Notes: generated from the sequence alone by a model not told the origin. 57,441 nt of DNA from an uncultured Rickettsiales bacterium (GCA_963991775.1 CAXDRM010000001.1:1-57441), one strand, 5' to 3'; positions 1-57,441 are shown, counted from the stretch's first letter. Numbers and translations: made by a program.

Positions 1-404
1 TAATAGTTTTGCAGATATTTTTAGGTACCTATTCTTTAGTACTGCACATAATATCACCATGAATCAATAAGTGGTTTATTTGTGATAGGTTTAGAATTTG
101 AGCATGTCAGAAATTAATGGAGCATGCTTGTATTTTTGATAATAATTATTAGATATTTCTAGAATCTAATAGTTTTGCAGATATTTTTAGGTACCTATTC
201 TTTAGTACTGCACATAATATCACCATGAATCAATAAGTGGTTTATTTGTGATAGGTTTAGAATTTAAGCATGTCAGAAATTAATGGAGCATGCTTGTATT
301 TTTGATGATAATTATTAGATATTCCTAGAATCTAATAGTTTTGTAGATATTTTTAGGTACCTATTCTTTAGTATTGCATCATAATATCGCCATGAATCAA
401 TAAA
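1..404. repeat. Tandem direct repeat with a 166-bp unit: copies at 1-166 and 167-332, plus a partial, more diverged third copy from 333
   Basis: The unit starting taatagttttgcagatatttttaggtacc recurs at 1, 167 and 333. Copies 1 and 2 differ only at 100/266 (g/a), 141/307 (a/g) and 158/324 (t/c). The window starts exactly on a unit boundary, so the array may continue upstream. Confidence 0.95.
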
Positions 405-568
405 TCGTGGATGCAGTACTAGGAGTTATACTTGCGAGCAGCGGAATGTACATAGGTACATGAGCACGCGCAGTAAGTGTAACGACGACGCTCGTTACAT
501 TAATAACATCGATAAGATGTTTTAATGTAATACTGCGCCGCGAGAATTAGATTCATGGTGATATTATG
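380..568. repeat. Palindromic structured element: 19-nt inverted arms around a ~150-nt GC-richer core, abutting the tRNA-Thr 5' end
   Basis: The left arm cataatatcgccatgaatc (380-398) is the reverse complement of gattcatggtgatattatg (550-568) at 18/19 positions. The core holds nested hairpins (atgtac/gtacat, tgtaacga/tcgttaca, aacatc/gatgtt, gcgcagta/tactgcgc). The left arm is also present in every 166-bp tandem unit. Confidence 0.75.
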
Positions 569-642
569 CCGCCATAGCTCAGAGGTAGAGCACTTCATTG
601 GTAATGAAGAGGTCGCAAGTTCAATTCTCGCTGGCGGCACCA
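568..642 (+). tRNA. tRNA-Thr (anticodon GGT), CCA encoded
   Basis: Manual cloverleaf: acceptor GCCGCCA/TGGCGGC, D stem GCTC/GAGC, anticodon stem CTTCA/TGAAG with loop TTGGTAA, T loop TTCAATT. There is one A-C mismatch in the T stem. Length 75 nt. Confidence 0.9.
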
Positions 643-655
643 GCTTTAAAAAATT

Positions 656-1534
656 TTAATTTATCCCCCATCTATCTCCCAAGTAAGTTTCAACTTGAGT
701 AATTTCTGAAGCATTAAGTATGCGTGAATAAACTAGGATTTCTGCTATTGGACCTTGCCAAAAATATGAACCACTATTAAATCTACCTATTTTTACTGTG
801 GCACTACCTGGATCATCAGGATTACCATCTCCAGAACCAACTAAACTATTATTTATATAATAATAATTATTTGGTGAATCACCATTATGATATTCTAACC
901 TATTAATTACTGCTACAGTAGAGGATTGCGTAGAAACACCTGATGACAAACTTCCTGTATGGAAACCTGCATAATATAGATTAGCGTTAGTTGTACCAAT
1001 ATATATAACATTTACACCTGGATCCCATTGTGTAAACATACCTCTAAAATTTGCTGTTCCTGTATTTACCCCAATCGCAAAAACTGTATAATCTTGGGTT
1101 ATTGAAAATTGAAAATTACTATCTAAAAAATCATTACTACCATCAAAATCTACAACGTTTAAACTATTTAATGTTGTACTATTGGTAATTGGTTGATTTG
1201 CTCCAGTTGCTTGTATAGCATGATTACCCCCACCAGATTTATCATTCCACTGACTTACCGCCCCAGCTGAATCGGTAATTGAATCTGCATCACTAGCATC
1301 TAACCAAAAAGCTAAACCGTTAGTTACTGGCAAAGCACCCTCTTCTATTTCTTCCTCGGCAATTTCTGGCTCACCAACTACCGCTTCCCAATCATTATCT
1401 GCCTGATTAAGAGCTACTAAATTTGAAGATTGACCGATCAGCTTTTTACCTGCTGAAAATACCACCACTATTAAAGATACTGCTATAATTACTACAGCTA
1501 GTTCTATTAGGCTAAAAGCTTTATTATGACTCAT
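656..1534 (-). CDS. Prepilin-type N-terminal leader (pseudopilin-like) fused to a LamG/concanavalin-A-like lectin domain
   Basis: The N-terminus MSHNKAFSLIELAVVIIAVSLIVV matches the class III signal/methylation motif (x-F-[ST]-L-[IL]-E plus a hydrophobic helix). The C-terminal IAEILVYSRILNASEITQVETYL is the typical LamG_3 ending. It is a paralog of 31465..32418 (shared LVALNQADN[DN]WE). Confidence 0.6.
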   Translation of the reverse strand: MSHNKAFSLIELAVVIIAVSLIVVVFSAGKKLIGQSSNLVALNQADNDWEAVVGEPEIAEEEIEEGALPVTNGLAFWLDASDADSITDSAGAVSQWNDKSGGGNHAIQATGANQPITNSTTLNSLNVVDFDGSNDFLDSNFQFSITQDYTVFAIGVNTGTANFRGMFTQWDPGVNVIYIGTTNANLYYAGFHTGSLSSGVSTQSSTVAVINRLEYHNGDSPNNYYYINNSLVGSGDGNPDDPGSATVKIGRFNSGSYFWQGPIAEILVYSRILNASEITQVETYLGDRWGIN

Positions 1535-1641
1535 AAATTATCTTACTGGTATTTAGCATAAAAGCTTAGAAGAAATTTTCTGCTTTGCAATGGTTTTTTA
1601 ATATGCTTAACTAGCTAAAAATTAGTAAAAAATCTAATATA

Positions 1642-2208
1642 ATGCGCCTGCTAATTATCACCCTGCTCTACATATGCTGCCTTACTAAGCAAGCTCAAGC
1701 TAAAGATTATGAAATTGCTGAAGAGGTTTACCTTTCAGAAAAATTTTTTCATCCTGGCCTTGGTAATATCAGATTGAGTGCCGCTAAAACCAAATATCCT
1801 AATCACAATACTGAATATATCGCATTTTTCTTAATGGAGTTTGACGATATTATCAAAGCTTTACCACAAATTTGGTGGTCAGCAGAAAATTTTGTCAAAA
1901 TTACTAATTTTAAACTAATTGATTTAAATAAAGATCAGCAACATGATCTAGTCATTTCCGCAGCTTTTCGTACAGGCAGAAATCTTGATGAGTTTCAAGA
2001 CCAAATAGTAATATATTATGGTAATGGCACCCAATTTATTAGGAATTTCAAAATCGAACAAAAATTCTTAATTAATATGGCTAAAATTATGAATCATGTA
2101 AGCCCACCATATAAGCCAGGAGAGAAATTAGCTTACACTCCTGTTAGAATGGATTATATCTTACTAGCCCATAAGCACGCTCTGCGCGAATTAAATAAAG
2201 ATAAATGA
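1642..2208 (+). CDS. Hypothetical exported protein
   Basis: The ORF has an N-terminal signal peptide (MRLLIITLLYICCLTKQAQA). I recognise no family motif. Confidence 0.5.
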   Translation: MRLLIITLLYICCLTKQAQAKDYEIAEEVYLSEKFFHPGLGNIRLSAAKTKYPNHNTEYIAFFLMEFDDIIKALPQIWWSAENFVKITNFKLIDLNKDQQHDLVISAAFRTGRNLDEFQDQIVIYYGNGTQFIRNFKIEQKFLINMAKIMNHVSPPYKPGEKLAYTPVRMDYILLAHKHALRELNKDK

Positions 2209-2209
2209 T

Positions 2210-2737
2210 TTAGAAAACTATTAGGCAAAGACCCATAATGTACAAGAATAATGCTAAAATTTCGAATTTAGCATTTTGCATATTTAACCTTGTAATTTGC
2301 TCGGTTAGCTCAGTAACCTGGAAATAAGTATCATCAATCTCTTCAGCGATTTCACGTTTTTTTTGATCACGTAATTCAATTAGATTTTCTGTAGTGATTT
2401 TTTCTTCTGCGCTAAAAGTTAAGATTGGCTCCAAGTAATTTTTAATTTGCTCTTGCGAGTTTTTAGATTTGGTACGGCGCCTATTAAGCTTAGCAATAGC
2501 CGCACGATCTTTATCATGTTCCAATATTAATAAAGCTGTATTGACCCTCTGTTCAAGCTTTTTGCTATTTTGCCATTTGCTCTCAATTAGGCGATTTAGA
2601 TTATCTTTATTATGTTCTAACTCACGCACAATTATGCTATTTTGCTCTACTACAAAATAAGAAATTAAAGGCGAGATTATAGTCGCCAACATACCTAAAA
2701 TTAGAAGCTTGGTACGAAATTGTTTTTTTAACGCCAT
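2210..2737 (-). CDS. Hypothetical membrane protein with N- and C-terminal TM helices flanking a coiled-coil region
   Basis: Hydrophobic segments LLILGMLATIISPLISYFVV and FEILALFLYIMGLCLIVF flank a charged, heptad-like middle. No family recognised. Confidence 0.5.
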   Translation of the reverse strand: MALKKQFRTKLLILGMLATIISPLISYFVVEQNSIIVRELEHNKDNLNRLIESKWQNSKKLEQRVNTALLILEHDKDRAAIAKLNRRRTKSKNSQEQIKNYLEPILTFSAEEKITTENLIELRDQKKREIAEEIDDTYFQVTELTEQITRLNMQNAKFEILALFLYIMGLCLIVF

Positions 2738-2852
2738 AACATTAATTCAAAATTATACATGGCTCACGCATAGCTGAGCAGATTGATATTTTTTTCTTGG
2801 AAAAAGATAGTGCTTCAGTTAGTCTTTGCAAGGAAAATTTTAAAGCTAATTT

Positions 2853-3245
2853 ATGTATTGGACAAGCTGTTATAGTAGTATTCTTGGGATACTATATTTA
2901 TTACTCTCTTTTAAAGTTATAAAAATCAGAAGAAGCAAGCAAGTTTCTCTTGGCAGCGGTAGCGACGAGCAACTAAAACAGGCAATTAGAGCACATGGTA
3001 ATTTTATCGAATATGTACCTTTTGCTCTTATTTTATTATTTTTAAGTGAGTTTAATGGTGCACCTGAATTTATCATTCATTTTGCAGGATTAGCCTTGCT
3101 TTTAGGTAGAATCATCCATGCACTCAGCTTCAATTTTTACCCCCCTAAAGGAAAATTACGTGTTTTAGGTATGGTGCTAACCTTTTCTAGTATCTTTTTT
3201 GGCGTAATAGCTAATATCACTATTTTATCATTAGGTTATTTATAA
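2853..3245 (+). CDS. MAPEG-family membrane protein (YecN-like)
   Basis: 130 aa with four hydrophobic segments. RAHGNFIEYVPFALILL and GRIIHA resemble the MAPEG signature. Confidence 0.6.
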   Translation: MYWTSCYSSILGILYLLLSFKVIKIRRSKQVSLGSGSDEQLKQAIRAHGNFIEYVPFALILLFLSEFNGAPEFIIHFAGLALLLGRIIHALSFNFYPPKGKLRVLGMVLTFSSIFFGVIANITILSLGYL

Positions 3246-3258
3246 TTTCGAGGTTCAT

Positions 3259-4269
3259 ATGAAAAAAATCCTGCAACTAACTGCAATTTTATTAATTGTG
3301 GCTCAGCAAGCTCAGGCCAGAAGTTACTCTAAAGGAGCAGGTTCTTCGACAGTTTACCCTTTCATTACAGCCGCAGCAGAAAGCTTTGCTCGAGTTAGTG
3401 ATTATAGTGCCCCAATTATTGAAGCAACTGGCACTGGCGGTGGTTTTAAATTATTTTGTAGCGGAATTGGCGCAAAATACACTGATTTTTCCAATGCTTC
3501 ACGCCAAATCAAAGCTAGTGAAATAGAATTATGTAAAAAAGCCGGTATCACCAATATTATCGAAGTGCAAATTGGCTTTGATGGTATCGTTCTTGCCGAT
3601 AAATTAATTAATTCCGAAATTAAACTTAGTCTAAATGACATATTTTTAGCTTTAGCCAGAGACATTCCCCAAAATGGTCAATTAGTTACAAATAACTATA
3701 AATATTGGAGTGACATTAGAAGCGACCTACCTAAAAGAGAAATCATTATTTATGGACCACCACCAACTTCAGGTACTAGAGATGCTTTTGTTGAATTAGT
3801 AATGCAAAAAACTTGCGAAAATTTTTCTGAATATAAAACGGCATATCCTGATAAAAAAACTCGCAAAAAATATTGTTCTTTATTTAGAGAGGATGGTGTT
3901 TTCATCGAAGCAGGTGAAAATGACAATATCATCGTCAATAAGTTAGTATTGAATGATGCCGCTCTCGGTATTTTTGGCTACAGCTTTTTAGAACAAAACT
4001 CTGATAAGGTGAAAGGCTTATCAATTAATAATGTTTATCCAAGCTTTGATAATATTGCAGCACAAAGCTATCCGGTAGCAAGATCATTATTTATATATGT
4101 TAAGCAAGCTCATCTTAAGCTGATCCCTAGCTTAAAACCATTCATCACCGAATTAATCAGCGAAGATTCTTTAGGTGAAGATGGTTATCTAACCTTTAAA
4201 GGCTTAATCCCTTTACGTGAAGAGCAAAGAACAGCTATGCAGCAGCAAGTTAGTGCTCAGCTTAACTAA
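3259..4269 (+). CDS. pstS: PstS-family periplasmic phosphate-binding protein
   Basis: Signal peptide followed by GAGSSTVYPF...ATGTGGGFKLFC, which is typical of the PBP_like_2/PstS fold. A phosphate-porin-like gene follows directly. Confidence 0.75.
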   Translation: MKKILQLTAILLIVAQQAQARSYSKGAGSSTVYPFITAAAESFARVSDYSAPIIEATGTGGGFKLFCSGIGAKYTDFSNASRQIKASEIELCKKAGITNIIEVQIGFDGIVLADKLINSEIKLSLNDIFLALARDIPQNGQLVTNNYKYWSDIRSDLPKREIIIYGPPPTSGTRDAFVELVMQKTCENFSEYKTAYPDKKTRKKYCSLFREDGVFIEAGENDNIIVNKLVLNDAALGIFGYSFLEQNSDKVKGLSINNVYPSFDNIAAQSYPVARSLFIYVKQAHLKLIPSLKPFITELISEDSLGEDGYLTFKGLIPLREEQRTAMQQQVSAQLN

Positions 4270-4295
4270 ATAACCCACAAAACCACAATCAAACC

Positions 4296-5537
4296 ATGAA
4301 ATCAGTTAAAAATCTTACCTTAATTTTTGCTTTATTATGTAGCAATGCCAGCTTTGCTGAAAATATTTCAGATGCTGAATTTGACGCGCTGCGCAAACGC
4401 ACCCAAAAATTAGAACAAGAACTCAACCAACTTAAAAAGCAAATTGCCAGTGGCAAACATAGACAAGCTAAAAAAAAGCAACATAAATATGATGATTTAC
4501 CTAAAATATCTGCCTATTTCGCTTTTGATAAAACCTTCTATTCTAATGACTCTGGTAATCGACCACATAATTCGGAATTACGTTTTGGACGTATCACTTT
4601 AAAGCATACTATAAAACATGAGCATATGCCTGATTTAAAAGTAAAGGTGGGTGCTGATTTTGCAAGAGGAGATGCTACAATCTATGATGCTTTTATTACT
4701 TTGCCAGTAAATGCTAGCAATCAAATCTCTTTAGGTCATATGCGTGAACCTTTTTCTTTAAATCTACTTTCTTCTCGCGTAAATGATCTCTTTGTAGATC
4801 GCCCAGCTGCAGTTAAAATGTCACCAGCGCGTAATATTGGTATTAGATATGATCATATTAAAAAAAATTACTATGCTAGCATAGGTGCTTTTGGTGATGG
4901 TGTTGATGATCAACAAGATGCTGACGAAACCTTCTCTTACGGAGCTCGCTTTGTTTTTAACCCAGACTTATTTGATAAGATCAAAACTCACCTTGGCTAT
5001 GCTTACCGCTCATCAAATCCCACTGGCGATAGTGTTTCTTACGTAGCTAGTGAGGCCGATATTGCAGCCGGCGAAAATGATCTAGAAACTGGCAATATCA
5101 ATGATGTAAATACTATCAGACAAGATGGTATAGAATTAGCCTTTGTTAATCCTCGCTTCTCTATGAGCTCAGAATATTTTATCACAGAATTAAGCAGAGA
5201 TAATGCTAGCAAAATCGAATTATATGGTACTTATGTGCAATTTCGCGTTGGTCTCAATAAAAAACTTTTAAATTATAATCAGCAAAAACGTACCATCGAT
5301 CTAGCTAAAGATAGCTATAATGTTTTTGAATTAGGCTATCGCTATTCTTATGTTGATTTTAATCATGGTGATTTACGTTCTGGAAATTATGAAAGCCATT
5401 CTTTTGGTTTAAATTATATATATAGCCATAATCTACGCTTCCTATCTAGCTACATTAACATTGAAACCGATGAAAACTCGGTTTATGGTAAAAACTCTCC
5501 TGAAATAGTGGCTTTCCGTGCACAATTTTTATTTTAA
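4296..5537 (+). CDS. Phosphate-selective porin O/P family outer-membrane protein
   Basis: Signal peptide, a coiled-coil N-terminal segment, GHMREPFSLNLLSSRVNDLFVDRP resembling the OprO/OprP core motif, and a C-terminal aromatic residue (…AQFLF). Confidence 0.65.
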   Translation: MKSVKNLTLIFALLCSNASFAENISDAEFDALRKRTQKLEQELNQLKKQIASGKHRQAKKKQHKYDDLPKISAYFAFDKTFYSNDSGNRPHNSELRFGRITLKHTIKHEHMPDLKVKVGADFARGDATIYDAFITLPVNASNQISLGHMREPFSLNLLSSRVNDLFVDRPAAVKMSPARNIGIRYDHIKKNYYASIGAFGDGVDDQQDADETFSYGARFVFNPDLFDKIKTHLGYAYRSSNPTGDSVSYVASEADIAAGENDLETGNINDVNTIRQDGIELAFVNPRFSMSSEYFITELSRDNASKIELYGTYVQFRVGLNKKLLNYNQQKRTIDLAKDSYNVFELGYRYSYVDFNHGDLRSGNYESHSFGLNYIYSHNLRFLSSYINIETDENSVYGKNSPEIVAFRAQFLF

Positions 5538-5545
5538 GAGCATTT

Positions 5546-6451
5546 ATGGAAATATACTTACCTATTGCCGATATACCACTTAATGTATTTTTCTTGCTCT
5601 TTGCAGGCTTCTTTGCTGGTATACTTTCAGGTCTTTTTGGTATTGGTGGCGGCTTTATTATGACACCAATGCTAATCTTTATGGGTGTTAGCCCTGCTAT
5701 AGCCGTAGCCTCTTCAGCTAATCAGATTGTTGCCTCTTCTTATTCTGGCTTTGCAGCTCATGCAAGACGTAATAATGTAGATTTTAAAATGGGCAATGTC
5801 TTAATGCTGGGCGGCTTTATTGGCTCTACCCTCGGCGTATGGATTTTTAGTACCTTGCAAAATTTTGGGCAGCTTGATTTAGTAATTTCTTTATCTTACA
5901 TCATTATTTTAGGCACAATTGGTACTTCAATGGCTTATGAAAGCTTTCGTGCGATTTTTAAAATTAAAAGCAAAGTAAAAAAGATTTCTAAAAAAGACCA
6001 ATTTTTTAAGAAGCTACCTTTTAAAGTAAAATTTCCTAAATCAGAATTAGAAGTAAGTATTTTAGTACCAATTTTAGTCAGTATTGGAGCAGGCATATTA
6101 GTATCAATTATGGGTATTGGCGGAGGATTTTTAATGATCCCTGCTATGATTTATATTTTAGGCATGCCCACTGCAGTAGTAGTAGGAACCTCACTTTACC
6201 AAGTTATTTTTGTCACAAGCAATGTAACTTTTTTACATGCTTATACTACACAATCAGTTGATATTGTCTTAGCGGGTATTTTACTAGCCAGCTCGGTAAT
6301 AGGTGCGCAATTTGGGACAAAATATGGTACTTTAGTTCCTGCAGAAAAATTACGTGCTGTGCTAGCTTTAATGGTCCTTGCAATGGTTATTAAATTAATT
6401 TTGGGCTTTGTGATTGCTCCTGATAATCCTTTTCAGGTAATTGCCCAATGA
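5546..6451 (+). CDS. TauE/SafE (DUF81) family anion-exporter membrane protein
   Basis: Polytopic protein with duplicated halves. Each half carries a GIGGGF[IL]M[TI]P motif. Confidence 0.8.
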   Translation: MEIYLPIADIPLNVFFLLFAGFFAGILSGLFGIGGGFIMTPMLIFMGVSPAIAVASSANQIVASSYSGFAAHARRNNVDFKMGNVLMLGGFIGSTLGVWIFSTLQNFGQLDLVISLSYIIILGTIGTSMAYESFRAIFKIKSKVKKISKKDQFFKKLPFKVKFPKSELEVSILVPILVSIGAGILVSIMGIGGGFLMIPAMIYILGMPTAVVVGTSLYQVIFVTSNVTFLHAYTTQSVDIVLAGILLASSVIGAQFGTKYGTLVPAEKLRAVLALMVLAMVIKLILGFVIAPDNPFQVIAQ

Positions 6452-7185
6452 TAAAAAAACTACTCTTACTAATAATTTGTTTAAATTTATTTACTAATCA
6501 GCTGCAAGCTAAACCTATTATTGCAGATGTAAGTAGCAATGAAATTTTGATTGATACTAGCTTTACTGGACAAAAATTATTTTTGTTTGGAGCGCGTAAT
6601 GTTGCGGGTGATATTGTTATTGTAGTAAGAGGACCTAAAAATAATTATATTGTGCGTAAAAAAGAAGAATTCTTTGGCGTTTGGCTTAATCGCAAACAAA
6701 TGAAATTCTCAGATATTTATGGCTTCTATGCAATTTATAGCTCTGCAGATCCTGATAAACTTAGTAATCCTGAATTACTGAGAAATTTAAATTTAGGCTT
6801 TAATAATCTACCGCTTAGCTATAAAGGCGAAGCTCACTTAGAAGATATAGAACTTTTTAAAGGCGCTATATTAGAGAAACATCTTTCTGATGCGCTTTAT
6901 CTAGAAAATTATCAAGAAATAGAATTAATGGGTGATACTTTATTTAAAACCCATCTTAACTTTACTAAAAAAATTCCGCATGGTTCATATAATATCGAGC
7001 TTTATTTAATCAGAGATAATAATTTAATCGCTACTGAAACCATACCTATTCAAGTAAGAACTACTGGCTTTGAATCTTTTGTGCATCATGCTGCACATCA
7101 GCATAAAATACTTTATGGTATTTTTTGTGTTTTAGCAGCGTTGATGGCTGGTTGGGTTGCTAGTCGTATTTTCTGGAAAGTCTAA
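6448..7185 (+). CDS. TIGR02186 / 'Alph_Pro_TM'-like membrane protein
   Basis: About 245 aa with a signal peptide plus a single C-terminal TM helix. It overlaps the TauE gene by 4 nt, which is the pairing I recall for this alphaproteobacterial family. Confidence 0.5.
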   Translation: MIKKLLLLIICLNLFTNQLQAKPIIADVSSNEILIDTSFTGQKLFLFGARNVAGDIVIVVRGPKNNYIVRKKEEFFGVWLNRKQMKFSDIYGFYAIYSSADPDKLSNPELLRNLNLGFNNLPLSYKGEAHLEDIELFKGAILEKHLSDALYLENYQEIELMGDTLFKTHLNFTKKIPHGSYNIELYLIRDNNLIATETIPIQVRTTGFESFVHHAAHQHKILYGIFCVLAALMAGWVASRIFWKV

Positions 7186-7430
7186 TCAAAAGCTCTATTT
7201 TGGGCTCTTTCTAAAACAATTTAGCTGCACTAAATATGTTTTAGCAGAGTAGCTTCGTATATATTTTTATCTTTCAGTTACGTAATTACACATACGCGCC
7301 TTCAGCTAAAAATATACACTCAACTAAAATATCGCCAAACTAGAGCTTTTGATTACATAACTACAAGTATTACATTGCTAAATTTAATTAACTAAAATAG
7401 CTCCAAACTAGAGCTTTTAATTACATTACT
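7184..7430. repeat. Composite inverted plus direct repeat downstream of the TIGR02186-like gene
   Basis: aatcaaaagctctattttgg (7184-7203) is the reverse complement, with one mismatch, of ccaaactagagcttttgatt (7335-7354). A ~41-nt direct repeat aactaaaata..ccaaactagagctttt.attacat.act occurs at 7322-7362 and 7390-7430. Confidence 0.8.
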
Positions 7431-7481
7431 ATACAAACAGCCAAGAGCAAGTCACATCTTTATTTGTAGTCAAAGAGACTG

Positions 7482-7574
7482 TTTGAGTTTGGCTATGCAT
7501 TTGCGTATCAGGAGCATTTATGAAAAATCTTTTTGTTTTTCATAAAGCGCAAGCAAATCAGAGCTAAACTCCAA
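7482..7574. repeat. Imperfect palindromic intergenic element, family A, copy 1
   Basis: tttgagtttggctatgcatttgcgtatcaggagcatttatgaaaaa resembles 17338-17383. The central hairpin tttatgaaaaa/tttttcataaa is perfect. The outer arms gagtttggct / agagctaaactc are near-complementary. Confidence 0.7.
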
Positions 7575-7611
7575 TAGTCAATAAAATCAGAATTTTATTG
7601 GTAAAAACCTT

Positions 7612-7639
7612 TTGACATCTAACCTGTCATCTATATTAT
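7612..7639 (+). promoter_or_regulatory. Candidate sigma70-type promoter for rplU-rpmA
   Basis: TTGACA (7612-7617), a 16-nt spacer, then TATTAT (7634-7639), about 25 nt upstream of the rplU ATG. This is a pattern match in AT-rich DNA only. Confidence 0.4.
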
Positions 7640-7663
7640 ATTGCTTCTTTTTAGATTAGAAAA

Positions 7664-7978
7664 ATGTTTGCAATCATCGAAAATAACGGAAAACAATTTA
7701 AAGTTACTAAAGATTCTCAAATCAGAATCGACCTAACTGAAGATAAAAAAGGCGCTAAAATCTCTTTTGACAAAGTGCTACTTACTTCAGATGGTAAAAA
7801 AGTAAATGTTGGTACTCCAGAAGTTAAAGGCGCATCAGTAAGCGCTGAAGTTATTGAACATATTAAAGATAAAAAAGTTATCGTGTTCAAAAAGAAAAGA
7901 AGACATAATTACCGTAGAAAACACGGTCACAGACAAGATTACACTGTAGTTAAGATTAAAGAAATTAAAATTGCATAG
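7664..7978 (+). CDS. rplU: 50S ribosomal protein L21
   Basis: MFAIIENNGKQFKV... has a canonical L21 N-terminus and is followed by rpmA. Confidence 0.95.
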   Translation: MFAIIENNGKQFKVTKDSQIRIDLTEDKKGAKISFDKVLLTSDGKKVNVGTPEVKGASVSAEVIEHIKDKKVIVFKKKRRHNYRRKHGHRQDYTVVKIKEIKIA

Positions 7979-7985
7979 GTAGAAA

Positions 7986-8240
7986 ATGGCTCATAAAAAA
8001 TCAGGTGGTAGTTCAAGAAACGGTAGAGACTCGGCCGGTAGAAGACTGGGAGTCAAACTTTATGCCGGACAAAAAATCAAAGCAGGCCAAATCATTATCA
8101 GACAAAGAGGCACCAAATATTATCCTGGTGAAAATGTAGGTATCGGTAAAGACCATACTCTTTATGCACTCAGCAATGGTATAGTAGCTTTCAAAAAAAC
8201 TAAAGCCCGTACTTTCGCTTTAGTACAAGCTTCTGCTTAA
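7986..8240 (+). CDS. rpmA: 50S ribosomal protein L27
   Basis: [24 protein letters not shown] is the canonical L27 signature. Confidence 0.95.
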
Positions 8241-8346
8241 ACTTAATTATCTGTCAAAATTCACATTATCTCCACTCTACTTTAAGCAAAGTGGAAATTT
8301 ATTCTTTTTAATGTTACAATCAATGTAACTATTAAAGAGATAATAT

Positions 8347-9177
8347 ATGGGCAAGGAGCAGGTTAATCCAAAAAAACTAATGAGAGAGAATCTTTCTTTA
8401 GCACATGAAGCTGAACGTCTTGCTGGACAAGCTCAAGATCAGCACGGAAAAATGGAACGCTTTCAAGATGCTTTAGAATTTTATAATGAAGCAAGAAAAT
8501 ATGCTAATCAAGCACAAGATTCCCGTATAGATAATAAGGTATTAATCTATAGATCAATGCAAAAAATCTATTTAAATACCCAACAATATGAACATATAAT
8601 ATACACCCATAATAAAATTAATAATCTAATTGAAAATGAACCCTCAACAACATATCAAAGCTCTTTGCTAGCCAGTATGTTTATGGCCGCCTCAGCATAT
8701 ATAAAAATACAAAAATGGCCTGAAGCTCTAGAATGTTTTAATATAATTAGTGACAAGGGTTTTGCTAAAATAGAAGAGTCACTAGCAGAAAATCAAATTT
8801 ATAACCAAAAAGAACTCGGTAATATCTCTATGCTAGCTATGGCTTATGTCAGTGCTAACAAATTTAAAAACACACAAAATATTGCTTACCAAAATGAAAT
8901 CGAGCAATTCAGTAATAAAATAAAAGCTATATATGATCACAGTCAATCAGATAATCCTGACATGGTAAAATTAAATCAAGATCTCCAACAATTTTGGTTG
9001 GAATTAAAACCTGCAATTGCTAATTATCAAACACAAGAAACAACAAGCAGTTCAGGACGCAAAGCAAAAGTAAAATTAGAAGAAGAAACAGTAATGCCAG
9101 AAGCAAAAAGAAAGACTCTAGAAGAACATGTAAAAAAAAACTCTTCAGAATCTAAAGATAGCTCACCAGGAATTTAA
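8347..9177 (+). CDS. Hypothetical helical-repeat (TPR-like) protein with a K/E/S-rich tail
   Basis: No signal peptide. It has Ala/Tyr/Asn-patterned helices (FQDALEFYNEARKYANQAQD; WPEALECFNII) and a charged C-terminus. Its 3' end overlaps the convergent coaBC by 26 nt. Confidence 0.45.
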   Translation: MGKEQVNPKKLMRENLSLAHEAERLAGQAQDQHGKMERFQDALEFYNEARKYANQAQDSRIDNKVLIYRSMQKIYLNTQQYEHIIYTHNKINNLIENEPSTTYQSSLLASMFMAASAYIKIQKWPEALECFNIISDKGFAKIEESLAENQIYNQKELGNISMLAMAYVSANKFKNTQNIAYQNEIEQFSNKIKAIYDHSQSDNPDMVKLNQDLQQFWLELKPAIANYQTQETTSSSGRKAKVKLEEETVMPEAKRKTLEEHVKKNSSESKDSSPGI

Positions 9178-10372
9178 CCAACCCCATGGCAGCTTGCTCT
9201 TTAGTACCAGATACAGTACGTGGCTCATGGTTTTTGCTATAAAAAGTGAGTTGGTTTTTAGATTCACCAAATACTTTACCACCAGAAACATCATTTAAAG
9301 CAATTACATCACAATTTTTACTATCTAATTTACGCAACGCATTAGCTTCATGATTATTAGTCTCTGCAGCAAAGCCCACCAAAATTTTAGGACGATATTC
9401 TGATTTACCAGTTTCTGCTAAAATATCTGGGTTTTTTTCTAATTTAATTTCTAAAGTCTGTAATTTCTCTTTTTTAATTTTATCTGCAGAATTTACTACC
9501 GGTTTAAAATCAGCAACTGCAGCAGTAAAAATTCCTAGGTCAAATTCTTGCACAGCAATCTCTGTCATAACTGATTTATACATCTCATCAGCAGATACTA
9601 CTTCTATTATCTTAAAATTTTTAGGAATACGGCAATCTGTACAGCCTTTTACCATAGTCACCTCTGCGCCAAATTCAGCAAATTTTTTAGCAAGAGCCAC
9701 ACCTTGTTTACCAGAAGAAGAATTACCAATGAACCTTACCGGATCAATATTTTCTCTAGTACCGCCAACAGTAAGCAAGATTTTTTTACCAGCTAATTTA
9801 GCTTTTAATGCAAAAAAACTAACCATTAATTCTACTACATCTTCTGGCTCTTTAACTCTACCCTCTCCTTCTTCACCGCAAGCTAACATGCCTTTCTCAG
9901 GATAGATAAATTGCAAAGCTCTCTTTTCTAATTCAGCCAAGTTAGTTTGAGTAATTTCATTTTCCCACATCTCAACATTCATAGCAGGTGCCATAAAAAT
10001 TTGCTTATTACTAGCAAGCAACATGGTTGAAGCTAAATCATCAGCGCGACCATGTGCAGCTTTTGCCATAAAATTAGCAGTAGCTGGATAAACTAAAATT
10101 AAATCATTTTTCCGTGATAATTCTATGTGACCTATTTTGCCTTCCATTTCAGCATCAAATAACTCAGAAAAAACATGCTCTATGCCTAAATTTTTAAAAT
10201 CTGCTTCTTTGACAAATTCTTGTGCGGATTTTGTCAGAATTACATCACAAGCTATATTTTGCTTTAGTAACAACTCGGCTAATTTAGGTGCTTTAGTCGC
10301 AGCTATTGAACCTGTAATTACCAATAAAATCGAGTTTTTCATTAAGCTTTTTATAAGAAATTTTTGCGCCAT
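9152..10372 (-). CDS. coaBC: Bifunctional phosphopantothenoylcysteine decarboxylase / phosphopantothenate-cysteine ligase
   Basis: N-terminal flavoprotein domain (ILLVITGSIAATKAP...PAMNVEMW) and a C-terminal CoaB domain (ITVGGTRENIDPVRFIGNSSSGKQG). Confidence 0.9.
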   Translation of the reverse strand: MAQKFLIKSLMKNSILLVITGSIAATKAPKLAELLLKQNIACDVILTKSAQEFVKEADFKNLGIEHVFSELFDAEMEGKIGHIELSRKNDLILVYPATANFMAKAAHGRADDLASTMLLASNKQIFMAPAMNVEMWENEITQTNLAELEKRALQFIYPEKGMLACGEEGEGRVKEPEDVVELMVSFFALKAKLAGKKILLTVGGTRENIDPVRFIGNSSSGKQGVALAKKFAEFGAEVTMVKGCTDCRIPKNFKIIEVVSADEMYKSVMTEIAVQEFDLGIFTAAVADFKPVVNSADKIKKEKLQTLEIKLEKNPDILAETGKSEYRPKILVGFAAETNNHEANALRKLDSKNCDVIALNDVSGGKVFGESKNQLTFYSKNHEPRTVSGTKEQAAMGLVKFLVSYL

Positions 10373-10470
10373 ACTAAACTCATCGCTCTTTTATGCAACT
10401 ATGTTTAAACTTCTTGCTAGTTATGAAATAATATACTATATTTCGCTGCCTAATTAAGAATTATGTAAAT

Positions 10471-12780
10471 ATGGTTAAAACAGCAAATTTAGGCTTCCCA
10501 AGAATCGGAGCAAACAGAGAATTAAAAAAAGCAGTTGAAGCTTTTTGGAAAGGTAAAATCCAACAAGATTCTTTGCAAGAAACTGCAAAAGAAATTAGAA
10601 TCACTAATTGGCAGACCCAACAAGCAGCTAATCTTGATTATATACCTGCTAATGATTTTTCACTTTATGATCAAATCCTTGATACAATTTGTTTAGTTGG
10701 TGCAATTCCAGAAAGATATCAACATAAATCAGGTAATGTTTCTTTGGAAACTTACTTTGCTATGGCTAGAGGTCTACAAAAAGAAGGTCTTGATGTACCA
10801 GCGATGGAAATGACTAAGTGGTTTGATACTAATTACCATTACATCGTTCCAGAATTTACACAAAATCAAAAATTTGCTATTTCATCTGACAAAATCTTCA
10901 AAGAATTTCAGGAAGCAAGAAATCTAGAGATTAATGTTAGACCTGTATTAGTAGGACCACTTACTTTATTATGTTTAGGTAAAGAAAAAGGCTCAAATTT
11001 TGATAAATTTAGTCTAAATGATAGCCTTACTAAAACTTACCTTGAAATTTTCAGCCGTTTAGCAGAAGCAGGTGTTACTGACATCCAAATCGATGAACCA
11101 GCTTTAGTTACTGATTTAGCTCCAGAAATTTTAGCACTTTATGAAGCTACTTATCAAAAAATTAGCAGTAAATTAGCAGATCTTAACATTAAGCTACATC
11201 TTACCAGCTATTTTGCAGATTTAGGTGCAAGCTTAGAAACTTTCTTCAAAATTAAAGCAGATTCTTACCATTTAGATTTAGTAAGAGCACCTGAGCAGCT
11301 TGAAGCAACTCTAGAATTATTACCTGAAGCAGCTAGCCTTTCATTAGGTGTGATTGATGGTAGAAATATCTGGATTAATGATTTAGAAAATTCTTTAGTA
11401 ACTATTAATAAAGTTATTGCTAAAATCGGTAGTGAAAGAGTTATCATTGCTCCTTCATGTTCATTATTGCACAGCCCTGTATCTCTTGAGCCTGAAACTA
11501 ATTTAGATCAAGATATTAAAAGCTGGTTGGCTTTTGCTACTGAGAAATTAGCTGAACTTAATTGCTTAAAAGAAATCAGCAATGGTGGTTCAGAAAATAA
11601 TGAATATTATGATAATAACCGCGCTGCTCTTAAAGCACGTCGCAGCTCAAATAAAGTTCATAATGATGCTGTAAAAACTAGAATGGCTAATCTAACAGCT
11701 ACTGATTATGAAAGAACTAGCCCTTACGAAGTTCGCGCAGCTAAACAACGTAAAACTTATAATTTTCCTTTATTACCAACTACCACTATTGGTTCTTTCC
11801 CTCAAACTAATGAGGTAAGAAAATATCGCGCTGACTTCAAACGTGGCGATATCAATGAAAATACTTATAATGAATTTATCGCTGCAGAAACTATCTCATG
11901 TCTAAAAAGACAAGAAGAAATCGGCATTGATGTATTAGTGCATGGTGAGTTCGAAAGAAATGACATGGTAGAATATTTTGGTGAAAATCTTGATGGTTTT
12001 GCTTTCACTAAAAATGGTTGGGTACAAAGCTATGGTTCACGCTGTGTTAAACCACCAATAATTTTTGGTGATGTATCACGTAATGCACCAATGACCGTTG
12101 AATGGTCAAAATTTGCTCAAGAAAATACCAATAAAGAAGTAAAAGGTATGCTTACTGGCCCTATTACTATGTTGCAATGGTCATTTGTCAGAGACGACCA
12201 ACCACGTGAGACTACTTGTAAGCAAATCGCTTTAGCTATCCAAGATGAAGTATTAGATCTAGAAGCTGCAGGCATTCATATAATCCAAATTGATGAGCCA
12301 GCAATTCGTGAAGGTTTACCAATTCGTCATGATAAATGGTATGAATATCTAGAATGGGCAGTTGCTTCTTATAAATTGTCACAAAGTAAAGCTCAGGATG
12401 CTACGCAAATCCACACTCATATGTGTTATTCTGAATTTAATGATATTATTGATTCAATAGCTGCAATGGATGCAGATGTGCTTTCAATCGAGACTTCACG
12501 TTCACAAATGGAATTATTAGATGCATTTGTTGATTTTAAATATCCTAACGAAATTGGACCTGGTGTTTATGATATTCACTCACCAAGAGTACCAGCTAAA
12601 AATGAGATGAAAGATCTTATCTTAAAAGCTGTTGAAGTATTGCCAATTGAGCGCATTTGGGTAAATCCAGATTGTGGTTTAAAAACTAGAGGTTGGCCTG
12701 AAGTTGAAAGTGCCTTAAAAGAAATGGTAAATGCAACTAAGGAGCTTCGCGATGAATTACAAAGCAAAGCATCAGCATAG
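10471..12780 (+). CDS. metE: Cobalamin-independent methionine synthase
   Basis: 769 aa with duplicated Meth_synt domains. Motifs include LGFPRIG.NRELK, TTTIGSFPQT and HTHMCYS...VNPDCGLKTR. Confidence 0.95.
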   Translation: MVKTANLGFPRIGANRELKKAVEAFWKGKIQQDSLQETAKEIRITNWQTQQAANLDYIPANDFSLYDQILDTICLVGAIPERYQHKSGNVSLETYFAMARGLQKEGLDVPAMEMTKWFDTNYHYIVPEFTQNQKFAISSDKIFKEFQEARNLEINVRPVLVGPLTLLCLGKEKGSNFDKFSLNDSLTKTYLEIFSRLAEAGVTDIQIDEPALVTDLAPEILALYEATYQKISSKLADLNIKLHLTSYFADLGASLETFFKIKADSYHLDLVRAPEQLEATLELLPEAASLSLGVIDGRNIWINDLENSLVTINKVIAKIGSERVIIAPSCSLLHSPVSLEPETNLDQDIKSWLAFATEKLAELNCLKEISNGGSENNEYYDNNRAALKARRSSNKVHNDAVKTRMANLTATDYERTSPYEVRAAKQRKTYNFPLLPTTTIGSFPQTNEVRKYRADFKRGDINENTYNEFIAAETISCLKRQEEIGIDVLVHGEFERNDMVEYFGENLDGFAFTKNGWVQSYGSRCVKPPIIFGDVSRNAPMTVEWSKFAQENTNKEVKGMLTGPITMLQWSFVRDDQPRETTCKQIALAIQDEVLDLEAAGIHIIQIDEPAIREGLPIRHDKWYEYLEWAVASYKLSQSKAQDATQIHTHMCYSEFNDIIDSIAAMDADVLSIETSRSQMELLDAFVDFKYPNEIGPGVYDIHSPRVPAKNEMKDLILKAVEVLPIERIWVNPDCGLKTRGWPEVESALKEMVNATKELRDELQSKASA

Positions 12781-14065
12781 CTTTTCCTTTAATATTGATG
12801 AGAGTGGCACTACCAGCAGCCTGCTTGGTAGTTCTGCTCTTAGCAGCCAGAATATTGCACAGGCACAGCAAAAATTAGCCAAAGCCTATGCAAAACTCAC
12901 CCAACAACAAGATAAAATCAAATTATTTTCTATATGCGACTCAGCTGATGAGTTAGTTCTAGCGCAGAAATATGCTGCTGAAATAAAAGAAAATTATGAC
13001 AAGCTGATTATATTTGGTATGGGTGGCTCCTCTCTTGGCGGCCAAGCTTTATGTGGCACTAAATTTTATCAGCTGGTAAAAAATCAAGAGATTGATTTAG
13101 TCTTTATTGATAATATTCACTATCATAATTTTAACATTTTCTTACAAGAGTTAGATTTCAAAAAAACTGCTTTTTTAACTATCTCAAAATCAGGCGGTAC
13201 ATTAGAAACTCTAGCACAAATTACCGTCACGTTGGATTTCTTTAAAAATGAAATTTCCCAATATTCTGCACAAAATTTTTATTTTATTAGTGAACTTAGC
13301 ACTAACCCTATCTCCAAACTAGCAGAAAAATATCAAGCAACTTTATTACCGCATGATCCTGATATTGGTGGAAGATATTCATGCTTTACAGCTGTTTCTA
13401 TGTTACCTGCTGCTTTATCTGGTTTTGATTTAAGCTCCTATCAACAAGGTGGCCAAAAAATCGTCAGTGATTTTTTAGATAATGCACATGATTCTTTAGT
13501 GTTTTCTGGTGCAACTACTTTACTTGCTGCAATGTTGCAAGGCTATCCTAATCAAGTATTTATTCCTTATTTGCAACGACTCTATCAAATGATTTACTGG
13601 TATGCTCAGCTTTTTGCAGAATCATTAGGCAAGGATGGTAAAGGCATGACCCCGATTAAAGCATTAGGTAGTGTTGATCAACATAGCCAATTGCAATTAT
13701 TTTTAGATGGCCCTAAAGATAAATTTTTTACTTTCATTACACAATCTACCTCTAATTTAGGCAATAAAATTAAGCTTGATACTGCCGAATTTCCTGAGTT
13801 AGATTATTTAAATAATAATTGTTTAGGTGATGTAATTAACGCCAATCAAGAAGCAACTATTGCAACTTTAATAGAACAAGGCTGCCCGGTACGCCGTTTT
13901 CATTTTCATGAATTTTCTGATCAAGCAGTAGGTGAAATTCTCATGTATTTTATGCTAGAAACTATTCTGCTCGGCTATGCTTTAGAAATTAATCCTTTTG
14001 ACCAACCTGCTGTCGAGATTGGCAAGCAGAAGGCTCGTAAATTATTAGCTGATACTACTATCTAA
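12731..14065 (+). CDS. pgi: Glucose-6-phosphate isomerase (short form); start uncertain (12731 or 12752)
   Basis: IIFGMGGSSLGGQ, ISKSGGTLET, GGRYS and SLGKDGKG are PGI/SIS motifs. Both candidate ATGs overlap the metE 3' end. Confidence 0.85.
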   Translation: MQLRSFAMNYKAKHQHSFSFNIDESGTTSSLLGSSALSSQNIAQAQQKLAKAYAKLTQQQDKIKLFSICDSADELVLAQKYAAEIKENYDKLIIFGMGGSSLGGQALCGTKFYQLVKNQEIDLVFIDNIHYHNFNIFLQELDFKKTAFLTISKSGGTLETLAQITVTLDFFKNEISQYSAQNFYFISELSTNPISKLAEKYQATLLPHDPDIGGRYSCFTAVSMLPAALSGFDLSSYQQGGQKIVSDFLDNAHDSLVFSGATTLLAAMLQGYPNQVFIPYLQRLYQMIYWYAQLFAESLGKDGKGMTPIKALGSVDQHSQLQLFLDGPKDKFFTFITQSTSNLGNKIKLDTAEFPELDYLNNNCLGDVINANQEATIATLIEQGCPVRRFHFHEFSDQAVGEILMYFMLETILLGYALEINPFDQPAVEIGKQKARKLLADTTI

Positions 14066-14270
14066 AGTAGAGTGGCTAGAGCATAGCTATGCATAGCTGT
14101 CCGTTTTATAAATAATACAAATTATTCATTTTTTTCATTTTGTCATAGAGCTAAACTATATCTTCTTACCATTAAATTATTTCACAAAATTATAGCAAGT
14201 AACATCAAATAAAATACTATACTATATAAGAAAATCAGAATAAAATTTACTCAGTAGATAAAGAGAATTT

Positions 14271-14564
14271 ATGTTAGAAAATTTACGCGTTACAATTTAT
14301 TCACCAGCAAAAACTGCAATGCAATCTGGTACGGCTAAAACTAATATTTGGAAAATAAAATTTCCGGCAGATAAAACTAAATATCTTTATAATTTAATGA
14401 GCTGGCCAGGCTCTAAAGATACTAAGCAACAGCTTGATCTTGAATTTCCGACAAAAGAACAAGCAATTCATTTTGCCGAAAAAAACAATTGGAAATATCG
14501 CGTGCTTAATCCGCAAACTAAAAAAATCCTACCTAAATCTTACGCAAGCAACTTTACTAGCTAA
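14271..14564 (+). CDS. ETC complex I NDUFS4-like protein (alphaproteobacterial homolog)
   Basis: IYSPAKTAMQSGTAKT..W...F........LM.W..S.D....L.L.F.TKEQAI.FAEK....Y....P......KSYA.NF matches the NDUFS4 / ETC_C1_NDUFA4-family pattern as I remember it. Confidence 0.85.
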   Translation: MLENLRVTIYSPAKTAMQSGTAKTNIWKIKFPADKTKYLYNLMSWPGSKDTKQQLDLEFPTKEQAIHFAEKNNWKYRVLNPQTKKILPKSYASNFTS

Positions 14565-14569
14565 AACAC

Positions 14570-15364
14570 ATGGCTAAAAAAACTACCAAGCAGCAAAAAA
14601 CTAAAAATCCTAATTTTTATTTTATTGCTTTCTTGGCTATGCTAATAGCAAATGCTTTTTTAATTTATCTCCAATTTTTTAACTCACAAACAACAGAAAT
14701 AAAACAGCAGGCTCAACATAATATAGTAACAAATTCTAAAGCTATTGCAGTACCTTTGGTAAAAAATTCTATAGAAACTAAGCAATTACAAATTCTCACA
14801 GATCGGCTAAGTGCAGTTGAAACTAAATTAGCCTCTTTGCAAAATAACCAAAATCTTCCCGAAAATTTACTTATAATTTCTCAATTGGAAAAAATTAAAT
14901 TACGTGAAATTAACGGCATAGATTATCAAACACAGCTAAATTCCTTAAGCAATCAAACTACTACAGATAACGAACTTGGCGAGGCATTAAAACTTTTGGC
15001 AGCTTTACCTAAAACCAAAAGTAAGGATGACTTACTTAAAGAACTTGCTAAATATGAAGAGCAAATTTTAAGTAAGCCCCTTAAAGAAACTAAAACTCCA
15101 CACCAAACCTTAAATACATTTAGTAATATTTTTAAAGATTATGTCTCAGTAAGAAAAATAAATAATCTAGCTGCAACTGATCCTCTAAAATTATATATGC
15201 TATTACAAGAAAATATTTTTACTGAGAATTATAGTAATGCTCTAAACTATGCTGAACGCTTAAACAAAGATTTTGCTGATTTAGCAGAATTACAAACAGA
15301 ATTACAAAAAAAAGAAAAATTCCAGATAATATATAATGATATTATCAAGTTAGTTACTAAATAA
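14570..15364 (+). CDS. Membrane-anchored coiled-coil protein in the HemX position (possible alphaMic60-like)
   Basis: One N-terminal TM helix (FYFIAFLAMLIANAFLIYLQFF) and a long helical remainder. It ends 1 nt before the HemY-like gene. Function is inferred only from position and architecture. Confidence 0.4.
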   Translation: MAKKTTKQQKTKNPNFYFIAFLAMLIANAFLIYLQFFNSQTTEIKQQAQHNIVTNSKAIAVPLVKNSIETKQLQILTDRLSAVETKLASLQNNQNLPENLLIISQLEKIKLREINGIDYQTQLNSLSNQTTTDNELGEALKLLAALPKTKSKDDLLKELAKYEEQILSKPLKETKTPHQTLNTFSNIFKDYVSVRKINNLAATDPLKLYMLLQENIFTENYSNALNYAERLNKDFADLAELQTELQKKEKFQIIYNDIIKLVTK

Positions 15365-15365
15365 G

Positions 15366-16535
15366 ATGTTCAAAATCCTCTTAATTATAATCTTAGCCAG
15401 CCTAATACTAATTAGTGGAGAAAATTTTTTAAACCAATCTGTAAATTTAGAATTTATCTTCGCAGATTATTTAGTAAGCATTAGCTATAAATTAATTTTT
15501 TATGCAGCCTTTATTGTACTCGCTGTAATATTTTTACTATTTTATATTTTTCATCATTTAAGCTTGAATGTTAGACGCTATAATTTTCAAGCAAAACAAA
15601 AAAATTCTGCGCTAACTCTTAACCATATCACCAACTATTTAAGTGCTAAACAATTAGGTGATGCTAGCCAAGCTAATAAATCATTAAAAAAATTAGATCA
15701 GCTGCTTAAAGATCATCCTTTAAAAAATTTACTTGCCCTACAACAAGAAAATAGTAGCACCAAACAGGTTAGCAAAAATCTCAACAAATTATTAAAAAGC
15801 CCTGAAACTAATATTTTTGCTCATCAAGGCTTGGCCGCACTTGCTCATCAAGATAAAAATGAACAGCTAGCCCTATATCATTTAGAAAAAGCTCATAAGC
15901 AAGCACCTGATGCTGTAACTTTAATAAAGAAATTAATAGAGCTTTATTACCATAATCAAGAATGGCATAAGCTAGTTAATTTGATCAATAATAGTAGTAA
16001 AAAGAAATTAATCTCTGGCGCAGATTATAATGTTGAAAGAGCCCTAGCCTACTTAAATTTAGCCGAAATAGAAGAAGATAAAAAAAGCAAATATCTCAAA
16101 TTAGCCAAAAATTATGCACCACAAGAAAAAGCCATACAGCTTGCTTATGCTCAGTTGCTGTTTGAGCAAAATAAAAAATCTGCCTTTATACGCTATTTCA
16201 AACAAATCTGGCCAGTTAATCAAGATGCCGAATTATTTGCGCTTTATCGTAGCCAAAGCGAAGATTATAAAATAGCTAAAAAATTTAAAAATTTAGAAAA
16301 ACTCATCGAGTTAAAACCCTCACCCGAGCTACTAGGCTATTATGCTCAGCTTACTCTTGAACATAAAAAACAGCGCAAAAAAGCTAAATATTACTTAACT
16401 AAAGAATTGGCTAGTAGCAGCTCTAAAAAACTTTATGAAGTAGCTATAGATTTTTTTGAAAATTATCAAGAATCAGTAGCTGATGAAGAATTTTTAGCCA
16501 CCTTAAAAAGCAATATAAATAATTATCAAGATTAG
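15366..16535 (+). CDS. HemY-like protein (HemY_N-type double TM anchor plus TPR-like repeats)
   Basis: 389 aa with two N-terminal TM helices followed by helical repeats. Size and architecture match HemY/COG3898 proteins. Confidence 0.55.
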   Translation: MFKILLIIILASLILISGENFLNQSVNLEFIFADYLVSISYKLIFYAAFIVLAVIFLLFYIFHHLSLNVRRYNFQAKQKNSALTLNHITNYLSAKQLGDASQANKSLKKLDQLLKDHPLKNLLALQQENSSTKQVSKNLNKLLKSPETNIFAHQGLAALAHQDKNEQLALYHLEKAHKQAPDAVTLIKKLIELYYHNQEWHKLVNLINNSSKKKLISGADYNVERALAYLNLAEIEEDKKSKYLKLAKNYAPQEKAIQLAYAQLLFEQNKKSAFIRYFKQIWPVNQDAELFALYRSQSEDYKIAKKFKNLEKLIELKPSPELLGYYAQLTLEHKKQRKKAKYYLTKELASSSSKKLYEVAIDFFENYQESVADEEFLATLKSNINNYQD

Positions 16536-17311
16536 CTTTTACCGCCAATCTCAGTTTTAGCAGCTTGTTGTGCAGCTTTAATATCATCAGGCTTAAGGCT
16601 TTTTCTTTCAAGTGCAGATATTCTCTGGCTATTTACTTCATTATCAACTGAATTCTTTTCAACTTTCGCTTTAAGCAACTCATTTTCTTGCTGCAAATTA
16701 GTAATCTCTTGATTTTGCGCTGTTGTTTGCTCTTTATCAATCAACTTATTTACCTGAGTCTGTGCCGACTCAATAACAAAATTCTTAGAATCTTTGAGTA
16801 AATTAGCGTTGATACCATAGGTTTGATAAGCACCGAATAATAAACCTGCTACTAAACCACCACCTAAACCTATGGCTGCACCGGCTGCAATACCTACTGG
16901 ACCGAAAGCTAAACCAATAAAGATACCAATCAACACACCAGCTATAACTGTACCAAGAGTAATCACACCAAAAGTAAATCTATTAGCATTTTTCTCAGAA
17001 TTATCACGATCTTTAATTTGGGCTGGAGTATCAAATTCTTCACCTAAATCGATACCTGTTTGTTTTTTAAACTCATTATCATATTCTTTTTTAAGAATAT
17101 TCGGCGTAAAACGATTAACTAAAAAACGCAGGAATATTGCAGTAAAACTACTGCCACCTTGCAAAGCTGTTGCTGTCGAACCACCTTGCTCTGCCTCAGC
17201 CTTTTTAAAAATTACATCTGCTCTATGCTGCTTTATCTGCTCTCTAAAAACTGGATCATCCTTGATGCGTTGCTTAATAGCTGCAATATATTCTGTATTT
17301 CTATCTTTCAT
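16532..17311 (-). CDS. Hypothetical membrane protein with a glycine-zipper TM pair and a C-terminal coiled coil
   Basis: GVITLGTVIAGVLIGIFIGLAFGPVGIAAGAAIGLGGGLVAGLLFGAY is followed by heptad-like QNQEITNLQQENELLKAKVEK. No family recognised. Confidence 0.5.
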   Translation of the reverse strand: MKDRNTEYIAAIKQRIKDDPVFREQIKQHRADVIFKKAEAEQGGSTATALQGGSSFTAIFLRFLVNRFTPNILKKEYDNEFKKQTGIDLGEEFDTPAQIKDRDNSEKNANRFTFGVITLGTVIAGVLIGIFIGLAFGPVGIAAGAAIGLGGGLVAGLLFGAYQTYGINANLLKDSKNFVIESAQTQVNKLIDKEQTTAQNQEITNLQQENELLKAKVEKNSVDNEVNSQRISALERKSLKPDDIKAAQQAAKTEIGGKS

Positions 17312-17337
17312 AAATTATCTCTTAATAATATTTAAGA

Positions 17338-17431
17338 ATTTGAGTTGGCTGTGCCTTCGCGCATCAGAAACATTTATAAATGACCGAGCTGTGATTTATT
17401 AAGTTCAAGCGAAGCAGAGTTGACTCTAATT
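17338..17431. repeat. Imperfect palindromic intergenic element, family A, copy 2
   Basis: atttgagttggctgtgccttcgcgcatcagaaacatttataaatga aligns with 7482-7527. The right arm caagcgaagcagagttgactctaatt aligns with 7545-7574. Confidence 0.7.
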
Positions 17432-17475
17432 TTTAAATATTCAAAATACTTAACTTCCCTATTTTAACAAAAAAA

Positions 17476-18654
17476 TCAATTTTCTGCAAGAATTTGGCCA
17501 GCAAAATGTAATGAACCACAAATTAATAACTTATCTGGCTGCTTTTCTTGAGCTAAATAATTCAAGGCTTCTTGGTAAGTGGCAAAATTTTTATTAATTT
17601 TTTGCTGCGCTCTTGCACTTAATTCAGCATATTGTTGCACTTCTTGATTTATTATATCAGCAACAAAATAAAGTTCGATATCAGCTACTGCTATGATCTC
17701 AACAAACTCAGCTACAGCCTTGCGTCCTAACATACTAAGCAATACATATTTGATTTGTTTTTTAGCAATAAAATCCATTAGATTCTTAGCTGCTGCAATA
17801 TTATGCCCACCATCTAACCAAATTTTAGTATCTGGTAAATATTTAAGCTCTACAGGTTGTAAACGCGCTGGCCAATCTAAGTAATCTTTAAAATTATCAG
17901 GCACATCCTGTTTTGTAATTGTCTGAAAAATATGTGCTGCCAAGGTAAAATTTTGCTCTTGATGCATACCTAATAAACCAATATCTGCTGCTCTATTAAT
18001 TTGCTTAGAGAAATCCTCATAAAATTCAGCATGTGGGAAATTTTGGCGGTAATACTCTTCTACTTCTGCTACTTGTTTACCAATAAATAATGCTTCATGT
18101 TCTTTGATGATACCAGCCTTTTCACCTGCTATAGTCACTACATCATTACCTAAAAATTCTTGGTGATCTAAAGATATTGGAGTAATTACTGAAGCTAATT
18201 TATTTTGAAATACATTGGTCGCATCCAACCTACCACCTAAACCTACCTCTATAATATTAAAATCTGCCGGATATTTTTTAAAAGCATAAAAAGCTAAAGC
18301 TGTTGTGGCCTCAAAAAAGGTGATTTGATAGGGTAATTGCTCGGCTATTGCTTGCAATTCAGTAGTTAACTCATCTAGCTGAGCATCACTAATATTTTGA
18401 CCTGCAAGATAGATTCTTTCATTAAATTCAACCAGATGTGGTGAGCTATAAAAATTTACCCGAGCACCTTTTGCTTCTAAAAAAGCTCGTAAATAAGCAG
18501 CTGTTGAACCTTTACCATTAGTACCAGCTATATGAATCACATTAGTTAAAACCTGCTCAGGATTACTTAATTTTTCTAGAAATCCACTGATTCTCTCTAA
18601 TTTCAAATCAATATCTTGGGCACCAACAAAGCTAGGCCATTTAGGTAATTTCAT
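17476..18654 (-). CDS. folC: Bifunctional folylpolyglutamate synthase / dihydrofolate synthase
   Basis: Mur-ligase P-loop HIAGTNGKGST, SPHLVEFNERI and LDGGHN. Its ATG overlaps the NRPS stop (TAATG at 18654). Confidence 0.9.
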   Translation of the reverse strand: MKLPKWPSFVGAQDIDLKLERISGFLEKLSNPEQVLTNVIHIAGTNGKGSTAAYLRAFLEAKGARVNFYSSPHLVEFNERIYLAGQNISDAQLDELTTELQAIAEQLPYQITFFEATTALAFYAFKKYPADFNIIEVGLGGRLDATNVFQNKLASVITPISLDHQEFLGNDVVTIAGEKAGIIKEHEALFIGKQVAEVEEYYRQNFPHAEFYEDFSKQINRAADIGLLGMHQEQNFTLAAHIFQTITKQDVPDNFKDYLDWPARLQPVELKYLPDTKIWLDGGHNIAAAKNLMDFIAKKQIKYVLLSMLGRKAVAEFVEIIAVADIELYFVADIINQEVQQYAELSARAQQKINKNFATYQEALNYLAQEKQPDKLLICGSLHFAGQILAEN

Positions 18655-21600
18655 TAGGCGCTTTGTGCAATATGTTGCTCATTAATATTAACTAAATGAG
18701 CCAAGTAGCGTTGTTTAAATTGAGTAATTTGTTCTGGTTTAAAAAATTTCTGACAATAGCTAATACGAATTATCACTTGGCCATCAACAGTTGCAGCTTC
18801 AATATTCAGTAAATATGCAGCTTTATTTTGCGGATCAATCAATTGTGCATCTTTATTAAACTCTAGTAATTTTAAAGGAAAATTATCAGGTAATTCTGAT
18901 TCAACCCGGCTTACATAATTGAAGAAAAATTTTGGCTCTGCAAATTTTAACAAAGCAGGGTTTTGTTGCTTATAACGCTCTACCATATAGCCCAAACCAT
19001 ATAAAGGAACTTCAGTAATATGCTGACCAAGCTGCTTTATAAAATCTGGTTCTGTTGGTTTTAATGCTATTGGGAATACACTATTTAACCAACCAACTGT
19101 ACGGCTTAAATTAATATCTTCTGCTAGTTTACCACGTGCATGTGAACAAATATTTACAGTAAAACTATCTGTAGCAAAATAATCACGTAAAGCATTCGCA
19201 AAACCTGCCAGCAAAATATGCTGTAACTCACTATCATGTTTTTTAGCAATTACTTCACGTAGCTCGATACTCTGCTCTTTAGTCAAAGTTAACTCTATAT
19301 AATCTTGTGCAGATTCTTCTAACTTTAATGAAGCGAGGCGCTGCCCTATAGCACTACCTGCAGCTAGTTGCTCTTGCCAAAAATCTAATTCTTGCTGCTC
19401 TGCTTTATATGCTGCTAGCCAACTCTGATAAGTTCTTAAATCTGTAGTTTTACGTAAGATATTTTGGGGATTACGTCCTTTAACGAGCTCTTTATAACAA
19501 TCTACTACATCACGCAAAATAATATTGAGTGAATGCATATCGATAGTTAAATGATGTATCAATAAAGCAAATCTAGCTTTATTATCAGCCAATTTAAAAT
19601 ATACTGCTTTAATGAGTGGTGCTTGCTCTAAACTTACAGTTCTTGCTGCTTGATTAAGATAATTATTTTGCACCTGAGTAAGCTGTTCAGCTGCAATATC
19701 TGTTAAGTCATATTCTGCTACTTTTAAAGCTAGATTAGCAGGATGATTATCTAGCTGCCATTTACCAGAAATCTCCCTAAAGGATAAACGTAAACTATCA
19801 TGAAAATTTATTACCTGATTAAGTGCCGCTATTAACTTATTTAATTCTAATTTTTTACTATCAAACTCAACTAAAGCTGCTCTTAACCAATGGTGAGGAT
19901 TTTGATATGCTTCTGCAAAAAATTTATCTTGTCTTGGATGTAACGGGTAAGTACCGGTAATTAACTCATTATTATCATAAGAAATTTTATAATCCTTTGC
20001 ATGAGCTAAAATAGCATTAATAGTACGTTGTGCAAAAAGCTCATGCGGCTCTATATAAATCTTTTTTCTTTCTAAAAGAGCCGATAATTCTAGGGTCATT
20101 AAAGAATCACCACCTAATTCAAAAAAGCTATTTTCAAGACCTATTAATTTTTTATCAATGCGTAATAATTTAGCGAAGATTTCTTGTACAGCTTTTTGCT
20201 GCTTAGTTTTAACGGGTATAATTTTTTGTTGATGAGTAATTTGTGGCTCAGGTAGAGTTTTACGATTTAACTTACCACTTGCTAATTTAGGTAATTCTTG
20301 CAGATAAATAATAAAATTTGGCACCATATATTCTGGTAATTTCTCTGCTAAAAACTCTCTTAATTTAATTTCAGCTATTTCTTGAGCAGCAGCATAATAT
20401 GCGACAATCTGTTTACTCGAATTAATATTTTTAATTAAAACTAATGACTCATCAAGCTCAGGAAATTCTCTTAACACCGCAGCTATTTCATCAAGCTCAA
20501 TACGATAACCACGTAATTTAATTTGATTATCAGCACGTGAGATATATTCAATTTCACCATTAGCAAGATAACGCACCAAATCCCCAGTACGATAAATTTT
20601 ACCCTGCCCATAAGGATTTTCTATGAAACGTTCAGCTGTTAAAGCTGCGCGATTTAAATAACCTTCTGCCAAAGCCGCACCACCAATATAAAGCTCACCA
20701 ATAGTACCTATAGGCTGCAAATTAAGCTGCTCATTTAACACATAAAATTCAGTATTAGTAATTGCTTTACCAATAGTGACCATTTTATCCTGAGCACTGC
20801 ATTCTTTAGAGCTAGCATAAATTGTTGCTTCTGTTGGACCATAAAGATTAAATAAACGCGCTTGACCAAATTTAAAATAATCCTGTACCAAATTTAAACT
20901 TAAAGCCTCACCACATAGTAAAATTTGTTTTAGTGAAGCAAGATCTTGTGGATCATGCAGCGCTTTAAGAATTAAATTAAATGCTGAAGGAACTAAACAG
21001 CTTGTTGTAATTTGTTGCTGCTTAATTAAGGAAATTAAATAAGCGGCACTTTTTGATTTTTCACTATCTGCTAAAATTAGACTAGCACCCATAGAAAGTG
21101 GCCACCAAATTTCTGCCACTGAAATATCAAAACTATAATTAGTATTTTGTAAAATCTTATCAGCAGTTGAAACCGGAAAATCTTCTTGTAACCAACTTAA
21201 GCGTACTGCCAAAGCACGATGAGTTAACATCACACCTTTAGGCTTTCCGGTAGAACCTGAAGTATAAATTAGATAAGCTAAATCATCTAAATTAGCTAAT
21301 TCTGGATTAGTAGCAGCTTGACCTGCACTATATTCGGTTAATTGCTCAATATATAATTTATCCTGCTTTAGCTCTACAAATTTGCTCTGATAAGTATGGC
21401 TAGTAAATAAAAATCTTACCTGAGCATCAGCTAAAATCTCAGCTACTCTTTCAGCAGGTGCAGTAATATCAATCGGCAAATATGTGGCACCAGCTTTTAC
21501 AATAGCTAGCATTACAGTGATTTGCTCAATTGATCTAGGTAATATTAAAGCTATTTTAGCAGCTGGTTCAAGCTGCTTACTCAGTAAAAAATGCGCTAAA

Positions 21601-23081
21601 TAATTAGCTCGCTCATTAAGTTCTTGATAGGTGATTTGGTTAGAGCCAAATTGTAATGCCAGTGCAGTTGGATATTTTGCTGCAGCTGCTTCAATAAATT
21701 CAGGTAGAGTTTTGTGTTGATAAGGGCTCTCTGTTTCATTCCATTCTTTAACTAATAAATTTTCTTCTGACTTATTTACTAAATTATAGCTACTAATTTT
21801 TTGCTCAGGATTATCCTCTATTGCTTGTAGCAAATTTTGCATATGCTCAGTCATTTGCTTAACTTGCTGCTCAGAGAAATTATCTAGCAAATATTCAAAC
21901 CAAAAAGAAATATGTGTTTCACTAATTTCGTAAATAAAAGATAAATCATCATGAATCTCAATCACTTCTGTATCAAGAGAAGTTGAAATAATCCCATCTA
22001 AAGTTAGATTTTGTAATCTAGATACAGTTTCAACCATAGATACATTGAACATCTGGCCAGAAAAATCTTTAGCTGTTTGTCTTTTAGCTTTAACAATATC
22101 TAATGATGAAAGATTTTGATGCTTTTTATCTGACCTGCGTCTCGCATCAATTCGTGCTACTAATTCAATAAAAGTAGGATCACCAGAAAGATCAATATTA
22201 AGCGGAATCACATTTACAAAAAAGCCGAAAGCATTTTTATAACCAACTGGACGGATATTCACCGGATAACCTACCAGCAATTGTTCAGGATTAAAGTAGC
22301 GCTTAGCAAAGCTTGCAAATAAAGCAGCAATTACTGAAAAAATTGAGGTTCTATTACTAAAGGCAAGCTTGCGAAAAAATTTACTCGATTCTGGTGAAAT
22401 CTCAAATTTCTCTCTTTTCGCCAAAAAGCTAGTTCGCTCACATAATTTTTTACCAATATCTAAAACATGTTCTGCTTCAGCTAAATTTTCTTGCCAATAT
22501 TGTTCATCCGCCTGTTGTTTTTCAGCTGATGATTCAGCTTCACGTTCTACTAAATAAGTTAGCCAATTTTTAGCATCACCCTGCTCCTCTTTAAAAGCAG
22601 CAAAACCTTTATTATAAATTTGTGAGATAGATTGCAAAAAATATAGAGCAGAAATACCATCAGAAATAATATGAGGCACCATGCCAATAAAGTAAAATTC
22701 TTGCTCTCCTGCTTTTATCAAAGCTGCACTAATTAAAGGAAAAGCTCGCAAATCTATAGCTTTATTACGTTTTTCTTCTAAAAATTCTAAAGCTTTTTTA
22801 CTAGGATCAACAATATCTTGATTAGTTAAATCAAGATATTCAAGATGATATTTCTCGTCGCTTAAAGCCAAAAACACTTTACCTGCTTCTTCAACAAAAT
22901 AAGAACGCAACAACTCAAAATGACTTACTACATCTTGTGCAGCCTGACAAAATTTAGCCACATCTAATTGACCTTCTAACTTAATTTTTACACAAGTATT
23001 ATAAGATGTGCCGTAAGGATCATATTTCCATTCAATCCATAGACCTTCTTGTTCTCTAGTTAGTGGATATAATTTAGTCAC
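18654..23081 (-). CDS. Single-module non-ribosomal peptide synthetase, domain order C-A-T-C
   Basis: C1 has PHIISDG (aa 136-142). A-domain motifs are LAYLIYTSGSTGKPKG, NLYGPTE, GELYIGG, YRTGD, KLRGYRIEL and SGKLNRK. The T domain has FFELGGDSL (Ser ~993). C2 has HHLTID (aa 1176-1181). There is no TE domain. Confidence 0.95.
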   Translation of the reverse strand: MTKLYPLTREQEGLWIEWKYDPYGTSYNTCVKIKLEGQLDVAKFCQAAQDVVSHFELLRSYFVEEAGKVFLALSDEKYHLEYLDLTNQDIVDPSKKALEFLEEKRNKAIDLRAFPLISAALIKAGEQEFYFIGMVPHIISDGISALYFLQSISQIYNKGFAAFKEEQGDAKNWLTYLVEREAESSAEKQQADEQYWQENLAEAEHVLDIGKKLCERTSFLAKREKFEISPESSKFFRKLAFSNRTSIFSVIAALFASFAKRYFNPEQLLVGYPVNIRPVGYKNAFGFFVNVIPLNIDLSGDPTFIELVARIDARRRSDKKHQNLSSLDIVKAKRQTAKDFSGQMFNVSMVETVSRLQNLTLDGIISTSLDTEVIEIHDDLSFIYEISETHISFWFEYLLDNFSEQQVKQMTEHMQNLLQAIEDNPEQKISSYNLVNKSEENLLVKEWNETESPYQHKTLPEFIEAAAAKYPTALALQFGSNQITYQELNERANYLAHFLLSKQLEPAAKIALILPRSIEQITVMLAIVKAGATYLPIDITAPAERVAEILADAQVRFLFTSHTYQSKFVELKQDKLYIEQLTEYSAGQAATNPELANLDDLAYLIYTSGSTGKPKGVMLTHRALAVRLSWLQEDFPVSTADKILQNTNYSFDISVAEIWWPLSMGASLILADSEKSKSAAYLISLIKQQQITTSCLVPSAFNLILKALHDPQDLASLKQILLCGEALSLNLVQDYFKFGQARLFNLYGPTEATIYASSKECSAQDKMVTIGKAITNTEFYVLNEQLNLQPIGTIGELYIGGAALAEGYLNRAALTAERFIENPYGQGKIYRTGDLVRYLANGEIEYISRADNQIKLRGYRIELDEIAAVLREFPELDESLVLIKNINSSKQIVAYYAAAQEIAEIKLREFLAEKLPEYMVPNFIIYLQELPKLASGKLNRKTLPEPQITHQQKIIPVKTKQQKAVQEIFAKLLRIDKKLIGLENSFFELGGDSLMTLELSALLERKKIYIEPHELFAQRTINAILAHAKDYKISYDNNELITGTYPLHPRQDKFFAEAYQNPHHWLRAALVEFDSKKLELNKLIAALNQVINFHDSLRLSFREISGKWQLDNHPANLALKVAEYDLTDIAAEQLTQVQNNYLNQAARTVSLEQAPLIKAVYFKLADNKARFALLIHHLTIDMHSLNIILRDVVDCYKELVKGRNPQNILRKTTDLRTYQSWLAAYKAEQQELDFWQEQLAAGSAIGQRLASLKLEESAQDYIELTLTKEQSIELREVIAKKHDSELQHILLAGFANALRDYFATDSFTVNICSHARGKLAEDINLSRTVGWLNSVFPIALKPTEPDFIKQLGQHITEVPLYGLGYMVERYKQQNPALLKFAEPKFFFNYVSRVESELPDNFPLKLLEFNKDAQLIDPQNKAAYLLNIEAATVDGQVIIRISYCQKFFKPEQITQFKQRYLAHLVNINEQHIAQSA

Positions 23082-23781
23082 TACTAATTTTTAAAATATT
23101 TTCTATAGCTGGCTTACCTTGTTTTACAGCATTATAATCATGATACATAAAGCTTAATTGCTTAGCAGAAATGATCAGCTGACAAATATTTTTGGTATGA
23201 GTATCAGGTCGTTCCACAAAAGGTCCCCACAGCTCCATATCTTTATATTGTAATTTATGAAATTCAATCATTTTTTGCGCTGAAAAATCAGTTTCTTGGC
23301 AAAAATCTTGATATTGTTCTGCTCGCCATTTTAAGACCTCAGTAGCGCGCCAAGATGAAGAGCTTAAAAAGTAATTTTCTTCTTTAGTTAAATCAACAGA
23401 TTCTAGCTTTTGACCATTCCAATCATAACGCAATTTCTCTGCCGGACTTAATAATAATAAGCTATAAGGACGATATTTATGATAATTAAGCTGCTCTAAT
23501 GCTGCTTTAGCTTGAGCAAAATTATTATCTGTTAAAATTTGTGGAATTATTGCACCACGCGAACTATCAGCTTGAGGATTATGATCATCATAACGATTAA
23601 GCAAAGCTGCAACGACACCATATTGATTTGCCGCTAACCAAGTACCAGCTGATGGATCATCAATGGGCATCAATAAATTATTTTTTAATTGCGGAGGGCT
23701 TTCACTACGTGCACGTTTCTCATCACGATTCATGGTAATCACTAAGTTATCCTCAGTGTTATAATAGGTGAGAGTACACAT
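23074..23781 (-). CDS. NRDE / TANGO2-family protein (predicted Ntn-hydrolase-like)
   Basis: It starts MCTLTYY (Cys2) and contains a literal NRDE motif (ITMNRDEKRA). About 235 aa, the typical family size. It overlaps the NRPS start by 8 nt. Confidence 0.7.
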   Translation of the reverse strand: MCTLTYYNTEDNLVITMNRDEKRARSESPPQLKNNLLMPIDDPSAGTWLAANQYGVVAALLNRYDDHNPQADSSRGAIIPQILTDNNFAQAKAALEQLNYHKYRPYSLLLLSPAEKLRYDWNGQKLESVDLTKEENYFLSSSSWRATEVLKWRAEQYQDFCQETDFSAQKMIEFHKLQYKDMELWGPFVERPDTHTKNICQLIISAKQLSFMYHDYNAVKQGKPAIENILKISSD

Positions 23782-23792
23782 AAATTAAGCTA

Positions 23793-24338
23793 CTAATTTT
23801 GCTGCTGTTCATAAATTTGGGTAGCAAAAGCCTTACCAAAATCAGCTGGTAAAACAATCTGCAATTCTAATGCGATAAGCTTAATCAGAGCAAAATGATG
23901 CACATTATGGTTAATTTGCTCTAGAAGCTCGCGGGCAAAAGTTGAGCTAACTTCAGTTTGGATATCAGTACTAATTGATTCTTTAACCGTAATTTGCCTA
24001 GCTAATTCTTGTGGCGCTAAATCAGCTAAAAAATTAATAAATTCTACTAATTTTTGCTGGGCTAATTCTGGTCTCGTCTCCAGAGCAAGATCACGCTCTC
24101 TCGCATCATAATCAAGCAAAACACTTTGTTGCTCATATGCCTTAAAGCATAATTCTGCTCTTTCAATAACATGCCTTAAATGAGCACCTATTGATGAAGA
24201 ATTTTTATTAGAAAAATTATATTGTGTTTCGCTTAATTCATTAATTAGAGAAAGAGCTTGCTCATAGTTTTTTGCTAAACAAAAACATGCTGAACTTAAA
24301 AAATCTACGCTGTTACTTTCGCTAATTCTAACCTTCAT
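23793..24338 (-). CDS. DinB_2-like four-helix-bundle metal-binding protein
   Basis: 181 aa and helical. His residues sit in HLRHVIER and HNVHHFALIKL, spaced as in the DinB-superfamily His triad. This is a weak by-eye call. Confidence 0.5.
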   Translation of the reverse strand: MKVRISESNSVDFLSSACFCLAKNYEQALSLINELSETQYNFSNKNSSSIGAHLRHVIERAELCFKAYEQQSVLLDYDARERDLALETRPELAQQKLVEFINFLADLAPQELARQITVKESISTDIQTEVSSTFARELLEQINHNVHHFALIKLIALELQIVLPADFGKAFATQIYEQQQN

Positions 24339-26982
24339 TATCTAATGCGGCTTTGGCTGCTGCAAGTCTTGCAATTGGTAAACGATATGGTGAACAAGAA
24401 ACATAATTCAAACCAAGCTGTTGACAAAATTCAATAGATTTTGGTTCACCACCATGTTCACCACAAATTCCTAATTTTAAACCAGCTTTAGTGCTTCTAC
24501 CTCTTTCAGCGGCAAGCTGTACTAATTCGCCAACACCATCTTGATCAAGTCTTACAAATGGATCATGCGCAATGATTTTTTTATCAATATATTCCGCAAT
24601 AAAACCACCTGCATCATCACGTGACATACCAAAAGTAGTTTGGGTTAAATCATTAGTACCAAAACTAAAATATTCTGCCTCTTCTGCAATTTCTGCTGCT
24701 CTGAGGGCTGCTCTTGGTAACTCAATCATCGTACCAATTTGATAGTTAAATTCATGTTGATGCTCAGCTGCTACACGCTCAGCAACTTCAATAATAATTG
24801 CTTTAAGCATTTTTAACTCTTTTACACCAAAAACTAAAGGCACCATAATTTCTATATTAGGCTTGGTTGGAGCTTTCAATGCCGCTCTAAAAATTGCTTC
24901 AGCCTGCATTGCATAAATTTCTGGGAAAGTAATACCTAAACGACAACCACGATGACCTAACATTGGATTAGCTTCATGCAGAGCTTTAATTCTTTCTTTT
25001 AATTTAGCAGTAGATATCTGAGCTGCTGTAGCAACTTGCTCTATCTCTGCTTCACTATGTGGTAAAAATTCATGCAAAGGTGGATCAAGTAATCTGATAT
25101 TTACTGGGCGTTCAGCCATAATAGTAAAAATATCAACAAAATCTTGCTCTTGAATTGGTAGTAATTTTTTAAGCGCCACTTCACGATCTGCTAATGTCTC
25201 AGCTAAAATCATTTCACGTACTGTAGTAATACGATCTTCTTCAAAAAACATATGCTCTGTACGGCACAGACCAATACCTTCAGCGCCAAAACGTACTGCA
25301 GTTTTACAATCATTTGGTGTTTCTGCATTGGTTCTGATTTGCAATTTACGGTAACTATCAGCCCAACTCATTAATTTAGCAAAATCACCAGATAGATCAG
25401 CTTCGATAGTTTTAATACTACCAAGCATCACTTCGCCTGTAGCACCATTAATAGTAAGCTCATCACCTTCTTGTAAAATTGTGCCTAAAATCTCTAGAGT
25501 TTTAGCTGCACCATCAATTTTTAAATCACCAGCACCGCTAACACATGGTTTACCCATACCACGCGCTACTACTGCAGCATGTGAAGTCATACCACCACGC
25601 GCAGTTAAGATACCTTGTGCCGCATTCATACCGCTAATATCTTCAGGACTAGTTTCAACTCTTACTAAAATTACCTTCTCTTTGCGATTAGCAGCACTAA
25701 CTGCATCATCTGCTGTAAATACTATTTTACCTACAGCCGCTCCAGGTGAAGCTGGCAAACCTTTAGTAAGAACTTGTTTTGCAGCATTAGGATCTAAAGT
25801 TGGGTGCAAGAGCTGATCAATAGCATTAGGATCAATACGCTTAATTGCTTCTTTTTCAGAGATCAAACCTTCAGCAACCATATCAACTGCAATTTTAATA
25901 CTAGCTTTGGCAGTACGTTTACCATTTCTGGTTTGCAAGATCCATAATTTACCTTTTTCAATAGTAAATTCGATATCTTGCATATCACGATAATGCTTTT
26001 CTAATTTTTGATAGATTTTAACTAATTCTTGATAAATATCAGGTAAAACCTCTTCCATAGCAGGCAAATCAGAAGCTTGCTTTTCCTTGGAGGCTATAGT
26101 GATCGGACATGGTGTTCTAATACCTGCTACTACATCTTCTCCTTGTGCATTAATCAGATATTCACCATAAAAACTATTTTCGCCATTTGAAGGATCACGT
26201 GTAAAAGCTACCCCAGTCGCGCAATCATCACCCATATTACCAAAAACCATGGCTTGGATATTCACTGCTGTACCCCAATCTTCTGAAATATCATTTAATT
26301 TACGATAAGTTATTGCTCGTGGAATCATCCAAGAATTAAATACTGCACCTATAGCACCCCAAAGCTGTTCTTTAGGATCTTCAGGAAATGCCTCTCCCGT
26401 TACTTCAAGAACCTTCTCTTTAAATTCTGCAACTAATTCTTTAAGATCTTCAGCAGTTAATGCCACATCTTCGTCAACACCACGATCTTGTTTTTTTAGA
26501 TCGATAAAATGCTCAAACTCATAATGATCAACACCAAGAACCACATCTCCATACATTTGTACAAAGCGACGATATGAATCATAAACAAAACGTGGATTAC
26601 CTGATTTTTCAGCCAGACTTTCTGCTACTTGATCATTAATACCTAAATTTAAAACCGTATCCATCATACCAGGCATTGAAACCCGAGCTCCAGATCTTAC
26701 TGAAACCAAAAGAGGATTAGCTGGATCACCAAATTTTTTAGAAATTTTACTCTCTAACTCCGCAATTTTTTGCTCTAGCTGCTCAGCTAAATCACTTGGA
26801 TAATTTTTACCTTGCTTATAATAATGGGTGCAAACTTCTGTCGTAAGAGTAATACCTGGCGGTACTGGCACACCAATTTTTGACATTTCTGCTAAATTTG
26901 CTCCTTTTCCACCAAGCAAATTACGCAAACCAGCATCTCCTTCCGCAGAGCCGTCACCAAAGCTATAAACCCATTTTGTCAT
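24328..26982 (-). CDS. ppdK: Pyruvate, phosphate dikinase
   Basis: 884 aa with LLGGKGANLAEM, GGMTSHAAVVARG (phospho-His loop) and FFSFGTNDLTQ. Confidence 0.97.
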   Translation of the reverse strand: MTKWVYSFGDGSAEGDAGLRNLLGGKGANLAEMSKIGVPVPPGITLTTEVCTHYYKQGKNYPSDLAEQLEQKIAELESKISKKFGDPANPLLVSVRSGARVSMPGMMDTVLNLGINDQVAESLAEKSGNPRFVYDSYRRFVQMYGDVVLGVDHYEFEHFIDLKKQDRGVDEDVALTAEDLKELVAEFKEKVLEVTGEAFPEDPKEQLWGAIGAVFNSWMIPRAITYRKLNDISEDWGTAVNIQAMVFGNMGDDCATGVAFTRDPSNGENSFYGEYLINAQGEDVVAGIRTPCPITIASKEKQASDLPAMEEVLPDIYQELVKIYQKLEKHYRDMQDIEFTIEKGKLWILQTRNGKRTAKASIKIAVDMVAEGLISEKEAIKRIDPNAIDQLLHPTLDPNAAKQVLTKGLPASPGAAVGKIVFTADDAVSAANRKEKVILVRVETSPEDISGMNAAQGILTARGGMTSHAAVVARGMGKPCVSGAGDLKIDGAAKTLEILGTILQEGDELTINGATGEVMLGSIKTIEADLSGDFAKLMSWADSYRKLQIRTNAETPNDCKTAVRFGAEGIGLCRTEHMFFEEDRITTVREMILAETLADREVALKKLLPIQEQDFVDIFTIMAERPVNIRLLDPPLHEFLPHSEAEIEQVATAAQISTAKLKERIKALHEANPMLGHRGCRLGITFPEIYAMQAEAIFRAALKAPTKPNIEIMVPLVFGVKELKMLKAIIIEVAERVAAEHQHEFNYQIGTMIELPRAALRAAEIAEEAEYFSFGTNDLTQTTFGMSRDDAGGFIAEYIDKKIIAHDPFVRLDQDGVGELVQLAAERGRSTKAGLKLGICGEHGGEPKSIEFCQQLGLNYVSCSPYRLPIARLAAAKAALDNEG

Positions 26983-26990
26983 GACTTATT

Positions 26991-36532: not shown

Positions 36533-37896
36533 TTTATAAACAGCAACTCATTTTGGTTATCAGAAAATACATTATCTGGGAAAACTAAATCTCGATTAAC
36601 GAAGACTTTGATTCTAGTACCATGCGGTATAGTAATAGTTGGCGCAGTATTTAAAATACCATCTAACACTGTTTCCGCTGTATCACTAATATCAGAAATT
36701 ATGGTCTGGCCGGCAATATCAGATACAGATACTGTGGTAGTTTCATCACCGCTTGAATCTGTTTCTGTAGTTTGGCCATTAGTACTAGATATTTCTTCAA
36801 CCGCTAAAGCTGTACCAACTGTAAGTAAGCTTAATAAAATCGAATTGTTGAATAATTCTAAATATTTATTATCTACACTACCTCCTACACCAGATCTACC
36901 AAATTGATCTGTTGCTGGTGAACCAATTTGAATATCTATCGCATCAGGTCTGATTAAACGATTCCAAGTAATTAATACTCTTGTTTGACCACGCTGCACA
37001 CCATTATCATATGAACCAATGAGTCGAGAACCTCTAGGCACCAAAATCTGTCTGCCAAAATCTGCAAATATATCACGAGATACAATAGCTCTTACTTTTC
37101 CTTCTAAATCGGTATTTACTGCTGTTTCAAGCACAGCATCTATTAATTTACCTTCCGCTATGGTTCTCTCAGGAAACTCAATGCGTGTTGCTTGCGCCTG
37201 TTCAGCTTCAGAAACAGCTATTGGAGTAAGAGCCTCTCCAGAAAGTGTGGTACTATCACCAGTAAAACCATTTTTTAACATAATTGAAGGCACTTCTTCA
37301 GGAACTGATTGAGTTGTGACTTCCGGTGTAGCAAGTATATCACTATTTAAATTATCACCTACTTCACCCTGTATAACCTCATCAGGAAATAGTACATTTT
37401 GGTCATCTCCAGACTGATTAAGCTGATTTAATTCACTAAAAATATCATCCTCTGCAAATTCTGGACTAATATCAAAATCACTAGCAGAAGGAACCTCTTC
37501 TAGCGATAGGGTTGGCAATTCTGGTACTTCGAGCTCTACCATCTCAACTACAGGATTTTCTTGCGGAGAAACTTCATCTATTAATGGCTTTACTTCATCT
37601 TCAGGAAAAGGCTCAACATTATATACTGGCGCTTGTTCATCATTTCTAGCTTCGTCAAATACTTTTACCTCATTAGCTTCTTCCACACTTTCTTCCTCTC
37701 CTGAACCTAACATCACATATAAAACTACTGCAGCAAAAACTATCAGGATAATTATACCCATAATTTTGCTAGAATTAGTAGCAGCAACCGCGGTACTTTG
37801 GTCTTCTATATCAGCATCATAAGACTCATCACCATAATCGGCAAAATCTTGTTCTTGCTCTTGGGCTTGCGCTGGTAAGTTATTCTGATCATCCAT
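36529..37896 (-). CDS. virB10: Type IV secretion protein VirB10 (TrbI domain)
   Basis: Acidic N-terminus, one TM helix (IIILIVFAAVVLYVML), an acidic/Pro-rich linker and a C-terminal TrbI-like core (GKLIDAVLETAVNTDLEGKVRAIVSRDIF...VPRGSRLIGSY). Confidence 0.9.
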   Translation of the reverse strand: MDDQNNLPAQAQEQEQDFADYGDESYDADIEDQSTAVAATNSSKIMGIIILIVFAAVVLYVMLGSGEEESVEEANEVKVFDEARNDEQAPVYNVEPFPEDEVKPLIDEVSPQENPVVEMVELEVPELPTLSLEEVPSASDFDISPEFAEDDIFSELNQLNQSGDDQNVLFPDEVIQGEVGDNLNSDILATPEVTTQSVPEEVPSIMLKNGFTGDSTTLSGEALTPIAVSEAEQAQATRIEFPERTIAEGKLIDAVLETAVNTDLEGKVRAIVSRDIFADFGRQILVPRGSRLIGSYDNGVQRGQTRVLITWNRLIRPDAIDIQIGSPATDQFGRSGVGGSVDNKYLELFNNSILLSLLTVGTALAVEEISSTNGQTTETDSSGDETTTVSVSDIAGQTIISDISDTAETVLDGILNTAPTITIPHGTRIKVFVNRDLVFPDNVFSDNQNELLFIK

Positions 37897-38812
37897 TTGG
37901 ATTATTTGTGAAATTTAATTTTTTTTCATTAAAAACACAGACTACATCTCTGTTATTACGTAGGCTAAATTGCCAAGCAGTATTACGCACTTTTACCAAA
38001 CCATTTTCTACGCTATATGTCGCAGCTGTTTCACTACCATCACGATTCACATAAAAAATATCTGGTAATAAATTATCAGCAAATTCAAAGTAAGTATTAA
38101 TACCATCATCATAGATTTTTACCGGAGAAATCTCAGTATTAGTGCCCACCACACTGTAATTATAATTATAGGATAATTCTGGGTTAATCTTATTTTCTGC
38201 CTGATTAGCAATATTACCTAGAAAAGCATCATTTTCTTGCAAACTTACCTCCTCTTCAGCAGGAACCTGCGGAGCTGGTGGTATTGGTGGAACCGGATTT
38301 TGTACAGGAGCTACAGGTGGAGTTTGCGGTATAGATTGTAAGTTATTTTGCTCTACCGGCAATAAATTATATTGCTCTAAAGGCTTTTTGATTTTTACCG
38401 TTTGCATAAAATCATAAGTTGTTTCAGGGTAGAAAAACTTAGCTACCAATACCAGCTCAGCATCTATTTGATCAAGAGGCAAATCACTAGAAATAATTTC
38501 AAAGTGATATGGTCTTTGCTCAGTAATAACGGTTAAATTAGTTTGCACTGATTTTTGTTTTGGCCTAATAAATAAACGATTATCTACCTGGGTCATATCC
38601 CAACCATAACTATCTCCTAAGGTAATTACTTTTAGCTCTTCTGTCTCAGGGAATTCGATATATGATTGATAATTATGGTGAAATTTTAGATTAAAAACCT
38701 CGGTCGGGCTATAAATCAAAGTTTTGATACGCGCATCCGTAGTAATTGGCACATAAGCTAGTGCCGAGGCACAGGTTAAAAAATAGCATAAAAATAATAT
38801 TAATTTCTTCAT
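37889..38812 (-). CDS. virB9: Type IV secretion protein VirB9 (CagX/VirB9 family)
   Basis: Signal peptide, IKTLIYSPTEVFNLKFHHNYQSYIEF (VirB9 N-domain pattern), a Pro-rich linker and a C-terminal beta domain. It overlaps its neighbours by 4-8 nt. Confidence 0.9.
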   Translation of the reverse strand: MKKLILFLCYFLTCASALAYVPITTDARIKTLIYSPTEVFNLKFHHNYQSYIEFPETEELKVITLGDSYGWDMTQVDNRLFIRPKQKSVQTNLTVITEQRPYHFEIISSDLPLDQIDAELVLVAKFFYPETTYDFMQTVKIKKPLEQYNLLPVEQNNLQSIPQTPPVAPVQNPVPPIPPAPQVPAEEEVSLQENDAFLGNIANQAENKINPELSYNYNYSVVGTNTEISPVKIYDDGINTYFEFADNLLPDIFYVNRDGSETAATYSVENGLVKVRNTAWQFSLRNNRDVVCVFNEKKLNFTNNPNG

Positions 38813-39579
38813 CTATCAGCTACAAAATCTTCATTCACACGATATTCAACCACTCTAAAACCCAAAGGATTAATTAATCTTTCTTCCAAAGAAATGTTCA
38901 AATTAGCAAACTGATATTGCATATATATAATTTTATGCTCTTCCTTAACTATAGAATTACCACGTAAATGCTTGACTAAAATTCTGATTTGTTTGGCGCC
39001 ATCAATATCTTGCATTGATTTAATCTTAACTTCTAATCTGATTCTTCTTTCATAAAGATTAACTGGGCTGTTTTCATTTCTGGTAGATACTAAATTTCTA
39101 AAGTTACGATAAATTACCGCATTAGAGAATAATCTTACTACCTTGTGATAATCATAACTATAAGTACGATAATCATAACCTTCTCTGGCACGCACATAAG
39201 TATAAATAAAATATTGTTGAATTACCTCATCAGCAGTAAATTCTTTGATTGAAACTTGATCTACCACAGTTGGTATACCGGTTTTTTCTTCTATCTCAAC
39301 AATGAAAGGCTCAATTGATTTATTTTGGCTAATCTGATTTATATAAAGCATCCCTCCAAAAATGGCTAAGGTAGCTGCTACAACTAATAAAAATAAAAAA
39401 TTTCTTTGAATGACAACGATAGTATATCTATCTTGATACCAGTTACGTTTTTCAATAGTTTTTTTAGCTTTTTTTTGCGCTTTATTATCAGCCATTTTAC
39501 TAGCTGATAATTGCTTTTTATTTTGAACCAATGCTTGAGATTCAGCTACTTGCTTTTCCTGATTTTTCTTCTTGAACAT
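38809..39579 (-). CDS. virB8: Type IV secretion protein VirB8
   Basis: NWYQDRY followed by a single TM helix (FLFLLVVAATLAIFGGMLYI) and an NTF2-like periplasmic domain. Its position is upstream of virB9. Confidence 0.85.
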   Translation of the reverse strand: MFKKKNQEKQVAESQALVQNKKQLSASKMADNKAQKKAKKTIEKRNWYQDRYTIVVIQRNFLFLLVVAATLAIFGGMLYINQISQNKSIEPFIVEIEEKTGIPTVVDQVSIKEFTADEVIQQYFIYTYVRAREGYDYRTYSYDYHKVVRLFSNAVIYRNFRNLVSTRNENSPVNLYERRIRLEVKIKSMQDIDGAKQIRILVKHLRGNSIVKEEHKIIYMQYQFANLNISLEERLINPLGFRVVEYRVNEDFVADR

Positions 39580-39591
39580 TACAGCAATATT

Positions 39592-40215
39592 TTACCTTTT
39601 TTTAGCATAAGTGGGCCTAATGTAAAGTGGTTTGAATCTATACAAATTTGGCAAATTAGGCAATTTAAAAATATTTGCAAATTTCAAAGATTTATGACTC
39701 GTCAGCTGATAATCATTTGTAAAACCCAAAGGAAAATCACTAACTATAAAACTTTTCTTAGACAGCTCTGCCTGCAACATATCATGCGCAATAATTTTAG
39801 GCTCAGCAGCCAGGGTCAAATTATGATTGAGTTTTTGGTAATATGCTTCTTGTTTATTTTTTCCACAATTTATCAAAAGCTCTATTTGAGGATATTTTGC
39901 TATTTCAGACAAAAAATTACTCAGATAATAATGAAAATTACTAAGCGGTACCACCTTAATATCAGAGCTATGCAATAGACCTTTTAAAAATGCTAGCCCA
40001 ACTCTAATGCCAGTAAAACTGCCAGGGCCAATTAAAATTATTACTTCGCTAATTTCTGAAAACTTAATATTTTGCTCATCAAGAAACCCCTCTAAAAGCT
40101 CGGCTATATCTTCTGCTTGGTGACCTTCATGAGTAGAAATTTTTTCTAAAATTTGTTCATCTCTAGCAAGAGCAATTTGTATAATTCCTACAGTAGTATC
40201 GATAGCAAGCTTCAT
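39592..40215 (-). CDS. tsaB: tRNA t6A37 modification protein TsaB (YeaZ family)
   Basis: MKLAIDTT....IAL... and IGPGSFTGIRVGLAFLKGL are YeaZ/TsaB signatures. Confidence 0.85.
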   Translation of the reverse strand: MKLAIDTTVGIIQIALARDEQILEKISTHEGHQAEDIAELLEGFLDEQNIKFSEISEVIILIGPGSFTGIRVGLAFLKGLLHSSDIKVVPLSNFHYYLSNFLSEIAKYPQIELLINCGKNKQEAYYQKLNHNLTLAAEPKIIAHDMLQAELSKKSFIVSDFPLGFTNDYQLTSHKSLKFANIFKLPNLPNLYRFKPLYIRPTYAKKR

Positions 40216-40232
40216 GGTTTCTTAAAATTGAG

Positions 40233-40308
40233 TGGTGGTCAGGGGCGGAATCGAACCGCCGACACAAGGATTTTCAGTCCTTTGCTCTACCGACTGAGCT
40301 ACCTAACC
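40233..40308 (-). tRNA. tRNA-Phe (anticodon GAA), CCA encoded
   Basis: The reverse complement reads GGTTAGGTAGCTCAGTCGGTAGAGCAAAGGACTGAAAATCCTTGTGTCGGCGGTTCGATTCCGCCCCTGACCACCA. It forms a full cloverleaf with anticodon loop CTGAAAA. Confidence 0.95.
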
Positions 40309-40414
40309 ACAATAAGCATGTTCTACATGCTATTTGCATTACTAAAAATTTTTAGAAATTGCAAAAGAGGTTTAGAGAGGGCTTTATAACTGAAAATCTG
40401 ATCTTATGTCAATA

Positions 40415-41422
40415 TTATAATTCAATCGGGCGAATAAAATGACAAGTATAACCACGTGGATTTTTTTGCAAGTAATCCTGATGATAATCTTCTGCAGCGT
40501 AAAATTCTCCGGCAGGAGTTATTTCAGTGACCACTTTACCTTTATAAAAACCTGCTTCATTTGCTAAATTTTTAACTTGTTCAGCTGTTTTCTTCTGCTG
40601 CTCATTCTGATAAAAAATTGCAGATCTATATTGCACACCAATATCATTACCTTGCTGATTTAAAGTAGTAGGATCATGAATCTTAAAAAAGAATTTTACT
40701 ATATCAGCATAAGAAATTTTTTGTGGATCAAAAACTACTTTCAAAGTTTCAGCATGACCGCCAATACCTTTACTTACTAATTCATAAGCAGGATCATTCA
40801 AAGTACCACCACTATATCCAACTTCCGTATTAATGACTCCAGGTAATTTACGAAATAATTCTTCCATACCCCAAAAGCAACCACCTGCTAATAAAGCTAC
40901 TTCACTTTTTTCTATATTTGCCTCAGCCTCTAAAACCTCTTCACCAAATAAAGCTAAATATTCAGCATAACCTTCTTTAGCTAAATCATCCTTATGAATA
41001 AAACGCAATGAAGCAGAATTAATACAGTAACGCATACCACCCTTATCTCGTGGCCCATCGTTAAACACATGACCTAAATGAGCATCAGATTTACTTGCTT
41101 TAACTTCGATTCTACTCATACCATGACTATAATCTTGATGCTCTGAGACAATTTCTTGATTAATAGGCTTAGTAAAACTTGGCCAACCCGTACCTGAATC
41201 AAATTTATCTAGCGAAGAAAATAATGGCTCACCTGTGGTTACATCAACATAAATACCAGGCTCTTTATTATCCCAATATTTATTATTAAAAGCAGGCTCA
41301 GTGCCACTATGTTGCGTAACATATTCTTGAATATCAGTTAGATTTTTAAGATTTTTTTTATATTTAGTTTCTGCCATAGCATTAGGAATAATTAAAATAA
41401 TAAATAATAAGATTTTTAGCAT
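40415..41422 (-). CDS. msrAB: Exported bifunctional methionine sulfoxide reductase, MsrB domain then MsrA domain
   Basis: Signal peptide, then MsrB motifs (GTGWPSF, RYCINS), then the MsrA motif GGCFWG and YHQDYL. Confidence 0.9.
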
Positions 41423-41583
41423 AAGTGACTTTCAATTTTATTAACATTATGCCTTTTTTTGCAGTACAGAACAAGTTACAAATTTGTAAAGCACAAGAAA
41501 GTTTGATCCGCACCTTATATAGCACGGTTAAAACCTCTATAAATATTTTAAAATTATTTTGCTAAAGAATTAAGCAAGATAAA

Positions 41584-41979
41584 TTATTGCTCTATCTCTA
41601 GAGATATATCCTCTTCTATTACTACATCATCTACTAGTGGAGCTTCCTCTGCTATCTCTGACTGAGCTTCGTCAGCTACTTTGGCCGCTTCAGCAGCAGC
41701 TTCTGCTTCTGCGTTGAATTTATTATATGTAGTAATTAATTTTTTACGTTTTTTACTGTAATATTTATAATCTTCATTTTCGGGATCAGCAGCCACAGCT
41801 TCTAAAAACAATTTAGCACAAGCATCATCAGCTACTGACTGACAATTTGCCTCGCTATAGTTTTTGATAATTTCTAAAAGTCTTTCATCATTAGCTTCAG
41901 GAGAGTCAACAAAATTTGCCTGAGCACCAAAAGATAATATACAAAGTAAAGCAGCTAGTTTTTTCATATTAATAGTCAT
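41584..41979 (-). CDS. Hypothetical exported acidic protein
   Basis: Signal peptide (MKKLAALLCILSFGAQA) and an Ala/Glu-rich C-terminal half. No family recognised. Confidence 0.45.
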   Translation of the reverse strand: MTINMKKLAALLCILSFGAQANFVDSPEANDERLLEIIKNYSEANCQSVADDACAKLFLEAVAADPENEDYKYYSKKRKKLITTYNKFNAEAEAAAEAAKVADEAQSEIAEEAPLVDDVVIEEDISLEIEQ

Positions 41980-42095
41980 AAGTCATCGCTAAAATAATAA
42001 GTACTGTAGGTAAAAACAAAATAGCTAGTTCCATAATCAAGGCCATAAAATTTCCAGGAAAACAATAAACAAAGCATTTTTGTAAAGCAATGATT

Positions 42096-43316
42096 TTATT
42101 GCTTATAGTTTTTTTCTAATGCCTGTAAACCGTAAATACCCTCTCCTTTAAGCCATTCTAAAAACGCTCCTCCTCCTGTAGATAAATAAGTAAAGCTTTG
42201 TTTTAAACCAGAAGCCTTAAGAGCTGCTACCACATCTCCACCTCCAGCTATTGAGATTAATTTTCCTTGCGTAGTTAAGCTAGCTACTGTTCTTGCCAAA
42301 TCCTCTGTCGCTATATTAAATGGACGATATTCAAACGCGCCTAATGGACCATTCCACATAATAGTTTTACATTCTTGTAAAATTTGCGCCAAATTTATGC
42401 AACTGTCCGGACCAAGATCTAAAATCATTTTTTCAGCAGGAACTTTATCAACTGAAACAATCTCGCAATCATCGGGATTTTCTAACTTACTTGCAACTAC
42501 TACATCAGTTGGCAAAATGATCTGACAATTATGCTCTTTAGCTTTGGCTATAATTTCTGTTGCACTATTTAGCAAATCCTCTTCACATAAAGACTTACCT
42601 ACAGCATAGCCTTTAGCTTTTAAAAAAGTATTAGCCATACCGCCACCAATAATTAAAAAATCAGTTTTAGTAACTAAACTTGCTAAAACATCTAATTTAG
42701 TAGAAACTTTAGAACCACCAACTAAAGCGGCAAATGGTTGTTTAGGTGCTGCTAAAATAGCTGAAATGGTTTTAATTTCTTGGGCAAAAAGCAAACCAGC
42801 AGCTGCTGGCAACATACCAGCCAGACCAGTGATTGAAGCATGATCTCGATGTGAACAAGAAAAAGTATCATTAACAAAAATATCACCTAATTTTGCCAAA
42901 CCTTTGACAAATTCTGCATCATTCTTTTTTTCTCCAGGATAAAAACGTAAATTCTCTAAGAGTAGTACTTCTCCCTCTGCCAAATTAGCAACAGCTTTTT
43001 CTGCTTCACCACCAATACAATCAACTGCAAACTTAACCTGCAATCCATCTAAAAAGTCATTAATCGTATCAACTAATGGCGCTAGAGATAATTCAATATC
43101 AAATTTGCCTTTAGGGCGACCAAAATGCGAAATCAAAATTACTTTAGCTTGTTGTTCAACCAAATATTTTATCGTAGGAATTACTCGCTCTATGCGGGCA
43201 GCATCAACTATCTTTCCATGCAACATCGGCACATTCAAATCAACACGCACCAATATTCTTTTACCTTTTACGTCAAAATCTTGTATCTGGTTAATATCCT
43301 TCATGGAACTTAGCAA
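42096..43316 (-). CDS. pgk: Phosphoglycerate kinase
   Basis: KRILVRVDLNVP, ISHFGRPKG and STGGGAFLE are canonical PGK motifs. Confidence 0.97.
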   Translation of the reverse strand: MLSSMKDINQIQDFDVKGKRILVRVDLNVPMLHGKIVDAARIERVIPTIKYLVEQQAKVILISHFGRPKGKFDIELSLAPLVDTINDFLDGLQVKFAVDCIGGEAEKAVANLAEGEVLLLENLRFYPGEKKNDAEFVKGLAKLGDIFVNDTFSCSHRDHASITGLAGMLPAAAGLLFAQEIKTISAILAAPKQPFAALVGGSKVSTKLDVLASLVTKTDFLIIGGGMANTFLKAKGYAVGKSLCEEDLLNSATEIIAKAKEHNCQIILPTDVVVASKLENPDDCEIVSVDKVPAEKMILDLGPDSCINLAQILQECKTIMWNGPLGAFEYRPFNIATEDLARTVASLTTQGKLISIAGGGDVVAALKASGLKQSFTYLSTGGGAFLEWLKGEGIYGLQALEKNYKQ

Positions 43317-43592
43317 TTAAGCTGAGATTTTATGCAGATTTTTACTGCATCTAAATGCTGGTAATGATTTACCTGGAACTTTGTGTAATTGCTCGGTATG
43401 TGGATTAAAAATCTCTCTTTCATTTAATCTTTTTAATTTAAAAACTCCGAAATTTCTAATTTCGATTCTTTCATCATTTTTTAAAGATTTTGCGATAGTT
43501 TGAAAGAATTTATCTACAACTAACTCAACATATTTCTCATCTAAAGAGACATATTTTTCTTTTAATTTTTTGATTAAAATTTTTCTTTCCAT
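43317..43592 (-). CDS. ihfB: Integration host factor beta subunit (HU/IHF family)
   Basis: 91 aa with RIEIRNFGVFKLK...R..RNP.T and P....PAF. It lies downstream of rpsA, as in the classical cmk-rpsA-ihfB synteny. Confidence 0.8.
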   Translation of the reverse strand: MERKILIKKLKEKYVSLDEKYVELVVDKFFQTIAKSLKNDERIEIRNFGVFKLKRLNEREIFNPHTEQLHKVPGKSLPAFRCSKNLHKISA

Positions 43593-44477
43593 CTAAAACA
43601 CCGCCAGTAATTGCATCATACCACTCATCTTAGAAATAAAATTTAGATTTAGCAATTTCTTTATTTTATTTTGTGGTGGCTCTAAAGAAAGTTGTTTAAT
43701 TTGAGTAACTAACACATTATTTTGCTGCAACCAGCTAAGCGCTGTATCACTATCACCTAAAGCATCTATTAAGTTTAACTCCTTAGCTTTTTTACCAATA
43801 AAAACCTTACCAGAAGATATTTCAGCTAATTGCTGATCATTTAATTTAGTACGACGCTCTGCTACAATAGCAAGAAATACTTCTTGTGATTGATCGATCA
43901 AATCTTGCAAATACGCCTTAGTATCAGCATCAGATTTTTCTGCAGGATGCGGAGCTGCTTTATATTTATCAGATTTAATAATTAAAGGGCTAATCCCAAT
44001 TTTTTGAGCTAATTCAGTAAGATCAAAACTTTGCAATAAAACACCAACTGAACCTGTTAAACTACCATTACTTGCTACAATATAATCCGAACCAAGAGCA
44101 GCCATATAAGCAGCGCTAGTTGCTTGATCACCAAGTACCGCAACTACAGGTTTAACCTGAGAAATTTGTAAAAACTTTTGGTAAAGCCTTTCACCTCCAA
44201 CGAAAGTACCACCTGGGCTGTTAATATTAACAATTACCGCCTGAATTTCGTCATTATCAACTATAGCATCAAGAACTTTATTACGCGCAGGATCATCAGC
44301 AATAAAGCCGGCTAGCTCTATCTCGGCAATATAACCTTCTCTAAAAATTTGCTTTTCGCCTTCGGGGAGTTGTAGCAATAAAAGTAAAGCTAAGATTAAT
44401 GCGATAAAACGCCATTTACTTAGCTTTTTCATAAAAACTTTGCGCTCAATCAGAGCCGATACTGCTTTACTAACCAT
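43593..44477 (-). CDS. sppA: Signal peptide peptidase SppA, 36K type (S49)
   Basis: N-terminal TM helix, VNINSPGGT and ATSAAYMAALGSDYIVAS (catalytic Ser region). Confidence 0.85.
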   Translation of the reverse strand: MVSKAVSALIERKVFMKKLSKWRFIALILALLLLLQLPEGEKQIFREGYIAEIELAGFIADDPARNKVLDAIVDNDEIQAVIVNINSPGGTFVGGERLYQKFLQISQVKPVVAVLGDQATSAAYMAALGSDYIVASNGSLTGSVGVLLQSFDLTELAQKIGISPLIIKSDKYKAAPHPAEKSDADTKAYLQDLIDQSQEVFLAIVAERRTKLNDQQLAEISSGKVFIGKKAKELNLIDALGDSDTALSWLQQNNVLVTQIKQLSLEPPQNKIKKLLNLNFISKMSGMMQLLAVF

Positions 44478-44503
44478 TTGTGATAAATTTAAAACCTACA
44501 ATA

Positions 44504-46225
44504 TTAGGCTTTATTTTTATCATCACTAACAGTTTCGTCAAGAGCACTTCCTAAAATATCTCCTAAACTTGCACCACTAGTTACAGAACCATATTCTTTA
44601 ATAGCGTCTTTTTCTTCTTGAATTTCTAATGCTTTGATAGAAAGAATAATCTTGCGCTGCTCTTTATCTAGCTTGATAACTTTAGCATCAATTTTCTCAC
44701 CAACTGCAAAACGATCAATTCTTTGGTCAGCTTTATCTTTTGCTAAATCTTGTTTCTTAATAAAGACTTGTACATCTGTATCACTAACATTAACACTGAT
44801 ACCATCATTTTTAAGATCAGCAACTACACAAGTAACTAGATCATCTTTATTTAAAGTTTCAGTTAAGTCACCAAAAGGATCTTTAGTAAGCTGTTTTAAA
44901 CCTAAGCTTAAACGCTCTTTTGCTGGATCCAACTCTAAGATTTTAACTGATAATTCATCACCAACTTGATATTTTTTAGCTTCTTGTTTTGCATCACCAG
45001 ACCAAGATAAATCTGAAAAATGCAACAAACCGTCTATATCAACAGCAACTTCAAGATAAAAACCAAAATCAGTTGCAGCTTTGATTGACGCTTTAATTTC
45101 ATCACCCACCTTGTGAGTTTGAATTAATGCATCCCAAGGGTTAGCATTACAACGTTTCATACTTAGAGAGATACGATGCTTATCACGATCAATTTCTAAA
45201 ATAACTACCTCTACTTCTTCACCAGATTTTAAATCTTTGATTGGATCAGAAATAGATTTTGTCCAAGTAATCTCAGAAACGTGAACCAGACCTTCAATAC
45301 CTTTCTTAAGCTCGACAAACACACCATAATCAGTGATATTGGTAATTTTACCTTTAAGTTTTTTACCTTCATCAAGACTTTTTGAAATATCAACCCATGG
45401 ATCATTTTCTAATTGCTTAATTCCTAATGATACTTGTCTTTTTTCTGCATCATATTTGATGATTTTAACTTTAATTTTTTGACCTAAAGATAATACTTCA
45501 GATGGATGCGTAATACGTGACCAAGAAATATCAGCAATATGCACTAAACCATCGATAGCTCCTAAATCTATAAAAGCACCATAATTTGTGATATTTTTGA
45601 CAATTCCTTCTAATTCTTGACCTTCTTCGATTTTATCAAGAACTTTATCCACAGTTTTTCTGTGGCTATCTTCTAGGATAGCACGTCTTGATACTACTAC
45701 GTTACCACGTAACTCATCCATTTTAAGAACTTTAAATTGCTCTAAATGACCAGTCAAAGCTGAAAGATCTTTAATTGGACGTACATCAACCTGACTACCT
45801 GGCAAGAAAGCAATTAAATTATTAATTTGCACAGTAAAACCACCTTTAACTCGGCCAGTAATTTCACCTTCAACTACTTCATCAGCTTCATATTTAGCTT
45901 TAATCTCTTCCCAAGATTTTTCTTGTAAGACTCTTTGTCTACTTAATTTTAGACTACCATCTGAACCTTCATATGATTCAAGAAATACTTCTATTTTATC
46001 ACCAGTATTATAGCTTTTTTGCTCTTCTTGACTAAGCTCTTTAAGATCAACAAACCCTTCTGATTTTAAACCAACATCAATGATCAAATGAGTTCCTGTT
46101 ACTTCGGTAATAATACCTTCAACTACGGAAGCTTCTCTTGATTGTGTATCGAATGATTGTTTTAATAATGAAGAAAAATCATTGTCTGGTGTATCAGCAA
46201 TGGTGATTTGTTGTAACTCAGCCAT
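44504..46225 (-). CDS. rpsA: 30S ribosomal protein S1
   Basis: 573 aa with six S1/OB repeats (G.V..I...GA.FVDLG..DGL.HISD-type motifs recur). Confidence 0.97.
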   Translation of the reverse strand: MAELQQITIADTPDNDFSSLLKQSFDTQSREASVVEGIITEVTGTHLIIDVGLKSEGFVDLKELSQEEQKSYNTGDKIEVFLESYEGSDGSLKLSRQRVLQEKSWEEIKAKYEADEVVEGEITGRVKGGFTVQINNLIAFLPGSQVDVRPIKDLSALTGHLEQFKVLKMDELRGNVVVSRRAILEDSHRKTVDKVLDKIEEGQELEGIVKNITNYGAFIDLGAIDGLVHIADISWSRITHPSEVLSLGQKIKVKIIKYDAEKRQVSLGIKQLENDPWVDISKSLDEGKKLKGKITNITDYGVFVELKKGIEGLVHVSEITWTKSISDPIKDLKSGEEVEVVILEIDRDKHRISLSMKRCNANPWDALIQTHKVGDEIKASIKAATDFGFYLEVAVDIDGLLHFSDLSWSGDAKQEAKKYQVGDELSVKILELDPAKERLSLGLKQLTKDPFGDLTETLNKDDLVTCVVADLKNDGISVNVSDTDVQVFIKKQDLAKDKADQRIDRFAVGEKIDAKVIKLDKEQRKIILSIKALEIQEEKDAIKEYGSVTSGASLGDILGSALDETVSDDKNKA

Positions 46226-46306
46226 TTAAAAAATTTAGTTAGGTTAATAAAAGGGTTATACTTTTATACCTTTTGACTAGTAATGTCAAACTTATAGGGC
46301 TTTTAG

Positions 46307-48265
46307 CTACTCTTCATTAATTTTAGTAACTATAGTAGCAATCAAATCATTCAAATCTTCTTGGCCGCTATTATCAATAATCTCAGCTCCTTCAGGTACT
46401 ATCAAAGGGGCCACTTTGCGACTTTTATCAGCCTCATCACGTGCAGCTAAATCAGTGGCAATTTGCTCTGCCGAAATATTATGCTCTAAATAATAGCTTT
46501 TATTTTGCACAAAACGTCGTTCAGCTCGTACTTGCAAAGCAGCATCAACATAATATTTATGTTCAGCTTGCGGGTAAATCACACTACCTGTATCTCGTCC
46601 ATCTAAAACTACATTATGATGCTTAGCTATAAAACCATGTTGGTAGCTTAACAAAGCTTTTCTTACTTCTGGTAAAGCAGCTATTTTAGCAGCAAAATTA
46701 CCCACATCATCATTAAGCAATTTATCCAATGATAAAATCTCTGGGCTAATTTGTTCAGTTAATTGCGTTAATTGATTTGTAAAATTATCTTGCTGCTCAC
46801 TAGTAATAATTAAATAAGCCAAAGCGCGATATAATTTTCCAGTATCAAGATATTTGTAACCTAAATTATTAGCAACAGCCCGTGCAATAGTACCTTTACC
46901 TGAACCTGCGGTACCATCAACTGTAACTACATTATAAAATTGATTTTGCTCTAAAGACAAACCTAGTTTGGCAAAACAGCCAAAAAACTCAGGAAAACTA
47001 GTGGCTATCATTGCTGTATCATCTATCTCTAAGCCTTCTTCTAAAACCATACCTAAAACAATGAAAGACATTGCAATACGATGATCATCATAAGTTTTGA
47101 TAATCTCACTTGCTGCAATTTTACTAGTTGCTTCAGGATCAATTTCTAACCAATCCGCTCCTGAAGTAACTGCTACACCACAATTTAACAGATTTTCTTC
47201 AATAGCAGCTAAACGATTACTTTCTTTAACCTTTAATTCTTTTAAACCATTCATCCGAGTTTTACCTTTAGCAAAGCAAGATAATACAGCCAAAATAGGA
47301 TATTCATCTATCATAGCTGGTGCTAACTCAGCAGGAATATTAAACCCGGTTAATTGTGAATATTTTACATAAAGATCAGCAACCTGCTCACCCGAAACTT
47401 CACGCTGATTTTTAAATTCTAATTGCGCACCCATTTTGAGCAATACTTCGTAAAATCCTATACGCAATTTATTAACTAAAACATTCGTAATAGTTATTTC
47501 AGAACCTGGAATTAAAAGAGCTGCTGCCGCAATAAAAGCAGCAGAAGATGGATCACCCGAAATTGTAATATCTTTTGCTGGCAGATCTTCTATAGCATTA
47601 ATTTTTATAGTTTTTTTCTGCTCAGCAAATTCTTCTTTCAAATCAAAACCTAAATATTTAAGCATGATCTCAGTATGATCTCTGGTTAGTTCAATTTCGG
47701 TGATTTGTGATTCACCATGCGCATTTAACGCAGCAAAAATCAAAGCCGATTTAACTTGCGCTGATGGTACATTCACTAGATGCTCAATCGCCACAGCCTC
47801 ATCATTACCAATTAAAGTCACTGGCAAGAAATTTTCTTCACGCGCAATAAAATTAGCACCATATTTTTTGAGAGGATCCATCACACGAGACATAGGACGC
47901 GAACTTAAACTTTGGTCACCAGTAAAAATGGCTTTTACTTTTTGCGTAGAGAGTAAACCCATTAATAATCTTGAACCTGTACCTGAATTACCTAGATCCA
48001 ATACAGCTTCTGGATTCATTAAACTACCTAAACCACAACCTGAAACCACATAATCTAAGCCTTGTTTTTCAATTAGCACCCCTAAATTTTTTAAAGCGTT
48101 AGCTGTAGAGAGAACATCTCCTGATTCTAACAGGCCAGAAATTTTAACCTCACCCACCAACTGTGAAGCTATCATCAAAGCGCGTTGTGAACATGATTTA
48201 TCCCCGGGAACGCTTAACTCACCTTGCAAAGCTATATCTTGTTTTTTAACAAAAAAATGAGTCAT
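46307..48265 (-). CDS. aroA: Fusion protein: 3-phosphoshikimate 1-carboxyvinyltransferase (EPSP synthase) plus cytidylate kinase
   Basis: The N-terminal ~440 aa is EPSP synthase (PGDKSCSQRALM, LGNSGTGSRLL, LKVKESNR, DHRIAMSF). The C-terminal ~210 aa is Cmk (VVTVDGTAGSGKGTIARAVA..LGY.YLDTG.LYRA). It is one uninterrupted ORF. Confidence 0.9.
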   Translation of the reverse strand: MTHFFVKKQDIALQGELSVPGDKSCSQRALMIASQLVGEVKISGLLESGDVLSTANALKNLGVLIEKQGLDYVVSGCGLGSLMNPEAVLDLGNSGTGSRLLMGLLSTQKVKAIFTGDQSLSSRPMSRVMDPLKKYGANFIAREENFLPVTLIGNDEAVAIEHLVNVPSAQVKSALIFAALNAHGESQITEIELTRDHTEIMLKYLGFDLKEEFAEQKKTIKINAIEDLPAKDITISGDPSSAAFIAAAALLIPGSEITITNVLVNKLRIGFYEVLLKMGAQLEFKNQREVSGEQVADLYVKYSQLTGFNIPAELAPAMIDEYPILAVLSCFAKGKTRMNGLKELKVKESNRLAAIEENLLNCGVAVTSGADWLEIDPEATSKIAASEIIKTYDDHRIAMSFIVLGMVLEEGLEIDDTAMIATSFPEFFGCFAKLGLSLEQNQFYNVVTVDGTAGSGKGTIARAVANNLGYKYLDTGKLYRALAYLIITSEQQDNFTNQLTQLTEQISPEILSLDKLLNDDVGNFAAKIAALPEVRKALLSYQHGFIAKHHNVVLDGRDTGSVIYPQAEHKYYVDAALQVRAERRFVQNKSYYLEHNISAEQIATDLAARDEADKSRKVAPLIVPEGAEIIDNSGQEDLNDLIATIVTKINEE

Positions 48266-48420
48266 AACGGCAAAATCGAAATTTTAGAGTTAACAGAGAC
48301 TAGTAAACCAACCTAAAAATACACGTAAAAATTGAATTGTGCCTTTTGTTTTTTAGTTGCTATATGGGTTTATAAACCCTAGAATATACGCAACTTTAAG
48401 GAGGAAGCACATCTCGAATA

Positions 48421-48864
48421 ATGATAATAAGGAGATTAAAATTAATAGCACTATTTTTTTTGAGTAGTTGTGCTTGGTCACTACCTGCCGATATATATAC
48501 CTACCCGATACCTTCATATAATAACTATTATTCGCCGCCACCGCCAGCATATTATCAAAACGAACAACAGCCAGCTGGACGACCACCTGCTGGATCTAAT
48601 AATAATCAAAACCCACGAAATCCAACTGGCAATCGTGATTACGATAATTACTATCGTCCACCACAACAAAATCGCTTACCGCAACAAAATTATTATCCTA
48701 ATAACAATCCTAATTATTACAATAATCCTAATCCAAATAGCTATTATAACAATAATTACGGCTATCCTCCACAAGATAACGACTCTAACTATTATTATAA
48801 TAACAATAATGATAGTGACCCTGATAACAGATATATAATAAATGATTATGATATCGGCCGCTAA
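48421..48864 (+). CDS. Putative lipoprotein with an extreme N/Y/P/Q-rich low-complexity body
   Basis: Lipobox LSSC after a hydrophobic leader (LKLIALFFLSSC), then about 125 aa dominated by N, Y, P and Q (YYPNNNPNYYNNPNPNSYYNNNYGYPPQ). The frame was chosen for its signal peptide. The SD AAGGAGGA lies 15 nt upstream, which is rather far. Confidence 0.45.
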   Translation: MIIRRLKLIALFFLSSCAWSLPADIYTYPIPSYNNYYSPPPPAYYQNEQQPAGRPPAGSNNNQNPRNPTGNRDYDNYYRPPQQNRLPQQNYYPNNNPNYYNNPNPNSYYNNNYGYPPQDNDSNYYYNNNNDSDPDNRYIINDYDIGR

Positions 48865-49819
48865 AAAAAATATTTGGGTGCTAGATGATGGCAGACCAGG
48901 CAATACTAACCAAGCTAAAGCAATTGCACATTATTTGGGAGATAACAGCAATATTCAATATATACCGCTACATTTTAGCAGGTTAATTTCCTTACCTAAT
49001 TTACTTAGTAAAGTGTTCAAAGCTGCAACAAATCTAAAAGAGCATATTGATAGCCAGCCTAAACCAGATCTGGTTATTTCTTCAGGTAGAAGATCTGCCT
49101 TAGCTGCGTTACAACTTAAAAAGATTTTTCCTTCAGTAAAAATTGTACAAAATTTAAGACCCAATTTACCAGCTAAGAATTTCGATTTTATCGTCACACC
49201 TGTGCATGATAATTATCAATATGCTGATTATCAGACCATAATTTCACCTAATATCGTGAATGGTAAGCAAATGGATAAAGCACGAAATCAATTCCCAGAA
49301 TTTCAGATTACAGAAAAAATCTTCTTTATAGCTTTAGGTGGGGACACTAAAAATAACATTGTTTCAGGCAGCACCTTACGCAAATTTTGTGACAATGTTG
49401 AAAATATTGCCAAAAATGACAATATTAAAATATATATTTGTACTAGTAGAAGAACTAATCGTAAATATCACGAAATATTGCGTGAACGTCTGAGCAGCAT
49501 TGCCAAAATTTATTTTTGGGAAAACACTATCAAGCACAACCCATATCTAGCTTTACTGAGCTATGCTAATTATTTAGCAGTAACCCAAGATTCTATCTCA
49601 ATGATTGGTGAATGTTTAGCGACAGGTAAACCAACCTATGTATTTTCTGAAGGATTTGGCGATAGTAAACATCAAGAATTTTGCACCAATTTAACGGAAC
49701 AAAAATTAATCAGAGATATGCAAGATCTTAATCATAAACCACCAGCAAATTGGAAATATTCAGCAGTAAATGAAGCACAAAACTGTGCTAAACTGATTGT
49801 TAAGAAATTTGCTTTATAA
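48842..49819 (+). CDS. ELM1 / GtrOC1-like putative glycosyltransferase ('mitochondrial fission ELM1' family)
   Basis: IWVLDDGRPGNTNQAKAIAHYLG at the N-terminus and a size of ~320 aa match the family as I recall it. The start is ambiguous (48842 or 48848). Confidence 0.65.
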   Translation: MIMISAAKKNIWVLDDGRPGNTNQAKAIAHYLGDNSNIQYIPLHFSRLISLPNLLSKVFKAATNLKEHIDSQPKPDLVISSGRRSALAALQLKKIFPSVKIVQNLRPNLPAKNFDFIVTPVHDNYQYADYQTIISPNIVNGKQMDKARNQFPEFQITEKIFFIALGGDTKNNIVSGSTLRKFCDNVENIAKNDNIKIYICTSRRTNRKYHEILRERLSSIAKIYFWENTIKHNPYLALLSYANYLAVTQDSISMIGECLATGKPTYVFSEGFGDSKHQEFCTNLTEQKLIRDMQDLNHKPPANWKYSAVNEAQNCAKLIVKKFAL

Positions 49820-49821
49820 AC

Positions 49822-49879
49822 TTAACCTTGCCCTTCGGCCAGTTCTTCGCTTAAGCTCGAACGCTCAGGGACCGGTTAA
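49822..49879. repeat. GC-rich palindromic intergenic element, family B
   Basis: ttaaccttgcccttcggccagttcttcgcttaagctcgaacgctcagggaccggttaa has ttaacc/ggttaa termini. Its reverse complement (ttaaccggtccctgagcgttcgagc) resembles 57415-57439. It sits between the convergent ELM1-like gene and tyrS. Confidence 0.6.
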
Positions 49880-49900
49880 TAAAAAGAAAAAGGAAATATA

Positions 49901-51148
49901 TTAAGCAACTTTGAGCAAAGCATGGCGCTTCTTACCTGCCGAGACCTTAAGCTGAGTAGCACCTGCAAAATCTTTTACCGTTACTAAATAAAGCGGATCT
50001 TTAATTTGCTGCTCACCCAACTTGCCACCACCTCCAAGAATTATCCTCTTTGCTTCACCGCGTGAAGCCACGATACCTGTATTGGCAATTAAAGCACTAA
50101 AAGCTATACCTGATTCTAATTCAGCTTGACTTAGTTCTAACACTGGCAAATCATCTCCAATTGCAGATTCCTTAAAAACTTGACTAGCAGTTTGCTGAGC
50201 TTTTTGCGCTGCTTGTTCACCATGACAAATTTTTGTTGCTTCAAAGGCTAGAATTTCTTTAGCTTTATTAATTTCTTGGCCCTCTAATTTAGCCAGATCA
50301 GCTATTTGAGCTTCAGCCAACTCAGTAAAATAATTTAAAAATGCTACTACCTTATCATCGGTAATATTTCTAAAAAATTGATAATAATCATAAGCAGAAA
50401 ATAGCTCAGTATCTAACCATACTGCCCCTTGCTCAGTTTTACCCATTTTTTTACCATCACTAGTGGTAAGCAATGGGGTAGTTAAACCATAAACTTCACC
50501 TAAATCAGGATTGACCTTACGATTTAACTCAACACCATTAACGATGTTACCCCATTGGTCAGAACCACCAATTTGCAAATAACAATTATGATTTTTACGC
50601 AGCTGGGTAAAATCATAAGCTTGTAAAATCATATAATTAAATTCTAAAAAGCTCAGATTTTGTTCACGCTCTAAACGTTGCTTCACCGACTCATAACGTA
50701 GCATTTGGTTAACTGAAAATTTACTACCAATCTCGCGCAAAAAATCTAAATAGTTAAAATCTTTAAGCCAATCATCATTATCTAAAATTAGGGGCTCAGT
50801 AGGGCCTGCTGAAAAATCTAAAAACTTATGAAAAACCTTAGCTATAGCTTGTTTATTTTCTGCTATAACTTCTGGTGTAAGCACTTTTCTAGTTTGATCT
50901 TTACCCGAAGGATCTCCGATTTTAGTAGTGGCACCACCAAGTAAAATTATCGGACGATGACCATGTTGCTGAAAAATTCTAAGCAACATAATTTGAATCA
51001 AACTTCCAACATGCAAAGATTTACCTGTTAGATCAAAACCTGCATAAAGCGAAATTTTTTTATTATCTAACAGCTTCTCAATATTAGTTGAATCTGTAGT
51101 TTGATAGATGAATTTTCTGTTAGTAAGATATTTAAATAAATTAGTCAT
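49901..51148 (-). CDS. tyrS: Tyrosine--tRNA ligase
   Basis: A HIGH-like HVGSL, KMGKT (KMSKS) and a C-terminal S4-like domain. Confidence 0.95.
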   Translation of the reverse strand: MTNLFKYLTNRKFIYQTTDSTNIEKLLDNKKISLYAGFDLTGKSLHVGSLIQIMLLRIFQQHGHRPIILLGGATTKIGDPSGKDQTRKVLTPEVIAENKQAIAKVFHKFLDFSAGPTEPLILDNDDWLKDFNYLDFLREIGSKFSVNQMLRYESVKQRLEREQNLSFLEFNYMILQAYDFTQLRKNHNCYLQIGGSDQWGNIVNGVELNRKVNPDLGEVYGLTTPLLTTSDGKKMGKTEQGAVWLDTELFSAYDYYQFFRNITDDKVVAFLNYFTELAEAQIADLAKLEGQEINKAKEILAFEATKICHGEQAAQKAQQTASQVFKESAIGDDLPVLELSQAELESGIAFSALIANTGIVASRGEAKRIILGGGGKLGEQQIKDPLYLVTVKDFAGATQLKVSAGKKRHALLKVA

Positions 51149-51155
51149 ATATTAT

Positions 51156-51827
51156 TTATTCTTCACTATTAAGACCCTTAATATTTGCCAAAGCAACTAG
51201 ATACCACACATTTTTATGTTGCTCATAAACTAATCTTAAGATTGACCATTCTTTGCCTAGCACTGCTGTTTCATTAATATGAAACTCTACTACAATTGCA
51301 GCTGGATATATTCTTCTGATATTTTCAACTATATTAACTCTGCTATGTTGCGGATTATAATATATTTCATCAAAATTTTTATAATCCTCATCATAAATAT
51401 AATTATCATAATAATCGGCAAAATTCATTTTGATAGCTTGGTTAGCACTATCCTTACCCCAAACTAGCTCTTTCTCTGAACCATAAAATTCTGACCAATC
51501 ATTAGCAGAAACTATAATATCCTTAGTCAAAAAGTATGATTGCGGACTAAAACGCAAACCTTTCTTCGGATGAATAAAACTCTCTAAAAATTTAAAATTT
51601 TGAAAACGAATAGCTTTTAAAATCGTTTTATTTTGCTCTTTAATGACAAATTCTGCTTCTTCAGCAGGCAAGATTATAGGAACTTCTTCTTGCTGAATTA
51701 TCTTATCCAATAATTGCTCTTGTTTGAGGTAATCAACCCCAAAAAAAACAAATACAAAGAGAAAAATAATTGAGAAAAAAATCAGATTATTTCTACGCTC
51801 TATATTACGATGAGAAGTTTTAGCCAT
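51156..51827 (-). CDS. Hypothetical membrane-anchored protein
   Basis: A single N-terminal TM helix (NLIFFSIIFLFVFVFFGV). It overlaps the cimA 3' end by 8 nt. No family recognised. Confidence 0.5.
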   Translation of the reverse strand: MAKTSHRNIERRNNLIFFSIIFLFVFVFFGVDYLKQEQLLDKIIQQEEVPIILPAEEAEFVIKEQNKTILKAIRFQNFKFLESFIHPKKGLRFSPQSYFLTKDIIVSANDWSEFYGSEKELVWGKDSANQAIKMNFADYYDNYIYDEDYKNFDEIYYNPQHSRVNIVENIRRIYPAAIVVEFHINETAVLGKEWSILRLVYEQHKNVWYLVALANIKGLNSEE

Positions 51828-53421
51828 CGAGTTGACCGTTTTTAGAAAAGAGTAACAAATAATTTATCGCATCATCAAGAGCCATATATGAGGCATCTAT
51901 TACGTCAGTACCCACACCAACTGATACCCAGCGCTTACCCTGCTCATCCGTAGTCTCAACTAAGACTCTAATTAAAGCGCTAGTAGCAGCATCAGAATTT
52001 AAAATTCTTACTTTATAATCACTAAGACGGCATTTTTCTAGAATAGGATAATAGCTAGCTAATGCTTTACGAAAAGCACCATCTAAAGCTGCTACCGGAC
52101 CATTACCTTCTGCTACCTGAATAACTAATTTATTGAAAATCTCTAATTTTAAAATCGCATCAGAACTATTAACCCATTCACCTTTACTATTAAGACGCTT
52201 CTCATTAATAACCTTATAGCTATCTAATTTGTAAAATTCTTGCTTACCCGAAAAAACACGCATTGCCAATAAAGCAAAACTCGCATCTGCTAGATCATAG
52301 GCGAAACCTTCCGCTTCTTTTTGTTTTACTCTATCGATTAATTCCGCAAGCTTTTCTTCTATAATTTCAATACCCAAATCTTCAAGACGAGATACTATTG
52401 AAGCACGACCAGATTGGTTAGATACTAAAATATTACGCGTATTTCCAACTAATGCTGGATCAAGATGCTCATAGCTTGCGGTATTTTTAAGCATTGCTGA
52501 TGCATGCAAACCGCCCTTATGCGCAAAAGCAGCAGAACCAACATATGGTGCATAAGGATCAGCAGGATAATTCAACAAATCACATAGATAATTAGCCAAA
52601 GATTTTAGCTTGTTTAAACTCTCTGCTGTGACCGCAATATCATAATCTAATTTAAATTTTAAAGTGGGTAAGAGACTAGTTAAATTGGCATTACCACAAC
52701 GTTCGCCTAAACCATTTAAAGTACCTTGCACTTGACGCACACCTGCTCTAACTGCAGCTAAAGAATTTGCCACAGCATTATCTGTATCATTATGACAATG
52801 AATACCTAATTTATCTCCTGGCATGACTTTAGTAACTTTGCTGACAATATCATAGATTTCATCAGGTAAAGTACCGCCATTAGTATCACACATAACCACC
52901 CATCTAGCACCAGCTTGATACGCAGCCTCTATTACTTTTATGCTATATTCCGGATTAGCTTTATAACCATCAAAAAAATGCTCCGCATCAAAAAACACTT
53001 CTTTGCCAGCATTTTTAAGGGCCGCAATAGAGGATTTAACTATAGCTAAATTATCTTCTAAAGAAATTTTTAAAGCCTCGGTTACATGAAAATCCCAGCT
53101 TTTACCAACTATAGTGACGATTTTAACTGAGGATTTTAAGATATTATTAAAACCTTTATCCTCTTCTGGCTTAATGCCAAAACGATGCGTCATCCCAAAA
53201 GCAGTGATTTCAGAATTTTCTAACTCAGGCAAATCAGCAAAAAAACCAGTATCAGTAGGATTTGCACCTGGCCAACCAGCTTCGATATAATCCACACCTA
53301 ATTCATCTAACTTTCTAGCTAAATCTAATTTATTTTCTAAAGTAAAATCTACAAAAGAAGTCTGACCACCATCACGCAGCGTAGTATCATATATATATAT
53401 TTTATCAGCTTTATTCGACAT
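51820..53421 (-). CDS. cimA: Citramalate synthase-type LeuA-family enzyme (2-isopropylmalate/citramalate synthase)
   Basis: IYDTTLRDGGQ, HCHNDTDNAVANSLAAVRAG and a C-terminal LeuA-dimer-like domain. The ~530-aa size fits the CimA (TIGR00977-like) subgroup better than LeuA. Confidence 0.65.
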   Translation of the reverse strand: MSNKADKIYIYDTTLRDGGQTSFVDFTLENKLDLARKLDELGVDYIEAGWPGANPTDTGFFADLPELENSEITAFGMTHRFGIKPEEDKGFNNILKSSVKIVTIVGKSWDFHVTEALKISLEDNLAIVKSSIAALKNAGKEVFFDAEHFFDGYKANPEYSIKVIEAAYQAGARWVVMCDTNGGTLPDEIYDIVSKVTKVMPGDKLGIHCHNDTDNAVANSLAAVRAGVRQVQGTLNGLGERCGNANLTSLLPTLKFKLDYDIAVTAESLNKLKSLANYLCDLLNYPADPYAPYVGSAAFAHKGGLHASAMLKNTASYEHLDPALVGNTRNILVSNQSGRASIVSRLEDLGIEIIEEKLAELIDRVKQKEAEGFAYDLADASFALLAMRVFSGKQEFYKLDSYKVINEKRLNSKGEWVNSSDAILKLEIFNKLVIQVAEGNGPVAALDGAFRKALASYYPILEKCRLSDYKVRILNSDAATSALIRVLVETTDEQGKRWVSVGVGTDVIDASYMALDDAINYLLLFSKNGQLDG

Positions 53422-53425
53422 TATA

Positions 53426-54781
53426 TTAGCTTTTTGGTTTTACAATTACCTCACCTCCCTTAGCATAACTAAGTTCGTAACCTAATTCTATAATTTTATC
53501 ACGCAGCTGATCAGCCAATTGATAATCTTTATTCATGCGCGCATTTTGAATTTGTTTAGCCATATCGCTAATCTCTGCTGGTAATTCAACTTTTTTTGAC
53601 TTAGTCGCAAAACCTAAGAAATCTACTATTCTCACAAATTCTTGTAATTTTTCTGCATCATCATTGCTATTTAACTCTTTAAGCAAAGCAAATAAATAAG
53701 CCATAGCTTCCGATATATTTAAATCATCACAAAGCGGCGCTAAAAAACCTGCAGGCAATGGTTGCGTCTTATCTATCTCGCCTGAAAATTTCTCTAAGAT
53801 ATTATCGATACGTGCGATATTTTTGCGCGCTTCTTCTAAAATTTTAAAATTATAATCAAGAGGTTTACGATAATGAGTACTTAAAAAAATATAACGTAAA
53901 ACTCTACCAGAAACACCTTCACTTAAAATCTCTTTAACCGTGATAAAATTGCCCAGAGATTTACTCATCTTCTCGCCATTAACCGTTAAAAAACCATTAT
54001 GCACCCAAAAATTTGCATATTGGGCATCTGGATGAGCAGCACAGCTTTGTGCAATTTCATTTTCATGATGTGGAAATTTAAGATCAGCACCACCGCCATG
54101 AATATCAAAATCTTTACCTAAATATTTAGTACTAAGTGCAGAACACTCAATATGCCAACCTGGCCTACCTTTACTCCAAGGACTCTCAAAAACTGCTGAA
54201 ACATCATCTGTATCTTTAGCAGGTTTCCATAACACAAAATCTTCAGGAGCTTTTTTTAAATCTGATATTTCAATACGTGCCCCTTGTAATAAATCTTCGA
54301 TTTTACGCCCTGAGAGCTTACCATATTCCTTAAATTTATTTACTGCGAAATAAACATGACCCGCACTTTCATAAGCATAGCCTTGCTCTATTAATTTACT
54401 TACCAAATCTGTAATCTCTGTAATATGCTCAGTTACTTTGGGCTCAAAAGTTGGCGCTAAATTATTCAGCTGTAACATATCACTTTGAAATTCTTCAAGC
54501 ACTTCTGTAGTTAACTCAGCAATGCTTATTTCTTTAGCCAAAGCTGCTTGGTTAATTTTATCATCAACATCTGTAATATTACGCACATAGGTTACTTGCG
54601 GATATAATTCTTTAAGCACGCGATAAAGCAAATCATAGATAACTGTAGAACGTGCATTACCTAAATGCGGACTAGCATATACAGTTGGACCACAAACATA
54701 CATAGTGACATTTTTCTCATCAAGCGGAGTAAAAGACTCTTTTTGACGAGATAGGCTATTATAAAGCTGTAAATTACTCAT
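53426..54781 (-). CDS. cysS: Cysteine--tRNA ligase
   Basis: MYVCGPTVY...HLGNAR (HIGH), KMSKSLGN and GWHIECS. Confidence 0.95.
   Translation of the reverse strand: MSNLQLYNSLSRQKESFTPLDEKNVTMYVCGPTVYASPHLGNARSTVIYDLLYRVLKELYPQVTYVRNITDVDDKINQAALAKEISIAELTTEVLEEFQSDMLQLNNLAPTFEPKVTEHITEITDLVSKLIEQGYAYESAGHVYFAVNKFKEYGKLSGRKIEDLLQGARIEISDLKKAPEDFVLWKPAKDTDDVSAVFESPWSKGRPGWHIECSALSTKYLGKDFDIHGGGADLKFPHHENEIAQSCAAHPDAQYANFWVHNGFLTVNGEKMSKSLGNFITVKEILSEGVSGRVLRYIFLSTHYRKPLDYNFKILEEARKNIARIDNILEKFSGEIDKTQPLPAGFLAPLCDDLNISEAMAYLFALLKELNSNDDAEKLQEFVRIVDFLGFATKSKKVELPAEISDMAKQIQNARMNKDYQLADQLRDKIIELGYELSYAKGGEVIVKPKS

Positions 54782-57441: not shown

Follow-up and report, generated by a model that had tools for sequence, protein, structure and literature searches.

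The locus described here raises the question of what a lone NRPS does when it is packed, together with two small companion genes, into a string of housekeeping genes in an uncultured Rickettsiales bacterium. The window, by which we mean the whole 57,441-nucleotide stretch analysed (GCA_963991775.1 CAXDRM010000001.1:1-57441), carries on its minus strand glyQ (29481-30341), panD (29104-29457), glyS (26991-29111), ppdK (24328-26982; Pfam), a DinB-like gene (23793-24338), an NRDE/TANGO2-family gene (23074-23781), the NRPS gene (18654-23081) and folC (17476-18654; NCBIfam TIGR01499, E 5e-94); these ORF calls match the initial annotation exactly. Direct reading of the junctions bore out the overlaps it had listed: the ppdK stop and the DinB-like start overlap by 11 nt (ATGAAGGTTAG), NRDE and the NRPS by 8 nt (GTGACTAA), and TAATG is common to the NRPS stop and the folC start; an 11-nt gap separates the DinB-like gene from NRDE. 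The family assignments of the DinB-like, NRDE and NRPS genes (the cassette) are confirmed by Pfam and NCBIfam matches; ppdK, the upstream flank, lies outside the cassette's function, and folC is a lineage-specific downstream neighbour. The cassette was said to resemble its neighbours in composition and does so, with the same GC (0.33-0.35) and GC3 (0.18-0.24). No PPTase, ACP, MbtH or transposase was found in a Pfam scan of most ORFs of at least 110 aa in the 57-kb window (four at 51820-57295 and all shorter ORFs lay outside the scan), as had been claimed for all of these but the ACP; the accompanying claim that there is no exporter is true of the window but not of relatives, in which RND or MFS exporters adjoin the cassette.

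The NRPS had been read as C-A-T-C, and its first three domains stand (Pfam: Condensation twice, AMP-binding and PP-binding), whereas the last does not. In a PDB sequence search the end domain (aa 1040-1475; 18657..19964) scored 126-163 bits against the solved epimerization (E) domains of PvdL, TycA, TycB, GrsA and BacC and no more than 39 bits against ordinary C domains, with E-values of 1e-46 versus 4e-9 or weaker, and it contains the E motifs LLPRxxKFF, RTVGWxNTVxP and FFNYV. Since the last domain is by its sequence of the epimerization type and not a condensation domain, the architecture is C-A-T-E*. A terminal amide- or ester-forming C domain was ruled out, as the end domain scores in the E clade and not in the C clade. 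Residue alignment shows the catalytic His of E* to be kept (HHLTIDM, nt 19536-19559) and the catalytic Glu to be Cys in 62 of 62 relatives aligned, corresponding here to Cys1312 (NICSHARG in place of 'EGHGRE', nt 19131-19154); the family conserves 'C.HGR' and 'HHLL.DM.S'. The His and Glu of a working epimerase are therefore not both present, and E* appears E-like rather than a domain to be classed as a working epimerase. The proposal that a terminal C domain releases the product onto a free nucleophile is unsupported in view of these two findings, the E-type end domain and the Glu to Cys change. Pfam detected no TE or R domain in the NRPS, which, given its E-type end, has no in-cis release domain.

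C1 (aa 1-445; 21747..23081; Pfam Condensation) is the first domain and starts at residue 3 of the NRPS with no carrier domain upstream. Conservation of its active-site motif, VPHIISDG (nt 22656-22679), extends over 62 family members; the motif retains the second His and the DG of HHxxxDG, so that the catalytic His is, as judged from it, in place, and like the whole family it has Pro for the first His. The best solved relatives of C1 are elongation C domains (BacC 110 bits, SrfA-C 91, TycB1 87.5), and among the few solved references such domains scored 77-110 bits against 55-60 bits for the 7c1h, 7c1k and 7c1p chains, which we take to be the starter (lipoinitiation) domain of RzmA, RzmA-Cs. By these scores C1 appears nearer to the former than to RzmA-Cs, and an acyl donor is therefore deduced only from context. 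The adenylation domain (aa ~452-950; 20232..21728; AMP-binding E 1e-85, TIGR01733 E 1e-128) has Asp652 and Lys937 as the equivalents of Asp235 and Lys517. Its specificity code, DIACLCLIYK, gives an entirely hydrophobic pocket, and the top-scoring stretch of its best PDB match is the glycine A domain of LgrA module 2, with which it agrees at 8 of 10 code positions (DIANLCIIYK). The code is nearly invariant, DVACLA(V/F/I/L)IYK, across 62 full-length C-A-T-E* relatives, to which the active-site motifs are also common; the glycine assignment uses this single reference code from LgrA module 2, which the family consensus matches at only 6 of 10 positions. Typical glycine codes, for example DILQLGLIWK, differ from that of the NRPS. 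The carrier domain (T; 19986..20210; PP-binding E 6e-13) contains GGDSLM (nt 20097-20114), a motif that the family conserves, with the phosphopantetheine-attachment residue Ser993.

The DinB-like gene encodes a protein of 181 amino acids (23793..24338) with a DinB_2 match of 28.2 bits, above the curated Pfam cut-off of 24.8. The AlphaFold model (pLDDT 93) is a four-helix bundle that Foldseek matched at probability 1.0 to YizA, YfiT and the M. tuberculosis mycothiol S-transferase; by profile and predicted fold the protein belongs to the DinB/YfiT superfamily. His53, His56, His144, His147 and His148 are invariant in 52 homologues (n = 263 homologues in all), and we regard the protein as a putative metalloprotein with the His triad as a candidate metal site. 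It resembles YfiT, YizA, the mycothiol S-transferase, BstA and ClbS in its four-helix-bundle fold and conserved His, but is only 10-18% identical to them, and its subfamily is set apart by additional invariant residues (Arg55, Tyr77, Asp78, Arg80, Arg82, Arg136 and Glu137). We know of no characterised member of this subfamily.

The NRDE protein (235 amino acids; 23074..23781) starts Met-Cys-Thr and matches the TANGO2/NRDE family (PF05742, E 1.5e-17). Cys2 had been named as the expected Ntn nucleophile and stays the candidate for it: it is invariant in 50 homologues, together with a set of other polar residues, and the AlphaFold model (pLDDT 95) has the four-layer alpha-beta-beta-alpha arrangement of a Cys-Ntn fold. 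Foldseek matched the model to TANGO2 (E 3e-11), isopenicillin-N acyltransferase (TM 0.71), CV2077, bile-salt hydrolases, NAAA and acid ceramidase, and without exception its structural neighbours are Cys-Ntn enzymes that form or cleave N-acyl amide bonds or work with acyl-CoA. Fold (E down to 3e-11, TM up to 0.71) and N-terminal Cys are thus common to NRDE and to isopenicillin-N acyltransferase, bile-salt hydrolase, penicillin V acylase, NAAA, acid ceramidase and TANGO2/HtpA, from which it differs in being only 9-18% identical. To our knowledge no substrate has been assigned to any NRDE/TANGO2 protein, and HtpA is the only bacterial NRDE homologue studied experimentally. TANGO2 is reported to be Ntn-hydrolase-like, with haem binding that is non-specific by crystallography (PMC13044924), and, in another study, to be an acyl-CoA binder (PMC11867700); Shewanella HtpA (SO0126, DUF833/TANGO2 family) was assigned to haem trafficking (PMC10470608). 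The published roles, haem trafficking and acyl-CoA binding, conflict.

Whether the three genes belong together was addressed by their occurrence in relatives. The DinB-like gene directly adjoins the NRPS in 20 of 23 loci carrying the family NRPS; NRDE lies between the two in about 13 of the 23, and roughly one locus in three lacks it. Scanning metagenomes with C1 gave 19 loci, 17 with a DinB-like gene directly beside the NRPS, and ten of these (nine distinct) also have NRDE. A Rickettsiales MAG (L009/L012) carries all three genes with the same 8-nt NRDE/NRPS overlap, an 884-kb JGI contig (L011) has them in the same order with an overlap of 26 nt, and the cassette occurs in many uncultured aquatic bacteria. 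The initial annotation had allowed that a lack of co-occurrence in other genomes would count against a partnership; the reverse was found, and the three genes form a genuine conserved partnership and not a chance neighbourhood, with the DinB-like gene showing the tightest linkage to the NRPS. In the literature searched we found no report that connects NRDE/TANGO2 or DinB to an NRPS, and there the cassette is, as suspected, undescribed. In some relatives an alpha/beta-hydrolase gene adjoins the cassette.

One distant locus, L092, keeps the order ppdK-DinB-NRDE-NRPS-folC at 77, 33, 36, 45 and 46% identity, respectively. Because gene order is kept there despite a folC identity of just 46%, the cassette is vertically inherited; it is also old and integrated, as had been proposed and as its uniform composition indicates too. 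Synteny with ppdK and folC is common only to the window and L092; folC follows the NRPS nowhere else, and other loci reaching past the NRPS have unrelated neighbours (RND pump, glnE, infC, alpha/beta-hydrolase, MFS). The speculation that folC points to pterin, pABA or glutamate chemistry is therefore unsupported, its link being confined to this lineage, and there is no conserved folC linkage to speak for a folate- or pterin-linked pathway. On the reading that we favour below, and just as tentatively, the ppdK and folC overlaps would be operon packing in a compact genome and not a sign of shared chemistry.

A clue to function comes from the DinB-NRDE pair where it occurs without the NRPS, at 21 loci (20 from a genome scan and L111) in Gammaproteobacteria, Bacteroidota, Bdellovibrionota, Calditrichia, Phycisphaerae and cultured Herbaspirillum. 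All 21 pairs adjoin either an OlsF/OlsB/GlsB-like N-acyl-amino-acid synthase (E 7e-109 for an OlsF-like gene) or an ATP-grasp ligase; a PlsC-type acyltransferase is also present in some of the synthase loci, and an alpha/beta-hydrolase and DedA in the ligase loci L013 and L111. Repeated neighbours of DinB-NRDE pairs also include DoxX and YHS-like genes. The trees of DinB and NRDE are congruent, and since one NRPS-linked clade is nested among OlsB/OlsF-linked pairs in them, the partner has been swapped. GNAT (PF13444) and acyltransferase domains are absent from the window cassette by Pfam and present only in NRPS-less loci; by analogy, the NRPS may work like the OlsF/OlsB/GlsB aminolipid synthases while not being a member of them. 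Association with aminolipid synthases in gene neighbourhoods does not prove a shared pathway.

The reading we favour, to which we give a probability of roughly 40%, is that the NRPS serves to make a lipoamino acid of the N-acyl-glycine type, which NRDE and DinB off-load or tailor. The A domain would select glycine, or some other small neutral alpha-amino acid, and charge the carrier with it, and C1 would acylate its amino group. The acyl donor would come from primary metabolism, most simply as fatty acyl-ACP or acyl-CoA, since the surroundings of the cassette never include a second carrier protein, an aryl-acid ligase or another NRPS (there was no carrier protein in any of about 20 cassette loci examined). 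With Cys for the catalytic Glu and a probably achiral substrate, E* is unlikely to be a normal epimerase; it might instead carry out a second step on the tethered N-acyl-aminoacyl thioester, either O-acylation or transfer via the His/Cys pair. Release from the carrier would fall to NRDE and the DinB-like protein in trans, with Cys2 of NRDE attacking the pantetheine thioester as isopenicillin-N acyltransferase attacks acyl-CoA, and with the DinB-like metalloenzyme acting as a hydrolase or thiol-dependent transferase. Because roughly one in three NRPS loci lacks NRDE, it is not an obligatory release enzyme. The product would be an N-acyl amino acid (a lipoamino acid or aminolipid-type molecule), and the NRPS would take the place of the OlsF/OlsB/GlsB-type synthases found with the pair in other bacteria.

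Gene neighbourhoods in some relatives could be taken to indicate a small secreted metabolite, metal-binding or signalling, in place of a membrane lipid. In L011, L012 and L093 an RND efflux system and the end of a bufferin-type operon (HvfC_N, DoxX) lie immediately before the cassette, an MFS gene follows it in L098 and L103, and the closest NRDE homologues, which lack the NRPS, adjoin TonB receptors and BufA1/MbnB operons; RND or MFS proteins would then export the product, and DinB and NRDE would tailor it or give self-protection, in a setting of metal or thiol stress with which the DoxX and YHS-like genes and the thiol S-transferases of the DinB fold are in keeping. We consider this unlikely, as a single small neutral amino acid has no evident groups with which to chelate a metal, the exporters are confined to certain lineages and do not occur in the window, and the OlsF/OlsB-like synthases beside the pair are left unexplained. 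The Foldseek matches to the mycothiol S-transferase and YfiT could also mean low-molecular-weight-thiol chemistry, in which the DinB-like protein would be a metal-dependent S-transferase and NRDE, with its Cys-Ntn amidase fold, would trim a thiol conjugate on an amide-linked scaffold supplied by the NRPS, a GNAT or the ATP-grasp ligase that is the pair's alternative partner. EgtB/EgtC and LmbV/LmbE would be the analogies here; cysteine-specific signatures, sulfur-transfer genes and FGE-type domains are lacking in every cassette, the A domain has a wholly hydrophobic pocket, and this chemistry seems quite improbable.

The haem trafficking reported for HtpA raises the prospect that NRDE does likewise and merely hitch-hikes in the operon, leaving only the DinB-like protein, or neither, to work with the NRPS. 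Such a role would fit the third or so of NRPS loci without NRDE and the NRPS-less closest relatives of NRDE, but sits poorly with the NRDE/NRPS overlaps (8 nt in the window and L009, 26 nt in L011), the congruent NRDE and DinB trees, the invariant Cys2 and polar residues expected of an enzyme and the non-specific haem binding of TANGO2, and we find it more doubtful still. The least probable account makes E* a hand-off platform like that of LgrA, passing the residue to C1 of a second copy of the enzyme to build a di- or oligo-peptide, for example oligoglycine, that the partners release. C1 is indeed most like C domains fed by E-containing modules (BacC, SrfA-C, TycB1), the carrier motif GGDS is the variant of carrier domains preceding E domains, and LgrA module 2 is likewise laid out as A(Gly)-T-E(inactive); however, the C subtypes differ little in bit score, the link to aminolipid synthases is left unexplained, and we know of no precedent for self-docking C-A-T-E enzymes.

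Among known systems, the serrawettin W1 synthetase SwrW is a uni-modular lipoamino-acid NRPS of C-A-T-TE architecture; the cassette NRPS differs in having no TE, in ending in E*, in its DinB and NRDE partners and in that its lipoinitiation is putative. OaaC is reported as a free-standing C domain in an NRPS-like fatty-acid-amide pathway (PMC13310621). SwrW and OaaC have in common with what is predicted for the cassette NRPS a C domain that yields an aminolipid or fatty acid amide through N-acylation of one amino acid. Module 2 of LgrA, the linear gramicidin synthetase, is C-A(Gly)-PCP-E(inactive) (PMC10510592) and resembles the cassette NRPS in domain order, in 8 of 10 code residues and in an E-type end domain that is probably no working epimerase; LgrA, however, is one part of a 16-module assembly line that hands its chain to LgrB, whereas the cassette module stands alone, its C1 shows no special similarity to the C domain of LgrA, and its E* has the invariant Cys for the catalytic Glu. 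The acyloxyacyl aminolipid pathways OlsBA, OlsF, GlsBA and OlsHI (reviewed in PMC12971839) are alike in proposed product class, and OlsF/OlsB/GlsB-like genes adjoin the same DinB-NRDE pair. Their two-step logic of N-acylation and O-acylation could, by analogy, map onto C1 and E*, but the cassette has no GNAT (PF13444) or PlsC-type domain, and its chemistry would use a carrier-bound thioester.

Eight ORFs lie head to tail on the minus strand from 17.4 to 30.4 kb, and their coordinates match exactly those of the initial annotation. glyQ, panD, glyS and ppdK were identified by Pfam and NCBIfam models; the others encode a DinB-like protein of 181 amino acids (23793–24338; Pfam DinB_2, 28.2 bits against a cut-off of 24.8), an NRDE/TANGO2 protein of 235 amino acids (23074–23781; Pfam, E 1.5e-17), an NRPS of 1475 amino acids (18654–23081; Pfam Condensation twice, AMP-binding and PP-binding) and FolC (17476–18654; NCBIfam TIGR01499, E 5e-94). 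The families proposed for the two small ORFs were upheld by the Pfam profile search, and no NCBIfam model matched either protein. Direct reading of the junctions bore out the overlaps that had been claimed: the ppdK (24328–26982) stop and the DinB-like start overlap by 11 nt, NRDE and NRPS by 8 nt (GTGACTAA), and the NRPS stop and folC start have TAATG in common. The cassette has the same GC (0.33–0.35) and GC3 (0.18–0.24) as the neighbouring genes. Among the window ORFs scanned (most of at least 110 amino acids) there was no PPTase, ACP, MbtH, transposase or integrase, so the earlier statement that PPTase and MbtH are missing holds for this set. Scans of 17000–31000 gave 44 promoter sites against 53 in shuffled sequence and 10 terminator sites against 8.4, no excess in either case, and thus say nothing on operon structure.

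Elsewhere the window resembles a small alphaproteobacterial genome, with Alph_Pro_TM, NDUFS4-like and ELM1-like genes, coaBC (9152–10372, minus strand), metE, pgk and rpsA; an Rfam search of the window returned two tRNAs only, and the scaffold is also present in ENA and Logan assemblies. panD (29104–29457, minus strand) lies between glyQ and glyS, and its 8-nt overlap with glyS, noted earlier, was confirmed from the ORF coordinates. As both panD and coaBC are present, the organism seems to keep the beta-alanine/CoA (phosphopantetheine) route needed by the NRPS carrier domain. A type IV secretion block on the minus strand (35525–39579) comprises virB11 (T2SSE), virB10 (TrbI), virB9 (CagX) and virB8, a layout that we take to be like the vir-type clusters of Rickettsiales-like bacteria; next to it are a tsaB-like gene (39592–40215) and a tRNA (40236–40308), and the ORFs scanned contained no further genes for conjugation or mobile elements. 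Further minus-strand features are an msrB-msrA fusion (SelR and PMSR; 40415–41422), an aroA-cmk fusion (EPSP synthase and cytidylate kinase; 46307–48265) directly upstream of rpsA, two ConA-like lectin (Laminin_G_3) proteins (656–1534 and 31465–32418) and a 259-amino-acid ORF with no Pfam or NCBIfam match (16532–17311), which converges on a hemY-like gene with a 4-nt overlap. On the plus strand, an 846-amino-acid ORF with no Pfam match (32796–35336) lies in the most AT-rich stretch (GC 0.31), and a row of genes at 3259–7185 encodes a PstS-like phosphate-binding protein, a phosphate-selective porin O/P, a TauE/SafE exporter and an Alph_Pro_TM protein, which suggests phosphate scavenging. Under phosphate scarcity, bacteria are known to make phosphorus-free aminolipids (PMC12971839).

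The NRPS had been read as C-A-T-C, with release by the terminal C domain. When its C-terminal part (amino acids 1040–1475) was compared with all PDB sequences, the solved epimerization domains of PvdL, a TycB entry (6ta8), GrsA PCP-E, BacC and TycA matched at E 1e-46 to 2e-35, against E 4e-9 at best for ordinary condensation domains. The enzyme is therefore C-A-T-E-like; the C assignment falls, and release through a terminal C domain is ruled out with it. A phmmer search of all libraries with this end domain, here designated E*, was uninformative, since very large multimodular NRPSs, whose scores were summed, filled the top of the list. In a residue-level alignment with the E domain of PvdL, 'NICSHARG' falls opposite 'LEGHGRE', so that Cys1312 takes the place of the catalytic Glu of E domains. 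In a family alignment of 62 full-length NRPS relatives taken from a database search, this position is invariant as 'C.HGR' and the second motif reads HHLL.D(M/I).S, as opposed to HHxxxDG(W/V)S; the remaining E motifs (LLPRxxKFF, RTVGWxNTVxP and FFNYV) are retained.

The N-terminal domain, C1, is a true C domain with the VPHxxSDG motif in all 62 aligned relatives. Among solved structures it is closest to elongation C domains (BacC, 110 bits; SrfA-C, 91; TycB1, 87.5); 7c1h, 7c1k and 7c1p, which we take to be the RzmA starter domain, scored 55–60 bits. Stachelhaus positions of the A domain were mapped by hand on GrsA numbering and then taken from the family alignment, giving DIACLCLIYK for the window and a near-invariant DVACLA(V/F/I/L)IYK for the family; Asp235 and Lys517 are kept and the pocket holds no charged residue. 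The closest single A-domain match in the PDB was 8xjz_C, and the top match was LgrA, with the best-scoring stretch in its second A domain, whose code in the printed alignment (DIANLCIIYK) is identical to that of the window at 8/10 positions and to the family consensus at only six. LgrA is organized as F-A-PCP-C-A-PCP-E, uses Val and Gly, and has an inactive E domain (PMC10510592). Glycine is thus our best guess for the substrate, predicted from one reference code, and it would fit an E-like domain that lacks the epimerase Glu.

The relatives are 1430–1600 amino acids long and align over 97–100% of their length at 34–45% identity. The same three genes were found together elsewhere: in a Rickettsiales MAG (L009/L012) and an 884-kb JGI contig (L011), proteins of 167–168 amino acids, clear homologues of the window DinB-like protein, and TANGO2 proteins of 227–231 amino acids precede the NRPS, and in L009/L012 the NRDE/NRPS overlap is again 8 nt. 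A metagenome scan with the C1 alignment gave 19 loci, 17 of which have a DinB-like gene directly beside the NRPS (divergently oriented in two); 10 of these 17 also have NRDE, or nine distinct loci, since L095 and L096 are near-identical. Taking the scan loci with the window, L011 and L012, the DinB-like gene is present in 20/23 and NRDE in about 13/23. The proposed three-gene partnership is therefore real, and the DinB-like gene is the tighter partner of the NRPS. The closest NRPS homologue (43% identity; L007 8001–12497, on a TARA scaffold) is isolated, with infC on one side, an rsmD-like methyltransferase gene on the other, and neither a DinB-like nor an NRDE gene within 8 kb; NRDE-less NRPS loci have a small membrane protein as an extra, and the closest NRDE homologues (35% identity, Hyphomonadaceae) lie in contexts without an NRPS.

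One further locus, L092, has ppdK, DinB, NRDE, NRPS and folC in the same order, with identities of 77, 33, 36, 45 and 46%; as the divergence of its NRPS is about that of folC, the cassette has remained at this position over a long history of vertical inheritance. This synteny and the uniform GC and GC3 support the age originally ascribed to the cassette, and, with no mobile-element genes alongside, rule out a recent island. The folate or pterin connection that had been suggested by the folC junction is not supported, because adjacency to folC and ppdK is common only to the window and L092 and so specific to one lineage; elsewhere the cassette lies in different housekeeping contexts, such as glnE or aromatic amino-acid genes. 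In a gammaproteobacterial clade an Abhydrolase_11 gene, absent from the window, directly follows the NRPS (L098 14589–16577, L099 12389–13039, L103 14580–16592), with an overlap at the NRPS stop of 8 nt (L098) or 26 nt (L099), and precedes an MFS transporter gene in L098 and L103; as an enzyme acting in trans, the hydrolase is a candidate for release or O-acylation.

In a PDB sequence search the DinB-like protein had no match and NRDE reached only E 0.33, so a fold search was needed. AlphaFold models from alignments of 50–52 sequences reached pLDDT 93 (DinB-like) and 95 (NRDE). The former matched DinB proteins (probability 1.0, TM 0.5–0.63), among them YizA, YfiT and the mycothiol S-transferase of Mycobacterium tuberculosis, with His53, Arg55, His56, Tyr77, Asp78, Arg80, Arg82, Arg136, Glu137, His144, His147 and His148 invariant. 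The NRDE model matched human TANGO2 (E 3e-11) and bacterial CV2077, and further isopenicillin-N acyltransferase (IAT; TM 0.71), bile-salt hydrolases, penicillin V acylases, NAAA and acid ceramidase; Cys2 is invariant among its homologues.

A genome scan with the NRDE alignment gave 80 loci, and pairs were detected by tblastn. In 20 of the 80 an adjacent DinB-like and NRDE pair has no NRPS within 10 kb; carriers include Calditrichia, Bdellovibrionota, many Gammaproteobacteria, 'Pseudomonadales' MAGs, Phycisphaerae, Chitinophagaceae and Bacteroidota. By neighbour clustering, each such locus has either a GNAT PF13444 protein, OlsF-like or else OlsB-like together with a PlsC-type acyltransferase, or an ATP-grasp-like ligase, in some cases with an alpha/beta-hydrolase and a DedA/VTT protein fused to it or next to it. 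The OlsF-like partner gave a full-length NCBIfam OlsF match (E 7e-109, below the equivalog cut-off) and also matched GlsB and GlsA. Cultured Herbaspirillum sp. Sphag1AN has the order YHS, ORF, alpha/beta-hydrolase, VTT, ATP-grasp-like, DinB-like and TANGO2, and an OlsB-like gene is oriented divergently. The neighbour-joining trees built for the DinB-like proteins and for NRDE are congruent and place the NRPS-linked pairs in two clades, one of which (L095, L098, L099, L100, L103 and L105) is nested among OlsB/OlsF-linked pairs; the pair has thus stayed together while its amide-forming partner was exchanged. Not all members of the DinB subfamily are tied to NRDE or NRPS, as a paralogue (P0252; L112/L113 8001–8576, on contigs of up to 1.5 Mb), 34% identical to the window protein, stands without either, directly upstream of an iscR-iscS-iscU-iscA-hscBA-fdx operon.

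These data show a conserved cassette with intact catalytic motifs and without a release domain in cis. We propose that the A domain loads glycine or another small amino acid, which C1 would N-acylate from acyl-ACP or acyl-CoA, since no other donor-supplying gene is present at any locus. E* would then use its His/Cys pair for a second step, other than epimerization, on the tethered intermediate, either O-acylation of a 3-hydroxyacyl chain, by analogy with OlsA/GlsA, or acyl transfer. NRDE and the DinB-like enzyme may off-load or tailor the product, the former attacking the pantetheine thioester as IAT attacks acyl-CoA and the latter serving as a metal-dependent hydrolase or transferase; an aminolipid-type N-acyl amino acid would result. 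We give this NRPS route a probability of roughly 0.4, because the few solved references do not mark C1 as a starter domain, glycine is called from one reference, a third of loci do without NRDE and all functional links are by association.

Several rivals bear on the same observations. Bufferin-type genes (BufA1, MbnB, HvfC_N, DoxX) recur beside NRDE genes (L011 1–6761; L012, equivalent to L009 1–6799; L093 172–7478; L003 and L005 2800–8000); at NRPS cassette loci they are followed by an RND efflux system, and in Hyphomonadaceae they occur with a TonB receptor. In the cassette loci L011, L012 and L093 it is the tail of the bufferin-type operon that precedes the RND pump, and DoxX and YHS-like genes recur beside DinB-NRDE pairs (L013–L035 and L111, the Herbaspirillum locus). 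This recurrence may reflect a copper or thiol-stress link, and the cassette might make a small secreted metabolite connected with metal or thiol stress; this reading leaves the OlsF- and OlsB-like synthases beside NRPS-less pairs unexplained. Thiol-conjugate chemistry would suit the mycothiol S-transferase fold match, which the DinB-like model shares with YizA and YfiT. NRDE could instead be a haem protein, as the Shewanella homologue HtpA is assigned to haem trafficking (PMC10470608); TANGO2 has also been described as probably a Cys-Ntn hydrolase that binds haem non-specifically (PMC13044924), and a further report presents it as an acyl-CoA binding protein (PMC11867700). In-trans oligomerisation would sit well with the resemblance of C1 to elongation C domains, and acylation by C1 with the lack of any other donor-supplying gene.

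A broader reading, which we consider rather unlikely, would make DinB-like/NRDE a general accessory module of bacterial lipoamino-acid metabolism, able to work with any of three amide-forming systems of unrelated origin (GNAT-type OlsF, OlsB or GlsB synthases, an ATP-grasp ligase or the C-A-T-E* NRPS), with NRDE/TANGO2 proteins as Cys-dependent transacylases or amidases on acyl-thioesters or N-acyl amides and E* as a new catalytic subtype of the condensation superfamily. A human member of the TANGO2 family causes metabolic disease, and the function of the family is disputed between haem chaperone, acyl-CoA binder and Ntn hydrolase. In the present loci, bacterial homologues share conserved operons with enzymes of N-acyl amino acid synthesis; were the broader reading true, the family would gain a concrete substrate class testable in bacteria, and Herbaspirillum sp. 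Sphag1AN, as a culturable carrier of the pair, opens the idea to genetics and lipidomics.

The NRPS gene cluster itself is of a known kind. Three features found at dozens of loci are undescribed, namely the E-like end with an invariant Glu-to-Cys change, which sets E* apart from every described E or C subtype, the lack of a release domain, and the near-obligate DinB-like and frequent NRDE/TANGO2 partners; together they mark a widespread, uncharacterised gene cluster family of uncultured aquatic Alpha- and Gammaproteobacteria. In agreement with the initial annotation, which knew of no such partnership, no paper in the literature searched links NRDE/TANGO2 or DinB proteins with NRPS or aminolipid genes. 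Aminolipids are already documented from several unrelated enzyme types, OlsBA, OlsF and OlsH/OlsI (PMC12971839), and if the product is a phosphorus-free lipoamino acid, the cassette would provide a fourth, NRPS-based route to them. The A-domain code of the NRPS resembles that of module 2 of LgrA, a synthetase whose E domain is inactive.
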